A stretch of 64,000 nucleotides of DNA, taken from the NCBI GenBank assembly GCA_041397845.1, contig JAWKVW010000009.1:26906-90905 (forward strand). The letters are read 5' to 3'. The translations under genes and the position numbers were made by a program. This DNA is from Hyphomicrobiales bacterium. GTDB taxonomy: Bacteria > Pseudomonadota > Alphaproteobacteria > Rhizobiales > JAKPQE01. The notes beneath the pieces were generated by a model. That model was not told the DNA's origin, ran no database searches, and was given only the letters and a program-made list of their open reading frames with translations. Numbering within the stretch: the stretch's first letter is position 1; each line of letters begins with the position of its first letter. Shown here piece by piece: positions 1 through 64,000 of the stretch.

Positions 1-1160
1 AAGGCTATGAGGAGACCTACAATCAGGCCTCCTATGGCGACCGCTACGAATACGATTCCGATGCCATTGCGGCAGCGGCGGACGAGGCCGATCCGACGGT
101 CTATCGCGAAGGCGTGCTGCCGCCGCATTCGATCGACGAGGAGCGTGCGGTGCCGACCGAGCCGTCGTCGCGCAAGGGCATGCTGGTGGCTGCAACCGTT
201 CTCGGCCTCGTCGTTCTCGGCGGTGGCGGCGCGCTTGCCTACAAGATGATTTTCGGCGGCGCCACCGACGGACCGCCGCCGGTCATCCGGGCCGACAACG
301 AGCCGACCAAGGTCGCGCCGCAGGATCCGGGCGGCACTGAAATTCCGCACCAGAACAAGCTCATCTATGATCGCGTCGGCGGCAACGCGGCCGACCCGGC
401 CGAGGAGCGGATCGTGCCGCGCGAGGAGCCGGTCGTTGCCATGGACAGCAACGGCAACAGCCCGCGCGTGGTGCTGCCGCCGTCGAATGCGACGGGCGGG
501 GCCGCAACGACCGGGCCGCGCCGGGTGCGCACCGTCATCGTCAAGCCGGATGGCACGATCATCGGCGGCGACGAGCAGGCCGCAGCCGATACGGCACCCG
601 CCGTCGCGGCGCCGGTCCCGACGCTTCCGGCCGTTGCCGAGGCGCCGACGCCGGCCGCGCCGGCCGCCAGCGACCTTGGCGAACCCGGGCAGGGCGGCTC
701 GATGCCGCTGCCGCGTCCGGCCGGCATGGCCGCCGAGGCTCCGGCAATGGCGGCGCCGGCAACACCCTCGCCGCAGGTCGCGACCCTGCCGAAGCCGACA
801 GCCCGTCCGGCTGCGCCGGCGGCTGCGGCTCCGGCCGCACCGATGCCGACGACGCCCGCACCGGCGGCGCCTGCCGCCACAGCGCCAGCGCCGAAGACGC
901 CGGCGGTTACCGGTGGCTATGTGGTGCAGGTCAGCTCGCAGCGCAGCGAGGATCAGGCGCGGGCCGCCTATGCCGGACTGCAGCGCAAGTTCCCCTCGGT
1001 GCTCGGCGGCGAGGCGCCGGACATCCAGAAGGCCGACCTTGGCGAGCGCGGCGTGTTCTATCGCGTCCGCGTCGGGCCGATGGCCAGCCGCGACGAAGCC
1101 AATGCCTTCTGCGGCAAGCTGAAGGCGGCCGGCGGCGACTGCATCGTGCAGCGCAACTGA
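1..1160 (+). CDS. SPOR domain-containing protein (5' end outside window)
   Basis: Frame 3 is open from base 3 (listed ORF 114..1160). It has one TM-like segment (MLVAATVLGLVVLGGGGALAY) and a long Pro/Ala-rich linker. The C-terminus is SPOR-like (GGYVVQVSSQRSEDQARAAY...YRVRVGPMASRDEANAFCGKLKAAGGDCIV). Confidence 0.75.
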   Translation, partial: GYEETYNQASYGDRYEYDSDAIAAAADEADPTVYREGVLPPHSIDEERAVPTEPSSRKGMLVAATVLGLVVLGGGGALAYKMIFGGATDGPPPVIRADNEPTKVAPQDPGGTEIPHQNKLIYDRVGGNAADPAEERIVPREEPVVAMDSNGNSPRVVLPPSNATGGAATTGPRRVRTVIVKPDGTIIGGDEQAAADTAPAVAAPVPTLPAVAEAPTPAAPAASDLGEPGQGGSMPLPRPAGMAAEAPAMAAPATPSPQVATLPKPTARPAAPAAAAPAAPMPTTPAPAAPAATAPAPKTPAVTGGYVVQVSSQRSEDQARAAYAGLQRKFPSVLGGEAPDIQKADLGERGVFYRVRVGPMASRDEANAFCGKLKAAGGDCIVQRN

Positions 1161-1174
1161 GCCATCATCCTTCC

Positions 1175-1204
1175 GCCTCCCGGCTCCCGGCCGGGAGGCT
1201 TTTC
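1175..1204 (+). terminator. putative Rho-independent terminator after the SPOR gene
   Basis: GC-rich inverted repeat gcctcccgg...ccgggaggc followed by a tttt run, 15 nt after the stop codon. Confidence 0.4.
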
Positions 1205-1242
1205 CATTCTTCAGTGACCGTTATCCGGTCGGGGACAGCGGC

Positions 1243-2262
1243 ATGACCGTTCGGGCGTATATCTCGGGGTGCGCGGGCACCGAACTCGATGCCGGCGAAA
1301 AGGCGCTGTTTGCCTCGGCGCCGCCCTGGGGCCTCATTCTCTTTCAGCGCAACTGCCAGAGCGCCGAGCAGATTTCGGCGCTTGTCGCGTCTTTCCGCGA
1401 CGTCGTCGGCCGGCCGGATGCACCGGTGCTGATCGACCAGGAGGGCGGCCGGGTGCAGCGGCTGCGGCCGCCGCTGGCGCCGAACTATCCGCCGGCGGCG
1501 CGCTTTGCCGAATTGCACGCGATCGAATCCGGCGCCGGGCTCCGGGCGGCAAGGCTCGGGGCGCGGCTCATCGCCGAGGACCTCATCCGTCTCGGCATCA
1601 ACGTCGATTGCCTGCCGGTGCTCGACGTCGGCCTGCCGATCACGCATCAGGTGATCGGCGATCGCGCCTATGGCGGCGAGCTTGCGACCATCATCGCGCT
1701 CGGGCGGGCGGTCTGCGAGGGCCTCCTCGAGGCGGGCGTTTTGCCAGTCATCAAGCACATTCCCGGCCACGGGCGGGCGATGGCCGACAGCCATCTGGAA
1801 CTGCCGGTCGTCGACACGCCGGCCGCGGAGCTGGCGGCGACGGATTTCGTGCCGTTCGCGGCGCTTGCCGACATGCCGCTGGCGATGACCGCGCATGTCG
1901 TCTACTCGGCGCTCGACGCGGATCGTCCGGCGACGACCTCGCCGACGGTGATATCGGAGATCATCCGCGGGCATATCGGCTTCGACGGCTTGCTGATGTC
2001 GGACGACGTCTCGATGAAGGCGTTGTCGGGCAGCATCGGCGAGCGGTCGGAGGCGGCGATTGCGGCCGGCTGCGATGTCGTGCTTCACTGCAATGGTGAG
2101 GCCGCCGAAATGGCGGAAGTCGCCGAGGCGGCGCCGGTGCTTGCCGGGGAGGCGGCGCGGCGCGCGGCGGCGGCGATGGCGCTGCTCGCGCGCGGGCGGG
2201 CTCCGTTCGACGAGATTGCGGCGCGCGGCGAGTTCGAGGGGCTGTTTTCCGCGCTCGCCTGA
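1243..2262 (+). CDS. nagZ: beta-N-acetylhexosaminidase (GH3, NagZ)
   Basis: 339 aa ORF with GH3/NagZ-like motifs (LIDQEGGRVQRL, KHIPGHGRA, LLMSDD). Confidence 0.85.
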   Translation: MTVRAYISGCAGTELDAGEKALFASAPPWGLILFQRNCQSAEQISALVASFRDVVGRPDAPVLIDQEGGRVQRLRPPLAPNYPPAARFAELHAIESGAGLRAARLGARLIAEDLIRLGINVDCLPVLDVGLPITHQVIGDRAYGGELATIIALGRAVCEGLLEAGVLPVIKHIPGHGRAMADSHLELPVVDTPAAELAATDFVPFAALADMPLAMTAHVVYSALDADRPATTSPTVISEIIRGHIGFDGLLMSDDVSMKALSGSIGERSEAAIAAGCDVVLHCNGEAAEMAEVAEAAPVLAGEAARRAAAAMALLARGRAPFDEIAARGEFEGLFSALA

Positions 2263-2291
2263 AACGGCAAGGGTGAGGGGCGGCAGATCGG

Positions 2292-3131
2292 ATGGCGGGT
2301 CCGCGAGGCGAGGACGAGGGCTGGAGCGAGGCGGCCGCCGAGCAGGAGCGGGCGAGCGCCGATCCGACATTCGTCATCGACGTCGCCGGCTTCGAAGGGC
2401 CGCTCGACCTGCTGTTGACGCTGGCGCGGAACCAGAAGGTCGACCTTGCCCGCATCTCGATCCTGGCGCTGGCCGAGCAGTATCTCGGTTTCATCGAAAA
2501 CCTGCGGCGACTGCGGCTCGAGGTGGCGGCCGACTATCTCGTCATGGCGGCGTGGCTCGCCTATCTGAAATCGCGCCTGCTGCTGCCCGAACCGCCGGGC
2601 GACGAGGAGCCGACGGGCGAGGAACTGGCGGCGATGCTCGCTTTCCGCCTGCAGCGGCTGGAAGCGGTCCGCTCGGCGGCGGGGCGCCTGTTCGCGCGCG
2701 ACCGGCTGGGACGCGACGTCTTTGCGCGCGGGGCGCCGGAGCCGCTCGAGGTGCGCCGGCAGGCCGTTTTCGCCGACACGCTCTATGATCTCCTCAAGGC
2801 TTATGGCTCGCTGCGGCAGCGCACGATCGTCTCCTCGGTGCATGTGCGGCGCCGGCCGGTGCTGTCGCTGCCGGACGCGCGCGACATGCTGATGCGGCTG
2901 ATGGGCGGCGCGGTCGACTGGGTGCCGATCGAGGGCTTTCTGGCGGACTATCTCGAGGATGCGCCGGAGGGCCGCACCAGCGTCATCGCCTCGTCGTTCA
3001 GCGCCAGCCTCGAACTGGTGCGCGAGGGGGTGATGGAATTGCGGCAGGCCGAGCCGTTCGGGCGGCTCTATGTGCGCCGGCGGCCGGATGGCGAGGGCGA
3101 CGGCCAGCGGGACGGGCGGGACGAGGCATGA
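2292..3131 (+). CDS. scpA: segregation and condensation protein A
   Basis: 279 aa. The ScpA-like N-terminus is FEGPLDLLLTLARNQKVDLARISILALAEQYL. The stop overlaps the scpB start. Confidence 0.85.
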   Translation: MAGPRGEDEGWSEAAAEQERASADPTFVIDVAGFEGPLDLLLTLARNQKVDLARISILALAEQYLGFIENLRRLRLEVAADYLVMAAWLAYLKSRLLLPEPPGDEEPTGEELAAMLAFRLQRLEAVRSAAGRLFARDRLGRDVFARGAPEPLEVRRQAVFADTLYDLLKAYGSLRQRTIVSSVHVRRRPVLSLPDARDMLMRLMGGAVDWVPIEGFLADYLEDAPEGRTSVIASSFSASLELVREGVMELRQAEPFGRLYVRRRPDGEGDGQRDGRDEA

Positions 3132-3904
3132 GCGGCGAGGATTTCCCGATGGACGAGGAAGAGGCGGTTGCGGCAGGGGCCGGCCCGGGATCGGACAATG
3201 AGCCCGACAATGAGCTCGGAACAGAGCTCGACAGGGAACGGCTTCGCGTCGTCGAGGCGCTGCTGTTTGCCTCGGCCGAGCCGCTGTCGGTCGCCGACAT
3301 CGCGGCGCGACTGCCGGCCGGCGCCGATGTCGCGGTGCTGATTTCGGCGCTCGTCGAGGACTATGCCGGACGCGGCGTCAACCTCGTGCCGGTTGCCGGC
3401 AAATGGATGTTCCGCACCGCCGCCGACCTCGGTCTCCTCGTGCGCGAAGGCCAGCCGGAGGAGCGGCGGCTGTCGCGGGCGGCGCTCGAGACACTGGCGA
3501 CCATCGCCTATCACCAGCCGGTGACACGGGCCGAGATCGAGGACATTCGCGGCGTGTCGATGTCGAAAGGCACGCTCGACGTGCTGATGGAAGTCGGCTT
3601 CATCCGCATGCGCGGACGGCGACGCACGCCGGGCCGGCCGATCACCTATGGCACGACGGAGGGGTTTCTCGTCCACTTCGGCCTCGAGGCGATCGGCGAC
3701 CTGCCGGGGCTCGACGAGCTGAAGGGTGCCGGGCTCTTTGATCAGGCGCTGCCGCCCTCGTTCAAGATGCCGGTGCCGCGCGATTCGATCCTTACGGAGG
3801 ATGAGGACCCGCTCGACGGCACCGAGGACGAGGGCGACGGGGAGGCGGCCGCCGAGGTGGCGGATTTCGCGGCGGATGGCGATCCACACCCCGAACTGTC
3901 CTGA
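3128..3904 (+). CDS. scpB: segregation and condensation protein B
   Basis: 258 aa with ScpB-like motifs (VVEALLFASAEPLSVADIA, LETLATIAYHQPVTRAEIEDIRGV). 4-nt overlap with scpA. Confidence 0.85.
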   Translation: MSGEDFPMDEEEAVAAGAGPGSDNEPDNELGTELDRERLRVVEALLFASAEPLSVADIAARLPAGADVAVLISALVEDYAGRGVNLVPVAGKWMFRTAADLGLLVREGQPEERRLSRAALETLATIAYHQPVTRAEIEDIRGVSMSKGTLDVLMEVGFIRMRGRRRTPGRPITYGTTEGFLVHFGLEAIGDLPGLDELKGAGLFDQALPPSFKMPVPRDSILTEDEDPLDGTEDEGDGEAAAEVADFAADGDPHPELS

Positions 3905-4034
3905 AAACGACATTATTTCAATGTTTTGATGTGCCCGCATGCGGATGGCGGGGGTTTGTTGCGGGAGCGGGGGCTTTCTGCGATAGTGCGCCCCCGAGCC
4001 GCCGACCCGGCAACGAGTTGAGGAGAGCGCGTAA

Positions 4035-4271
4035 ATGTCCGTGGGTTTCTGGCAGATCGTCATCATCGCCGTCGTCGTCGTCCTGTTGTTCGGGCGCGGC
4101 AAGATTTCCGAGCTGATGGGTGACGTCGCCAAGGGAATCAAGAGCTTCAAGAAGGGCCTCAACGAGGACGACACGCCTGTCGCCAGCGGCCCCTCGAAGA
4201 CCATCGATCATGATCCGGTCGAGCCGATGGCCCGGGCCGAGAAGTCGAACGATCCGCACCGGGCGGGCTGA
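4035..4271 (+). CDS. tatA: twin-arginine translocase subunit TatA
   Basis: 78 aa. The N-terminal TM plus amphipathic helix ([37 protein letters not shown]) is typical of TatA/E. Confidence 0.9.
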
Positions 4272-4359
4272 ACCGGCAGTTCGCGATCGGGGTAAGCCGG
4301 CCGCGGCCCGTCAGGGCTAGCGGCGTGGCGGGACGGTCGCGCGGAGGCGTCGCGCAACG

Positions 4360-4878
4360 ATGTTCGACATCGGCTGGACGGAAATTCTGGTCATTGCCGT
4401 GGTTGCGATCGTCGTGGTCGGACCGAAGGACCTGCCGCGCGTGCTGCGCACGCTGGCGCAGACCATCGGCCAGGTGCGCCGGATGGCCGGCGAATTCCAG
4501 AACACCTTCAACGAAGCCTTGAAGGAAGCCGAGCTCGCCGACCTCAAAAAGGACGTCGAGAGCATCAAGGATGCGGCGACCTTCAAGGACATCCGCTCCA
4601 GCCTCGATCCGATCCGGCATCTCGACGACCAGTTCCGCAGTGAAATGTCCGGCAGCGCGATCTCGCCGGCCAAGACGTCCGGCAATCCGGGCCCGGCCGC
4701 GGCGGGCTCGGCGCTCGAGGGCATGACGGAAGCGCCCGAGCCGCCGGCAGCGGCGGCGCAGCCGGCCAGCGCAACGTCACCGACGGGCGCGGCGGCACCG
4801 GCGGGCGGGGCGGCGCCGGCGGGCGAGGCGACCAAGACAGGTTCCGGCGCCGACAGTGCCGGCGGAGGCACGGCGTGA
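4360..4878 (+). CDS. tatB: twin-arginine translocase subunit TatB
   Basis: 172 aa. MFDIGWTEILVIAVVAIVVVGPKDLPRVLR is a TatB-type N-terminus. It lies between tatA and tatC. Confidence 0.85.
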   Translation: MFDIGWTEILVIAVVAIVVVGPKDLPRVLRTLAQTIGQVRRMAGEFQNTFNEALKEAELADLKKDVESIKDAATFKDIRSSLDPIRHLDDQFRSEMSGSAISPAKTSGNPGPAAAGSALEGMTEAPEPPAAAAQPASATSPTGAAAPAGGAAPAGEATKTGSGADSAGGGTA

Positions 4879-5666
4879 ACGACGAAGACATCGAAGCCTC
4901 GAAGGCGCCGCTCATCGAACACCTGATCGAGCTGCGCTCGCGCCTCGTCAAGGCGCTGATCGCAATTGCGATCGCGTTCGTCCTCTGCTTCATCGTTGCC
5001 GATCACATCTTCAACATCCTGCTCTACCCCTACGAGCGGGCGGCGGGCGACATCGGCAGCCTCGAGCTGATCTACACGGCACCGCAGGAATATTTCTTCA
5101 CGCAGATGAAGCTGGCGCTGTTCGGGGCGCTGTTCCTCGCCTTTCCGGTGATCGCGGTGCAGGTCTACATGTTCGTGGCGCCGGGGCTCTACAAGCACGA
5201 GCGGTCGGCGTTCCTGCCGTATCTGGTGGCGACGCCGATCCTGTTCATCGCCGGCTCGCTGCTGGTCTATTTCGGCGTGATGCCGCTGGCGATGCAGTTC
5301 TTCCTGTCGCTGGAGCAGCACGGGGAGGGCGTTGCGACGATCCGACTCGTTGCCCGGGTCAGCGAATATCTCGGCCTCATCATGACGCTGATTTTTGCGT
5401 TCGGCCTCGTGTTCCAGTTGCCGGTGGTGCTGACGCTTCTGGCGCGGGCCGGGCTCGTCACGGCGCAGACGCTGAAGGAAAAGCGGAAATACGCGGTCCT
5501 GCTCGCCTTCGTCGCGGCAGCGATCCTGACGCCGCCCGATCCTGTGTCCCAGATCGGGCTTGCGGTGCCGACCCTCCTCCTCTACGAACTGTCCATCTAT
5601 TCGGTGCGGCTGATCGAGCGTCGCCGGGCCGAAGCGGAAGCCAAGCGGGAAGTGGCGAACCTTTGA
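4875..5666 (+). CDS. tatC: twin-arginine translocase subunit TatC
   Basis: 263 aa polytopic membrane protein. The GTG start overlaps the tatB stop. The N-terminus is PLIEHLIELRSRL and the hydrophobic pattern is TatC-like. Confidence 0.9.
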   Translation: MNDEDIEASKAPLIEHLIELRSRLVKALIAIAIAFVLCFIVADHIFNILLYPYERAAGDIGSLELIYTAPQEYFFTQMKLALFGALFLAFPVIAVQVYMFVAPGLYKHERSAFLPYLVATPILFIAGSLLVYFGVMPLAMQFFLSLEQHGEGVATIRLVARVSEYLGLIMTLIFAFGLVFQLPVVLTLLARAGLVTAQTLKEKRKYAVLLAFVAAAILTPPDPVSQIGLAVPTLLLYELSIYSVRLIERRRAEAEAKREVANL

Positions 5667-5726
5667 GGTTCGGCTGAAACCGTTTTCCCCGGGCGGCCGC
5701 GCGGCTCCTCATCCCGGGGGAATTCC

Positions 5727-7007
5727 ATGTTCGACATCAAGTGGATACGTGACAATCCGGAAGCGCTGGACAAGGCGCTGGCGAGCCGTGGCATGGCGCC
5801 GGCGTCGCCGCGACTCCTTGAGATGGACGAGGCGCGGCGGGCGCATGTGGCGCGGCTGCAGGAAGCCCAGGAGCGGCGCAACGCCGCCTCCAAGGAAATC
5901 GGCCAGGCCAAGGGCTCGGGCGACGAGGCGCGGGCGGCGGCTCTCATCGATGAAATCGCCAGCCTGAAGAGCTTCATCCAGAACGGCGAGGAAGAAGAGC
6001 GGCGGCTGACGGCGCTGCTCGACGACGATCTGGCGACGATCCCGAATGTGCCGCTCGACGAGGTTCCGTTCGGCGAGAGCGAGCACGACAATCCGGTGCA
6101 TCACGTCCACGGCGAGAAGCCGGTGTTCGATTTCGAGCCGAAGCAGCATTTCGAGATCGGCGAGGGTCTCGGGCTGATGGATTTCGAGGCGGCGGCCAAG
6201 CTGTCCGGCGCGCGATTCGTGGTGCTGAAGGGCCATCTTGCCCGGCTCGAGCGGGCGCTCGCCCAGTTCATGCTCGACCTGCACACGACCGAGCATGGCT
6301 ATACCGAAGTGGCGCCGCCTCTGATGGTGCGCGACGAGGTGATGTTCGGCACGGCGCAGCTTCCGAAATTCGCCGAGGACCAGTTCCGCACCATGGACGG
6401 GCGCTGGCTGATTCCGACGGCGGAAGTGCCGCTTACCAATCTCGTGCGCGAGAAGATCCTCGGCGAGGCCGAGCTGCCGATCCGGGTGACCGCCGGCACG
6501 CCGTGCTTCCGCCTCGAGGCGGGCTCGGCCGGGCGCGACACGCGCGGCATGCTGCGCCAGCACCAGTTCATGAAGGTCGAGATGGTGTCGATCACGACGC
6601 CGGACGGCTCACGGGCCGAGCTCGACCGGATGCGCGACTGCGCCGAGGAGGTGCTGAAGCGCCTCGGCATCCATTATCGGGTGGTGACGCTGTGCACCGG
6701 CGACATGGGCTTTGCCTCGCAGATGACCTACGACATCGAGGCATGGCTGCCGGGACAGAACACCTATCGCGAGATTTCGAGCTGCTCGGTCTGCGGCGAT
6801 TTCCAGGCCCGGCGCATGGGCACGCGCTTCCGCCCCGCCGAGGGCAAGGGCGTGCGCTACGTGCACACGCTGAACGGTTCGGGCATCGCGGTCGGCCGGG
6901 CGCTGATCGCGGTGATGGAGAACTACCAGAATGCCGACGGCTCGCTGACGGTGCCGGAGGCACTCAGGCCCTATCTCGGCGGCATCGAGCGGATCGGCGC
7001 GGCCTGA
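5727..7007 (+). CDS. serS: serine--tRNA ligase
   Basis: 426 aa. It has an N-terminal coiled-coil ([18 protein letters not shown]) and class II aaRS core motifs ([42 protein letters not shown]). Confidence 0.95.
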
Positions 7008-7034
7008 CGGCCGAGAGAGAACCTTGCGAGGGAC

Positions 7035-7808
7035 ATGGCGGGCGAGATGCGCATCCTCATCACCAATGACGACGGCATTCATGCGCCGGGGCTTGCGGTT
7101 CTCGAGCGGATCGCCCGGCAGCTTTCCGACGACGTCTGGGTGGTCGCGCCGGAGACCGACCAGAGCGGGGCGTCGCATTCGCTGACGCTCAACGATCCGC
7201 TGCGGCTCAGGAAGATCGGCGACAAGACCTTCGCGGTGCGCGGCACGCCGACCGACTGCGTCATCATGGGCGTGCGCCATGTGCTGCCGTCGGCGCCGGA
7301 CCTCGTGCTCTCCGGCGTCAATCGCGGCCAGAACCTTGCCGACGACGTCACCTATTCGGGCACCATCGCCGGGGCGATCGAGGGCACGCTGCTCGGCGTG
7401 CGCTCGATGGCGCTCAGCCAGGCCTATGGCTGGGCGAACCGGGCGCGGGTTCCCTGGGAGACCGGCGAGGCACTGGCACCGGCGCTGATCGACCGGCTGA
7501 CGGGTGTCGAGCTGCCGCACAACACGCTGCTCAACATCAACTTTCCCGATTGTCCGGCAGCCGAGGTCGGGGGTATCGAGATCACCCATCAGGGCAAGCG
7601 GAACCAGGATCTCCTCTATATCGACCCGCGCGAGGACGGCCGCGGCAATCCCTATTTCTGGATCGCCTTCAAGCGCGGACCGGAAGAGCCGGAAGAAGGC
7701 AGCGACCTGCGGGCCGTGCGCGACGGACGGATTTCGGTGACGCCGCTGCAGCTCGACCTGACGGCGCAGGAGACGCGGCGCCGGCTGGCGGAGGCGTTCG
7801 GGCAGTAG
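7035..7808 (+). CDS. surE: 5'/3'-nucleotidase SurE
   Basis: 257 aa with the SurE signature [15 protein letters not shown] and [21 protein letters not shown]. Confidence 0.9.
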
Positions 7809-7877
7809 CGGTATTCCGGCCGGCAAGGGCCGGACGCGCAGGGCTCGACGGGGCAAGGCTCTACGGGGCAGGGGCGG

Positions 7878-8567
7878 ATGCAGGGCGACGACGACTGGAT
7901 TGGCCCCTGGGAGGGCGGAGCGGCCGGACCCGGACAGGTGACCAAGGCCGAATTCGTGCTGATGCTGCGCAAGCGCGGCATTCGCGACCGCCGGGTGCTC
8001 GCCGCGATGGAACGGGTGCCGCGCGAGCTTTTCGTCGGCTCGGCCGGGCGGCGCACCGCCTATGCCGACCGGGCGCTGCCGATCGATTGCGGCCAGACGA
8101 TCAGCCAGCCCTACATCGTTGCCTTCATGACCGAGCAACTCGCGGTCGAGGCCGAGAACATCGTCCTCGAAGTCGGCACGGGCTCCGGCTACCAGACGGC
8201 AGTGCTCGCCAATCTCGCCCTGCACGTCTTCTCGCTCGACCGCTACCGCACCCTCGTCGAGGCGGCCGACGCGCGGCTGAAATCGCTGAAGCTCGACAAT
8301 GTCACGCTGGCGGCCGGCGACGGGTTCCTCGGCTGGCCGGAGGAGGCGCCGTTCGACCGGATCATGGTGACGGCGGCCTACCCGGAAGTGCCGGAAACGC
8401 TCCTCCGGCAGCTTGCCATCGGCGGCCGGCTGATCATGCCGGTCGGGCCGGACGGCGGCGTGCAGACGCTGACGCTTGTCGAGCGGACGACGGAGGGCCT
8501 TTTCGAGACTGCTCTTCTCGAGGTTCGGTTCGTGCCGCTCGTTCCCGGCATGGCGCGGGCGCTGTAG
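7878..8567 (+). CDS. pcm: protein-L-isoaspartate O-methyltransferase
   Basis: 229 aa with the motifs QTISQPYIVAFM and VLEVGTGSGYQTAVLA (SAM-binding). It lies directly after surE, the usual synteny. Confidence 0.9.
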   Translation: MQGDDDWIGPWEGGAAGPGQVTKAEFVLMLRKRGIRDRRVLAAMERVPRELFVGSAGRRTAYADRALPIDCGQTISQPYIVAFMTEQLAVEAENIVLEVGTGSGYQTAVLANLALHVFSLDRYRTLVEAADARLKSLKLDNVTLAAGDGFLGWPEEAPFDRIMVTAAYPEVPETLLRQLAIGGRLIMPVGPDGGVQTLTLVERTTEGLFETALLEVRFVPLVPGMARAL

Positions 8568-8576
8568 GCCAGTTCC

Positions 8577-9713
8577 TCAGTCGAGTGTCCGTCTGAACCG
8601 CAGCAGCGCAAGGGCGGCGGCGACGAAGACGAAAATCGTCAGGATGCCGATCTCGCCGGCGACGGCCGGCCAGTCCGATCCCTTCAGCATGACGGCGCGG
8701 ATGACCCGCAGGAAATGGGTCAGCGGCAGCACTTCGCCGATGATCTGGGCCCATTCCGGCATGCCGCGGAAGGGGAACATGAAGCCGGACAGGAGGATCG
8801 AGGGCAGGAAGAAGAAGAAGGTGAGCTGCATCGCCTGCATCTGGTTGCGGGCGAGCGTCGAGAAGGTGTAGCCGAGCAGCACCAGACTGACGATGAAGAT
8901 CAGGATGGCGAGCACCATCAGCCAGAACGAGCCGACATAGGGCACCGCGAACAGGTATTTGGCGGCGCCGAGAATGACGATGACCTGGACGGCGCCGACG
9001 CCGACATAGGGCGCGATCTTGCCGACCATGATCTCGAACGGATTGGCCGGCATGGCGAGCAGGTTTTCCATCGTGCCGCGCTCGATTTCGCGGGTCAGGG
9101 CCATCGCCGTCATCATCATCATGGTCATCTGCAGGATGACGCCGAGGAGGCCGGGCACGACGTTGTACTGCGTGATGCCTTCCGGGTTGTAGCGCTTGTG
9201 GGTGATGATCTCGATCGGCGGGGCCGTGGCGGCGGCCGCGTTGCCGGCGAACTCGCGGGCAAGGGCGCGCTGGGAGACCTCGCCGAGGGTGCCGACGGCG
9301 CCGCTCGAGGCGGCCGGGTCGGACGCATCGGCCTCGACCAGAACCGAGGGACGCTCGCCACGGGCGACCTTCGTGCCGAAATCGCTCGGGATGGTGACGA
9401 CGAAGGAGACGGTGCCCGAGGCGATCAGCGCCTCGGCCTCGGCGTGGCTCCCGGGCTGGTATTCGAAGCGGTAGTAGCCGGTGTTTTCCATCGCCGCCGA
9501 GACGGCGCGGGCATAGCGGCCATGATCGAGAGCGAGGAGGGCGGCGGGCAGACCTTTCGGATCTGTGTTGATGGCGTAGCCGAACATGACGAGCTGCATC
9601 AGCGGGATGCCGAGCATCATGGCGAAGGTGACGCGGTCGCGCCGCATCTGGATGAATTCCTTGACGAGAACCGCCGTCAGCCGGGCGAAGGAGAAATAGT
9701 CGCCGGTCATCAC
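8577..9713 (-). CDS. ABC-2 type transporter permease
   Basis: 378 aa. It has an N-terminal TM, a large loop and then about 5 C-terminal TMs (YbhR/YhhJ-like architecture). 4-nt overlap with the upstream ATPase gene. Confidence 0.8.
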   Translation of the reverse strand: MMTGDYFSFARLTAVLVKEFIQMRRDRVTFAMMLGIPLMQLVMFGYAINTDPKGLPAALLALDHGRYARAVSAAMENTGYYRFEYQPGSHAEAEALIASGTVSFVVTIPSDFGTKVARGERPSVLVEADASDPAASSGAVGTLGEVSQRALAREFAGNAAAATAPPIEIITHKRYNPEGITQYNVVPGLLGVILQMTMMMMTAMALTREIERGTMENLLAMPANPFEIMVGKIAPYVGVGAVQVIVILGAAKYLFAVPYVGSFWLMVLAILIFIVSLVLLGYTFSTLARNQMQAMQLTFFFFLPSILLSGFMFPFRGMPEWAQIIGEVLPLTHFLRVIRAVMLKGSDWPAVAGEIGILTIFVFVAAALALLRFRRTLD

Positions 9714-10648
9714 GCGTTGTCCCCGCCACGGCCCATGAACTTGATGAAGACGTCCTCGAGGCTGGTCTCGCCGCGCGTCACTGTGGCGCCGGTCTCCCGT
9801 GCGAAGCGGTCGAGCGAGGCGTGCAGCAGGTCGGCGTCGGAGCCGACGACATGCAGCGTCTGGCCGAAGGGCGCGACCTGCTCGACGCCATCGAGACCGG
9901 AGATCGTCCTTGCGATGCCGGACAGGTTGCGGCCGCGCACGAAGAAGGTGGCAAGGCCGGAGCTTGCGACGACTTCCTCGACGGTGCCGCGGGCGATGAG
10001 ATGGCCATAGGAAATGTAGGCGATGCGGTGGCAGCGCTCGGCCTCGTCCATGTAGTGGGTCGAGACGAGAACGGTGAGGCCGTCGGCGGCAAGCAGGTGA
10101 ATTTCGTCCCAGAAGTCGCGGCGGGCCTTGGGGTCGACGCCGGCGGTCGGCTCGTCGAGCAGCAGGAGCTTCGGCTTGTGCATGATGCAGGCGGCAAGCG
10201 CCAGGCGCTGCTTCCAGCCGCCCGAGAGCGTGCCGGCAAGCTGGTTGCGGCGGGTGTAGAGGCCGAGGTCGTCGAGGGTCCTGCGGACATGCTCGGCGCG
10301 CGGCTTCAGCCGGTAGAGGCGGGCGACGAAATCGAGGTTCTCGGCGATCGTCAGGTCTTCATAGAGCGAGAAGCGCTGGGTCATGTAACCGACCTCGCGC
10401 TTGATCAGCAGGCTGTCGGTGAGAACGTCAAGGCCGAGCACCGTGCCCGAGCCGGCATCGGGGGTGAGCAGGCCGCAGATCATGCGGATCGTCGTCGTCT
10501 TGCCGGAGCCGTTCGGGCCGAGGAAACCGACGATCTCGCCGCGGGCGACGTCAAGCGAGACGTCGTTGACGACGGTGCGTTCGCCGAAGCGCTTGGTCAG
10601 GCCGACGACGTCGATGACGTTCGGCTCATTCGGCGAGGGGGCGGACAT
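9710..10648 (-). CDS. ABC transporter ATP-binding protein
   Basis: 312 aa with Walker A (GPNGSGKTT), signature (LSGGWKQRL) and Walker B (LLLLDEP). Confidence 0.9.
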   Translation of the reverse strand: MSAPSPNEPNVIDVVGLTKRFGERTVVNDVSLDVARGEIVGFLGPNGSGKTTTIRMICGLLTPDAGSGTVLGLDVLTDSLLIKREVGYMTQRFSLYEDLTIAENLDFVARLYRLKPRAEHVRRTLDDLGLYTRRNQLAGTLSGGWKQRLALAACIMHKPKLLLLDEPTAGVDPKARRDFWDEIHLLAADGLTVLVSTHYMDEAERCHRIAYISYGHLIARGTVEEVVASSGLATFFVRGRNLSGIARTISGLDGVEQVAPFGQTLHVVGSDADLLHASLDRFARETGATVTRGETSLEDVFIKFMGRGGDNA

Positions 10649-11576
10649 CGACGATCTGGCCGGGACGGAGGGACAGGGACTTGTCGTCGGGCCGTGCCTC
10701 GACGAGATAGACGAGTTTCTGGCGCCGCTCGACCGAGTAGATCACCGGCGGGGTGAATTCGGGGTCGGGCGAGACGTAGCTGATGCTGGCGGAAAGGCCC
10801 TCGGCGCAGCCGTCGCAGGCGACGGCGACGCGGCGGCCCGGGCGCATTTCGGCGATCGCCTCCTCGGGCACGTAGAAGCGCAGCTTCACCGCGCCATCGG
10901 GCAGGAAGGAAATCACCGGGGCGGTCGGCCCGGCGGTGTCGCCGGCATGGCGCAGCACGTCCTCGACGAGGCCGGCGGCCGGAGCCTGGAGCCGGCGCTG
11001 GTCGAGCTGCCAGCGGGCGGTGGCCAGGGCGGCTTCGGCCTGGGCCAGACGCTGGCCGGCGGCGGCGAGCTCCTCGTCGCGGGCCGGCAGGCGGGCGACG
11101 GCGAGGTTCGCCTCGATCTCCTTGACCCTGGCGAGGGCGACGTCGCGGGCGGATTCGGCCTGGTCGAGCTCGGCCTGCGAGGCGACGCCGCGGGCGCGCA
11201 ATTGCTGGCGGCGCTCGAGCGTCTGGGCGGCTTCCCTCGATTGCGACTCGGCGGAACGGAGCGAGGCCTCGATGGCGGCGATCTCCTCCGGCCGCTTGCC
11301 GGAATTCAGGTTGGCGACGACGGCGCGGGCCTCGGCGGCAACGGCCTCGGCCTGGCGCACGGCGAGTTCGGCATCCTCGGTCTCGACACGGGCGAGCAGG
11401 GCGCCGGCGGCGACATGCTCGCCGCGGCGCACGCCGATCTCGGTGACGCGGGCAACGGACAACGGCGCGATCGCGGTGTAGTCGCCCTCGACATAGCCGC
11501 CGAAGGCCGCGCCATCGAGGCCGGAACAGAAGGGCAAGGCGCTCAGGAAGGCCAGCGAGCAGATCGTTTCCAGCAT
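10626..11576 (-). CDS. HlyD-family membrane fusion protein
   Basis: 316 aa. It has an N-terminal anchor, a long coiled-coil (AELAVRQAEAVAAEARAVVANL...) and a C-terminal beta-domain. It is the first structural gene of the efflux operon. Confidence 0.8.
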   Translation of the reverse strand: MLETICSLAFLSALPFCSGLDGAAFGGYVEGDYTAIAPLSVARVTEIGVRRGEHVAAGALLARVETEDAELAVRQAEAVAAEARAVVANLNSGKRPEEIAAIEASLRSAESQSREAAQTLERRQQLRARGVASQAELDQAESARDVALARVKEIEANLAVARLPARDEELAAAGQRLAQAEAALATARWQLDQRRLQAPAAGLVEDVLRHAGDTAGPTAPVISFLPDGAVKLRFYVPEEAIAEMRPGRRVAVACDGCAEGLSASISYVSPDPEFTPPVIYSVERRQKLVYLVEARPDDKSLSLRPGQIVDVRPLAE

Positions 11577-11579
11577 CGG

Positions 11580-12314
11580 TCAGTCCTCGTTCGGCAACGG
11601 CTCTGCAAGCTGCAGCATCCGGCCGTTCGCGGCCGCCTCGGCGGCCAGCACATGGCGGGTATTGGCAATGACGACGGCCTCGATCTCGGCGACCTCGCGC
11701 TCGCCGACCCCGGTCCAGCCGGTGCGGCCGAGAACGGTTGCCCGGCCGATGCGAAAGACGATGACCTGGCCGACAATGGCAAAGAGGCGCAGTTGCGTCT
11801 CGCGGGTCTCGACCCCGGTGCCGGTCGCCAGCGCCCAGAGTGCGCAGAACCGGGTGTGCAGCGGCCGCATGATGCCTTCGTAGAGGATTTCGAAGACGGG
11901 CGTCGGGTCCATCTGCTCGCGCACGACAAAGCGGGCGATCCGGTCCATCGGCGCTTCGCCGAGCAGCGTCCGGATGATGCCTTTCAGCATCAGGATGACG
12001 GCGTCGGCGGCCTCCTGCGGATCGGACGCGGCGGTCTCGCCAATGCGGGCAAGGCGCGGGGCGAGGCGTTCGTTGATCCTGACGACGATATCTTCGGCGC
12101 AGGCCCGGTAGAGCCCTTCCTTGCCGCCGAAATGATAGGAAACGCCGGCGATATTGACGTCGGCGGCACTGGCGATCGCGCGGATCGAGGCGGCCTCAAA
12201 GCCGGCCGAGCCGAAAGCGTCGATGCCGGCGGCAATCAGCCGGGCGCGGGCGTCCGGGCGGCTGGTGGCGTCGCCGGGCTGGATGGTGCCGGAAGGGGCG
12301 GGTGTTGGTGTCAT
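11580..12314 (-). CDS. TetR/AcrR family transcriptional regulator
   Basis: The listed ORF (11580..12437) was trimmed to the ATG at 12314. HTH region: ARLIAAGIDAFGSAGFEAASIRAIASAADVNIAGVSYHFGGKEGLY. The stop lies 3 nt before the HlyD start. Confidence 0.8.
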   Translation of the reverse strand: MTPTPAPSGTIQPGDATSRPDARARLIAAGIDAFGSAGFEAASIRAIASAADVNIAGVSYHFGGKEGLYRACAEDIVVRINERLAPRLARIGETAASDPQEAADAVILMLKGIIRTLLGEAPMDRIARFVVREQMDPTPVFEILYEGIMRPLHTRFCALWALATGTGVETRETQLRLFAIVGQVIVFRIGRATVLGRTGWTGVGEREVAEIEAVVIANTRHVLAAEAAANGRMLQLAEPLPNED

Positions 12315-12325
12315 CAGGCTTTCAA

Positions 12326-12341
12326 TCAAACGATTGTTTGA
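12326..12341. promoter_or_regulatory. 16-bp perfect palindrome TCAAACGATTGTTTGA, candidate TetR operator
   Basis: 6-bp arms with a 4-bp spacer, 12 nt upstream of the TetR start codon. Confidence 0.35.
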
Positions 12342-12406
12342 AATATAGGGGCGCGGCGCTCTTCGGTCAAGGGTGTGTCGGGCTGGCGCGCCTTCGGGGA
12401 GGGGCG

Positions 12407-12458
12407 GCCAGTCATTGCGGCCAGTCACTGCTGCCAATCAGGGCGGCCAATCAGGGCG
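12407..12458. repeat. four tandem degenerate 13-nt repeats
   Basis: The four units are gccagtcattgcg, gccagtcactgct, gccaatcagggcg and gccaatcagggcg. They are read directly from the intergenic region between the TetR gene and the DUF2147 gene. Confidence 0.6.
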
Positions 12459-12671
12459 GTCACGGCGGGTGCTGCGACGCGGCATTCGGCAACCAATGCG
12501 GGATGGTTCCGTCATGATCGCCCGATATCAGAAAACGATAGGAAGGATTAGACTATTGTTTTATTCTAATTAGCATCCTGCCGGGACCGGCGACCGCAAG
12601 GGGACGGCGCCGCGGCCCAGAGCAGGCGGGAAGAGGCCGCAAAGGCCGGAAAAGTAGTCTCGGGAGGAAGT

Positions 12672-13031
12672 ATGTCGAAGGTTCTCATCGGTGCAGTCGC
12701 GGCTTTTGGTCTGTCGCTCACCATCGGTTCGGCGGCGCTGGCCAGCGACGCTGCCGGCAACTGGAAGCGGCCGAACGGCGACGTCGCCGCGGTTTCTGAT
12801 TGCGGCGGCAAGCTCTGCGCCAAGATCTCGTCCGGCAAGAAGCCGGGCTTCGTGATGTTCAACGGCATCGCGCCGTCCGGCAAGGACGCATGGAAGGGCG
12901 ACATGAAGCATCCGGACATGCCGGGCTTCATGACCTTCAACGGCACAGTCACGCTCAAGGGCGACAAGCTCGTGGTCAAGGGCTGCGCCGTTGGCCAGTC
13001 GATGTGCGACGCCGAGACCTGGTCCCGATAA
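12672..13031 (+). CDS. DUF2147-like secreted protein
   Basis: 119 aa with a signal peptide (MSKVLIGAVAAFGLSLTIGSAALA). The motifs GNWKRPNG...CGGKLCAKI and the C-terminal Cys pair resemble DUF2147. Confidence 0.6.
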   Translation: MSKVLIGAVAAFGLSLTIGSAALASDAAGNWKRPNGDVAAVSDCGGKLCAKISSGKKPGFVMFNGIAPSGKDAWKGDMKHPDMPGFMTFNGTVTLKGDKLVVKGCAVGQSMCDAETWSR

Positions 13032-13129
13032 GGGGCCGCAAAGCCAGCTCGAACTCTTGCCCACGGCCTGCCGGCAGGCGCGCCGTGGGTTTTTTGACAT
13101 GGTTTTTTTCATCCGGCGGAGGTGGTTCC

Positions 13130-13717
13130 ATGCGCGCGACAGTCATTGCCCTTGCCCTGTTGCTGCCGGCGGCAGCGTTTGCCGCCGAGCCGGCAGAGCA
13201 CATGCACGAACCCGGCATGGACCATGCCGCGCACATGGCGATGATGGCGGACGGCGCCGCGCCGGCCGCGATGCCGAGCGAGCCGGGGCAGAGTGCCTTT
13301 GCGGCGGTCGCCGAGATCGTTGCGCTGCTTGAGGCCGATCCGAAAACCGACTGGTCGGCGGTCAATATCGATGCGCTCCGGGCCCATCTCGCCGACATGG
13401 ACAATGTCACGCTGCATGCGGTCGCGACCGCTCGTGATATCGAGGGCGGCGCTCGGTTCGAGGTGACCGGCACGGAGGCCGTTGCCGAGTCGATCCGGCG
13501 GATGGTGCCGGCGCATGCGGCGACGATGGACGGCAGCGATGGCTGGCACTTCTCGGCCGAGGAGATTGCCGGCGGCGCGGCGATGACGGTCACCGGTGCC
13601 TCGCCCGAGGACGCGGTGAAGATCCGCGCCCTCGGCTTTTTCGGCGTCATCACGCGAGGCATGCACCATCAGGCGCATCACCTGATGATCGCGAGCGGCG
13701 GCAACCCGCACCACTGA
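13130..13717 (+). CDS. hypothetical periplasmic protein, His/Met-rich termini
   Basis: The listed ORF 12800..13717 was trimmed to the ATG at 13130, which begins a signal peptide (MRATVIALALLLPAAAFA). The His/Met-rich stretches are HMHEPGMDHAAHMAMM and HHQAHHLM...NPHH. Confidence 0.5.
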   Translation: MRATVIALALLLPAAAFAAEPAEHMHEPGMDHAAHMAMMADGAAPAAMPSEPGQSAFAAVAEIVALLEADPKTDWSAVNIDALRAHLADMDNVTLHAVATARDIEGGARFEVTGTEAVAESIRRMVPAHAATMDGSDGWHFSAEEIAGGAAMTVTGASPEDAVKIRALGFFGVITRGMHHQAHHLMIASGGNPHH

Positions 13718-13739
13718 CGGGCTGACATCGGCGAACGCA

Positions 13740-14276
13740 TCAGGCGGCGCCGATGACCTCGCCGCGGGCGGGATAGTCGTTCTTGATGACGAAATCGATC
13801 GCCTGCACCATCTCGGCGAAATGCGGACGGCTGAACGGCATGGACTGGACGGAGAGCCAGTAGATCGTGCGGTCGGGCCGGATGAGGAAGACGCCGGGCT
13901 CGGAGAAGAGCGCCGGTTCCTCGATGCCGATCGACGTCATGCCGCGCGATGCCGAAACATAGAGGCCCCACTCGCGGGCCCTGGCGAGATCAAGGCCGTA
14001 GCCGAAACGAAGGCTCGAGGCGCCGATCTTCTGCGCCATCAGGCGCGCCCGTTCCTCGCCGTCGGAACTGATGGCGATGGTCGTGACGCCGCGCTTTTTA
14101 AATTCCGGCGTCAGGCGTTCCAGCTCCTTCAGATAGGTGGCGCAGACCGGGCAGTGCAGGCCACGATAAAAGCAGACGAGAATGAAGGTTTCGGCGACCT
14201 CGCCGGCGAGGTCGAAGCGGCCGTTGTCGAGGGTCTCGACGGCGAGCGCGGGGGCAGGCTGGCGGGGTACGAGCAT
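13740..14276 (-). CDS. peroxiredoxin-like (AhpC/TSA / redoxin family) protein
   Basis: The ORF was trimmed to the ATG at 14276. It has a thioredoxin-fold CxxC motif (FYRGLHCPVCATYLKEL). Confidence 0.75.
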   Translation of the reverse strand: MLVPRQPAPALAVETLDNGRFDLAGEVAETFILVCFYRGLHCPVCATYLKELERLTPEFKKRGVTTIAISSDGEERARLMAQKIGASSLRFGYGLDLARAREWGLYVSASRGMTSIGIEEPALFSEPGVFLIRPDRTIYWLSVQSMPFSRPHFAEMVQAIDFVIKNDYPARGEVIGAA

Positions 14277-14314
14277 CGGGCGATCCCTGGTGTTGCGGCA
14301 ACCTTGGTGCCGGG

Positions 14315-15145
14315 TTGATTGGATGCCCGAGTTCTGCCATACGATTTGGCATGAATTTTCCGAAAAACATGACTGATAGTCCGGAAACGGCGAAGCGGGA
14401 TCGTCTGGCGGCGTTCTTTGCAACGTTCGAGCTGGAGGTTTCCGTCGTCCGGACGGATGAGATCGACAGGGTCGCGAACCTTGCCGTCGTCGGCGATGAC
14501 GGCCGGGCGGCGTCCGTCGTATTCGCGGCGCGGGGCGACGCGGCCTGCGGGCTCCCAGATGAAGTTCTTGCCGCGGCGCGGGTCGAGTTCGGCGGGCTCA
14601 CCAATCCGCTCGTCGGCGCGCTGCCGGAGCGGTTCGAGGTCTTGCTCGACGGGCAGCCGCTGCTGCGGCCGGTGGTCGAGGCGTTTGTTGCCGAGGCCGG
14701 CGGGACGCGGTGCGGCCGTCAGGTGGCGCTCGACCGGCTGTGCGAGGTGATTGTGCTTTTCGTGCTCCGGCAGGCAATCGATGGCGGGGCGACCGGTCCG
14801 GGCCTGCTTGCCGGGCTGTCGCATCCGATGCTGCACCGGGCGATCGTTGCCATGCATGACGAACCGGGCCGGCCGTGGCTGGTCGAGGACCTCGCGCGGA
14901 TTGCCGGCATGTCGCGGAGCCGGTTCATCGACCAGTTCCGCCTGCTGGTCGGCACGACGCCGGGCGCCTATCTCGAGCACTGGCGGCTGACGCTGGCGCG
15001 CCGCGAACTGCTGCGCGGCGGGCGCGTCAAGTCGGTGGCGCGGCTCGTCGGCTTCGGCAGCGCGGCGGCGTTCTCGCGGGCCTATTCGCGGGTCTTCGGC
15101 CATCCGCCGGCGCTGGCACGCGAACAGGAGGCAACGGCCGGCTGA
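14315..15145 (+). CDS. AraC family transcriptional regulator
   Basis: 276 aa with a C-terminal AraC-type HTH (VEDLARIAGMSRSRFIDQFRLLVGTTPGAYLEHWRL...VGFGSAAAFSRAYSRVFG). It is divergent from the peroxiredoxin gene. Confidence 0.8.
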   Translation: MIGCPSSAIRFGMNFPKNMTDSPETAKRDRLAAFFATFELEVSVVRTDEIDRVANLAVVGDDGRAASVVFAARGDAACGLPDEVLAAARVEFGGLTNPLVGALPERFEVLLDGQPLLRPVVEAFVAEAGGTRCGRQVALDRLCEVIVLFVLRQAIDGGATGPGLLAGLSHPMLHRAIVAMHDEPGRPWLVEDLARIAGMSRSRFIDQFRLLVGTTPGAYLEHWRLTLARRELLRGGRVKSVARLVGFGSAAAFSRAYSRVFGHPPALAREQEATAG

Positions 15146-15172
15146 GGCGGCATCGGTCCGGCGGCGCGGTTC

Positions 15173-18160
15173 CTAATGGGCCTCGTCCCAGTTGTCGGCG
15201 GCGCGGGCGTCGACCTTGAGGGCGACTGCGAGCTGCAGGGCCGGCTCCGGGGCCTCCTCCATGACCCTGACGACGAGCGGCAGGGTCTTGTCGACTTCCG
15301 ATTCCGGCGCCTCGAAGATCAGTTCGTCGTGCACCTGCAGCAGCATGCGCGCGGCAAGGCCGGCCTTTTCGAGGGCGGCTTCCATGCGGATCATGGCGCG
15401 GCGGATGATATCGGCGGCCGAGCCCTGGATCGGGGCGTTGATGGCGGCGCGCTCGAGGAAGGCGCGCATGTTCGGGTTCTTTGTGTTGATTTCCGGATAG
15501 TGGACGCGCCGGCCGTAGATGGTCTCGACATAGCCGTTGGCGCGGGCCTTGCGCTTGGTGTCTTCCATGTAGTCGCGGATGCCGGGGAAGCGCTCGAAGT
15601 ACTTCTCGATATAGGCGCGCGCTTCCTCGCGCGAGATGGAGAGCTGGGCGGCAAGGCCGAAGGCGGAAATGCCGTAGATGATGCCGAAATTGATCGCCTT
15701 GGCGCGGCGGCGGACCATCGGGTCCATGCCCTCGATCGGCGTGTTGAACATTTCCGAGGCGGTCATGGCGTGAATGTCGAGGCCGTCGGCGAAGGCCTCG
15801 CGAAGCTGCGGAATGTCGGCGATATGGGCAAGGACGCGCAGCTCGATCTGGCTGTAGTCGGCCGAGATCAGCTTCATGCCGGGCTCGGCGACAAAGGCCG
15901 TGCGGATCTTGCGGCCGGCCTCGGTTCGCACCGGAATGTTCTGCAGGTTCGGCTCCGACGAGGAAAGCCGGCCGGTGGTGGTCGAGGCGAGGGAATAGGA
16001 GGTGTGGACGCGACGGGTCTCGGCGTTCACATAGCCGGGAATGGCGTCGGTATAGGTCGATTTCAGCTTCGACATCTGGCGCCAGTCGAGGACGCGGGCC
16101 GGCAGGTCGTGACCCTCGGCAGCGAGCGTCTCGAGAACGTCGGCGCCGGTGCCCCAGGCGCCGGTCTTGGTCTTCTTGCCGCCGGGCAGGCTGAACTTGT
16201 CGAAGAGGATTTCGCCGAGCTGCTTGGGCGAGGCGATGTTGAAGGTCTCGCCGGCAAGCTCGTGGATCTCGGCCTCGAGCGCGGCCATGCCTTGTGCGAA
16301 TTCGCCGGACAGGCGCGACAGGATCTGGCGGTCGACCTGGATGCCGCGCCGCTCCATGCGGGCGAGCACCGGCACCAGCGGGCGCTCCAGCGTTTCATAG
16401 ACGGTATCGAGCCGTTCGGCGACGAGGCGCGGCTTCAGGGCGCGCCAGAGGCGCAGCGTGACGTCGGCGTCCTCGGCGGCGTATTCGGTCGCCTTGTCGA
16501 GGGGGACGCGGTCGAAGGTGACCTGCGCCTTGCCGGTGCCGGCGACCTCCTTGAAGGAGATCGGCTTGTGGCCGAGCCAGCGCTCGGAGAGCTCGTCCAT
16601 GCCGTTGCCGCCGCGGCCGGCGTCGAGCACATAGGAAATCAGCATGGTGTCGTCGAACGGGGCGATCTCGATGCCGTAGCGCGACAACAGCAGCCAGTCG
16701 TATTTGAGGTTCTGGCCGACCTTCAGCACGGCGCGGTTTTCAAGCAGCGGCTTCAGCGCGGCAATGGCTTCGGCAAGACCGATCTGGCCGGCGACGGGAC
16801 CGCCGCCGAGAAGGTCGTCGGCGCCTTCGCGATGGCCGAGCGGCACGTAGCAGGCCCGGCCCGGCGCGGTCGCGAGGCTGAAGCCGACGAGGTCGGCGCT
16901 CATGGCGTCAAGCGAGGTCGTCTCGGTGTCGACGGCGACGACGCCAATCCGGGTGGCTTCGACAATCCACTCGTCAAGCCGGGCAAGGCTCGTGACCGTT
17001 TCGTAGCGGCTCGTGTCGATGCTGCCGGCGGTCGCCTCGTCCTTGCGGCGCTCGACCAGCATCGCCGGGGCGAGGGCGCCCTCCGGCACGGGCGCGCCGG
17101 CAGTGCTCGCGGCGACGGGCCTGCCCGCCGCTGCCTGCTCCGTTGTGGCCTTTTCCGGCGCGGCGGGGGCCGGGTCGGCGGCCGGGCCGCCATAGCCGTC
17201 GACGCGGATATCGGCAGGCGCGATCGCCGCCGGGTCGAGATTGCTTGCCTCGGCGATACGGCGGGTGAGCGTGTTGAATTCGAGCGCCTTCAGGAAGGCG
17301 ACGAGGGTTTCGCCATTGACCGGACAGATGCCGAAATCTTCCGGATCGACCTCGACCGGGGCGTCCGTGTCGAGCTCGACGAGGCGGCGGGAGATGCGCG
17401 CCTGATCGGCGAATTCGATGAGGTTCTGGCGGCGCCTGGGCTGCTTGATCTCGCCGGCGCGGGCGAGCAGGCTTTCAAGGTCGCCATATTCGCCGATGAG
17501 CTGGGCGGCGGTCTTGACACCGATGCCGGGAACGCCGGGGACATTGTCGACCGGATCGCCGGCAAGCGCCTGCACGTCGATGACCTTCTCGGGCGGCACG
17601 CCGAACTTCTCGACAACCTCGTCCGGGCCGATACGGCGGTCCTTCATGGTGTCGAAAAGCGAGACCGTCGGGCCGACGAGCTGCATCAGGTCCTTGTCCG
17701 ACGAGATCACGGTGACCTCGGCGCCGGCCGCCGTGGCGATGCGGGTATAGGTGGCGATGAGATCGTCGGCCTCGTAGCCGACAAGCTCGACCGAGGGCAG
17801 GCCGAAGGCAACGACCGCCTTGCGGATGAGCGCGAACTGGGGCACCAGGTCTTCCGGCGGGGCGGGCCGGTTGGCCTTGTAATCCTTGTAGATTTCGTTG
17901 CGGAACGTGTCGCCCTTGGCATCGAAGATGACGGCGAAATGGGTCGGCTCGTCGCCCTCCGCCGGGGTCAGGCCCTCGCGCAGGAGCTTCCAGAGCATGT
18001 TGCAGAAGCCGGCGACGGCGCCGACGGGCAGGCCGTCGGACTTGCGCGTCAGCGGCGGCAGGGCGTGATAGGCGCGGAAGATGTACCCCGAGCCGTCGAC
18101 CAGGAAGAGGTGGTCGCCGGCCTTCAGGGGGCGCTTTTCGGGGGCGGGGGCGTTTGTCAT
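15173..18160 (-). CDS. polA: DNA polymerase I
   Basis: The listed 1131-aa ORF was trimmed to the ATG at 18160 (MTNAPAPEKRPLKAGDHLFLVDGSGYIFRAYHAL). It has 5'-nuclease, 3'-5' exonuclease and polymerase domains (SADYSQIELRVLAH, QVHDELIFE). Confidence 0.95.
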   Translation of the reverse strand: MTNAPAPEKRPLKAGDHLFLVDGSGYIFRAYHALPPLTRKSDGLPVGAVAGFCNMLWKLLREGLTPAEGDEPTHFAVIFDAKGDTFRNEIYKDYKANRPAPPEDLVPQFALIRKAVVAFGLPSVELVGYEADDLIATYTRIATAAGAEVTVISSDKDLMQLVGPTVSLFDTMKDRRIGPDEVVEKFGVPPEKVIDVQALAGDPVDNVPGVPGIGVKTAAQLIGEYGDLESLLARAGEIKQPRRRQNLIEFADQARISRRLVELDTDAPVEVDPEDFGICPVNGETLVAFLKALEFNTLTRRIAEASNLDPAAIAPADIRVDGYGGPAADPAPAAPEKATTEQAAAGRPVAASTAGAPVPEGALAPAMLVERRKDEATAGSIDTSRYETVTSLARLDEWIVEATRIGVVAVDTETTSLDAMSADLVGFSLATAPGRACYVPLGHREGADDLLGGGPVAGQIGLAEAIAALKPLLENRAVLKVGQNLKYDWLLLSRYGIEIAPFDDTMLISYVLDAGRGGNGMDELSERWLGHKPISFKEVAGTGKAQVTFDRVPLDKATEYAAEDADVTLRLWRALKPRLVAERLDTVYETLERPLVPVLARMERRGIQVDRQILSRLSGEFAQGMAALEAEIHELAGETFNIASPKQLGEILFDKFSLPGGKKTKTGAWGTGADVLETLAAEGHDLPARVLDWRQMSKLKSTYTDAIPGYVNAETRRVHTSYSLASTTTGRLSSSEPNLQNIPVRTEAGRKIRTAFVAEPGMKLISADYSQIELRVLAHIADIPQLREAFADGLDIHAMTASEMFNTPIEGMDPMVRRRAKAINFGIIYGISAFGLAAQLSISREEARAYIEKYFERFPGIRDYMEDTKRKARANGYVETIYGRRVHYPEINTKNPNMRAFLERAAINAPIQGSAADIIRRAMIRMEAALEKAGLAARMLLQVHDELIFEAPESEVDKTLPLVVRVMEEAPEPALQLAVALKVDARAADNWDEAH

Positions 18161-18275
18161 CGGCGGACTATGGCACGGACGGGCGGCGGCGGCGACCCGG
18201 CAGGCGGCCGGCCGGCGGGCTGCCCACAACATGATATGGTCGCGGCACGGGAGAGGCGAATCGCTGGACGGAGCC

Positions 18276-19564
18276 ATGCGGGAACCAATCGACTTGCTAC
18301 CTGCGCGACCGGGCCTTGCGGCGGCTTTCGCTGCTCTCGCCCCGATGCTGGTGATGCTGCTGGCAGCACTCATGGCACAGCCGGCGCTGGCCCTCGACAA
18401 GGCGGGCGTCGAGCGGCAGTTCCACGCCTGGATCGAGAGCGACGTCTGGCCGGCGGCGAAGAAGGCCGGCATTTCGCGCGCCACCTTCGCGGTCATGGAC
18501 GGAACGCAACTCGACTGGTCGCTGCCCGATCTCGTGCCGCCGGGGACAAAGCAGCCGGCGAGCGACATGCGGCAGTCGGAATTCGGCAGTCCGGGGCGCT
18601 ATTTCGACGAGAAAAAGCTGGCGCCGCTGATCAGCCTCGGGCGCGAGCGCCTTGCCAAATACAAGGACACGCTGGCGGCGGTGGAGAAGCGGTTCGGCGT
18701 GCCGGGGCCGATCGTCGTTGCCATCTGGGGCCGGGAATCAGGCTTTGGCCGGGTCAAGCTGCCGAACGAGGCGATCCGGTCGCTGGCGACGCTTGCCTTC
18801 ATGGGGGCGCGGCGCGAGGATTTCTTCGCCGAGCTGATCGCGGCGCTGAAAATCCTCGAGGCTGACCACATCACCGCCGACCGGCTGCATTCCTCCTGGG
18901 CCGGGGCGCTTGGCCAGCCGCAGTTCCTGCCCTCGAAATTCCTTGCCCATGCCATCGACTTCGACGGCGACGGGCGGCGTGACATCTGGGATTCGGTTCC
19001 CGATACGCTCGGCTCGATCGGCAACTACCCGGGTGGCAAAAGCACGGCTGGCAGGCGGGCCGCGACTGGGGTTTCGAGGCGGATGTGCCGGCGGCGGTTT
19101 CCTGCGCGCTCGAGGGGCCGGACAAGGGCCAGCCGATCGCGACCTGGGAAAAGGCCGGCGTTGCCCGCGTCGGCGGGCGGGAGTTTCCGGCAAGCGAGCG
19201 CGGACGGCAGGGGTTCCTCCTGATGCCGGCCGGCCGGTTTGGTCCGGCGTTCATCGCGACGGAGAATTTCTACGTGCTGAAGGCCTATAACGAGAGCGAT
19301 CTCTACGCGCTCTTCATCGGCCACCTTGCCGACCGGATGCGCGGCGGCAAGCCGTTCGCCGGGACCTGGGGCGAGGTCGACAAGCTCAACCGGCTGGCGG
19401 TGCGCCAGATGCAGGAACGGCTGGAAAAGCGCGGCGTCGACGTCGGCGGCGCCGACGGGCTCGTCGGTTTTCGCACCCGCGTCGCGGTCGGCGTCTGGCA
19501 GGCCGACAACGGCCTTTCGCCGACCTGCTATCCAGATTCAAGGCTGGTCGGCAAGGTGCGGTAA
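18276..19564 (+). pseudogene. lytic murein transglycosylase (MltB/SLT_2-like) with a C-terminal peptidoglycan-binding domain; reading frame broken near 19029-19034
   Basis: Signal peptide from the ATG at 18276. The catalytic region (AIWGRESGFG, WAGALGQPQFLPS) runs to ...SIGNY in one frame. The homologous continuation (GWQKHGWQAGRDWGFEADVPAAVSC... then ADGLVGFRTRVAVGVWQ) is in the -1 frame (ORF 19085..19564). The break is at a cccggg run. Confidence 0.75.
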
Positions 19565-19668
19565 TCACGCGACTTTTTTCCCGGCGCCACGATTGCTATG
19601 AAGGACCGAGGGCGGGGCCGGCAAAGGCTGGCGGGAGAACCGGCATTCGGCTGCCTTCGCCGTGGAAC

Positions 19669-20523
19669 ATGGCAGTGGACGGGATCAGGCAGATGGCGGA
19701 ACGGGAGGTCATGCGGGCGATTTTCGATCGCTCCTTCCTCGGGTCATTGGTCAGCCGGCGCGAGTTGCTGGCGCGCCTGACACGCCGGGACATCGAGAGC
19801 CGGTTCCGCGGCTCGCGGCTCGGCATGTACTGGGCGCTGGTGTCGCCGGTCGTCATCCTGTCGATCTACACGGTGGCGTTCAGCGCCATCATCCAGCCGC
19901 GCTGGCAGGCTTCGGTCGATCACAAGACCGACGTCGCACTGATCTATTTTTCCGGCCTCGTGCTGTTCGACTTCTTCATCGAGTGCCTGAACCGCTCGTC
20001 GAACCTGATGCATGACCACCGCTTCTACATCAAGCGCATGGTCTTTCCGGTCGATATCCTCGCCTATGTGGTGGTGTTCGGGGCGGCCTTCCGGCTGGTC
20101 ATCGGCGTTTTCCTGCTGCTCCTGCTCTACGTCGCGACGCATGGGTCGCTGCCGCTCGAATTCCTGCTCCTGCCGATCCCGCTGGCGTTCCTGGCGCTCT
20201 TTGCCCTCGGCATCATCTGGTTCGTGTCGGCAATCGGCGCCTATGCCAAGGATGTCGGTCTTCTCATCGGCGCGCTGGCGCCGGTGCTGATGTTCATCAG
20301 CCCGGTGTTTTTTCCCTCGACGATGATCCCGGCGACCTGGCGGGCGGTGCTCTACATCAATCCGCTGACCGTACCGATCGAGTGGGTGCGGGCGGTGCTG
20401 TTCCATTTCGAGCGGCCGTCGGTGCTGGCGCTCGTCGTCTACGCGCTTCTTTCGGTGCTTGTCGCCCATCTCGGCTTCCGGGTTTTCCAGCGGCTGCGGG
20501 GCGAGTTCGCCGACCTGCTCTGA
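19669..20523 (+). CDS. ABC-2 type polysaccharide/glycolipid export permease (Wzm/KpsM/TagG-like)
   Basis: 284 aa. The N-terminus is RRELLARLTRRDIESRFRGSRLGMYWALVSPVV, followed by 6 TM segments. Confidence 0.8.
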   Translation: MAVDGIRQMAEREVMRAIFDRSFLGSLVSRRELLARLTRRDIESRFRGSRLGMYWALVSPVVILSIYTVAFSAIIQPRWQASVDHKTDVALIYFSGLVLFDFFIECLNRSSNLMHDHRFYIKRMVFPVDILAYVVVFGAAFRLVIGVFLLLLLYVATHGSLPLEFLLLPIPLAFLALFALGIIWFVSAIGAYAKDVGLLIGALAPVLMFISPVFFPSTMIPATWRAVLYINPLTVPIEWVRAVLFHFERPSVLALVVYALLSVLVAHLGFRVFQRLRGEFADLL

Positions 20524-20535
20524 CCGGGGGCGCGT

Positions 20536-21663
20536 GTGGCTGCCATCGAAGTCCTCGCCGCGATCATCCTTGTCGTCGCCCTTGCGGTGCGGATCGGTTC
20601 GCTCGTCATCGCCGCGGCGCAGCCGGCTTTGGCGCGGCGGCGGGCGCGGCGCGACGGCCGGCCGGGCGTTTCGGTGCTCGTGCCGGTGAAGATCGTCGAT
20701 GCGGCGTTCGAGCAGGCGCTCGTCTCGCTTGTCGGGCAGGATTATCCGGATTTCGAAATCGTCATCTGCGGCGATGCGGCCTCGGAAGCGGCGTTCGCGG
20801 CGGCGCGGGCGATCGTTGGCGCCACGCCGCCAGTGCCGGTTTCCTTCGCGCTCGCGACCCGCAGCGTTGGCCCCAATCCGAAGATCACCAACCTTGCCGC
20901 CGGCGTCGCGGTCGCCAGCCGGGAGCTGCTGCTCATCAAGGATTCCAACATCGTGATGGAGCCGGACGGGCTGTCGCGGCTGGTTGAAGCACTGGCCGAG
21001 GGCGTCGGCCTTGTCTGCGCGATCCCGGTGGCGGAAGCAGCAGACGGTTTTGCCTCGCAGATCGAGCAGTCGGTGATGAACGGCCATGCCGCGCCGCTGG
21101 TCCTTGCCGGTTCGGCGCTCGGGCTCGACATCGGCTATGGCAAGGTGATGCTGGTGCGGCGCCCGGACTTCGATGCGATCGATGGCATCCGGGTGATGGC
21201 GCCGCATTTCGGCGACGACCATGCGCTCGCCATGGCGCTGAGGTCCCGCGGTCTGCGGACCGCGTTCACCGGCGCGCCGGTGTGGCAACCGCTCGGGCGA
21301 CGGCGGATCGCCGATGTCGCGGACCGGCAGTTGCGCTGGATGGTCATTCGGCGCGACCAGGCCTTTGCCGCCTTCCTCACCGAGCCGCTTTCAACGGCAA
21401 GCTTCGCGGTGCTTGCGGCAGTGCTCGCGGTGCCGGTCATCGGGATTGGCGGGCCAGCGCTCGCCGGGCTCGTGGCGCTGGTCTGGATCGTCACCGAGAT
21501 GCTGTTCCTCGCCGCGCGCGGCTGGGGCGTGCCGACTGCGACGCCGGCGGCGATCGTTGCCCGCGAGGCGCTGGTGCTCGCCCTCTGGGTCCGGGCCTGG
21601 TTTGCCCGCAAGGTCACATGGCGCGGGGCGTCGTTCGAAGTCGGCGGCGGCGAGGGCGCCTAA
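20536..21663 (+). CDS. GT-A fold glycosyltransferase, GT2/GT21 (ceramide-glucosyltransferase-like)
   Basis: 375 aa with a GTG start and an N-terminal TM. It has GVSVLVPV...QDYPDFEIVICGDA and a (Q/R)xxRW motif (DRQLRWMVIRR), followed by C-terminal TM segments. Confidence 0.7.
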   Translation: MAAIEVLAAIILVVALAVRIGSLVIAAAQPALARRRARRDGRPGVSVLVPVKIVDAAFEQALVSLVGQDYPDFEIVICGDAASEAAFAAARAIVGATPPVPVSFALATRSVGPNPKITNLAAGVAVASRELLLIKDSNIVMEPDGLSRLVEALAEGVGLVCAIPVAEAADGFASQIEQSVMNGHAAPLVLAGSALGLDIGYGKVMLVRRPDFDAIDGIRVMAPHFGDDHALAMALRSRGLRTAFTGAPVWQPLGRRRIADVADRQLRWMVIRRDQAFAAFLTEPLSTASFAVLAAVLAVPVIGIGGPALAGLVALVWIVTEMLFLAARGWGVPTATPAAIVAREALVLALWVRAWFARKVTWRGASFEVGGGEGA

Positions 21664-21665
21664 TC

Positions 21666-22499
21666 TCAGGCCTTGCCGCCGGGGCGGCCGATCCATTCGA
21701 CGACCCGGTCGGTCGTTTCGGTGATCTCGACCTCGATGCCGGCCATGACGCGGTCGACGATGCGGCGCGGCAGATAGCGCAGGAGCGCCGTCGCAAAGAC
21801 GATGATGCGCGGGAAGGCGACGACGGCGCGGCCCCGGTCAAGGCCGCGACGGATGATCCGGGCGGCGCGCTCCGGCGGCATGGCGAAGGGCTTGGGGCAT
21901 TCGAGATCGGCATTGAGCGGCGTCGTGACAAAGCCCGGGACGATCAGCGTCACGCCGACGCCGAAGCGGGCAAGGCTGCCGCGCATCGAATCGGCCCAGG
22001 CGTGCACGGCCGATTTCGCCGCGCAATAGGCCGGCGAATAGAGCATGCCCTTCAGGCCCGAGATCGAGCCGACGACGGCAATGCGGCCGGCCCGGCGGCG
22101 GGACATCGGCTCGAGCAAAGGCTCGACGGTGTTGAGGACGCCGACGAGATTGACGGCGAGGAGGGCGCGGACCGCCTCGGGCGTCTCGAACGGACGATCG
22201 CGGCCGATGCCGCCGGTGACGCCGGCATTGGCGATGGCGAGGTCGATCGGGGTCTCGCGATCGATGGCGGTGATGAAACCGGCAAGTGCGAGGCGGTCGC
22301 GCACGTCGATGGCGCCGATCGTTACCGTCGCGCCTTTCTGCCGGGCGGCGGTGGCGACCTCTTCAAGGCGATCGGCGTTGCGGCCGATGAGGACAAGGTG
22401 GCGACCGGGTGCGGCGTATTCGAGGGCCAATGCCCGGCCGATGCCGCTCGAGGCGCCGGTGATGAGAACCGAGGCGGGACGTGGCGGGGTTCTGGACAT
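21666..22499 (-). CDS. classical short-chain dehydrogenase/reductase (SDR)
   Basis: 277 aa with TGxxxGxG (ITGASSGIGRA), NAG and YxxxK (YCAAK). It is the only minus-strand gene between wzm and wzt. Confidence 0.85.
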   Translation of the reverse strand: MSRTPPRPASVLITGASSGIGRALALEYAAPGRHLVLIGRNADRLEEVATAARQKGATVTIGAIDVRDRLALAGFITAIDRETPIDLAIANAGVTGGIGRDRPFETPEAVRALLAVNLVGVLNTVEPLLEPMSRRRAGRIAVVGSISGLKGMLYSPAYCAAKSAVHAWADSMRGSLARFGVGVTLIVPGFVTTPLNADLECPKPFAMPPERAARIIRRGLDRGRAVVAFPRIIVFATALLRYLPRRIVDRVMAGIEVEITETTDRVVEWIGRPGGKA

Positions 22500-22703
22500 G
22501 GGCTTTCAGCGGCTCCGGGTTCGGCAAACGGCAGGCGAAATCGCGCAGACGCTTTCCAACGCACCATCGGAACGCCGGCGCGGCGCGGGTGCGGCGGGAC
22601 GTCCGGCGTCAACGATCATTGCCATTGGTTTATAGACGGAACCGGGACGAGTGGCTAAACCTCTGTGCGAACGGGAAAACAAAACGCCGGCGCCTGTCAT
22701 CGC

Positions 22704-23441
22704 ATGAGCGAAGAATACGTCATCGAGGCCGAAAACCTCTCCAAGAGGTTCGACACGCGGTGGAATCGCGGCGGGGCGCGGCTGCTCGGCCATATCACCG
22801 GGCGCGAGCCGCCGGACGAGCATGTCTTCACCGTCTTTTCCGGCGTCAGCTTCAAGGTGCGCAAGGGCGAGTCTGTCGGCATTCTCGGCGTCAACGGCGC
22901 CGGCAAGTCGACGCTGCTGCAGGTCGTTGCCGGGGTGATGGTGCCGACCAGCGGGCGGGTTTCGGTCAAGGGGCGCGTCTCGGCCCTGCTCGAGCTCGGC
23001 GCCGGCTTCAATCCGGAATTCAGCGGCCGGGAAAACATCTTCCTCAATGCCTCCATTCTCGGCTTTTCCAATGCCGAGATCGAGCGGCTGCTGCCGTCGA
23101 TCCTCGCCTTCGCGGCGGTCGAGGACCAGTTCATCGACCGGCCGGTGAAGACCTATTCGAGCGGCATGTATGTGCGTCTCGCCTTCTCGGTGGCGATCCA
23201 TGTCAGTCCGGACGTGCTCATCGTCGACGAGGCGCTGGCCGTCGGCGACCAGTTCTTCCAGAAGAAGTGCTACGCCTTCCTGCAGAACCAGATGGCGGGC
23301 GTGACCAAGCTGTTCGTCACCCACGACGCGGGGGCATTGCGCCTTCTGGCCGACCGGGCGCTCGTCATCGACCGGCATGGCCTCATCTTCGACGGTGACA
23401 TCGAAGAGGCGATAGAAATCTACCGCAACGAGCATCCCTGA
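22704..23441 (+). CDS. polysaccharide/glycolipid ABC exporter ATP-binding protein (Wzt/KpsT/TagH-like)
   Basis: The ORF was trimmed to the ATG at 22704. It has Walker A (GVNGAGKST), signature (YSSGMYVRL) and Walker B (VLIVDEA). Confidence 0.85.
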   Translation: MSEEYVIEAENLSKRFDTRWNRGGARLLGHITGREPPDEHVFTVFSGVSFKVRKGESVGILGVNGAGKSTLLQVVAGVMVPTSGRVSVKGRVSALLELGAGFNPEFSGRENIFLNASILGFSNAEIERLLPSILAFAAVEDQFIDRPVKTYSSGMYVRLAFSVAIHVSPDVLIVDEALAVGDQFFQKKCYAFLQNQMAGVTKLFVTHDAGALRLLADRALVIDRHGLIFDGDIEEAIEIYRNEHP

Positions 23442-23537
23442 GGCTGGCTACGGCAACAAACGACCGGTGTTTGACAATTTTCCCGCCGCGGCTACTGATT
23501 GGGGACGCCCGCCGGCAAATTGCGTGTGAGTATTCGA

Positions 23538-24772
23538 ATGGCCGAAGACCTTCATTCCCTTGATGCCTATGCGGCACGGTTGTTCCGGCTCGGCGGCGGA
23601 GCAGCGGTGGCCGGCGGCAGAACCCGTATTTTCTCGCCCTCGACGAGGCGCGGCTGGCGGCCGAGGCGGAAGGGCGGCGGTTCGTCTCCTTTGCCAATTA
23701 CGACTATCTCGGCCTGTCGCGCCATCCCGAGGTGGAGCGGGCGGCGGCGGGGGCGCTGGAGCGGTTCGGCACCGGGGCGCTCGCCTCGCGCATCGTCGGC
23801 GGCGAGCGGTCGATCCATCGCGAATTCGAGCGGGCGCTCGCCGGCTTCTGCGGCAGCGAGGACGCGCTGACGCTGGTCAGCGGCTTTCTCACCAACGCGT
23901 CGCTGATCAGCCACATCATGGGGCCGAACGACTGCATCGTCATCGACGAGCTGTCGCATGCCTCGATCGTCAACGGCACGAAATGCGGCCGGGCGACGAC
24001 CTACAAGTTCCGGCACAACGATCTCGATCATCTCGACCACGTACTGGCGGCGCAGCGCGGCGGCCATGGCCACTGCCTGATCGTCGTCGAGGGCCTTTAC
24101 AGCATGGATGGCGACGTGCCGGACCTGACACGGCTCCTTGAAATCAAGGACCGTCACAAGGCCTGGCTGCTCATCGACGAGGCGCATTCGCATGGCGTGC
24201 TCGGCGCCGGCGGGCGCGGCATCGCCGAGCATTTCGGCGAAGATCCGGCGCGGATCGACCTTGTCGTCGGCACGCTGTCGAAGACCTTCGTTTCATGCGG
24301 CGGCTTCATCGGCGCGGCGAAGTCGGTCATCGACCTCTTGCGGTTCTCGTTGCCCGGCTTCGTCTTCAGCGTCGGCATGCCGCCGATGGTGACGGCATCG
24401 GCCATGAAGGCGCTCGAGCTGGTCTCGAGGGAGAGCTGGCGGGTCGGCAAGCTTGCCGAGAACACGGCCTATTTCATGGAGCTGGCGCATGCCGCCGGGC
24501 TCGACACCGGGCCGGCGATCGGCCGGGCGGTGGTGCCGATCTTCTTTGCCAGGGCGGCAGAGACGATGATCGCCTCGGAACGGCTTCTCGAGGAAGGCTT
24601 CTATGCGCCGCCGATCGTGCAGATTGGCGTGCCGAAAGACATGCCGCGCATCCGTTTCTTCTTCTCGGCAGCGCACGAAAAGGCGGATATCGCCCGCGCG
24701 GTCGACATTCTCGCGGGCGTTGCGACCGAGCTTGGCGCGGTGCGGCCGCGCACGACCGAGCCGGCCGATTAA
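23538..24772 (+). pseudogene. PLP-dependent alpha-oxoamine synthase (serine palmitoyltransferase / 8-amino-7-oxononanoate synthase family); apparent frameshift near 23612-23621
   Basis: The ATG at 23538 gives MAEDLHSLDAYAARLFRLGGGAAVAGG. The conserved continuation NPYFLALDEARLAAEAEGRRFVSFANYDYLGLSRHPEV... is in the -1 frame. That frame has no start codon before the GTG at 23732 and has an upstream stop at 23561. The PLP-lysine motif is GTLSKTF. Confidence 0.75.
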
Positions 24773-24850
24773 GGCGGCGGGCCGGGAGGCGGCCCTGCCG
24801 AGAGTTGCGTAGAGCCCGCCCGGCATCGGGGCGGGCGGAGGACAGGACGG

Positions 24851-25891
24851 ATGGGCCGCATCCTTTATGGCGTCATGGGCGATCGCGGCGGCCACCTGTC
24901 CCGGGCGATCGCCGTCGCCCACGAACTGCCCGGCCACGAGATCCTGTTCGTCGGCGGCGGGCGGATCGGCGAGGTCGAGCGGCACGGCTTCAGTTTCCAG
25001 CGCACGCCGATGATCGGCACCGAGATGACGGGCGGGCGGATCGACCTTGCCGCGACGATCACCGGGGCCATTCGCGAACTCTGGCGCTACCGCCAGACAA
25101 TCGAGCACCTCAAGGGGCTCATTGACGAATACGATCCGGACCTCATCGTCACTGACTTCGAGTTTTTCCTGCCGCGGGCGGCGCGGGCGCTCGGCCGGCC
25201 AGCGATAAGTCTCGACCGGCACCACGCGATCACCCATTGCCAGTACGACCGGCCGCCCGGGCATTTCGGCACGCGGGCGCTGTCGCTCGGCATTCTCCAC
25301 TCGATGCAGATGGCCGCCGACCGCTACATGGTCGTGTCGTTCGCGCCGATGGAGCCACGCGACCCGATCGCCGCGGAGGTCTATCCGCCGGTCATCCGCC
25401 GCGATCTGAGCGGCTTCTCGCCGGCCGAAGACGAGCACGCCGTCGTCTATCTCTACGGGGTGACGATCGAACGTATCCGCGAGGTTTTCGGCGGCCGCGA
25501 GCGGCGCTTCGTCGTCTATGGCCAGGGCAGGGAAGGCGAAGAGGGCAATCTCGTCTTCCGGCGCCATTCGACGGACGGGTTCCTCGCCGATCTCGCCAGC
25601 GCCGCCTATGTCGTCAGTCATGGCGGCCACAACCTGATTTCCGAGGCGTTGCACTTCCGCAAGCCGCTGCTCGCCTTTCCGCTCGGCTTTGAATACGAGC
25701 AGTATTTCAATGCCTGGCAGCTTCAGCAGACCGGCTATGGCGCTCTCGGCGAGGCACGGCAGGCGCGGGCAGCACTCGACCGCTTCGAAGTTGATCTCGA
25801 GGGGTTAAGGCAGCGGCTCGCCGGCTACCGGCCATGGTCGGAGCGCACGGTCGCCGACCGGTTCGACGAACTCGTCCGGGTCGGGCTCTAA
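24851..25891 (+). CDS. glycosyltransferase (MurG/GT28-like C-terminal domain, MJ1255-type)
   Basis: 346 aa. The N-terminus is MGRILYGVMGDRGGHLSRAI and the C-terminal motif is SHGGHNLISEALHFRKPLLAFPL...EQYFNA. Confidence 0.7.
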   Translation: MGRILYGVMGDRGGHLSRAIAVAHELPGHEILFVGGGRIGEVERHGFSFQRTPMIGTEMTGGRIDLAATITGAIRELWRYRQTIEHLKGLIDEYDPDLIVTDFEFFLPRAARALGRPAISLDRHHAITHCQYDRPPGHFGTRALSLGILHSMQMAADRYMVVSFAPMEPRDPIAAEVYPPVIRRDLSGFSPAEDEHAVVYLYGVTIERIREVFGGRERRFVVYGQGREGEEGNLVFRRHSTDGFLADLASAAYVVSHGGHNLISEALHFRKPLLAFPLGFEYEQYFNAWQLQQTGYGALGEARQARAALDRFEVDLEGLRQRLAGYRPWSERTVADRFDELVRVGL

Positions 25892-26886
25892 GCTTTTTCC
25901 CCTGTCCGCATTTCTTCGGCGCGATGCCAGTCCCAGGCGGTGCGGACAATCGTCTCGATGCCGGAATGCACCGGATCGAAGCCGAGGGTGGCGCGGGCAA
26001 GGGCGGGATCGGCGACGAGAGCGGCCGGATCGCCCGGCCGGCGCGGGCCGGAAATCGCCGGCAGCGCCATGCCCGAGACCTTCTCGATCGCCGCCAGAAC
26101 CTCGCGCACCGAATTGCCGGTGCCGGAACCAAGATTGAAGATGCCGCCGTCATGGCCGGAATTCAGCAATCCGAGCGCGGCGACGTGTGCGGCGGCAAGG
26201 TCGGTGACGTGGACATAGTCGCGGATCGCGGTGCCGTCCGGGGTCGGGAAATCGCTGCCGAAGACGGCGAAGTCGGCGATGCGGCCGAGGAGGGCGAGGA
26301 TCGCCCGGGGAATGAGGTGGCTTTCCGGGTCGTGGCGCTCGCCGATCTCGCCGTCGGGATCGGCACCGGCGGCATTGAAATAGCGCAGGGTGACCGAGCG
26401 CGTGCCATAGGCGGCACCGAAATCGGCCAGCGCCTGCTCGATCATCCGCTTCGTGCGGGCGTAAGGATTGATCGGGGCGATCGGGGTCGTTTCGGCGATC
26501 GGCACCCTGTCGACATTGCCGTAAACCGAACAGGTGCCGGAAAAGACGATGCGGCCGCAGCCGGCGGCGCGCATGGCGGCAAGCAGCGACAGGGCGCCGG
26601 CGACGTTGTTGTCATAATATTTCTGCGGGTCGAGGACGGACTCGCCAACCTCGGCGCAGGCGGCGAAGTGCAGGACCGCCTCGGCCCTTGTGTCCCGAAG
26701 GACACGCTCGAGGGCGGCAGTGTCGCGGATATCCCCTTCGACCAATGGCCCCCAGCGCACGAAATCGGCATGGCCGGTCGACAGATTGTCGAAGACTATC
26801 GGCGAAAAACCATTTCTCGACAGTGCTTTGCAGGTGTGCGAGCCGATATAGCCGGCGCCGCCGACAACAAGGACTGGTCGTGTCAT
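25888..26886 (-). CDS. galE: UDP-glucose 4-epimerase
   Basis: The listed 761-aa ORF was trimmed to the ATG at 26886. Motifs: VLVVGGAGYIGSH, YARTK (YxxxK), RYFNAAGADPDGEIGE and RDYVHVTDLA. Confidence 0.9.
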   Translation of the reverse strand: MTRPVLVVGGAGYIGSHTCKALSRNGFSPIVFDNLSTGHADFVRWGPLVEGDIRDTAALERVLRDTRAEAVLHFAACAEVGESVLDPQKYYDNNVAGALSLLAAMRAAGCGRIVFSGTCSVYGNVDRVPIAETTPIAPINPYARTKRMIEQALADFGAAYGTRSVTLRYFNAAGADPDGEIGERHDPESHLIPRAILALLGRIADFAVFGSDFPTPDGTAIRDYVHVTDLAAAHVAALGLLNSGHDGGIFNLGSGTGNSVREVLAAIEKVSGMALPAISGPRRPGDPAALVADPALARATLGFDPVHSGIETIVRTAWDWHRAEEMRTGEKA

Positions 26887-27105
26887 CCGGTTCCTGCTCC
26901 GGCCGCGCGCAGCCGGTTCCCCTTGGCATGAATGTCGCGAGGTGGTACCCCGCCCGAAACGATCCGTAACATATTCCGCCGGTCCGATGGCAACGAGCGA
27001 AGCCGGGGAGCGGATACGGACAAAACGTCGCCCCGGCTTTGCATAACGGGGGCAGGAGGGCATTTGCGGCCGAACACGGCGGCAGTGCCGGGAGTCGGTC
27101 AGTCC

Positions 27106-28314
27106 ATGTCCATGCTCGCGTATCAGGCAGCCGGTATCGTCAAGCTCGCGCCCACCATGCTGGAGCGTCCGCGCTTTGCGCTGGAGACGGGAAAGCTGCT
27201 CGTCAGCCGCCTCCTTCTCGACAGACGCGTGCCGCGCGACGGCGTCGGCGCCGGTATCCGCCAGGTCAGCATCCGCATCACCGACCGCTGCAATCTGCGC
27301 TGCCATACCTGCGGCCAGTGGGGCGACAACGGCTATCTGCTCGACAAGTCGCTTGCCGATCTCGTGCGCAACGAGGTGTCGGCCGAGCGCTACATCGAGC
27401 TCGTCAAGGATCTCGCCGCCAACGGCCATCGGCCGGGGCTTTATCTCTGGGGCGGCGAGCCGATGCTCTATCGCGGCGCCATCGATCTCATCCGCGAGGC
27501 GGCCGATCTCGGCATGCCGACCAGCATCGCGACGAACGGCTCGCGCATCGCCGAGAACGCCGAGGCGCTTGTCGCCGCGCCGCTCTATCTGGCGCAGATG
27601 TCGATCGACGGCCATTCGGCAGAAGTGCACAACGCCTGCCGGCCGGGCGCCGGTCCCTCGACCGACAATTTCCGCACGGTGATGGGGGCGCTCGACGCGC
27701 TGAAGGCGGAGCGCGAGCGCAAGGGCACGCGCCTGCCGATCCTTGCCGGGCTTTGCACCATCAACCAGCGTAACGCCGACCATCTCGTCGACGTCTACGA
27801 AGCCTTTGCCGACAAGCTCGACGTGCTCGTCTTCTACCTCTCCTGGTGGATCGACGAAGACGCGGCGGCAAAGCACACCGACGACTTCAGCCGCCGTTTC
27901 GGCTTTGCCCCGGATCGCCATCTCGGCTGGATCGGCGGCTGGCGGCCGGAGAACTACACCGCGCTTTCCCAGCAGCTCACCGAGCTTGCGCGCCGCTCGC
28001 TGTCGCCGAAAGGGCCGGCGGTGTTCATCCTGCCGCATCTGACGAGCGCGGCCGATCTCGAGCGCTACTACACGGATCACGGCGCGACGTTCGGCCATGA
28101 CCGGTGCTCGTCGATCTATCGGGCGGTCGAGATCAACGCCAATGGCGACATGTCGCCCTGCCGTGACTACCACGACTACGTCGTCGGCAACGTCAAGGAC
28201 GATACGATCACCGGCATCTGGAACAACGACAAATATCGCGATTTCCGGCGCAGCCTTGCCAAGGATGGGTTGATGCCGGTTTGCACGCGCTGTTGCGGCC
28301 TGATGGGCAACTGA
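27106..28314 (+). CDS. radical SAM protein with C-terminal SPASM/twitch domain
   Basis: The ORF was trimmed to the ATG at 27106. It has a CxxxCxxC motif (DRCNLRCHTCGQWG) and a Cys-rich C-terminus (CSSIY...CRDYHDYVVGNV...CTRCCGLMGN). Confidence 0.8.
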   Translation: MSMLAYQAAGIVKLAPTMLERPRFALETGKLLVSRLLLDRRVPRDGVGAGIRQVSIRITDRCNLRCHTCGQWGDNGYLLDKSLADLVRNEVSAERYIELVKDLAANGHRPGLYLWGGEPMLYRGAIDLIREAADLGMPTSIATNGSRIAENAEALVAAPLYLAQMSIDGHSAEVHNACRPGAGPSTDNFRTVMGALDALKAERERKGTRLPILAGLCTINQRNADHLVDVYEAFADKLDVLVFYLSWWIDEDAAAKHTDDFSRRFGFAPDRHLGWIGGWRPENYTALSQQLTELARRSLSPKGPAVFILPHLTSAADLERYYTDHGATFGHDRCSSIYRAVEINANGDMSPCRDYHDYVVGNVKDDTITGIWNNDKYRDFRRSLAKDGLMPVCTRCCGLMGN

Positions 28315-28371
28315 CAGCGGGCCAACCTTCCTTACGGCCTCAATTCGCGGGCCGGCAACTCAGCAAGCGTC

Positions 28372-29589
28372 ATGCGTACCGCCTATATCCTGCTCTGGTT
28401 TCCGAAACCGACCGAGACCTTCATTTTCCGCGAGGTGCGCAACCTCGAAAGGTTCGGGCTGCCGCTGAAGATGTTCTCGCTCTATGGCCCGTGGACGCGG
28501 GACCTTTCGGCCGAGATGGCCTCGGTCGCCGACCGGACCGAGCGGCTCGGCATCAGGGGCCTGCCGAAGATCGTCTCCGGGATTGCCTACTGGCTGGCGC
28601 GGGAGCCGGGAAAGGTCGGCGCGCTCGTTCGCACGGCCTTGCTGCGGCGCTGGTCCGGCGTCGAGAAGACGGCCGAAAACCTCTGGGCCTTCCTTGCCGG
28701 CTTCCACCTTGCCCGGCGTTTTCGGGAAGAGGGAATCGAGCACATTCATGCGCCCTGGGCGAGCGGGCCGGCGACGGCGGCCTGGGTCGCGGCGCGACTG
28801 ACCGGCAAGCCCTTCACCTTCACGGCGCGGGCCTGGGACATCTATCCGCCGGATGCGCTGATCGGTGAGAAGATCGCCGAGGCGGCGTTCGTGCGCTGCG
28901 AGACGGGCGCCAACGTCAAGCACCTGATGGCGATTTCCGGCCAGCCGGAGACGAAATTCGAGCTGACCTACAACGGCGTGCCGCTCGTCGCCGAAGGGGC
29001 GGCGGAGGTGCCGATGCAGCAGCCGGTGCGGATGCTGGCGATGGGCCGGTTCGTTGCCAAGAAGGGGTTCGACCAGCTCATCCGCGCGGCGCGGCTGATG
29101 GCCGATCGCGGCGTCGATTTCCGCCTCACTTTTGCCGGCGACGGGCCGCTGCGCGGCCAGCTCGAGGCACTTGGCGCCGAACTCGGCATCGCCGATCGGG
29201 TGATTTTTCCTGGCTATGTCTCCTACGATCAGGTCGGGGCCTATTTCATGGCGACCGACATGGTGGTGATGCCCTGCGTCGTCGCAGCATCGGACGACCG
29301 CGACGGCATTCCGACGGTGATCATCGAGGCGCTGCTGCATCGCCTGCCGGTGGTCTCGACGGCGGTCTCGGGCATTCCCGAGCTCGTCGAGAACGAGGTG
29401 ACGGGGATGCTGGTCGAGCAGCGCGATCCGGAAGCGCTGGCCGGGGCAATCCTCAAGCTTGCCGGCGACCGGGACTTCGCGCTGCGGCTTGCCGAGGCCG
29501 GGCGGGCGCGGGTGCACGAGCGCTTCGATCCGGAGAAGAACCACCGGCGTGTCCTTGCCCTTTACGAAGGGATCGGGTCACGGCAATGA
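28372..29589 (+). CDS. glycosyltransferase family 4 (WcaL-like)
   Basis: 405 aa. The N-terminus is AYILLWFPKPTETFIFREV and the GT-B C-terminal motif is DGIPTVIIEALLHRLPVVSTAVSGIPELVENEVTGMLV. Confidence 0.8.
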   Translation: MRTAYILLWFPKPTETFIFREVRNLERFGLPLKMFSLYGPWTRDLSAEMASVADRTERLGIRGLPKIVSGIAYWLAREPGKVGALVRTALLRRWSGVEKTAENLWAFLAGFHLARRFREEGIEHIHAPWASGPATAAWVAARLTGKPFTFTARAWDIYPPDALIGEKIAEAAFVRCETGANVKHLMAISGQPETKFELTYNGVPLVAEGAAEVPMQQPVRMLAMGRFVAKKGFDQLIRAARLMADRGVDFRLTFAGDGPLRGQLEALGAELGIADRVIFPGYVSYDQVGAYFMATDMVVMPCVVAASDDRDGIPTVIIEALLHRLPVVSTAVSGIPELVENEVTGMLVEQRDPEALAGAILKLAGDRDFALRLAEAGRARVHERFDPEKNHRRVLALYEGIGSRQ

Positions 29590-30659
29590 CGGCGGCGCGG
29601 CAACCGATCCGGCTCGTGGTGCTCCTCGAGGATCTCGATTTCGGCGGCACGCAGCGCTTTGCCACCTATCTCCTGCGCGATCTTGACCGCGACCGCTTCC
29701 GGCCGGTGCTCTGGACGCTGCGCGGCGGCGACGATTTCCGCCCGGTGGTCGAGGCGGCCGGCGTGCCGGTCGTCGATCTCGGCCGGACCGCGAAAGTCGG
29801 TCCGCTGGCGATTTTGAGGCTTGCCCTGCGCCTTTTCGGCGACCGGCCCGACGTCCTCTACACGCTGACGGTGCTGCCCAATATCTGGGGGCGGGCGTTT
29901 GCCGGGCTGCTCGGCATTCCTGTCGTTTCGGGCTATCGCAACTATCTGCCGCGCCAGCACGAATGGCTGCTGTCCCGGTTCTCGCGCCGGATCGTCGCCA
30001 ATGCCGAGCGGCTGCGCGGCGTTCTCGTCGAGCGGTTCGGCGTGCCGGCGGCAAAGGTCGCGGTCGTGCCGAACGGCGTCGATACGGCGTTTTTCCGGCC
30101 GCGCGAGGATGACGGTGCGCAGATGCCGCTTGTTCTCTGCGTCGCACGCCGGGTCGGGCGCAAGGATCTGCCGACGCTGCTTGCGGCATTCGCGGGCGTG
30201 CGGGCAAGGATGCCCGAGGCGCGGTTGCGGATCGTCGGCAACGGGCCGCTCGATGTGCCGGCGGCGCCGGGCGTCGAGGTTCTGGCAGCACCGGGCGACA
30301 TCCGGCCGCATCTTGCCGCCGCGTCGGTTTTCGCGCTTTCCTCGGTAGACGAGGGAGCGCCGAACGTCATCATCGAGGCAATGGCCAGCGGCCTGCCGGT
30401 GGTGACGACGGAAGCCGGCGGGGCCGGCGAGCTTGTGGTGCCGGGTGTGACCGGGCTGACGGTGGCGCCGGGCGATGCGGCGGGGCTTGCCGATGCACTG
30501 CTGGCGCTGCTTGGCGATGCGGCGCTGGCCGGGGAAATGGGGCGCGCCGGGCGCGAGCGGGTCGAGCGGGAATTCTCGCTTGCCCGGATGATTGCCGCGC
30601 ATGAGCGCATTCTCGCCGAAGCGGCGGGTGAGGACGGGGGTGAGGGCGATGCATCTTGA
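29586..30659 (+). CDS. glycosyltransferase family 4
   Basis: 357 aa with an EX7E-type motif ([29 protein letters not shown]). 4-nt overlap with the preceding gene. Confidence 0.8.
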
Positions 30660-31644
30660 ATCGCGCATTCTGATCACGGGCGGGGCCGGTTTTCTTGGCT
30701 CGCACCTTGCCGACAGGCTGGTCGCAGGGGGCGCCGACGTCATCTGTGCCGACAATTTCTTCACCGGATCACGCCGCAACATCCGGCACCTGCTCGACAA
30801 TTCGCATTTCGAGCTGCTGCGGCACGACATCACCTTTCCGCTCTATGTCGAAGTCGACGAGATCTACAATCTCGCCTGTCCGGCGTCGCCTGTGCACTAC
30901 CAGTACGACCCGGTGCAGACGACCAAGACCAGCGTGCACGGCGCGATCAACATGCTCGGCCTTGCCAAGCGGCTGCGGGCGCGAATCCTCCAGGCCTCGA
31001 CCTCGGAGGTCTACGGCGATCCGGAAGTGCATCCGCAGACCGAGGAATACTGGGGCAACGTCAATCCGATCGGCCCGCGCTCATGCTATGACGAGGGCAA
31101 GCGCTGCGCCGAGACGCTGTTTTTCGACTACCGGCGCCAGCACCGGCTCGGCATCAAGGTGGCGCGGATCTTCAACACCTACGGGCCGCGCATGCAGCCG
31201 AACGACGGCCGCGTCGTCTCGAATTTCATCATCCAGGCGTTGCTTGGCCGCGATCTCCACCTTTATGGCGACGGCGAGCAGACGCGCTCGTTCTGCTATG
31301 TCGACGACCTCATCGAGGCGATGGTGCGACTGATGGCGACGCCGGACGAGGTGACCGGGCCGATCAATCTCGGCAATCCGGCGGAAATGACCATTCGCGA
31401 GCTTGCCGAGAAGATCGTCGACCTCACCGGCTCGAAGTCGAAGCTGGTATTGCGGCCGCGGCCGGCGGACGATCCGTATCGGCGCAAGCCGGACATCAGC
31501 CGCGCCCGCGAGGCGCTCGACTGGGAGCCGAAAGTCGGGCTCGAAGAGGGACTGAAGCCGACGATCGCCTATTTCGAGGACCTGCTTGCCGCGATCCCGG
31601 CCGGCGATGTCGACCGCCTGCTCGGTGTCGCGGCACCGATCTGA
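30649..31644 (+). CDS. UDP-glucuronate decarboxylase (UDP-xylose synthase)
   Basis: The ORF was trimmed to the ATG at 30649. Motifs: [46 protein letters not shown] and [10 protein letters not shown]. Confidence 0.9.
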
Positions 31645-31667
31645 GGACACTTGCCGGAACGCGCCAG

Positions 31668-32624
31668 ATGGATGTCCTGTTCGCCGCCGACGACAGCTAT
31701 GCCCGCCATCTCGGCGTGACGATGCTGTCGCTGCTGCGGTCGCAGCCGGCGGACATGCGCCTCGACTTCCATCTGCTGCATCAGGGCATGAGCGCCGGCA
31801 ACCTTGCGAAACTCGCCAGCCTCGGCGCCGGGCGCGCCTTCCGTCTTCATGACTACCGCGTCGACCCGGCCGAATTTTCCGGGTTTTCCCGGGCAATGAG
31901 CTTCAGCCGGCAGATGAGCTACATCACGCTCGAGACGTTCTTCCGGCTGAAGGCGCACCGCATTCTGCCGGATCTGGCGCGGGTGCTCTATCTCGACACG
32001 GATATCATTTGCCGGGCCGATCTCTCGCCACTCTGGTCGCTCGATCTTGATGGAAAGCTTGTCGCGGCGGTCGCCAACCAGGATGTCGAGGCGCCGGAAA
32101 TCCTGCGCCGGCAAGGTCTTCTCGGCGACGGCGAGCCCTATTTCAATGCCGGCGTCCTGCTTCTCAATCTGGCGGAAATGCGGACCGAGGGGATCGACGC
32201 CCGCCTTGCCGAGCTTGCCGAACGGCATGGCCGGTTCATGCAGTTCGCCGATCAGGACCTCCTCAACGTCGCCTGTCGCGGGCGCATCGCCTGGGCGCCG
32301 CTGCGCTTCAACGTGCAGTCCGGCTATTTCTACAAGACCAGTCTTGCCAACGACCTCGAGCGTTTCTGGCCGGGCGTGCGACGGGAATTCGAGGCCGCGC
32401 TCGCCGATCCGGCGATCCTGCATTTCACCGGGCGGGAAAAACCCTGGCATATCACCTCGCGCCATCCGATGCGGGAGAGCTATCGCGAGATCGAGAGGGC
32501 CTCGCCATGGCGCGACGAGCCGCTGCTCGTCGATCACCTGCGCTACCGGCCGCATCCGGCAAGGGCCTTTCTCGACAAGGTCCGGAGCTGGTTCGGCCCG
32601 ATGACGCCGGGCGGCGGAGGCTGA
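31668..32624 (+). CDS. glycosyltransferase family 8
   Basis: 318 aa with the motifs FAADDSYARHLGVTMLSLL, YLDTDIICRADL (DxD) and YFNAGVLLLNL. Confidence 0.8.
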   Translation: MDVLFAADDSYARHLGVTMLSLLRSQPADMRLDFHLLHQGMSAGNLAKLASLGAGRAFRLHDYRVDPAEFSGFSRAMSFSRQMSYITLETFFRLKAHRILPDLARVLYLDTDIICRADLSPLWSLDLDGKLVAAVANQDVEAPEILRRQGLLGDGEPYFNAGVLLLNLAEMRTEGIDARLAELAERHGRFMQFADQDLLNVACRGRIAWAPLRFNVQSGYFYKTSLANDLERFWPGVRREFEAALADPAILHFTGREKPWHITSRHPMRESYREIERASPWRDEPLLVDHLRYRPHPARAFLDKVRSWFGPMTPGGGG

Positions 32625-32627
32625 GCG

Positions 32628-33467
32628 ATGCCGAAGATCACGCTCGTCGTCTGTCTCCACCGCGAGGGCGATCTTCTCGCCCGGCTCCTGATGCAGGCCG
32701 AGGGGTGCCATGACGATCTCGTCGTCGTCCATGACGGTCCCGACGAGGATAATTGCCGGGCTATAGTCGAGGCTCATGGCGGCCGGTTTTTCGAGCGGCC
32801 GCGCGCCTTTCAGCAGGAGCCGCACTGGCCGTTCGCCTGGGGGCAGGCGGCGCACGACTGGATCCTGCGGCTCGATGCGGACGAGTTCCCGTCCGAGACG
32901 CTTGCCGACTGGCTGCGGCGCTTTCGCGAGGCGGCCGAGCCGGCAGGCGAAATATCGGGCTATACGGCAATCTGGCCGCTCTGGGACGGGCGGCGCGAGC
33001 GGACCCGGCGCTGGCCGCGCCGCGTCATGCTCTTCAACCGGGCACGGGTCCGTTATTTCGGCATGGCGGACCAGGGGCCGATCGCCGACGGCAGGTTCGA
33101 GCCGCTCGACCTCGTGCTCCGCCATCAGCCGGACCGGCCGTCCTACGGCATCCGCTACACGCTGATGCGGCCGACGTCGCGGCGCTGGCACACCGAGATC
33201 GCCCGCGCGCTCCTTGGCAAACCGACGGACCTTGCCTGCTGGCGCTGGGACGACGCGGCCTGGCCGGCAAAGTGGGAGGCGATCCGCCGGGCGCCGCTGC
33301 GCACCGGGCTGAGACGGTTCTTTCTGTCGCCGTTCCGGAACGGGCGCGACATGGTGCGCGCCGGCGAATTTCCGAACCCGGCTTTCCTCACCTTTTTTCC
33401 GCTGCAGCACTGGATGACCTGCTGGCGTTTCCATCAACTGCGGAAGGCGGAGAAAAAGGGACGATGA
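32628..33467 (+). CDS. glycosyltransferase family 2-like
   Basis: 279 aa with ITLVVCLHREGDLL...VVVHDGPDED and LRLDADEF (DxD). Confidence 0.7.
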   Translation: MPKITLVVCLHREGDLLARLLMQAEGCHDDLVVVHDGPDEDNCRAIVEAHGGRFFERPRAFQQEPHWPFAWGQAAHDWILRLDADEFPSETLADWLRRFREAAEPAGEISGYTAIWPLWDGRRERTRRWPRRVMLFNRARVRYFGMADQGPIADGRFEPLDLVLRHQPDRPSYGIRYTLMRPTSRRWHTEIARALLGKPTDLACWRWDDAAWPAKWEAIRRAPLRTGLRRFFLSPFRNGRDMVRAGEFPNPAFLTFFPLQHWMTCWRFHQLRKAEKKGR

Positions 33468-34486
33468 GCGCGGCGCGGTTCTTCTATCTCGTCACGGCCG
33501 ACAGCCGTTTCCGGATGGCTGACGAGACGCCGCTCGCCTTCCTGCAGCGGCGAATGTTCAGGCGAGGGACGCGGGTGCCGACCGGCGGCGTCAAGGTCAT
33601 CTACCAGCATTGCGATGCGCTCGTGGCAGCCGGCATCGAGGCCCATCCGGTGCATCTCGGCGACTTCCGGGTGGACTGGATGGAGCATCATTGCCGGCCG
33701 CTCGGGCTTGCCGAAGCGCTGGAACTGGCAACGCCTGACGACGTGCTCGTCGTGCCGGAGCGGGTGCCGGAGGCCGGCGCGGGGTTTTCCTGCCGGCGGC
33801 GGGTGGCGTTCGTGCAGAATGGCGGGCTCGTCGACAAGGCGCTCGGCGGCCGCGACTACGGCGATTTCGGCTTCACCGATGTGCTCTGCTGCAGTCGCTG
33901 GCTTGGCGCGTTCATGGCGTCGCGGACGCGGCTGCCAGTGCATGTCGCGGTGAACGGCATCGACCTGTCGAAATTCCGGCCGGCGCCGAAAAAAAGGCGC
34001 GTCGGGCGGGTGCTCTATCTGAAGCGCAAGGCGACCTGGGAATATGGCCGCGCGGCGCTGGCAAAGCTTGATCCGGCGGTGCGGGCGGGCATCGAGGTCG
34101 TCGAGCTGCCGAACCGGATGAGCGAGGCCGAGATGATCGCCGCCTACCAGTCGGCGGACATCTTCCTCGCCCTCGGATTTCCGGAGGGCTTTGCGTTGCC
34201 GCCGCTCGAGGCGATGGCCTGCGGGGCGGCGGTGGTCGGCTTTGCCGGCGGCGGCGGGCTCGAGCACATGGTCGATGGCGAGAGCGCGCTCGTCGTTGCC
34301 GATGGCGACGCGGACGGCCTTGCCGCGGCGCTCGCGCGGGTCGTTGCCGACCGTGATCTCCACGAACGGCTGCGGGCCGGCGGGCTTGCCATGGCGAGCC
34401 GGTTCGGCCTGCCGCGCATGGCCGGGGAGGTCGTTGCCATGGCGCGTCTGCCCGGCGGTGGAAAAAACGCCGGAGGAGGGGGCTGA
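33464..34486 (+). CDS. glycosyltransferase family 4/1 (GT-B)
   Basis: The ORF was trimmed to the ATG at 33464, which forms an ATGA overlap with the previous stop. Motif: PEGFALPPLEAMACGAAVVGFAGGGGLEHMVDGESALVV. Confidence 0.75.
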   Translation: MSAARFFYLVTADSRFRMADETPLAFLQRRMFRRGTRVPTGGVKVIYQHCDALVAAGIEAHPVHLGDFRVDWMEHHCRPLGLAEALELATPDDVLVVPERVPEAGAGFSCRRRVAFVQNGGLVDKALGGRDYGDFGFTDVLCCSRWLGAFMASRTRLPVHVAVNGIDLSKFRPAPKKRRVGRVLYLKRKATWEYGRAALAKLDPAVRAGIEVVELPNRMSEAEMIAAYQSADIFLALGFPEGFALPPLEAMACGAAVVGFAGGGGLEHMVDGESALVVADGDADGLAAALARVVADRDLHERLRAGGLAMASRFGLPRMAGEVVAMARLPGGGKNAGGGG

Positions 34487-34600
34487 ACACAGCCTGTGCC
34501 ACGCTTTGCGGTGGCCTTGGCGTTGTTTTTCCTGATATTTCTTGAAACGGGGAACGGGGGCGCGTTACGGGCAGATGAGCATTGTCCGGCCGGATGTGAA

Positions 34601-35803
34601 ATGAAGACCGTCGACAGATACATGACGCGGCGTCTGGCGCTGGCGGCGTTGCTCGCGACGGTCGGGCTGTCCGGGCCGATCATCCTCATTTCGCTGATGA
34701 CCCATGTGCCGCTGATCTCTGTGTCGGCGTCGCTGCTCTGGCCGGCGCTTTACGGCATCTCCTGCATGATCCTCTTTCACACGATGCCGATCCTCGTTGC
34801 CGGCACGATCATCTGGGTCTACGGGCAGTTTCTGGCCGAGGGCGTGCTCGTCACGCTTTACATGGCCGGGCGCTCGACGCTGGCGGTCAAACTGCCGGCC
34901 ATTCTCATCGGCCTGATGGCGGTTGCGGCGGGCTATGTGCTGTCGCTGCATTTTGCCCCGGACAGCGCCAAATATGTTCATGACGTGCTGTTCGCGCTGC
35001 GCCGGGACATGAACCCGGACTTGCTGCAGGCGGGCAAGTTCAACCAGTTCGGCCGCGACGGCCAGGTGATCTTCTTTCAGGAAAAGGTCGGGCACGACCA
35101 GATCACCAAGGTCTTCATCCGCCAGGTCGAGACCGACGGCGAGCCGGAGCCCCTGCAGGAGAAGGTCTACACGGCCGACCACGCGATTTTCGGCGGTGGC
35201 CACGGCGATCGCTGGGTGGCGCTGCTCGACGGTTCGGTGGTGATCGCCCGGCGCGGTGCCAAGCAAATCCGCAAGGTCGATTTCAACCAGCTCAAATGGC
35301 GGCCGGTGGCGGCGCTGGAGCAGATGGGGCGCGGCTACAATTTCTATGACGAGCTGGCGACGCCGGAATTCCTGTCGGCGCGGGCGGCGGCTTTCGAAAC
35401 CGGCAAGGGCGCGCGCGAATGGGCCAAGGAGGCGGTGAAACGCTTTGCCCTGCCGCTGCTGGCAATCGCCCACACGCTGCTCGGCCTCGAGCTCCTGACG
35501 CTGTTCGGTCTGATGACGGACCGGCACGGCTATTTCGCGGCGTTTCTCTGCGGCGCGGTGCTGACCATTCACCTCGCGATCGTTCTCGTCACGGAAGTCA
35601 TCGGCAAGGTCGATGCGAACTTCGCCTTCGTCGCGCTGGCGCTCATCGGGGCCGAGATCGGCCTTGCGGCGACGCTGATGCTCGGCGGCGGACGGCGGTT
35701 CGTGCAGGATCTCGCCTGGCGCCTGTCGCCGCCCTATTCCTTCGCGCGCGGCTTCCTCGGTCTTTTCCTGCCGGGTGCCGTCGCCGGCTCGAAAAATGGC
35801 TAG
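34601..35803 (+). CDS. LptF/LptG (YjgP/YjgQ) family permease
   Basis: The ORF was trimmed to the ATG at 34601 (MKTVDRYMTRRLALAALLATVGLSG). It has three N-terminal TMs, a periplasmic beta-jellyroll-like region (QAGKFNQFGRDGQVIFFQE...) and three C-terminal TMs. Confidence 0.7.
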   Translation: MKTVDRYMTRRLALAALLATVGLSGPIILISLMTHVPLISVSASLLWPALYGISCMILFHTMPILVAGTIIWVYGQFLAEGVLVTLYMAGRSTLAVKLPAILIGLMAVAAGYVLSLHFAPDSAKYVHDVLFALRRDMNPDLLQAGKFNQFGRDGQVIFFQEKVGHDQITKVFIRQVETDGEPEPLQEKVYTADHAIFGGGHGDRWVALLDGSVVIARRGAKQIRKVDFNQLKWRPVAALEQMGRGYNFYDELATPEFLSARAAAFETGKGAREWAKEAVKRFALPLLAIAHTLLGLELLTLFGLMTDRHGYFAAFLCGAVLTIHLAIVLVTEVIGKVDANFAFVALALIGAEIGLAATLMLGGGRRFVQDLAWRLSPPYSFARGFLGLFLPGAVAGSKNG

Positions 35804-37195
35804 GGCGATGGCGGACGGCAAACAGCAGGGCGGCCTTCTGTCGTCGGCGAACCTCGTCGTCAATGGCGGGTTCTCGCGCGCGGCCGGGGAGAGCGCCGCG
35901 CACTGGGCGGTTCCGGCCGGCGTTCGGCGCATTTCCTGCCGGGGTTCGATCGCTACGGCCTGCCGCATGCGAGTCATGGTGTCGAACTGCCGGCGGGTAC
36001 GGTTTCCAGCATTCGCCAGGATGTCGACGGCGTCGACGGCATCGATGGCGGGCGCTTCGCCGTGCGGGTCACCGCGCGGGGCGCGGCGCGGCGCGGGGTG
36101 CTGCGGCTCATTGTTTCCGAGAGCGGGCGCGAGGTGGCGCGCGGGCTTTTCGATGTCGGCACCGACTGGCAGCGCTGCCGCCTCGAGTTTCGTCTCGCCG
36201 GGGCGCCGGCCGGGCCGCTGTCCCTGGCCATCGAGGGGCCGGGGCCGGAGAGCGATGGCGACCTCACAATCACGGATGTGCGTCTCGTCCAGATCTTCGA
36301 TGTTGCTGCCCCGCTCAGCCTGCGCTTCCTGACGCGCGGCAGCTTCCTGTTGCCAAGCTCGCGGCTCCGGGCGTTTCTCATTGCCGACTATCTTGACCTT
36401 GTCGGCTGGCCGGTGGCGGTCAACCGGCCCTTGAGGGCGGACCTCGTCGTTTGCCAGAAGGTGCGACGCTGGGATGCGCTCGCCCTTGCCCGGCTTTCCG
36501 GCGGGACGATTGTCTACGATCTCGACGACAACGAACTCGTCCAGACGCGGCGGCGGCGTCTCGATATCGGCGCTTTCAGCCGGATGGTCGACGGCGTCTC
36601 GGTCGGCTCGCATTTCCTCGACGACTTGCTCGGTGACTTCAATAAACGTCGATATCTCCTTGATAACATGGTTGATATACTCGATATCGATATCGTCCAT
36701 GAGGCCCGGCCGTGGGGCGGCCGGCTGGTGTGGTTCGGCATGCCGGAGAATGCCTGGATGCTGGAGCGGGTTGCGGCCGGGCTGCAGGTGACGCGGATCA
36801 CGCGCGGCGGCGACATCGATTTCGATGCCAAGGGCATTGACCGGAGTCTGATGGATTTCGACCTTGCGCTGCTGCCGGTCGAGCTCAACGCGGCGACCAG
36901 GGCCAAGAATGCCAACCGGCTGGTGAAGTGCGCCGGGCTCGGCCTGCCGTTCCTTGCCAGCGACACGCCTGAGAACCGGCGCGCCGTTGCGGCAATCGGT
37001 CTCGACGAGGAGGTGCTGGTGGCCGGGGAGGCGGACTGGCCGGCGCGGATTGCCGAGACCGGCCGGAATTATGCTGCGTTCCACGAGCGGGTCGCCTCGG
37101 CGCGGGAGCGGGCATTCGCGGTCTATGGCCGGGAACGGATCGTTGCCGACTGGATCGGCTGGTGCCGGGAACTCATCGCGGAGCATGCGCGATGA
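35796..37195 (+). pseudogene. hypothetical protein (CBM-like N-terminus, glycosyltransferase-like C-terminus); apparent frameshift near 35915-35927
   Basis: The ATG at 35796 gives MARAMADGKQQGGLLSSANLVVNGGFSRAAGESAAHWAVPAG. Good coding sequence then continues in the -1 frame (AHFLPGFDRYGLPHASHGVELPAGTVSSIRQDV...) into listed ORF 36062..37195. The C-terminal motif is KNANRLVKCAGLGLPFLASDTPENRR. Confidence 0.5.
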
Positions 37196-37857
37196 GCATG
37201 GACCGGAGGAACAAGCGGGGCGAGGGCGCGATGCGGGCGACGCGGCGCGGTGTGCTCGGCCTGCTCGGCGGTGCGCTCGTCGTGCCGGCCACGGCGAAAA
37301 GGGCGCTTGGCGACGACATGCGGCTGCCGAGCTACGAGATCACCGACTCGAAAATCACGGTGTCGAAGGCGATGCCGGTGCGTCGGCCGGACACGCCGGT
37401 GCCGAGCGACGCGGGACTGCTGTTTTACATCCAGCATTCGCAGAACCCGAACACAATCGTCTATACGACGCGGCAGGGGGCCGGCGGCGGGCTCGACCGC
37501 AGCGATCCCGTCGATGTTTTCTGGCGGCGGTTCTCGCGCCAGAACGAGCGCGACGAGCTGACCTTCTTCGAGCGGTTTTTCGTCTTCGGCGCCCGCACCT
37601 CGCGGGCAAAGGGCGCGGCCGAGCGGTACGCCATCCGGCTTGCGGCCTATGCCGGGGCAAGCGGCGTGCTCGAGATCGGCCCGGACGGCAAGGCGCGTAT
37701 TGTCGGCAAGCTCGGCGATCGGGATGTCCGGGTCGTCTATGCCTATGCAGAACTTGGCGACCGCGCCTTCATCCCGAAAATCGAGTTCATCGACGTGATC
37801 GGCGAGGACCTTGCAACCGGTGAGTTCGTGACGCGCCGGGTGAAGGTCGGATTCTAG
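37192..37857 (+). CDS. Tat-signal protein, DUF4833-like
   Basis: The ATG at 37192 forms an ATGA overlap with the upstream stop. It has a twin-arginine signal (MRATRRGVLGLLGGALVVPATA). The motif LLFYIQHSQNPNTIVYT resembles my recollection of DUF4833. Confidence 0.5.
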   Translation: MSMDRRNKRGEGAMRATRRGVLGLLGGALVVPATAKRALGDDMRLPSYEITDSKITVSKAMPVRRPDTPVPSDAGLLFYIQHSQNPNTIVYTTRQGAGGGLDRSDPVDVFWRRFSRQNERDELTFFERFFVFGARTSRAKGAAERYAIRLAAYAGASGVLEIGPDGKARIVGKLGDRDVRVVYAYAELGDRAFIPKIEFIDVIGEDLATGEFVTRRVKVGF

Positions 37858-38008
37858 TCATGAGAGGTGGTTGCGTGGCAAAAGGCCCCGGTTTTTTCAA
37901 GGGCTTGGCACTGGACGGAGGCTGTCGTCCTCTGGAAACATATGGAAATAAAGATAAGTCCGGCGCCGCTGTCGCGCGACTGGACGATCGGCTGTATCGA
38001 GTAAGCGC

Positions 38009-39169
38009 ATGGCAACCGGGCTGAAACCGGAAATCCGCACTGTCGAGACAAGAAGAGACCTGAAGCTCTTCCTGCGGCTGCCGCGCCTCATCTATGCCGG
38101 CATGGCCGGCTTCTCGCCGCGCCTCGACTTCGAGCAGGCCGAAATCCTCGATCCGAAGCGCGGGCCGTTCTTCCGCCACGGCCGGGCGCGTTACTTCCTT
38201 GCCGTGCGGGACGGGGTCGCGGTCGGCCGCATCTCGGCGCAGATCGACGACCTCGGCCGGCCGGGCGAGGGACTTTTCGGCTGCCTCGATGCCATCGATG
38301 ACTTCGCCGTCGTCGAGGCGCTGCTGACGGCTGCGGAAGGCTGGCTCGCCGGCGAGGGTGCGAGACTGGCGCGCGGTCCGTTCATGCTCTCGATCAATGG
38401 CGAGAGCGGCCTCCTGCTGGAAGGGCAGATGACGCCGGCGATGGTGATGATGGGCTGGTCGCCGGCCTATCTTGCCGACCATCTGGAGCGCGCCGGATAT
38501 CAGCTTGGCAAGCGCCTTCTGACCTACCGCATGGCGCTCGAGGCCGACACCGACAATGCCCATGCGGCGTCGCTGCGCGGGCGGCTCGTCACTGGCCGAA
38601 ACCGGGTGCGCGGCCTCGACATGGCGAACCTTGCGCGGGAGGCGGAGATTTTCGCGACGCTCTTCAATGATGCCTGGGCCGGCAATTGGGGTTTTGCGCC
38701 GATCACGCAGGCGGAGATCGCCAAGATGCTGACGTCGATGCGGCTGATGCTGCATCGCGATTTCGGCGTCGTTTTCGAGACGGACGGAAAGCCGATCGGT
38801 TTTGCGCTGGCGTTGCCGAACCTTGCCGAAATCGTCCATGAGTTCAATGGAAGGCTGTTGCCGTTCAACTGGCTGAAGCTTGGCAGGTGGGCGCTTGGGC
38901 GCAAGTGCCGGTCGGTGCGGATCATCCTGATGGGCGTTGCCGGCGCCGTCCGCTCAAGCGTTCTCGGTGCGGCGGTTCCGATCGTTCTCATCGACGAACT
39001 CATCCAGCGCAGCAAGGGCGATGGCTGGCAGGTCGACGAGATCGAGATGGGTTGGGTGCTGGAGGATAACTTGCAAGTCCGCGCACTGATCGAAAAGGTC
39101 GGTGGCAATGTGGACAAGACCTACGGCATCTTCGACAAGGAGTTGGCCGCCCCGACGGGCGGTCGTTGA
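38009..39169 (+). CDS. GNAT-fold N-acyltransferase-like protein (uncharacterised ~390-aa family)
   Basis: 386 aa. The N-terminus (IRTVETRRDLKLFLRLPRLIYAGMAGFSPRLDFEQAEILDPKRGPFFRHGRARYFLAVRDGVAVGRISAQID) matches a widespread family usually annotated as GNAT N-acetyltransferase. Confidence 0.6.
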   Translation: MATGLKPEIRTVETRRDLKLFLRLPRLIYAGMAGFSPRLDFEQAEILDPKRGPFFRHGRARYFLAVRDGVAVGRISAQIDDLGRPGEGLFGCLDAIDDFAVVEALLTAAEGWLAGEGARLARGPFMLSINGESGLLLEGQMTPAMVMMGWSPAYLADHLERAGYQLGKRLLTYRMALEADTDNAHAASLRGRLVTGRNRVRGLDMANLAREAEIFATLFNDAWAGNWGFAPITQAEIAKMLTSMRLMLHRDFGVVFETDGKPIGFALALPNLAEIVHEFNGRLLPFNWLKLGRWALGRKCRSVRIILMGVAGAVRSSVLGAAVPIVLIDELIQRSKGDGWQVDEIEMGWVLEDNLQVRALIEKVGGNVDKTYGIFDKELAAPTGGR

Positions 39170-39187
39170 AAGCGGGGGTATGACCAG

Positions 39188-39478
39188 ATGACCGAAACGG
39201 CTGGCAAGGAAGGCACTGATACGCTGGAAGAGCGTATCGTCGCGATCGTCGTCCGCGAGGGCATGATCGATCGCGAAAAGCTCGTGCCGGAGGCGACGCT
39301 CGAGGATCTCGGGGTCGATTCGGTCGAAGTCGTCATGATCCTGAACGGGATCGAGGAAGAGTTCGGCATCTATGTGCCGATCGACGAGACAATGTCCGAA
39401 GTGCGCACGGTCGGCGATCTGCTCGGCGTCATCAAGGGCATCGTCGAAAAGAAGGCGGCAGAGCCGCAGGCGGAATGA
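39188..39478 (+). CDS. acyl carrier protein
   Basis: 96 aa with the phosphopantetheine-attachment motif LGVDSVEVVMIL. 4-nt overlap with the downstream KAS gene. Confidence 0.85.
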   Translation: MTETAGKEGTDTLEERIVAIVVREGMIDREKLVPEATLEDLGVDSVEVVMILNGIEEEFGIYVPIDETMSEVRTVGDLLGVIKGIVEKKAAEPQAE

Positions 39479-40686
39479 ACAAGGTTTTCATTACGGGACT
39501 TGGCGCCGTCACCGCCCACGGCATCGGCAGCGATGTTCTCTGGCGCGCGGCGCGGGACGGGCGTTCGGGGTCGGTGCCAATCGAGTTCGAGCGCGGCATC
39601 GGCGCCGTGCAGCATGCGGCCCGCTTCAGTGACTTCGACGCGGAGGCCTATTTCGGCAGCGAGGATATCTCGCGCCTCGACCGGTTCTCGCAATTCGCGG
39701 TCATCGCGGCGAACGAGGCCTTCGCCGAGGCAGGGCTCGATGCCGGGTCGCTGGCCGGGCCGTCGACGGCGGTCATTGTCGGCACAGGCATCGGCGGCTC
39801 GACGACCTTCGAGGAAGGCTGCCACGACTTCTTTGCGCTCGGCAAGCGGCGGACCAATCCGCTGACGGTGCCGAAGGTCATGGCGAATGCCGCGGCCTGC
39901 CAGATCGGCATGCGGATCGGGGCGAATGGCCCGACCTTCGCAGTCTCCTCGGCCTGCTCCTCGGCCAATCAGGCGATGGGCATAGCCGCGGCGCTGGTGC
40001 GGGCCGGGGTTGTCGACCGCGCCGTGACGGGCGGCTCGGAGACGATGATCACCTCGGCGGTGATGCGGGCCTGGGAATCGATGCGCGTCCTGACGCCCGA
40101 CGCCAACCGGCCGTTCTCCAGGGGGCGCAACGGCATGCTGCTCGGCGAGGGCGCGGGCATCGTCGTGCTTGAAAGCGAGCAGTCGATGCTGGCGCGGGGC
40201 GGGCGTCCGCTGGCGGAATTCGCCGGCTACGGCACGACCTCGGATGCGGCCGACCTTCTGCGTCCTGACGCGGCGAGCGCGGCGCGGGCGATGCGGCTGG
40301 CGCTCGAGGAAGCAGGGATCGCGGCGGAGGACGTCGACTATGTCAGCGCCCATGGCACCGGCACCATCCTCAACGACGTGACCGAGACGGAAGCGATCCG
40401 GATTGCGCTTGGCGAGCGGGCGAACGCCGTGCCGGTCTCGTCGACGAAGCCGATCCACGGCCATTGCCTTGGCGCATCCGGCGCGCTCGAGCTCATCGTT
40501 ACGGTGCGGGCGATGACGGAGGGCTTCCTGCCGCCGACGATCAACTGGCTCGAGGCCGACCCGAAATGCACGCTCGATGTCGTGCCGAATGTCGGCCGGC
40601 CGGCCGAGATCCGCACGGCGCTCAGCAATTCTTTCGCTTTCGGCGGCATCAACGCGGTGATTGCGCTGCGCCGCGCCGCGGCCTGA
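39475..40686 (+). CDS. beta-ketoacyl-ACP synthase (KAS I/II family, FabF/NodE-like)
   Basis: 403 aa with active-site Cys (VSSACSSANQA), two His motifs (SAHGTGT, KPIHGHCLGASG) and a C-terminal NSFAFGGINAV. Confidence 0.9.
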   Translation: MNKVFITGLGAVTAHGIGSDVLWRAARDGRSGSVPIEFERGIGAVQHAARFSDFDAEAYFGSEDISRLDRFSQFAVIAANEAFAEAGLDAGSLAGPSTAVIVGTGIGGSTTFEEGCHDFFALGKRRTNPLTVPKVMANAAACQIGMRIGANGPTFAVSSACSSANQAMGIAAALVRAGVVDRAVTGGSETMITSAVMRAWESMRVLTPDANRPFSRGRNGMLLGEGAGIVVLESEQSMLARGGRPLAEFAGYGTTSDAADLLRPDAASAARAMRLALEEAGIAAEDVDYVSAHGTGTILNDVTETEAIRIALGERANAVPVSSTKPIHGHCLGASGALELIVTVRAMTEGFLPPTINWLEADPKCTLDVVPNVGRPAEIRTALSNSFAFGGINAVIALRRAAA

Positions 40687-40699
40687 GACGGGGGCGCCG

Positions 40700-41098
40700 A
40701 TGGGCGAGAGCGCTGGAAAATCGGGAACGATCGCGTTCGAGGCGGTCGTCGAGCCGGCGCGCGCCGCCCGGTTCGCGGAAAGCCTCGGATTGCCGGGCGA
40801 TACCGTGCCGCTCGTCTTCCCGGCGTTCTGGCTGTTCGAGCCGGAAACGCAGGCGCTGCTCGGCGGTCTCGTCGGCAAGGACCATGTGCCGATCCATGTC
40901 GGGCAGGTGTTCCGCTATGCCGCGCCCTTGCGGCAGGGCGGGCGCTATCACGTCACGGTCGCCGGCGAGCGGACCGAGGTTCGCGGCAAGGAAAACCTTC
41001 TTGTCGACATCACCGTGCGCGACGCGGACGGCAACGAGGTCGTAGAGGCGCGCTCGACGGTGCTCCTGCTGCCGGTGGCAGCGGGAGAGGGACAATGA
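40700..41098 (+). CDS. hot-dog fold protein (MaoC-dehydratase N-terminal-like)
   Basis: 132 aa, trimmed to the ATG at 40700. Its size and pairing with the next MaoC gene suggest a two-subunit dehydratase. 4-nt overlap with the next gene. Confidence 0.6.
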   Translation: MGESAGKSGTIAFEAVVEPARAARFAESLGLPGDTVPLVFPAFWLFEPETQALLGGLVGKDHVPIHVGQVFRYAAPLRQGGRYHVTVAGERTEVRGKENLLVDITVRDADGNEVVEARSTVLLLPVAAGEGQ

Positions 41099-41487
41099 CG
41101 GTGGCCGGGGAGATGGCGCCGGTCGCGCTCGGCAGCATCAGCCGGGACGCGCTTTCGGGCTATCTGGCAATCTCCGGCGACGGCAATCCGGTGCATTTTG
41201 ACCCTGCCGTCGCGGCGATCGCCGGCCTTGCGGATACGCCGGTGCCCGGGCTTCTTGCCATGGCGCTGATGGAGCGGGCGGTGCGGCATTGGTTTGCCGG
41301 CCGGGAGGTTGGCGAGTTCCAGCTCTCGTTCGCGGCGCCGATCCTGCCCGATGCGGCGCTCGTTGCCGATGCGCGCCCGGCGGGCACTTCCGGGGGAAAC
41401 GATCTGGTGCGCGTGCGGCTGCTGTGCGACGGTAAGATCGCGGCGATCGGGGTGCTCTCGATCGCGACGGGGACGGAACGGGCTTAG
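41095..41487 (+). CDS. MaoC-like (R)-specific dehydratase/hydratase
   Basis: 130 aa with a hydratase motif region (YLAISGDGNPVHFDPAVAAIAGLADTPVPGLL). Confidence 0.75.
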   Translation: MTVAGEMAPVALGSISRDALSGYLAISGDGNPVHFDPAVAAIAGLADTPVPGLLAMALMERAVRHWFAGREVGEFQLSFAAPILPDAALVADARPAGTSGGNDLVRVRLLCDGKIAAIGVLSIATGTERA

Positions 41488-41489
41488 TC

Positions 41490-43046
41490 ATGACCACTGG
41501 AGGGGAGCGGTCGGGAGCCTTGGCCGGCGCCCTTGCCGGCAAGCGGCTGCTGATCGTCACGCCGGAAATCCTCGGGCCGATCCGCAATGGCGGCATCGCA
41601 ACGGCGTTCAACGCGCTCGCCCGGCTCTGGCAGGAGGCCGGCGCCCGCGCGACCATTGCCTATGTCGAGGAAGCGCTGCGCCAGCCCTACGACCGGGCGC
41701 ACTGGACGGCGCACTACGGGCAGCTCGGCATCGAATTCATTCCGATCGCGACGGATACCCTGCCGGACCTGCCGCAGCTTGCGGTGTCGGACCTGCGAGC
41801 GACGGCATGGCAGGTTCACCACTGGCTGGAACCGCGGGCGGGAGACTACGATCTCGTTGTCTTTCCCGACTGGACCGGCGTCGGCTTCTACGCGCTCCTG
41901 GCGCGCGATCAGGGCATCGCCTATCGCGACCTGCCGATGGCGGTCAACACGCACGGCCCCTCGACCTGGACGCAGGACGCCAATCTCGTCCTTGCCGAGA
42001 CGGCGGACGACGTCGACCGCGACTACATGGAGCGGCAATCGGTGCGGCGTGCCGATTTCGTCGTCAGCCCGAGCGCCTTTCTTCTCGACTGGATGCGGGA
42101 CTATGGCTGGGAGGTGGCGCCGCGCCTGGAGGTCATCCAGAACCTGCTCAATCCGGAGGAACTCGAAACGGTGCCGGGCACCGAGCGGCGGCCGGTGCGC
42201 GATGTCGTGTTTTTCGGCCGGCTGGAGAAGCGCAAGGGCCTGAAGCTCTTCTGCGATGCCATCGACAGGCTTTCGGCGGAAGAGCGGGGCGGGATCGAAA
42301 CCGTGCATTTCTTCGGCCGGGCCGTGCCGGCGCCGGGTTTCGATCCGGAGCGGTTCATTGCCGAGCGCTCGGCAGCCTGGGGCGCCAAGGTCGAGGTGCG
42401 CACCGATCTCGACCGCGAGGCGGCGCTCGGCCGGCTTTGCCGCGCCGGGACGCTGGCGGTGATGCCGTCAAAGAGCGAGAACTCGCCCTATACGGTGCTT
42501 GAATGCCTGCATCATGGCATCGGCTTTCTGGCGACACGGGCCGGCGGTACGGCCGAGCTCATTGATGCGCGCGACCGCGACGAGGTGCTCTTTCCGGCAA
42601 CGCCGGAGGGGCTTGCCGGCCAGCTTCGGCGGGCGCTCCGGGACGGCGTCCGGCCGGCGCGGCGGGCGGTTGCGGCAGGGGAGGTGCGGGCGCGCTGGAT
42701 TGACTGGACGCTGGCGGCGACGGATGCTGCTTGGCGCGCCGGCAATGGGCAAGGCCGACGGCGAGACGCCGCTCGTCACGGTCTGCATCACGACCTTCGA
42801 GCGGCCGGCGCTGCTTGCCGAGGCGATTGCCTCCATCGAGGCGCAGACCTATCCGGCAATCGAGATCGTCGTTGTCGACGATGGCAGCCGCAAGCCGGAG
42901 ACGCTTGCCGCGCTCGACCGGCTGGCCGCAGCGTTCGCGCCGCGCGGCTGGCAGGTGCTGCGGCAGGAGAACGCCTATGTCGGGGCGGCGCGCAACACCG
43001 GTACGGCGGCGGCGCGGGGCGAATACATCCTTTTCATGGACGATGA
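41490..43046 (+). CDS. glycosyltransferase (GT-B, family 4-like); 3' end uncertain
   Basis: The N-terminus is LLIVTPEILGPIRNGGIATAF and the C-terminal GT-B motif is SENSPYTVLECLHHGIGFLATRAGGTAELI. After about residue 412 the ORF becomes Arg/Gly-rich. There it overlaps the next GT2 gene in another frame for about 300 nt. Confidence 0.65.
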   Translation: MTTGGERSGALAGALAGKRLLIVTPEILGPIRNGGIATAFNALARLWQEAGARATIAYVEEALRQPYDRAHWTAHYGQLGIEFIPIATDTLPDLPQLAVSDLRATAWQVHHWLEPRAGDYDLVVFPDWTGVGFYALLARDQGIAYRDLPMAVNTHGPSTWTQDANLVLAETADDVDRDYMERQSVRRADFVVSPSAFLLDWMRDYGWEVAPRLEVIQNLLNPEELETVPGTERRPVRDVVFFGRLEKRKGLKLFCDAIDRLSAEERGGIETVHFFGRAVPAPGFDPERFIAERSAAWGAKVEVRTDLDREAALGRLCRAGTLAVMPSKSENSPYTVLECLHHGIGFLATRAGGTAELIDARDRDEVLFPATPEGLAGQLRRALRDGVRPARRAVAAGEVRARWIDWTLAATDAAWRAGNGQGRRRDAARHGLHHDLRAAGAACRGDCLHRGADLSGNRDRRCRRWQPQAGDACRARPAGRSVRAARLAGAAAGERLCRGGAQHRYGGGAGRIHPFHGR

Positions 43047-43626
43047 CGACGTTGCCGTGCCCGAGGAGGTGGCAACGTTCGTTGCCGTTGCCCGGCGGAC
43101 CGGGGCGGACATCCTGACCTGCGCGTCGAGCCTCTTTGAGGGGGCAGAGCCGCCGGCGCGGCCGGAGCGGCTCTGGGTGGCGCTCGGCGGGGCGCTTGGC
43201 GCGGGCATCTTCCAGAACGCCTTCGGCAGCGTCAATGCGTTCTGGCGGCGGCAGGTCTATCTCGATCTCGGCGGCCACACGACCGACTACGGCATCGGCT
43301 ATGAGGACTGGGAAATGTTCGCGCAGGCGATGATCGCCGGCTACCGGCTTGATCTCGTGCCGCGCGCGCTCTTTCACTATCGCGTCTCGACGACGGGGAT
43401 GCTGCGCACCACCGACGTCGACACCAACCTTGCGCGCAGCGCCCGTGCCTTCGTCAAACATGCGCCGCTCGGCCTCGGAGTGGCGATCGGCCATGCCGTT
43501 CACCTCGAGCGCCAGCACGAACTCGCCCGGCGCAAGCGACCGACCTACGGCGAGTTGATCCGGCGGGACATCGGCTGGACGCGGCGCTGGCTCCGGCGGC
43601 GGCTCCGGCGCTGGTTCGGAATCTGA
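42724..43626 (+). CDS. glycosyltransferase family 2
   Basis: ATG at 42724 (alternative start 42745). Motifs: PLVTVCITTFERPALLAEAIASIEAQTYPAIEIVVVDDGS and FMDDDD. Confidence 0.75.
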   Translation: MLLGAPAMGKADGETPLVTVCITTFERPALLAEAIASIEAQTYPAIEIVVVDDGSRKPETLAALDRLAAAFAPRGWQVLRQENAYVGAARNTGTAAARGEYILFMDDDDVAVPEEVATFVAVARRTGADILTCASSLFEGAEPPARPERLWVALGGALGAGIFQNAFGSVNAFWRRQVYLDLGGHTTDYGIGYEDWEMFAQAMIAGYRLDLVPRALFHYRVSTTGMLRTTDVDTNLARSARAFVKHAPLGLGVAIGHAVHLERQHELARRKRPTYGELIRRDIGWTRRWLRRRLRRWFGI

Positions 43627-43643
43627 AAAGGACGGCTGCCGCC

Positions 43644-44990
43644 TTGTCGATGTCGATGCATGACGACCCTGAAACGGCCCGGCCGGAGATTGCCGATCTC
43701 CTGCTGGCATTGATCATTGCCGTCATCGTTGCCCTGCCGTCGCTGCCGGGGCGGATGAGTGCCGATTCTCTCAACATGTACGAGCAGGCGGTGTTCGACA
43801 GCTACACCGACCAGCACGTGGTGCTGATCCCGTGGATCTGGCACCGGCTTGGCGTTTCGCCGGGGCTGATCGCAGCCGAAACCGTCATTGTCGTTGTGGC
43901 GTTCGTCTGGGCCTTCCTGATGATCTTCCGCGCTGCCGGCCTGTCGCGGGGCCGGGCGGGCGTCGCGGCGGCGGCGCTGGCGCTCTTTCCCCCGGTGCAT
44001 GGCTATCTGACCGGCGTTTCCAAGGATAGCTGGACCGCGGCAGTTCTCGTGCTGCTGTTCGGGCTGGCGGTCGTCGGCGGCGGACGGGGCGCGTTCGTCG
44101 TCCGGGCGCTCCTTGCCGGCCTTGCGGTCGTCATCCGGCCGGAGACGGTGCTGCTGCTGCCGCTGCTCGCATTTGGCGACGCCTTCATCCGGCGCGCCGG
44201 TGTTGCGGCGATGGCGGCGTTCCTTGCCATCGGGCTCGTTGTGCCGGCGCTCAACGGCGTTTTCGTCGATCGTGTCGCGCGGGCCGAGAAGACCGGCCCC
44301 GATTCGATCATCTACCTTTTCGATCTTGTCGGCCTGTCGCTGAAGCGGCAGGAAATGCTGCTGCCGCCGGCGGCGTTCCCGGCGCAGGATCTTCAGGTGC
44401 TCGAACGGCATTTCCATCCCTCGAGCGTCAACACGCTGGTCTGGGGCGTGCCGAAGGAGGAGATGGCGGTCTTCGTCACCGGCGAGGATCTCGCCGATCT
44501 GCGGCGGCGCTGGATCGCGGCAATTCTTGCCAACCCGCTCGATTATCTCGAAGTGCGCTGGCCGGTCATCAAGGCCTATCTCAGGGGCGAGTGGCGGTAC
44601 CATCCGGGGATCGACCCGCATCCGGACATCAGGTCGTACTTTCCGGCCGGGGTCGAGGCGATGAACGCCGTCATGGATGCGTCGCCGCGGCTGCTTGCCA
44701 GCCATATCGTGCCGATGACCGGCGCCTTCGTTCTGCTCATTGCCCTGCATTTCGGGGCGCGCGACCGGCTCGACCGGGCGCTGGCGGTCTTCCTCGGCGT
44801 CGGGCTTTGCTATCAGGGACTGTTCCTCATCCTCATCCCGGCGCCCGACTACCGGTTCGGCTATGCCGGCGTCGTCATCTTCTATCTGGCGCTGGCGGCG
44901 GCGGTTTTCCGCTATCTCCGGGCCTTGTCGGCACGGGCACGCCGCGCGCCGCGTGGCAAGGACGACCGGGACCGGCACCGGATCCCCTGA
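43644..44990 (+). CDS. polytopic membrane protein, function unknown (possibly polymerase/ligase/GT-C-like)
   Basis: 448 aa with many hydrophobic segments and no motif I can name. It is the last gene of the co-directional cluster. Confidence 0.45.
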   Translation: MSMSMHDDPETARPEIADLLLALIIAVIVALPSLPGRMSADSLNMYEQAVFDSYTDQHVVLIPWIWHRLGVSPGLIAAETVIVVVAFVWAFLMIFRAAGLSRGRAGVAAAALALFPPVHGYLTGVSKDSWTAAVLVLLFGLAVVGGGRGAFVVRALLAGLAVVIRPETVLLLPLLAFGDAFIRRAGVAAMAAFLAIGLVVPALNGVFVDRVARAEKTGPDSIIYLFDLVGLSLKRQEMLLPPAAFPAQDLQVLERHFHPSSVNTLVWGVPKEEMAVFVTGEDLADLRRRWIAAILANPLDYLEVRWPVIKAYLRGEWRYHPGIDPHPDIRSYFPAGVEAMNAVMDASPRLLASHIVPMTGAFVLLIALHFGARDRLDRALAVFLGVGLCYQGLFLILIPAPDYRFGYAGVVIFYLALAAAVFRYLRALSARARRAPRGKDDRDRHRIP

Positions 44991-44999
44991 TCCTTGCGG

Positions 45000-45260
45000 T
45001 CACTGATCGCGGCGCTCAATCTGGTCCGGATCGGCGGTGATGGCCCGATAGATCTCGACGCGATCGCCTTCCTCGAGGGTGGCGTCGAGCTTCATGATGC
45101 GGCCGAAGACGCCGACCTTCTGGCGCTCCAGGTCGATATCGGGGAACTGCACCAGAATGCCGGAGCGCTCGATGGCCTCGTGCACCGTGCAGCCGTCCGG
45201 CATTTCCATTCGCAGCCACACCTTGTGCACCGGGGTGACGTAGGCGACGCCGATGTTCAT
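45000..45260 (-). CDS. rnfH: RnfH family protein
   Basis: 86 aa. The ubiquitin-like RnfH/UPF0125 pattern ends in EEGDRVEIYRAITADP. It is the last gene of the rnf operon. Confidence 0.85.
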   Translation of the reverse strand: MNIGVAYVTPVHKVWLRMEMPDGCTVHEAIERSGILVQFPDIDLERQKVGVFGRIMKLDATLEEGDRVEIYRAITADPDQIERRDQ

Positions 45261-45299
45261 GCGGGTGGTCTCCTGTGGCGGGATTTTCCCGGAAATGTC

Positions 45300-45995
45300 C
45301 TAGATCGTGATTTCCTTGCCGCCGCTCTCCACGGCTGCCGCGCCGCGGTTTTGCGTTGCGCGACGCCGCAGCTCATAGGCACGGCGGGCGGCGAGCAGCA
45401 GCGACAGCACGATGAAGCCGCCGGGCGGCAGGATCAGCAGCAAGACGCCCTTGTAGGACGGAATGACGGTCGTCTCGAGAACGCGGAAATGCTCGCCGAG
45501 CAGCAGCGAGGCGTTGGCAAAGAGCGTACCCGACCCGAGAATCTCGCGGATCGCACCGACGACGACGAGGGCGAAGGTGAAGCCAAGGCCCATCATCAGG
45601 CCGTCGAACATTGCCGGCAGCACGGGCGATTTCGAGGCAAAGCTCTCGGCCCGGCCGAGGATGACGCAGTTCGTGACGATGAGCGGGATGAAAAGGCCGA
45701 GCACCTTGTAGAGGTCATGCAGCCAGGCATTGATGGCGAGATCGACGATGGTCACGAGGATGGCGATGATCAGGACGAAGGCGGGGATGCGGATTTCCGG
45801 CTCGATCACCCGCCGCATGACGGCGATGAGGAAGCCGGAGGCGATGAGGACGGCCGTTGTCGCCAGCCCCATGCCGAGGCCGTTCGTTGCCGTTCCGGTC
45901 AGCGCGAGCAGCGGGCAAAGCGCGAGCATCTGCGAAAAGACGACATTGTTTGCCCAGAGGCCGTCGCGGGCAATCTGCCGATAACCGGTGCTCAT
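45300..45995 (-). CDS. rnfE: electron transport complex subunit RnfE
   Basis: Trimmed to the ATG at 45995 ([31 protein letters not shown]). Confidence 0.9.
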
Positions 45996-46690
45996 TTCTT
46001 TTCTCCCCCTGGCCGTGCGGTGAGTGTCGGGCGTTCGGCGTCGAAAAATTCGAGCCCCTCCCGCACGGCGGCAACGACGGCGCGCGGCGTGATGGTTGCT
46101 CCGGAAAACTGGTCGAAATGACCGCCGTCCTTCTTCACGCCCCACTTGTCCTTCGGCGGATTGCCGAAGGAAAGACCGGCAAAGCCGAGGATCCAGGGCC
46201 CTTTCGCTTCCTCGATCTTGTCGCCAAGGCCCGGCGTCTCGGCATGCTGCAACACCCGCACGCCGAGCAGGCTGCCGTCAGCGGCAACGCCCATCAGGAT
46301 GCGGATGGCGCCGCCATAGCCCTGGCCGGTGACCTCGTAGGCGACCGCCCTGACCTCGCCGCCGGAGAGGGCCGGGTAGATGGTGCGGCCGGTGCCGTCA
46401 GTCATGGCGATTGTGTACTGGTCGCGGACGGGGTCGTTGTCATGAACCGATGCCGGTACGACGAGGGCGAGCGATCCGAGCAGGTCTTCCTTCATCCGCT
46501 CGGCGATGGCGCCTTGCGTGGCATTGTGGCTTGAGGCGAGCAGGCCGGCGCCGCCGAGGGCGAAGGCGCCGAGCAGGGCCGCCAGATAGAGCGGCGAGCG
46601 CCCGCCCGCCCGGGACGTGCCGCCACCGGCCAGGCCGAGCCGGGCTTTCAGGCGGTCGAGAAACGAGGTGTCGCTGGCTGGCTTGTCCAT
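45992..46690 (-). CDS. rnfG: electron transport complex subunit RnfG
   Basis: 232 aa with an N-terminal anchor and an FMN-attachment region ([14 protein letters not shown]). 4-nt overlap with rnfE. Confidence 0.85.
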
Positions 46691-46699
46691 CGTCCGACC

Positions 46700-47773
46700 T
46701 CATTTCTCGTCATAGCGGATCGGCTCGCCCGAGCGCTTGCGCCCGTAGATGCGTGGCCGGATCGTGTGGTCGATGATGGGCACGGTCGCGTTCATCAGCA
46801 GCACGGCAAAGCCGATGCCTTCCGGATAGGCGGCGAAGGTGCGGATGACGAAGGTGAGGAGGGCGACACCGGCGCCGAAAAGGAGCTTGCCGGTGCCCGT
46901 TGCCGGCGCGGTGACGTAGTCCGTGACGATGAAGAAGGCGGCAAACAGGAACGTTCCGGAGAGGAGATGGGCTGCCGGGTCGAGGAAGCGCTGCGGGTCG
47001 ATGAGGTGAAACGTGCCCGAGAGCGCTGCCATCGTGGCGATCATGGCGACCGGGGCGTGCCAGGTGATGACCCGTGTCGCAAGCAGCAGGATGCCGCCGG
47101 CAACGAGCAGAACGGCCGATGTCTCGCCAAGCGATCCCGGCACCATGCCGACCGCGAGCGACAGGGTGTCGTGGCCGCCCTTGAGGATGTCGGAAAGGGC
47201 CAGCCCCTGACCGAGCTGGGTTTTCACCGAGCCGAGAACCGACGCGCTGGAAACCGCGTCGAAGTCTGGATGGCCGCTGAGAAAGATCGAAAAGCCTTCC
47301 GCAATGCCGGGTGAGCCGGCCGAGAACAACGGCCGCGGTTCGAGGAACTGGGTCATCTCGACCGGGAACGAGATCAGCAGGAAGATGCGGGCGATCATGG
47401 CCGGGTTGAAGACGTTCTGGCCGAGGCCGCCGAATGCCTGCTTGCCAAGGACGATGGCGACGAAAGCGCCAAGGACGCCGATCCACCATGGCGCCCAGGG
47501 CGGCAGGGTCATGGCGACGATCCAGCCGGTGAGGAGCGCCGAGCCGTCGAGCAGGAACGGCCGGACGGGCTTGCCGGCAACGCGCAGCGAGGCGGCCTCG
47601 AAGGCAATCGCGGCGGCGATCGTTGCCAGGAACAGAAACAGCGCCGGCCAGCCGAATGCATAGATGCCGAAGGCTGTCGCCGGCAGCAGCGCGACGACGA
47701 CGAGGCCCATGGTGCGGCCGATGCTGGCGCCGGAATGGGCGTGCGGCCCGCCGACAGGTCCTTTGGCGATCAT
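46700..47773 (-). CDS. rnfD: electron transport complex subunit RnfD
   Basis: Trimmed to the ATG at 47773 (MIAKGPVGGPHAHSGASIGRTMGLVVVALLPA). Polytopic. 4-nt overlap with the rnfC stop. Confidence 0.9.
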   Translation of the reverse strand: MIAKGPVGGPHAHSGASIGRTMGLVVVALLPATAFGIYAFGWPALFLFLATIAAAIAFEAASLRVAGKPVRPFLLDGSALLTGWIVAMTLPPWAPWWIGVLGAFVAIVLGKQAFGGLGQNVFNPAMIARIFLLISFPVEMTQFLEPRPLFSAGSPGIAEGFSIFLSGHPDFDAVSSASVLGSVKTQLGQGLALSDILKGGHDTLSLAVGMVPGSLGETSAVLLVAGGILLLATRVITWHAPVAMIATMAALSGTFHLIDPQRFLDPAAHLLSGTFLFAAFFIVTDYVTAPATGTGKLLFGAGVALLTFVIRTFAAYPEGIGFAVLLMNATVPIIDHTIRPRIYGRKRSGEPIRYDEK

Positions 47774-49257
47774 GCGTCCACCTGTGCCCTGGCGGCCGCG
47801 TCGGCCTGCCGTTTCTTGGCGTCGCGCTCGGCCTTCATGCGCGCCATGGCCTCTTCCTTGGCCTTGCGCTGCTGCTCCATCCTGTCGGTGCGAAGGCGGG
47901 CGAGGCGTTTGGTTTCTTCCTGCTTGTGCCTGGCGCGCTGCTGCGCGGTCAGCTTGCCCTTGGCGTAGTTGAAGTACTGGACGAGCGGGATGTTGGCCGG
48001 ACAGACCCAGGCGCAGGAGCCGCAGGCAATGCAGTCGAGAAGACCGATCTTCACCGCCCCGTCGAGTTCCTCCTTGCGGATGCGCGCCGCCATTTCGAGC
48101 GGGGTCAGCCCGCAGGGACAGGCACTGACGCAGGAGCCGCAGCGGATGCACGGCATTGCCGCCTCGCGCGGTGCCTCGTCGGCGCCGAGCGCGAGGATGC
48201 CGTTGATGCCCTTCACGATCGAGGCGCGGGTGCTCGACAGCGGCTGGCCCATCATCGGGCCACCGAGCAAGAGGCGCTTCGGTTCGCCGACGAAGCCGCC
48301 GCAATGCTCGATGAGGTGGGAGACCGGCGTGCCGATCGGCACCTCGAAATTGCCGGTGCGGGCCATCGCCCCGCCACTCACCGTGACGATGCGTGAAATC
48401 AGCGGCCGGCCGTGCCGCACGGCCTCATGCACGGCATAGGCGGTCGCGACATTGTGGACGACGATGCCGATATCGGCGGTCAGGGCGCGCGCCGGCGTCT
48501 CCTTGCCGGTCAGCGCCTGCACGAGGTGCTTTTCCGAGCCCATCGGATAGCGCGTCGGCACCTCGACGACGGCGACGTCGGCAAAGCCGCCGGCTGCAAC
48601 GGCGAGCCGCAGCGCGGCGAGGGCCTGCGGCTTGTTGGCCTCGACGGCGATGATCGCCCTTGCGACGCCGAGGCCATGGCGCATGATGCGGATGCCGTCG
48701 ACGACGTCGCCGGTGCGCTCGCGCATCAGCCGGTCGTCGCAGGTCAGATAGGGCTCGCACTCAGCCGCGTTGATGACCAGCGTCTCGAGCGTGTGGCGGT
48801 TGCGCAGGTTGAGCTTGACGGCTGACGGGAAGGTTGCCCCGCCCATGCCGACGATGCCGCTCGCGGCGACGCGCTCGGCAATTGCGGCGGGATCTACGGC
48901 GAAAGGATCGAGCGGGGCGGGGAGCTCGCCCCACTCGTCCCTTCCGTCCGGGCGCATGGTGATCGTCTGGCCGGGAAGACCCGACGCATGCGGCGCGATG
49001 AAACGCCCGATCGAGACGATGCGGCCGGACGTCGGGGCATGAACCGGCGCCGAGACCATGCCACGGCCGGTGGCAAGCAACTGGCCCTTCCTGACGACGT
49101 CGCCGCGATCGACGACGGCCACGGCCGGCGCGCCGATGTGCTGCTGCAGGGGAATGCGCAGGACGCTGGCCAGCGCCAGGCGCTCGATCGGCTTTTCGGC
49201 CGACAGCTCCTTGCGCTCGCTCGGGTGGATGCCGCCGCTGATGCGGAATAGCTTCAT
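47770..49257 (-). CDS. rnfC: electron transport complex subunit RnfC
   Basis: 495 aa with SGGIHPSERK, an NADH-binding region (GIVGMGGATFP) and two 4Fe-4S motifs (CIRCGSCVSACP, CIACGSCAWVCP). It has a Lys/Ala/Glu-rich tail. Confidence 0.9.
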   Translation of the reverse strand: MKLFRISGGIHPSERKELSAEKPIERLALASVLRIPLQQHIGAPAVAVVDRGDVVRKGQLLATGRGMVSAPVHAPTSGRIVSIGRFIAPHASGLPGQTITMRPDGRDEWGELPAPLDPFAVDPAAIAERVAASGIVGMGGATFPSAVKLNLRNRHTLETLVINAAECEPYLTCDDRLMRERTGDVVDGIRIMRHGLGVARAIIAVEANKPQALAALRLAVAAGGFADVAVVEVPTRYPMGSEKHLVQALTGKETPARALTADIGIVVHNVATAYAVHEAVRHGRPLISRIVTVSGGAMARTGNFEVPIGTPVSHLIEHCGGFVGEPKRLLLGGPMMGQPLSSTRASIVKGINGILALGADEAPREAAMPCIRCGSCVSACPCGLTPLEMAARIRKEELDGAVKIGLLDCIACGSCAWVCPANIPLVQYFNYAKGKLTAQQRARHKQEETKRLARLRTDRMEQQRKAKEEAMARMKAERDAKKRQADAAARAQVDA

Positions 49258-49275
49258 CGCTTCGTCCCTTCGCCG

Positions 49276-49812
49276 TCAGGCGGCAAGCCGGTTGGCCGGC
49301 TTCGGCCAATGCCAGGTCGTCAGGGTGTCGGTTTCCGGGCGCATCACGATCGCCCCGGTCGGGCAAACCTCGGCGCATTGCTCGCATCCGGTGCAGGCGT
49401 CGTCGACGACGCCGTGGATCTGCCGCGACGCGCCGACGATGGCGTCCGTCGGGCAGCGCTTCAGGCACTTGGTGCAGCCGATGCACAGGTCCTCGAAAAC
49501 GAAGGCGATGACAACGCCGCGGTCCTCCATGTCCGAGAGGTCGGAGGCGATGCCGAGCTTGTCGGCGAGGGCCGTCGCCAGCGCCTTGCCGCCGGGCGGG
49601 CAGAGCGATACCGGGGCCGCGCCTTCGGCGAGCGCCTCGGCCGCCGCCGAACAGCCCGGAAAGCCGCATTGGCCGCAATTGGTGCCGGGCATCATCTGCT
49701 CGATTTCAGCCGCGACCGGATTGCCCTCGACCCGCAGCAGCCGCGCCGCCAGGCCGAGGCCGCCGCCGAGGGCGACGCCCAGTCCCATCAGAATGCCCAT
49801 GGCCTCGATCAT
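49276..49812 (-). CDS. rnfB: electron transport complex subunit RnfB
   Basis: 178 aa with an N-terminal anchor, CGQCGFPGC, and ferredoxin motifs CIGCTKCLKRCP and CTGCEQCAEVCP. Confidence 0.9.
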   Translation of the reverse strand: MIEAMGILMGLGVALGGGLGLAARLLRVEGNPVAAEIEQMMPGTNCGQCGFPGCSAAAEALAEGAAPVSLCPPGGKALATALADKLGIASDLSDMEDRGVVIAFVFEDLCIGCTKCLKRCPTDAIVGASRQIHGVVDDACTGCEQCAEVCPTGAIVMRPETDTLTTWHWPKPANRLAA

Positions 49813-49833
49813 TGGCGTTCTCCCTGAAACCGG

Positions 49834-50415
49834 CTACTGGGCAACGAGCCCGGCAAAGCCCATGAAGGCGAGCGACAGGAACCCGGCCGTGAGGAAAGCG
49901 ATCGGCGCACCCGAGAAGGCCGCCGGTACGTCGGCGAGCCGCAGCCGTTCGCGCAGGCCGGCGAAAAGAACCATGACGAGAGTGAAGCCGGCGGCCGAAC
50001 CGAAGCCGTAGAGCATGCTCTCGGCGAGGTTGTGGTCTTCCTGCACGTTCAGGAGCGCGACGCCGAGCACGGCACAATTGGTGGTGATGAGCGGCAGATA
50101 GATGCCCAGCACCTGATGCAGCACCGGCGAGATCTTCTTGATCGCCAGCTCGGTGAACTGCACCACGGCGGCAATGACGAGAATGAAGGTCAGTATCCGC
50201 AGGTAGCCGAGCCCGAACGGCGCCAGCACCAGATGCTCGAGGATCCAGCCGGCCGTTGCCGCAACGGTCAGCACAAACGTCGTCGCAAAGCCCATTCCGA
50301 CGGCGGCTGACAGTTTCTTGGACACGCCCATGAACGGGCAAAGGCCAAGGAACTTGACCAGCACCACGTTGTTCACCAGCGCCGTCCCGAGCAGGATGAT
50401 GAGATAATGTTCCAT
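49834..50415 (-). CDS. rnfA: electron transport complex subunit RnfA
   Basis: Trimmed to the ATG at 50415 ([34 protein letters not shown]). Confidence 0.9.
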
Positions 50416-50461
50416 ACGCCCGACCGCTCCGTCGCCATCGATTGCGTCCGGTGAGCGAGCA

Positions 50462-50476
50462 GCATTAACCGTGCCA
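50462..50476 (-). promoter_or_regulatory. candidate sigma-54 (-24/-12) promoter of the rnf operon
   Basis: The reverse complement reads TGGCAC-GGTTA-ATGC (GG-N10-GC). It lies about 47 nt upstream of the rnfA ATG. Confidence 0.55.
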
Positions 50477-50546
50477 GCGGCGCGCCGGACATGCTGCGAT
50501 GCGGAAAAGTCCGTGCTTTCCGCGAGTTGCCGGCCGATCCGGAATT

Positions 50547-50562
50547 TGTCCGCGATCCGACA
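50547..50562. promoter_or_regulatory. NifA-type upstream activator sequence TGT-N10-ACA
   Basis: The sequence is tgtccgcgatccgaca, in the rnfA-nifL intergenic region. Confidence 0.5.
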
Positions 50563-50587
50563 ACGACGACCGCTCCGACACCGGGTT

Positions 50588-50603
50588 TGTCGGGAAGCCG
50601 ACA
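50588..50603. promoter_or_regulatory. NifA-type upstream activator sequence TGT-N10-ACA
   Basis: The sequence is tgtcgggaagccgaca, in the rnfA-nifL intergenic region. Confidence 0.5.
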
Positions 50604-50659
50604 AGGAAAGACTGTCGTCGTGCAGTAAATCCGGCGCTTCTCCCGGCAATTCACCCCGA

Positions 50660-50674
50660 AGGCATGGTTTTTGC
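50660..50674 (+). promoter_or_regulatory. candidate sigma-54 (-24/-12) promoter of nifLA
   Basis: aGGCAT-ggttt-TTGC with correct GG-N10-GC spacing, about 40 nt upstream of the nifL ATG. Confidence 0.4.
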
Positions 50675-50714
50675 GATGCGATTGTCGGGTTCGTGACTTT
50701 GGCGGAGGCGCGCC

Positions 50715-52361
50715 ATGACAGAGCGGAACGCAGGCGACGACAGGCGAAGCGCGACCGAAGCGCTTGCTGCGGTGCTCACGTCCTTGCCGGAAGACCTGCC
50801 GCCGGAGATCCGCAGCATCTTCGGCGCGGCGCTGACGCCGCACGATCATCACCTGCCGCCGCGGCTCTACCAGGAAGCGGTGGAGGCAATGTCGGTCGCG
50901 GTCTCGATCACCGATCGCGACGCCAAGATCCTCTATGTCAATCCGGCCTTCGAGCGGCTGACGGGATATGCCTCCGAGGACATCGTCGGCCAGAACGAAA
51001 GCGTTCTTTCGAACAAGCGGACGCCGCGCTCCGTCTATCTGGAGCTCTGGGAAACGATCAGGGGCGGCAATGTCTGGCAGGGCCGCCTCATCAACCGCAA
51101 GCGCGGCGGCGAACTCTACCTCGCCGAGCTGTCGATCGTCCCGGTGAAGAACCGCGCCGGCGCCATCGGCTATTTTCTCGGCATGCACCGCGACATCACC
51201 GAGATGCACCACCTGCAGCGCAAGGTGGAGAACCAGAAGAACCTCATCCTGAGCATCCTCGACGGTGCGCCGGTGGCGATCGTCCTCATCGACCTGAAGG
51301 GCGTCGTGCTCGTCGCCAATCGCGCCTACCGACGCCTTGCCGCGGACATGAAGGACGTCGAGCCGGCGAGCTATTTCGTCGAGATGCTGCGCCCGCAGCT
51401 CGGCGACGATCTCGTCGATGCCAGCGCCGAGGAGAGGACGCTTGCCGGCGCCGAGGTGCGCTGGCCGCAGGGCGGCGGCTCCGGCGGGCGGTGGTTCTCC
51501 TGTTCGACGCAGTGGGTGCGCGAGTTCGAGCTGTCGGCGGACACCTATTTCGAGACCCGGGTGCAGGACGCGATGCTGCTGGTCATCAGCGAAATCACCG
51601 GCCTGAAGCGGCAGTACGAGCAGACGCGGTTCCTTGCCGTTCGGGCGCAGATGGCCGATCTGGAAATGCGCCTGACGACCCGCGAGATGATCGACGGCGC
51701 GCTCTACCAGCTTCAGGGGCCGCTCAACATCATCCAGGCTATGGCCGGCATGCTGCAGCGGCGCGAGGGCGAGGACGCCCGTTTCGGCCATGCCGTCGAC
51801 GAGGCGCTGTCGTCCGGCAATCGCGCCGTCGAGCGCCTGCGCGTCTCGCTGCCGCCGTTTTCGCGCGAGGTCATGTCGCCGGTAAATCTCAATCAGGTGA
51901 TCCGCGACGTGCTGGTGCTGACCGCCGACCGCCTCTCGGCCAACGGCATCGTTGTCGACTGGCAGCCGGATCGCGAGCTGCCGTCGGTGTTCGGCCAGGA
52001 AAACCTGCTGCGGATTCTTCTGAAGGTGCTTGTCGACAACGCGATTACCGCGGTCGGCGAGCCGGGATCGCGGAGCCGCGAAGTGCGGGTGGCGACCCGC
52101 GCCGACGACGAGGTCATCGAGCTCTGGGTGCGTGACGGCGGCCCGGGCATCGAACGGTCGATCCGCTCCAAGGTTTTCGAGCCGTTCTTTTCGGCCTGGT
52201 CGCGCAGTCCGCGCTCGGCCGGCATGGGCCTTGCGATTGCCCAGCAGATCCTGACCGAGCTCGGCGGCGACATTCACATCGACACGGCGCCGTCGGAGGG
52301 CGGCGGGATGTGCGTCTGGCTGCCCGCTTGCCGGCCGCACAAGGGGGAGCCGCAGGCATGA
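50715..52361 (+). CDS. nifL: nitrogen fixation regulatory flavoprotein NifL (PAS-PAS-H-GHKL)
   Basis: 548 aa. PAS1 reads [49 protein letters not shown]...[41 protein letters not shown]. This closely parallels the Azotobacter vinelandii NifL sequence as I remember it. The C-terminus is GHKL-type (VRDGGPGI...GMGLAIAQ). The stop overlaps the nifA start (ATGA). Confidence 0.85.
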
Positions 52362-53989
52362 ACGATATCCCCGAGAATTTCGGCGGCAGCCGCATCTGTC
52401 CGAGACCGGTTTTCTGCGCCTTCTACAAGCAGGAGCTGGAGACGCTTTATCAGGTCAGCCGCGTGCTTGGCCGCTCGCTCGACCTGCAGCAGACGACGCA
52501 TGACGTGCTGGAGCTGCTGCACGAGGAGGGGCTGCTGCACCACGGCATGATCTGCCTGCTCGACAACGAGACCGGCGAGCTGAATGCGATCGATGTCCAT
52601 GGCGGGGCCGGAACGCCGGGCACGCATTACCGGTCCGGGGAGGGCATTGTTGGCGCTGTTCTGGCCGCCCGCGACCGCATCATCGTGCCGCGCATCGCCG
52701 ACGAGCCGCGCTTTCTCGGCCGCCTCGGGGTCTATGATCCGGAGCTGCCGTTCATCGGCGTGCCGATTTTCTATGGCGCCGACGAGACGCTCGGCGTTCT
52801 GGCCGCCCAGCCGGCCGCCGGCGATCGCTTCCTTGAGGATCATGCCAAGCTGATGGAGATGATCGCCTCGCTCATCGCCCAGACGCTGCATCTGTCAAAG
52901 TCGATCGAGCAGGAGCAATCGCAGCTTCGCTCGGAACGGGACCGCCTTCGCCGGCACGTCAAGCAGCAGCACGGCTTCGACCGCATCGTCGGCGATACGC
53001 CCGCCATGCGGATGGTCTTCGATCAGGTCCGTGTCGTTGCCAAGTGGAACACGACGGTGCTCATTCGCGGCGAGTCCGGCACGGGCAAGGAACTCATCGC
53101 CAATGCGATCCACTACAATTCGCCGCGCTCGAGCGCCCCGTTCCTGAAGCTCAACTGTGCCGCCCTGCCGGACAACCTGCTCGAATCGGAGCTTTTCGGT
53201 CACGAGAAGGGGGCATTCACCGGCGCTGCCAGCATGCGCAAGGGCCGCTTCGAGCAGGCCGACGGCGGCACGCTCTTCCTCGACGAGATCGGCGAAATTT
53301 CCCCGGCGTTCCAGTCGAAGCTGCTGCGCGTGCTGCAGGAAGGCGAGTTCGAGCGCGTCGGCGGCAACCGGACGCTGAAGGTCGACGTGCGCATCATCGC
53401 GGCGACCAACAAGGATCTGGAGGCGGCGGTCGAGACCGGCACCTTCCGCGAGGACCTCTACTACCGGCTCAACGTCATGGCGATCAACATGCCGGCGCTG
53501 CGCGAGCGCATCGACGATATTCCGGAGCTGGCGCGCTTCCTCGTTGGCCAGGTGGCGGCAAAGCAGGGGCGCGACCTCATCCTGACCGACAGCGCCGTGC
53601 GCCTGCTGATGCGGCACACCTGGCCGGGCAATGTGCGGGAGCTCGCCAACTGCGTCGAGCGCGCCGCGATCATGAGCCTGGACGGGACGATCGACCGCGA
53701 TGCCGTCGTTGCCTCGGGTATCCAGGACAAGGCTGCGGGAACGGCGCCGCCGCGGCCGTTCGCCCAACCTGCGCCAAAGCCCGTGCCGCCGGCCGAGGCG
53801 GTGCAGCCAAGGCCCGCCGTGCCGGCGCGCACTGTGCCGGAATCAGAGGCCGACGAGCGCGAGCGGATCATCGCCGCGCTCGAGGAGGCCGGCTGGGTGC
53901 AGGCGAAGGCCGCCCGGCTGCTCGACATGACGCCGCGACAGATCGCCTACCGGGTCAAGATCCTCGACATCAAGATGCGCCGCATCTGA
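52358..53989 (+). CDS. nifA: nif-specific sigma-54-dependent transcriptional activator NifA
   Basis: ATG at 52358. It has a GAF domain and an AAA+ domain ([31 protein letters not shown]). The C-terminal HTH is [26 protein letters not shown]. Confidence 0.95.
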
Positions 53990-54070
53990 GGTCGCCAAGC
54001 CCGCATCGCGACGGCCGGTCCGCATTATGCCGGGCCGGCCATTTCGCATTTCCGCAGGCCGGGCAGGGAT

Positions 54071-54086
54071 TGTCACGAACAGCACA
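54071..54086. promoter_or_regulatory. NifA UAS TGT-N10-ACA upstream of nifB
   Basis: The sequence is tgtcacgaacagcaca. Confidence 0.55.
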
Positions 54087-54104
54087 ATGCCGCGCTGCCG
54101 CAAT

Positions 54105-54120
54105 TGTCGGGTTTGCCACA
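54105..54120. promoter_or_regulatory. NifA UAS TGT-N10-ACA upstream of nifB
   Basis: The sequence is tgtcgggtttgccaca. An AT-rich tract (aatactattcaaaaacaatcatatat) separates it from the -24/-12 element. Confidence 0.6.
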
Positions 54121-54185
54121 GCGAAGTGCCGATGGCGGTCCGGAAATACTATTCAAAAACAATCATATATCCCTTCCGGCCGGCT

Positions 54186-54200
54186 TGGCATGGCGGTTGC
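54186..54200 (+). promoter_or_regulatory. sigma-54 promoter of nifB
   Basis: TGGCAT-ggcgg-TTGC, about 68 nt upstream of the nifB ATG. Confidence 0.7.
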
Positions 54201-54267
54201 TGATGAAGGCTCGGGATCCGTGATCGGGCCTGCTTTGCAGGACCCAGCGCACGAATGGAGCCATGGC

Positions 54268-55740
54268 ATGGAACTGAAGGTTCTTGGACCGGCCAAGCCG
54301 TCCGCCGGCGGGTGTTCGAAGAGTGCATGCGGCTCGACCGCCGACCAGATGAGCCATCTGCCGGAAGCGATCCGCGAGCGGGTGAAGAACCATCCCTGCT
54401 ATTCCGAAGAGGCGCACCACCATTATGCCCGCATGCATGTCGCCGTCGCGCCGGCCTGCAACATCCAGTGCAACTACTGCAATCGCAAATACGACTGCGC
54501 CAACGAGAGCCGGCCGGGCGTCGTCTCCGAACTGCTGACGCCGGATCAGGCGGTCCGCAAGACGCTGGCGGTTGCCGCCGCCATCCCGCAGATGTCGGTG
54601 CTCGGCATTGCCGGCCCCGGCGATCCGCTGGCAAATCCGTCCCGCACCTTCGAGACCTTCCGCCAGCTTTCCGACAAGGCGCCGGACATCAAGCTCTGCG
54701 TGTCGACCAACGGCCTTTCCCTGCCCGAACATGTCGACGAACTCGTTCGCCACAACATCGACCACGTCACGATCACCATCAACTGCGTCGACCCCGAGGT
54801 CGGCGCCCGCATCTATCCGTGGATCTTCTGGAAAAACCGGCGCATCCGCGGCCGCAAGGCAGCCGAGATCCTGATCGAGCAGCAGCAGCGCGGCCTGGAA
54901 ATGCTGGTCGCGCGCGGCGTGCTGGTGAAGGTCAATTCGGTCCTCATTCCGGGCGTCAACGACGACCACCTCGTCGAGGTGAGCCGTGTCGTCAAGGCCA
55001 AGGGCGCGTTCCTGCACAACGTCATGCCGCTCATCGCCGAGGCCGAACACGGAACGTACTACGGCGTCATGGGCCAGCGCGGACCGACCCAGGCCGAACT
55101 GACGGCGCTGCAGGATTCCTGCGGCGACATGAACATGATGCGCCACTGCCGGCAGTGCCGGGCCGACGCCGTCGGTCTTCTCGGCGAGGATCGCGGCCAG
55201 GAATTCACCATGGACAAGATCGACGTCATGGAGATCGACTACGCCGCCGCGATGGAAAGGCGGGCGACGATCCATGCCGCCATCGAGGCGGCGAGGGACG
55301 AGGAGCGCACTGCTGCCGCGCCGGCGCCGGTCGCCGCGCTGCCGGCGGACGCGCGTCTGGTGCTGATGGCGGTCGCCAGTGCCGGGCAGGGTGTCGTCAA
55401 CCAGCATTTCGGTCATGCCCGGGAGTTCCTCATCTACGAGGCCGGGCCGTCGGGCGTGCGCTTCGTCGGCCATCGCAAGACAGACCAGTACTGCGTCGGC
55501 AGTTCGACCTGCGGCGACACCGAGACGGCGCTCGAGCGGACGATCCGCGCCCTTGCCGGCTGCGAGGTCGTGCTCTGTTCCAAGATCGGCATCGAACCGT
55601 GGGGGGCGCTGGAAGCCGCCGGCATCCAGCCGAACGGCGAGCACGCGATGGAACCGATCGAGGCGGCCGTTGCCGCAGTCTATCGCGAGATGGCCGAGGC
55701 CGGCGCGCTCGTCACCGACAGCCTTGCGCAAAGCGCCTGA
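54268..55740 (+). CDS. nifB: nitrogenase FeMo-cofactor biosynthesis radical SAM protein NifB (with NifX-like C-terminal domain)
   Basis: The listed 898-aa ORF was trimmed to the ATG at 54268. Motifs: HPCYSEEAHHHYARMHVAVAPACNIQCNYCNRKYDCANESRPG. The C-terminal domain is NifX/NafY-like (LMAVASAGQGVVNQHFGHAREFLIYE). Confidence 0.95.
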   Translation: MELKVLGPAKPSAGGCSKSACGSTADQMSHLPEAIRERVKNHPCYSEEAHHHYARMHVAVAPACNIQCNYCNRKYDCANESRPGVVSELLTPDQAVRKTLAVAAAIPQMSVLGIAGPGDPLANPSRTFETFRQLSDKAPDIKLCVSTNGLSLPEHVDELVRHNIDHVTITINCVDPEVGARIYPWIFWKNRRIRGRKAAEILIEQQQRGLEMLVARGVLVKVNSVLIPGVNDDHLVEVSRVVKAKGAFLHNVMPLIAEAEHGTYYGVMGQRGPTQAELTALQDSCGDMNMMRHCRQCRADAVGLLGEDRGQEFTMDKIDVMEIDYAAAMERRATIHAAIEAARDEERTAAAPAPVAALPADARLVLMAVASAGQGVVNQHFGHAREFLIYEAGPSGVRFVGHRKTDQYCVGSSTCGDTETALERTIRALAGCEVVLCSKIGIEPWGALEAAGIQPNGEHAMEPIEAAVAAVYREMAEAGALVTDSLAQSA

Positions 55741-55750
55741 GGACAAGGTC

Positions 55751-56026
55751 ATGGCCTATTCGATCACAGCGCTCTGCGTGAACTGCTTTGCCTGCCTTGA
55801 TGTCTGCCCGAGCCGGGCGATCGCCGAGGCAAAGCCGCATTTCACCATCGATGCCCGGAAATGCAGTCATTGCGAGGGCGAACATGCCGACCCGCAATGC
55901 GCCAGCATCTGCCCGGTCGAAGGCGCCATTCTCGATGCCGAGGGCCTTGCCGCCAATCCGCCGGGGTCGCTGACAGGCATTCCGCCCGAAAGGCTGCAGC
56001 AGCTCGCCGCCGCCGGCGTCCTCTGA
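55751..56026 (+). CDS. fdxN: 4Fe-4S ferredoxin (FdxN-like)
   Basis: 91 aa with Cys clusters CVNCFACLDVCP and CSHCEG...CASICP. It lies immediately after nifB. Confidence 0.75.
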   Translation: MAYSITALCVNCFACLDVCPSRAIAEAKPHFTIDARKCSHCEGEHADPQCASICPVEGAILDAEGLAANPPGSLTGIPPERLQQLAAAGVL

Positions 56027-56036
56027 GGGTGAAGCG

Positions 56037-57647
<1,611 letters not shown>

Positions 57648-57696
57648 CGGCCGCGCGCCGATCACCTCCCAAGCACTGGAAAACGGAACGAGGCAC

Positions 57697-58059
57697 ATGC
57701 CCAAGATCATTTTTCAACATCCCGAATATGACGAGATCGAGGTCTACGCTCCGGCCGGCAGCCACCGCAAGACGGTGCTGTCGCTGGCCAAGGAGTTCAA
57801 GGTTCCGATCAACTTCGACTGCGGCGACGGCGAGTGCGGCACCTGCGTCATCCGCGTCACCGACCTTGCCGGCGGGCCGACCCACATGGGCACGCACATG
57901 ACCGACAAGGAAAAGACGGTCCTGCGCGAAATCGGCAAGCTCAGCAAGGACGAGCTGGAAAAGGTCGTCGTCAACGACCTGCCGAGCGAGTGGCGTCTGG
58001 CCTGCCAGATGATCGTTCGCGACGAGGACATCCGCATCACATACGAGAAGCGGTTGTGA
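57697..58059 (+). CDS. 2Fe-2S ferredoxin
   Basis: 120 aa with the Cys ligand pattern CGDGECGTC...LACQ. Confidence 0.75.
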   Translation: MPKIIFQHPEYDEIEVYAPAGSHRKTVLSLAKEFKVPINFDCGDGECGTCVIRVTDLAGGPTHMGTHMTDKEKTVLREIGKLSKDELEKVVVNDLPSEWRLACQMIVRDEDIRITYEKRL

Positions 58060-58649
58060 CCGGACCGGGCGCCGGCCTTGCCGCTGGCGGCCTCACCCTC
58101 CATCAGGCGCTCCAGCAGCGCCTGATGCGGATGGGGCGCGGCGGGCTCAACGAGGTGTTCGTCGCCCAGATGCTGGCAAGCTGGATGGCGGGGCGCGGTG
58201 TCCTGCCATCGGCCATGGGGCTTGACCCGAGCCTATTCCGGCAGATGCTCGACTGGCACTTTCCGGGCATCGGCCCATTCGACGACCGGCGGGCGGGCGT
58301 TGCGGCGCTGCCCCGTCCCGATGAACTCGACGACGTGCGCATGCTGCTCGACAGCCACCGCGCCGGCCGGTCGATTTCGGAACTCTGGATGACGGAAATC
58401 GTCGCCCTCGGCTGCATGGGCGGCGATCACCTCTGGTCGGATCTCGGGCTGTTCTCGCGCGATCAGTTGAGTGCCCTGATGATGCTGAATTTCCCGACGC
58501 TTGCCGCCGCCAACAGCCGCAACATGAAATGGAAGCGGTTCCTCTACAAGCAGCTCTGCGAGGCCGAAGGGGTTCATGCCTGCCGGGCGCCGAGCTGCGA
58601 GGCCTGCGCCGACTATGGCAACTGCTTCGTGCCGGCCGAGGCCGAATAG
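58056..58649 (+). CDS. nifQ: nitrogen fixation protein NifQ
   Basis: C-terminal Cx4Cx2Cx5C motif (CRAPSCEACADYGNC) and LWSDLGL...NMKWKRFLY. The GTG at 58056 overlaps the upstream stop (alternative ATG at 58125). Confidence 0.85.
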   Translation: MTGPGAGLAAGGLTLHQALQQRLMRMGRGGLNEVFVAQMLASWMAGRGVLPSAMGLDPSLFRQMLDWHFPGIGPFDDRRAGVAALPRPDELDDVRMLLDSHRAGRSISELWMTEIVALGCMGGDHLWSDLGLFSRDQLSALMMLNFPTLAAANSRNMKWKRFLYKQLCEAEGVHACRAPSCEACADYGNCFVPAEAE

Positions 58650-59713
58650 GCGGCTGGCGGCACCGTTGCCGCACCGGCGACGACCATCCTGTGGTCCTTG
58701 CCGTCCTCGATGCGCAGCCGCGACTTCATCGTGGCCGTGAGATAGAGGGTACCGGCTCCATCGACGAGCACCACATCGGTGACGCCCATGCGGGCGGCGA
58801 CGGCCGGCCACTCGCCGGGGCCTGCCACCGACAGCGCCGTTGCCGCGCCATCGGCCAATGCGCCATCCCGATGAATGACGCTCGCCGAGACGATGTCACG
58901 GACCGGCCAGCCGGTGCGCGGGTCGAGGATGTGCGAATAGACGATGCCGTCGTGCTCGAGAAACCGATTGTAGTTGCCCGACGTGTGCAGCGCTTCGCCG
59001 GGGGCAAGCTCGACCGAGGCGATGACGCCCCAGCCGCGCGGATCGCGGATCGCGACCCGCCAGGGCCGCGCGCCATGCCGGCCGATCACCTTGACGCCGC
59101 CGCCGGCATTGATGACGGCGTCGACTATGCCGGCCGACGCCAGCTCACCGGCGGCCCAGTCGAGCGCCGCGCCCTTGGCGAACCCGCCGAAATCAAGCTG
59201 AACGGCGGGATTGCGCGATGATGCCACCGCGCCCTCGACCCGGACGTCGGCCATCGACGGGGCGCCGGCAACGAGCGCGGCGATTTTGCCGGCGTCCGGC
59301 GGCGGGCCCTGCGGCAGGTCGTCGGCATGAAAGCCCCAAAGGCCGATGAGGCTGCCGATGGCGGGATTGAACAGTCCGCCGCTCGTCTCCTCGAGGTGTC
59401 TTGCCGTTTCGATCGCGTCGGCAAGGAGCGGCGAGACCGCCATCGACCGGCCTTCGGCGAAGGCCGCGTTGAGGTCGGTCATCTCGCCGGGCTTCCAGGC
59501 GTTCCAGTCGCGCTGCATGCGGCCGAAGCCTTCGGCGATGCCGGCGAGGGCCGGCGCGGCTCGCTCGCGGTCCTTTTCGGCAATGACGATCTCGGTCAGC
59601 GTGCCGAAGACGTAAAGCGTGGTGCGATATTCCCCGGCATCCGGCTCGCAGGCGGCAAACAGAACCGCGCTCGCCAGCAGAAGAATGGAGCGGACGCCGG
59701 CCCGCATGGTCAT
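58613..59713 (-). CDS. apbE: ApbE-family FAD:protein FMN transferase (RnfF-like lipoprotein)
   Basis: Trimmed to the ATG at 59713. It has a lipobox (LLLASAVLFAAC) and the motifs GLFNPAIGSL, DFGGFAKGAALD, LHTSGNY and HILDPRTGWP. Confidence 0.85.
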   Translation of the reverse strand: MTMRAGVRSILLLASAVLFAACEPDAGEYRTTLYVFGTLTEIVIAEKDRERAAPALAGIAEGFGRMQRDWNAWKPGEMTDLNAAFAEGRSMAVSPLLADAIETARHLEETSGGLFNPAIGSLIGLWGFHADDLPQGPPPDAGKIAALVAGAPSMADVRVEGAVASSRNPAVQLDFGGFAKGAALDWAAGELASAGIVDAVINAGGGVKVIGRHGARPWRVAIRDPRGWGVIASVELAPGEALHTSGNYNRFLEHDGIVYSHILDPRTGWPVRDIVSASVIHRDGALADGAATALSVAGPGEWPAVAARMGVTDVVLVDGAGTLYLTATMKSRLRIEDGKDHRMVVAGAATVPPAAYSASAGTKQLP

Positions 59714-60189
59714 TCGACGTCGCAGCCGGATGCGGGGGCCGGGCCAATGAGAACCGGCGCAAGGCCCCGGGCGAGGCCGGACGAGCGGACGACGAGGTAG
59801 CCGCCGCAAAGGCCGGCGACAGCGGCAAGGCCGACGCCGACCTCGGCGGTGCCAAGGCCGGCCGCGATCGCGGCCATGACGACCATGGCCGCTGCCGGAA
59901 TGAGGTAGGCAATTGCCGCGCCGGCGACGATCGAACTCTCGCGAATGCCGAGAACCACCCTCGTGCCGACCGGAAAGTCGCGGTCGGTCGCGACCCGCAG
60001 CGTTGCCGGCGCGCTGGAGACGAGCCGCGACAAGGTCGCCGTGCCGCAGCTCGAAGCGATGCCGCAAGTGGCGCAGCCGGCGGTCCGGTGCGGCAAGAGA
60101 AGAAGGAACCGGCCGTCGCGCGCGAGCACGGTCGCTTCCGCCTCGACGAGGTCGGCGAGGTCAGGCGCGAGGGGAGATTCGACGGTCAT
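59710..60189 (-). CDS. RseC/MucC-family protein
   Basis: 159 aa with an N-terminal Cys-containing beta domain (HRTAGCATCGIASSCG) and two C-terminal TM helices. It has 4-nt overlaps on both sides. Confidence 0.7.
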   Translation of the reverse strand: MTVESPLAPDLADLVEAEATVLARDGRFLLLLPHRTAGCATCGIASSCGTATLSRLVSSAPATLRVATDRDFPVGTRVVLGIRESSIVAGAAIAYLIPAAAMVVMAAIAAGLGTAEVGVGLAAVAGLCGGYLVVRSSGLARGLAPVLIGPAPASGCDVE

Positions 60190-60587
60190 GACGTGGCCCC
60201 TTTCGCTTTCAGGTGCGCGGCGAGCGCGCTGTCCATGGTCGCTGCGTGGAGATCGAACCAGCGCGGCAGTTCGCGCACATATTCGCGCCCAAAGGCGAGG
60301 AAGCCGCGCTCGACCCGGTTGCCGATCTGGCGCATCTGGCCGAGCACGCGATCATGCTCGCTGCGATGCTCGCCAAGCGCGGGAAAGCCGCTTTCGACCA
60401 TCAGCTCGTCCTCGAAGGCAAAATGCGCGACGGTATGGGCGCCGAGTTCGGCAAAGAGCGCCCGGAACGCGGCGCTGTCGGGCGCTGCGTCGAGCCGGTT
60501 CACGAGGTCGGCGAATTCGCGATGCATCTCATCCATCGCCGCGACATCGAGCCGGTGCCGATCGTCGTTCCAGACGAGCAGGGTCAT
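60186..60587 (-). CDS. hemerythrin-like metal-binding protein
   Basis: 133 aa with the H...HxxxE...HxxxH...HxxxxD ligand pattern (HREF, HFAFEDE, HRSEHDRV, LHAATMD). Confidence 0.8.
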   Translation of the reverse strand: MTLLVWNDDRHRLDVAAMDEMHREFADLVNRLDAAPDSAAFRALFAELGAHTVAHFAFEDELMVESGFPALGEHRSEHDRVLGQMRQIGNRVERGFLAFGREYVRELPRWFDLHAATMDSALAAHLKAKGATS

Positions 60588-60826
60588 CGGGCAAGGTCCG
60601 GCGTCAGCGTCTGGATGCGGGCGCGGCGGCCGCGGCGGACGGCAGCGAGGTCGACGATTTTCGCCGTCGGCGAGGCCGACCAGCCCGCCGCGTTGCCGGG
60701 CGGCAGCGCGTTTTCGCGCCGTTTGCCGCCGTGCAGCCAGGGCGGCGTCGCAAGGTTCCGCGATGCCGGGGCAGGGCAGGTGGTCGATCGGATTTTCCGT
60801 TCCGTCTCGGTCGGGTGTTGCGGCAT
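60584..60826 (-). CDS. small hypothetical protein (80 aa)
   Basis: The ATG at 60826 is preceded by aggaga at the right spacing. The stop forms an ATGA overlap with the hemerythrin start. Third codon positions are overwhelmingly G/C. No family recognised. Confidence 0.4.
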   Translation of the reverse strand: MPQHPTETERKIRSTTCPAPASRNLATPPWLHGGKRRENALPPGNAAGWSASPTAKIVDLAAVRRGRRARIQTLTPDLAR

Positions 60827-60857
60827 GGGGAGCCTCTCCTGCAACAGGACGTTTCGG

Positions 60858-61706
60858 TCAGGCGGCAACGGGCGCGTTTGCGACAGCCTCGAGGAAGCCG
60901 GCAACATCCATCCGGATGACCTCGATCCGCTTTTTCTTCAGGAACCGCATTTCCTTCTCGGTCGGCTCGGGGATCAGCGCCCAGCCGGCCGGCTCGCCGG
61001 CATCGTGGATGATGTCGGACATGACCATGCGCTCGGTGTCGCGGTTGAACCGCATGCCGAGGAAGAGATAGCGCTTGCCGACGCGGCCGGACTTGAGGAA
61101 CGAGGGCATGCCGAAGCCGCCCATCAGCTCGGTGATGTAGTCGACGTAGTCCGCGTCCGAGGCGATGAACAGCGGCTCGGGAACGGGGGAGCCGGCCGGC
61201 TTGAAGAGGACGGGCAGGTTCGTGTCGGCCTGCTCGAGGCTGACGCCGCGATAGGCCGTGCCGTCATGCTGTGAAAGAACGAAGCGATAGTCAGTGCCGC
61301 CGATGCGGGCGACACCGCGCACCAGGAGGTGCGGCACCGTCGCATAGCTCTCCTGAAGCTGCGTGTCGCGATTGACGTCGATGACATAGGCCGGGCGCAC
61401 GGTTGCCAGCCAGTCGTGCAGCGGCGCCCGTGTCCACTTCGTCTCGCCATAGGTCTTGGTCAGGAACTGGTCGATGAAGCGGCGGCCGCGCTTCGGGTTC
61501 ATGGCGGCGCGCGGGAACTCGAACATCAGCTTGGGCGCCATCGGCCGACCGCCGTTCATGGCCAGGATGAGGCTGTCGCTGTCCGCCGGTATCGGCGCGC
61601 CCGTCGCCTTGTCGTGTGCGCCGGCGAGCGCTCCCGGCCCGAGATAGGGAACGACGTTGCCGGCGCGTAGGCCGGCGACGATATCGGCGGAGTCGATTGG
61701 CTGCAT
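60858..61706 (-). CDS. SIR2-like domain protein (SIR2_2-type)
   Basis: 282 aa. VVPYLGPGAL resembles the GAGxS motif and HDWLATVRPAYVIDVNRDTQLQESY resembles the TTNYDxLxE motif. A later block reads LFIASDADYVDYITEL...RYLFLGMRFNRD. The assignment is from memory of PF13289 and has not been searched. Confidence 0.6.
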   Translation of the reverse strand: MQPIDSADIVAGLRAGNVVPYLGPGALAGAHDKATGAPIPADSDSLILAMNGGRPMAPKLMFEFPRAAMNPKRGRRFIDQFLTKTYGETKWTRAPLHDWLATVRPAYVIDVNRDTQLQESYATVPHLLVRGVARIGGTDYRFVLSQHDGTAYRGVSLEQADTNLPVLFKPAGSPVPEPLFIASDADYVDYITELMGGFGMPSFLKSGRVGKRYLFLGMRFNRDTERMVMSDIIHDAGEPAGWALIPEPTEKEMRFLKKKRIEVIRMDVAGFLEAVANAPVAA

Positions 61707-61750
61707 CTTTCCACGCTCGCTTCATCCGTTGTGTTCTGGATTACCGGCTA

Positions 61751-61765
61751 GCAAGAAGCGAACCA
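61751..61765 (-). promoter_or_regulatory. candidate sigma-54 promoter for the SIR2-like operon
   Basis: The reverse complement reads TGGTTC-gcttc-TTGC (GG-N10-GC). It lies about 45 nt upstream of the ATG at 61706. Confidence 0.35.
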
Positions 61766-61896
61766 GCCGCGACACGCCGCCAACCCATTGAAATCGTTGA
61801 AGCAGGGGTGCGGGCCTGTCGCAATGCCGCGATTTTGTCGGGTTTGCTGCAAGGGCCGGCAGCGTGGCAGGCGCCTGCCGACGGTGTCCGTCGGGC

Positions 61897-61912
61897 TGTC
61901 GGCAAACCGACA
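61897..61912. promoter_or_regulatory. NifA UAS TGT-N10-ACA between the SIR2-like operon and nifH
   Basis: The sequence is tgtcggcaaaccgaca. A near-copy of the nifB UAS, tgtcgggtttgctgca (TGT-N10-GCA), is at 61836..61851. Confidence 0.6.
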
Positions 61913-61991
61913 ATGCACCCCTGGAATTGTTGGCGACGCCACCAGAGATGCGCAAGTCCGACAACCGGAAGAGGTCAAACAAATCGTGTAA

Positions 61992-62999
<1,008 letters not shown>

Positions 63000-63074
63000 T
63001 CACTTGGACGAGGAGAATGGGGCGAGCCCTCGAAGGGCCCTTGCCCCGGCCTCGGGCGAAATGGGGATTTGCCT

Positions 63075-64000
63075 ATGTCGACCATGACGAAACAGGAAAC
63101 CGAGGCCCTCATCCAGGAGGTGCTCGAGGTTTATCCGGAAAAGGCCCGCAAGGATCGCGTCAAGCACCTGACGGCCAACGACCAGTCGCTCGAGAAGTCG
63201 AGCAAGTGCATCACTTCGAACCGCAAGTCGTTGCCCGGCGTGATGACCATTCGCGGCTGTGCCTATGCCGGCTCGCGCGGCGTGGTGTGGGGTCCGGTCA
63301 AGGACATGATCCACATTTCGCACGGACCGGTCGGCTGCGGCCAGTATTCGCGGGCGGGGCGGCGGAACTACTACGTCGGCACCACCGGCGTGAACACCTT
63401 CACCACGATGAACTTCACCTCGGACTTCCAGGAGAAGGACATCGTTTTTGGTGGCGACAAGAAGCTCGACAAGATCATCGACGAAATCGAGATGCTGTTT
63501 CCGCTGAACAAGGGCATCACGGTTCAGTCGGAATGCCCGATCGGTCTCATCGGTGACGACATCGAAGCCGTCTCGAAGAAGAAGTCCAAGGACCTCGACA
63601 AGACCATCGTTCCGGTTCGCTGCGAAGGTTTCCGCGGCGTTTCGCAGTCGCTTGGCCACCATATCGCCAATGACGCGATCCGCGACTGGGTGTTCTCGCG
63701 GGCCGAGGGCAAGGAGTTCGAGTCGACCCCCTACGATGTCACCGTCATCGGCGACTACAACATCGGCGGCGATGCCTGGTCGTCGCGCATCCTGCTCGAG
63801 GAAATGGGCCTCAGGGTCATTGCCCAGTGGTCCGGCGACGGCACGCTCGCCGAGATGGAGAATACGCCGAAGGCCAAGCTCAACCTTCTCCATTGCTACC
63901 GCTCGATGAACTACATCTCGCGGCACATGGAAGAAAAGTACGGTATTCCCTGGCTCGAATACAACTTCTTCGGCCCGACGAAGATCGAGGAGTCGCTGCG
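63075..64000 (+). CDS. nifD: nitrogenase molybdenum-iron protein alpha chain NifD (3' end outside window)
   Basis: I translated from the ATG at 63075, and the frame stays open to the window end. It reads [32 protein letters not shown]...[44 protein letters not shown]...[20 protein letters not shown]...[21 protein letters not shown]. No frame break was seen. Confidence 0.95.

Follow-up and report, generated by a model that had tools for sequence, protein, structure and literature searches.

A NifA-linked operon divergent from nifH joins a PnfA-type SIR2-fold gene to hemerythrin, RseC and ApbE genes

Five tightly packed genes occupy the minus strand between positions 58613 and 61706 of the 64,000-nucleotide stretch of DNA analysed here (the window), divergent from nifH (62067-62999, plus strand), with which the first of them has a UAS in common. 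In order of transcription, they encode a SIR2_2-like protein of 282 aa and 31.0 kDa (60858-61706; PF13289), referred to below as PnfA-type; a possible lineage-specific small basic protein of 80 aa, ORF80 (60584-60826; pI 11.8); a 133-aa hemerythrin (60186-60587; PF01814 and TIGR02481); a 159-aa RseC/MucC-family protein (59710-60189; PF04246); and a 366-aa ApbE-family FAD:protein FMN transferase (58613-59713; PF02424). A 31-nt gap separates the SIR2 gene from the next gene, and ATGA overlaps form the other three junctions (ORF80/hemerythrin, hemerythrin/RseC and RseC/ApbE). Sequence scanning found neither minus-strand terminators nor sigma-70 promoters inside the unit, and the 3' end of apbE overlaps the convergent nifQ (57834-58649) by 37 bp. 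An earlier note on this DNA had described a minus-strand operon divergent from nifH; its gene order, products and ATGA junctions were all verified in the sequence, as was the arginine motif of NifH (GCAGRGVIT).

The divergent nifH and pnfA-like promoters are served by a common, perfect NifA box, TGTCGGCAAACCGACA (61897-61912). Seven TGT-N10-ACA sites occur in the 64-kb window, against 2.7 expected, and are concentrated at nif and rnf promoters; four of the others precede rnfA and nifB. The sigma-54 (-24/-12) promoter of the five-gene unit, TGGTTCGCTTCTTGCT (61750-61765, minus strand), has two mismatches to the consensus, with correct GG/GC spacing and the start codon approximately 45 nt downstream, whereas that of nifH, TGGCACAGCCTTTGCT (62022-62037, plus strand), is a perfect match. 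Near-identical -24/-12 sites are found in five relatives (L002, L003, L009, L070 and L080). Upstream of the homologous gene, an equivalent of the UAS is present in 61 of 78 loci, compared with 9% of control segments, and a UAS and -24/-12 site in register are present in 50 of 78, compared with 1.1% of control segments; the same arrangement is seen in 7 of 13 loci with draT upstream. The proposed linkage of the SIR2-like gene to a NifA box is thus upheld by the box, the sigma-54 promoter and the conservation of their architecture.

The assignment of the 282-aa protein to the SIR2 fold, also suggested previously, is confirmed by three approaches. PF13289 matches the protein (E=3.6e-9), although the Pfam match is confined to residues 153-264; an AF2 model built without ligand has a pLDDT of 84.7 and a pTM of 0.86; and the best Foldseek matches of this model are DSR2, KomC, ThsA and AVAST5 (E ~4e-9, TM ~0.6). 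The protein consists of a single SIR2_2-fold domain and contains no Cys. A Pfam profile search gave no match to the sirtuin deacylase family PF02146, and the protein has no Zn-Cys4 module. Asn112/Asp114 and the G23-P-G25 loop are retained, while the position of the catalytic His is taken by Ala171, within LFKPAGSP. In close homologues, this position is Met (64), Leu (10), Ala (2) or Val (1), and a His is found in none of the 77 readable sequences. In homologue alignments, the conserved Asn is present in 81 of 81, together with the GxG loop. Loss of the catalytic His, raised earlier as a caveat, is therefore borne out by both the motif and the census. Because the His is absent and the Asn and Gly loop are kept, these sequence features make a canonical deacetylase or NADase unlikely, and the idea of an NAD-consuming modification enzyme is left unsupported by the 77 close homologues. 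We infer that a dinucleotide such as NAD(H) or ADP-ribose is bound, but not consumed, by the PnfA-type protein.

The SIR2-like gene almost certainly belongs to the pnfA (PST1325) family, to which it was matched by published description. pnfA was described in 2010 in Pseudomonas stutzeri A1501 (Yan et al., BMC Genomics 11:11; PMC2820453) as a gene divergent from nifH that encodes a 31.7-kDa protein specific to nitrogen fixers and falling into two subfamilies. Its expression depends on NifA and RpoN, as measured by qRT-PCR, and a non-polar mutant has 23% nitrogenase activity at 0.5% O2, normal activity when anoxic, zero nitrate-supported activity and unchanged nifH mRNA (PMC2820453). The authors proposed a role in electron transfer and remarked on a local similarity to ETF-alpha (PMC2820453); the mutant phenotype is compatible with electron supply as much as with O2 protection. 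PST_1325 carries the annotation "SIR2 family protein", and members of the family have been recorded in nif clusters of Zymomonas mobilis, Rhodobacter capsulatus, Thalassolituus and Paenirhizobium. Rcc03262 of R. capsulatus is missing in a nifA mutant, and ZMO1821 of Z. mobilis is induced during N2 fixation. The suggestion of a new system consequently falls, since the family, its NifA/RpoN dependence and an O2-related phenotype were already on record (PMC2820453). On the best reading, the window gene is a fresh member of a known family whose mechanism is still unsolved.

This family, small and isolated, counts 461 representatives among 1.84 billion at E<=1e-3 and occurs almost exclusively in nitrogen fixers. 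The best relatives are Hyphomicrobiales and Rhodobium (68-71%), and the organism behind the window is probably alphaproteobacterial. Placement next to nif genes is conserved in 66 of 81 loci, and a distant subfamily lies downstream of nifB-nifZ-nifT both on R. etli p42d and in one Rhodobacteraceae genome. The median cross-class identity of the PnfA-type protein (64%) does not exceed that of neighbouring accessory genes (FDP, 63%; NifA, 60%), which points to movement of whole clusters rather than to special constraint.

The same position beside nifH was said to be the one that draTG occupies in other diazotrophs. This is literally true, but relatives carry draT, draG and the SIR2-like gene there together. 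Neither draT nor draG was found in the window by tblastn with Sedimenticola DraT and DraG queries, in agreement with the earlier note. Among relatives, draT lies upstream of the PnfA-type gene in 14 of 61 loci and draG is convergent in 29 of 70; several others have the PnfA-type gene with draT/draG not seen within ~10 kb. Replacement of draT/draG by the PnfA-type gene was rejected because the gene sits between the two in many relatives, coexisting with both, and has a NifA promoter of its own.

The hemerythrin exceeds the cut-offs of both PF01814 (E=2.9e-13) and TIGR02481 (65.9 vs 51.75), and its di-iron ligand set is complete, with all seven residues in place (H22, H55, E59, H74, H78, H114 and D119). 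Hemerythrin linked to nif has previously been proposed as an O2 defence. Of 70 loci, 31 have an ortholog after the SIR2 gene (median identity 51%), and the pair is recurrent in alpha-, beta- and gamma-proteobacterial loci. A PnfA-hemerythrin partnership may exist, but a strict one is not general: more than half of the loci have no hemerythrin, and in Cohaesibacter sp. ES.047 the SIR2 gene stands by itself. Between the two genes, ORF80 looks coding, with a GC3 of 0.83, a GGAGAGG Shine-Dalgarno sequence and ATGA coupling to the hemerythrin gene; in the one close relative, L002, the frame is open and contains the conserved islands PPWLHGG and VVDLAA. It has no family matches in Pfam, NCBIfam or PADLOC, no homologues among 5.8 billion proteins and no confident fold in structure prediction (pLDDT 58.8); it is an uncertain gene call.

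The last two genes of the unit point toward a different partner. The RseC protein matches PF04246 (E=8e-19, 68 bits) and NF008115 (SoxR-reducing system RseC; 63 bits, below the equivalog cut-off), and has a C-x2-C-x5-C motif in its N-terminal part and hydrophobic segments in its C-terminal part. ApbE (PF02424; E=1e-62, 212 bits) carries a lipoprotein-type signal (…LLLASAVLFAAC). ApbE/RnfF and RseC are accessory factors of Rnf/Rsx complexes, as illustrated by rnfF of R. capsulatus and by rsxABCDGE-rseC of Escherichia coli. An rnfABCDGEH operon identified by Pfam (45000-50649, minus strand) lies 9 kb from the five-gene unit, with two NifA boxes (50547-50603) and a -24/-12 site (50461-50476), and its RnfG has an FSGAT flavinylation motif at residue 196. 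The NifA-driven rnf operon and the RnfG motif make the earlier view of RseC and ApbE as Rnf helpers plausible. Apart from the window, its relative L002 (80% identical) is the only case in which RseC-ApbE comes after the SIR2 gene (1 of 70 loci), and co-transcription may therefore be incidental; in two further loci (L043 and L058), RseC is nif-linked, but elsewhere than after the SIR2 gene. The five genes are thus not a conserved set, given the rarity of this adjacency, the 31 of 70 loci with hemerythrin and the solitary gene of ES.047. RseC and ApbE would fit best as helpers of the NifA-driven Rnf complex, with Rnf as their likely client.

Building on the observed gene content, fold, His loss, conserved NifA/sigma-54 sites and nif linkage, we give a probability of about 0.5 to a composite, NifA/sigma-54-driven nif accessory operon with two modules. 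The first would comprise the pnfA-type gene, the uncertain small ORF and the hemerythrin. PnfA, which has lost the His but still has the Gly loop and, in the nicotinamide-ribose pocket, the Asn/Asp, would bind a dinucleotide non-catalytically. As the pnfA mutant of P. stutzeri indicates, it would act post-transcriptionally, sustaining nitrogenase during O2 or nitrate respiration. O2/NO binding, whether as a buffer or a sensor, would come from the di-iron hemerythrin. In the second module, RseC and a periplasmic lipoprotein ApbE would assist and flavinylate a nif-specific Rnf that feeds electrons to nitrogenase.

Other explanations share parts of this evidence. PnfA might instead bind NAD(H) or flavin in the manner of the related ETF-alpha C-terminal domain and deliver or regulate low-potential electrons with Rnf, leaving the hemerythrin a minor role. 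The P. stutzeri mutant, defective only where O2 or nitrate respiration drives fixation, the authors' own suggestion with its ETF-alpha similarity, the Rnf helper genes in the window operon and the proximity of nifLA-rnf in many loci all favour electron supply; it is nevertheless rather unlikely, as RseC-ApbE linkage occurs in just 2 of 81 loci, the best 50 structural matches listed are defence sirtuins and related NADases, with no ETF among them, and subfamily 2 resides on rhizobial plasmids with fixABCX adjoining. Less likely again is the idea of the earlier note, in a form where PnfA turns over NAD+ as an ADP-ribosyltransferase, NADase or deacylase by means of a non-canonical catalytic residue and, gated by hemerythrin, modifies NifH or Rnf post-translationally. 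The SIR2 fold, in which Asn112/Asp114 and the Gly loop persist, the frequent neighbourhood of the NAD+-dependent ADP-ribosylation genes draT and draG, the post-transcriptional effect of the pnfA mutation and published speculation about deacetylation are consistent with such an enzyme. Against it stand the missing His in the 77 homologues read, the lack of a PF02146 match, a Zn-Cys4 module and any Cys, a NifA promoter separate from draT, and persistence of the gene where draT/draG are not seen within ~10 kb; moreover, according to structure entries, DSR2 H171A is the variant behind solved NAD+-bound complexes.

It is still more doubtful that the genes have no joint function and are independent nif accessory genes sharing one NifA promoter in this lineage, with ORF80 not a gene. 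Although the full set is confined to the window and L002, its components occur singly elsewhere and ORF80 is an orphan, the three ATGA overlaps speak for translational coupling and for selection on co-expression, and the SIR2-hemerythrin pair recurs across three proteobacterial classes. An anti-phage SIR2 NADase near nif by chance is effectively refuted: defence sirtuins are the closest solved structures, but the protein has no PADLOC match, catalytic His, sensor domain or partner, and linkage to nif and a NifA promoter holds consistently in 66 of 81 loci.

The composite operon can be set against several known systems. Sirtuin deacylases (CobB/Sir2, PF02146) are built on the same DHS-like NAD-binding fold, with an N-x-D motif similar to TQNID, but the window protein lacks their profile match, catalytic His and Zn-binding Cys4 module. 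Defence SIR2 NADases (DSR2, ThsA, KomC/HAM-SIR2 and AVAST5) have the same SIR2_2 Rossmann fold, Gly-rich loop and conserved Asn; they differ in sequence (13-16% identity), in the catalytic His, which is M/L/A/V in the window family, and in having a sensor domain and a defence-island rather than nif context. DraT/DraG resemble the PnfA-type protein in their niche beside nifH, in a relation to post-translational nitrogenase control and in the involvement of an NAD-related fold, yet DraT (PF07357) and DraG (PF03747) are not its homologues. As with RnfF/ApbE and RseC elsewhere, the ApbE lipoprotein and RseC membrane protein come under the same regulation as an Rnf whose RnfG bears the flavinylation motif, but their genes lie 9 kb outside the rnf operon, joined to the pnfA-hemerythrin unit. 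PnfA (PST1325) differs in its downstream genes, which are PST1324, PST1323 and nifY2 in P. stutzeri and ORF80, hemerythrin, RseC and ApbE in the window. It is alike in its divergence from nifH, common TGT-N10-ACA box, -24/-12 promoter, mass of ~31 kDa, SIR2 family annotation, restriction to nitrogen fixers and division into two subfamilies (~20-29% identical), and it heads a short nif accessory operon in P. stutzeri as in the window.

The minus-strand unit divergent from nifH begins with a gene that we assign, with a probability of about 0.9, to the pnfA family on indirect features, namely its size and annotation, its position and type of promoter, its taxon range and its two-subfamily structure. 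Its product (60858-61706, minus strand) is a single-domain SIR2_2-like protein of 282 aa and 30.96 kDa (PF13289, E = 3.6e-9, residues 153-264). The pnfA gene of Pseudomonas stutzeri A1501 (PST1325) encodes a 31.7-kDa product, lies divergent from nifHDK, and is preceded by a TGT-N10-ACA box and a -24/-12 promoter (Yan et al., 2010; PMC2820453); the current annotation of PST_1325 is 'SIR2 family protein'. The window gene likewise runs opposite to nifHDK behind a NifA upstream activator sequence (UAS) and a -24/-12 site. Homologues of pnfA were reported from no organisms other than nitrogen fixers (A. vinelandii, Azoarcus, Dechloromonas and Halorhodospira) and form two subfamilies (PMC2820453), the second at ~20% identity. 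The family described here is similarly restricted (66/81 loci nif-linked), with a second subfamily at 25-29% identity. Neither the cluster names of 20 representatives nor a homologue search seeded with a Propionivibrio protein yielded a named entry from Pseudomonas, Azotobacter, Azoarcus or Dechloromonas, and orthology to PST1325 therefore stays inferred.

Expression of pnfA is NifA- and RpoN-dependent by qRT-PCR (PMC2820453). The complemented, non-polar pnfA mutant retained 23% of nitrogenase activity at 0.5% O2, equalled the wild type under strict anoxia and had zero nitrate-supported activity, with nifH mRNA unchanged (PMC2820453), a phenotype known for P. stutzeri only. Scattered reports concern genes of this type or their neighbours. 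For example, Rcc03262 of R. capsulatus is undetected in a nifA1-A2 deletion mutant, ZMO1821 of Z. mobilis is induced under N2 fixation, a SIR2_2 gene adjoins nifH in 23 of 25 Thalassolituus genomes, and the nif regions of Paenirhizobium include sir2. The nif-linked hemerythrin of T. haligoni has been termed an O2 defence. Papers that mention pnfA-type genes in passing generally guess at deacetylation, and our literature search found no later functional work on pnfA.

The regulatory sites of the unit are shared in part with nifH. A perfectly palindromic NifA box, TGTCGGCAAACCGACA, occupies 61897-61912 in the nifH-SIR2 intergenic region. A perfect -24/-12 promoter faces nifH (62022-62037, plus strand), and the SIR2-like gene has its own -24/-12 site, TGGTTCGCTTCTTGCT (61750-61765, minus strand), ~45 nt upstream of the start codon; the NifA-box linkage proposed by the earlier note is thus borne out. 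The remaining TGT-N10-ACA sites of the window cluster 5' of rnfA (50547-50603) and nifB (54071-54120). Upstream of rnfA, NifA boxes lie at 50547-50562 and 50588-50603 with a -24/-12 site at 50461-50476 (minus strand), and upstream of nifB they lie at 54071-54086 and 54105-54120 with a -24/-12 site at 54186-54201 (plus strand). Of 78 homologous loci from other genomes, 50 have a UAS and a -24/-12 site in register in the 400 bp that precede the SIR2-like gene; the share among 1366 control segments of these loci is 1.1%, so the pattern is not due to chance.

The family to which this gene belongs is small and isolated, with 461 representatives (50% clustering, E ≤ 1e-3) among 1.84 billion. About 4400 relatives occur in a set of 5.8 billion proteins, and members are encoded in at least 575 species genomes. 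They span alpha-, beta-, gamma- and zeta-proteobacteria, Campylobacterales and Leptospirales. In 66 of 81 mapped loci, nif, rnf or dra genes lie within 10 kb, and the remaining loci belong to lineages known for nitrogen fixation; as sampled, the family is overwhelmingly nif-associated. Members of subfamily 2 are located after nifB-(fdxN)-nifZ-nifT, with instances on R. etli p42d, 71 further plasmids (mostly rhizobial) and one Rhodobacteraceae genome. Unusual conservation of PnfA was considered and rejected: across classes the median identity to the window protein is 64%, compared with 63% for the flavodiiron protein, 60% for NifA and 91% for NifH. The whole nif cluster is closely related across classes and has moved between them.

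The commonest gene order, found for example in Sedimenticola, is nifH(-), draT(+), [DUF3144(-)], SIR2(+), [ORF77(+)], hemerythrin(+), draG(-), nifQ, fdx, fdx, flavodiiron protein and nifB. Where flanking sequence sufficed for counting (61 or 70 loci), draT lies upstream of the SIR2-like gene in 14/61 and nifH within 3 kb in 20/61, while a downstream hemerythrin is present in 31/70, a convergent draG in 29/70 and a downstream RseC in 1/70. The earlier note placed the operon at the position that draTG occupies in other diazotrophs; these counts indicate that the SIR2-like gene coexists with draT and draG and does not replace them, and that the hemerythrin is a frequent, non-obligatory partner. 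Co-transcription of pnfA with draT is also weakened, as 7 of 13 draT-pnfA gaps contain a UAS and -24/-12 pair of their own. In Thiodiazotropha and Sedimenticolaceae, a divergent DUF3144 gene sits between draT and the pnfA-type gene, immediately before the latter (9/61 loci; 9520-9756, minus strand, in locus L001), and the gap holds the UAS and -24/-12 site of pnfA in 13/14 such loci. In one Rhodocyclaceae locus, L051, the pnfA-type protein has tblastn matches at two places, 8263 and 10001, ~1.7 kb apart.

Solitary genes also occur. Cohaesibacter sp. ES.047 has nifH, a lone SIR2 gene and then nifQ, and in some Chromatiaceae the SIR2-like gene resides among housekeeping genes, away from nif. The latter setting is seen in Thiocapsa imhoffii and Thiocystis violascens, where the flanking genes encode a DeaD helicase and an Mrp-type antiporter, or a ribulose-phosphate epimerase, a HAD hydrolase and Lon protease. 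Because 19/32 loci without a recognised upstream neighbour keep the UAS and -24/-12 pair, the pnfA-type gene may still belong to the NifA regulon once outside the nif cluster.

Co-occurrence with nif, a check that the earlier note suggested for the five-gene set, holds for the SIR2-like gene. Apart from the window, RseC and ApbE come after it only in L002, a close relative with 80% identity in the SIR2-like protein, and in two Chromatiaceae RseC is nif-linked at another position. The five-gene arrangement is a local variant, a locally new order around a new member of a known nif-specific family. Its extent (58613-61706) and gene list had been described correctly. A 31-nt gap separates the SIR2-like gene from ORF80 (60584-60826), and ATGA overlaps join ORF80 to the hemerythrin gene (60186-60587), the latter to rseC (59710-60189), and rseC to apbE (58613-59713), all on the minus strand. 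A search of the interior for a minus-strand terminator and a sigma-70 promoter found none. The hemerythrin exceeds the cut-offs of PF01814 and TIGR02481, retains all seven di-iron ligands (H22, H55, E59, H74, H78, H114 and D119), and falls below the cut-offs of equivalog models. The RseC/MucC protein matches PF04246 (68 bits; cut-off 24.4), carries an N-terminal cysteine motif (CATCGIASSC) and hydrophobic C-terminal stretches, and is below the cut-off of the E. coli RseC equivalog model. The ApbE flavin transferase (PF02424, 212 bits) has a lipoprotein signal, and its lipobox, LFAAC, predicts targeting as a periplasmic lipoprotein. The 3' end of apbE shares 37 bp (58613-58649) with that of the convergent nifQ (57834-58649, plus strand).

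ORF80 is an open frame of 80 aa that has no match in Pfam, NCBIfam or PADLOC, and its status as a lineage-specific small ORF is uncertain. Its GC3 of 0.83, SD sequence and ATGA coupling are signs of coding, and the close relative has an equivalent open frame in which the islands PPWLHGG and VVDLAA are kept. A homologue search returned the query alone, and a single-sequence AF2 model (pLDDT 58.8) gave no confident fold. A candidate internal sigma-54 promoter in the conserved island of ORF80 matches at only ~7/11 positions, judged by eye. In gammaproteobacteria (Thiodiazotropha, Sedimenticola and others), a frame for a conserved protein of ~77 aa, ORF77, lies between the pnfA-type gene and the hemerythrin gene, and the equivalent slot is occupied in 19/70 loci. 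It has a Cys-rich N-terminus, …PCQGKSACRDDELRCLTCGR… (10870-11103, plus strand, in L001), and no match in Pfam or NCBIfam. ORF80 is unrelated to ORF77, although the two take the same slot.

The structure predicted for the SIR2-like protein bears directly on its possible activities. A confident AF2 model, made with 26 homologues (pLDDT 84.7, pTM 0.86), has DSR2, KomC, ThsA and AVAST5 as its best PDB neighbours in Foldseek (E ~4e-9, TM ~0.6, identity 13-16%). As these are defence sirtuins, the 282-aa protein has the SIR2 fold that had been proposed for it. PF13289 is its sole Pfam match at E ≤ 1; the family profile found nothing among PDB sequences even at E ≤ 10, and no NCBIfam model matches the family. 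The position of the catalytic His is occupied by Ala171 in L-F-K-P-A-G-S (two alignments), as the earlier note had suspected. Across the fetched loci the residue here is M in 64 cases, L in 10, A in 2 and V in 1, and His in none, six homologues being unreadable by the pattern used; two distant relatives have KPHGS and TPHGS there. Asn112 of the N-R-D motif is kept in 81/81, and the Gly loop reads GPG or GAG. With zero cysteines, the window protein lacks the sirtuin Zn module. Together, the lost His and the missing Cys/Zn module make a canonical deacylase or NADase mechanism unlikely. Nucleotide binding remains plausible; NAD+-bound structures of DSR2, PDB entries among the Foldseek matches, were solved using an H171A variant. 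A C-terminal Gly-Cys dipeptide after a variable tail (…VGC, …IGC) occurs in 28 of ~83 PnfA homologues, in which it may represent a conserved terminal cysteine, and is absent from the window protein. In one 840-aa representative, P0265, the C-terminal part (residues 555-838) is a PnfA-like domain.

Around the unit, the window holds a nif region that includes nifLA and to which an rnf operon is linked. The rnfABCDGEH genes (45000-50649, minus strand) are followed by nifL (50715-52361), nifA (52310-53989), nifB, a ferredoxin, a flavodiiron protein, two 2Fe-2S ferredoxins, nifQ, the five-gene unit, nifH and nifD. The flavodiiron protein (56246-57295, plus strand), whose orthologs combine Lactamase_B/ODP and flavodoxin domains, is a candidate second O2/NO scavenger of the region; it lies inside the nifB-fdx-…-nifQ unit, a position kept in most related loci. 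Beside the rnf operon is a lipid or polyketide-like cluster (38009-44990, plus strand) that encodes an acyl carrier protein, a ketoacyl synthase, two dehydratase-like proteins, a family-2 glycosyltransferase and several proteins without a family match; LptF/G-like and DUF4833 genes stand before it. A 508-aa alternative-frame ORF (54255-55781) over nifB (53044-55740) is an artefact and not a second gene: its translation finds nifB regions of other genomes by tblastn (~48% identity, a value without meaning here and not used) because the DNA of this GC-rich gene is conserved.

The best-supported reading of the unit is a composite, NifA-driven accessory operon of two modules. PnfA and the hemerythrin would form the first and support nitrogenase during O2 or nitrate respiration, PnfA as a non-catalytic dinucleotide binder and the hemerythrin as an O2/NO-binding element. 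RseC and ApbE would form the second, assisting Rnf or its maturation. ApbE-type RnfF and RseC are accessory factors of Rnf/Rsx, and a role in Rnf support fits the nif-regulated rnf operon 9 kb away and the FSGAT flavinylation motif (residue 196) of RnfG, the candidate ApbE substrate.

An electron-supply role for PnfA is the main rival to this two-module reading, and Yan et al. themselves suggested electron transfer or O2 protection (PMC2820453). The NAD-consuming modification enzyme proposed by the earlier note is less likely: none of the close homologues read retains the His, and the promoter of the pnfA-type gene is separate from draT. It is also doubtful that a His-less PnfA reads NAD+/NADH or ADP-ribose without consuming it and, with the nif hemerythrin, acts directly on the nitrogenase Fe protein as an O2/NO- and redox-gated switch or shield. 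Such a device would explain the frequent position of the gene between draT and draG, and could give the long-sought 'energy/oxygen' signal into, or parallel to, DraT/DraG. Finally, the five genes may be functionally independent and have merely one promoter in common.

PnfA is among the few widespread nif-specific genes with a clear phenotype whose biochemistry is still missing, and the published guess for its function is a lysine deacetylase. The present analysis ties the whole family, including the nifT-linked second subfamily, to nif clusters, places NifA/sigma-54 sites before most subfamily-1 genes, and identifies draT, draG and hemerythrin as the usual neighbours. The absence of a catalytic His from the close homologues read argues against a deacetylase or NADase, and the field of hypotheses narrows to sensing of nucleotides, protection against O2/NO or electron supply. 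Because minimal nif sets usually omit pnfA-type genes, the family matters to efforts to move oxygen-tolerant nitrogen fixation into new hosts.

Comparison with known systems sets the window proteins apart from some families and aligns them with others. In contrast to sirtuin deacylases (PF02146), the SIR2-like protein has Ala171 in place of the HG-motif His (M, L, A or V in close homologues), no PF02146 match and no Zn-binding Cys4 module. With the defence SIR2 NADases (ThsA, DSR, SIR2-HerA and others), PnfA-type proteins share the fold and the catalytic Asn but not the His; the window protein is single-domain, lies in a nif context and lacks a sensor or partner domain, and membership of a defence system was rejected on zero PADLOC matches. 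No DraT/DraG system was detected: tblastn with Sedimenticola DraT and DraG found no match in the 64-kb window, where the earlier note had likewise seen neither gene, and none of the five proteins matches DRAT (PF07357) or ADP-ribosylglycohydrolase (PF03747). NifH does keep its arginine (GCAGRGVIT), a residue conserved in Fe proteins generally and thus not diagnostic of DraT control. The downstream proteins conform to their families. The hemerythrin has the H-HxxxE-HxxxH-HxxxxD ligands and profile match of bacteriohemerythrins, the RseC/MucC protein fits by PF04246, its cysteine motif and its hydrophobic segments, and ApbE appears, by profile, lipobox and RnfG motif, to be an FAD:protein FMN transferase.
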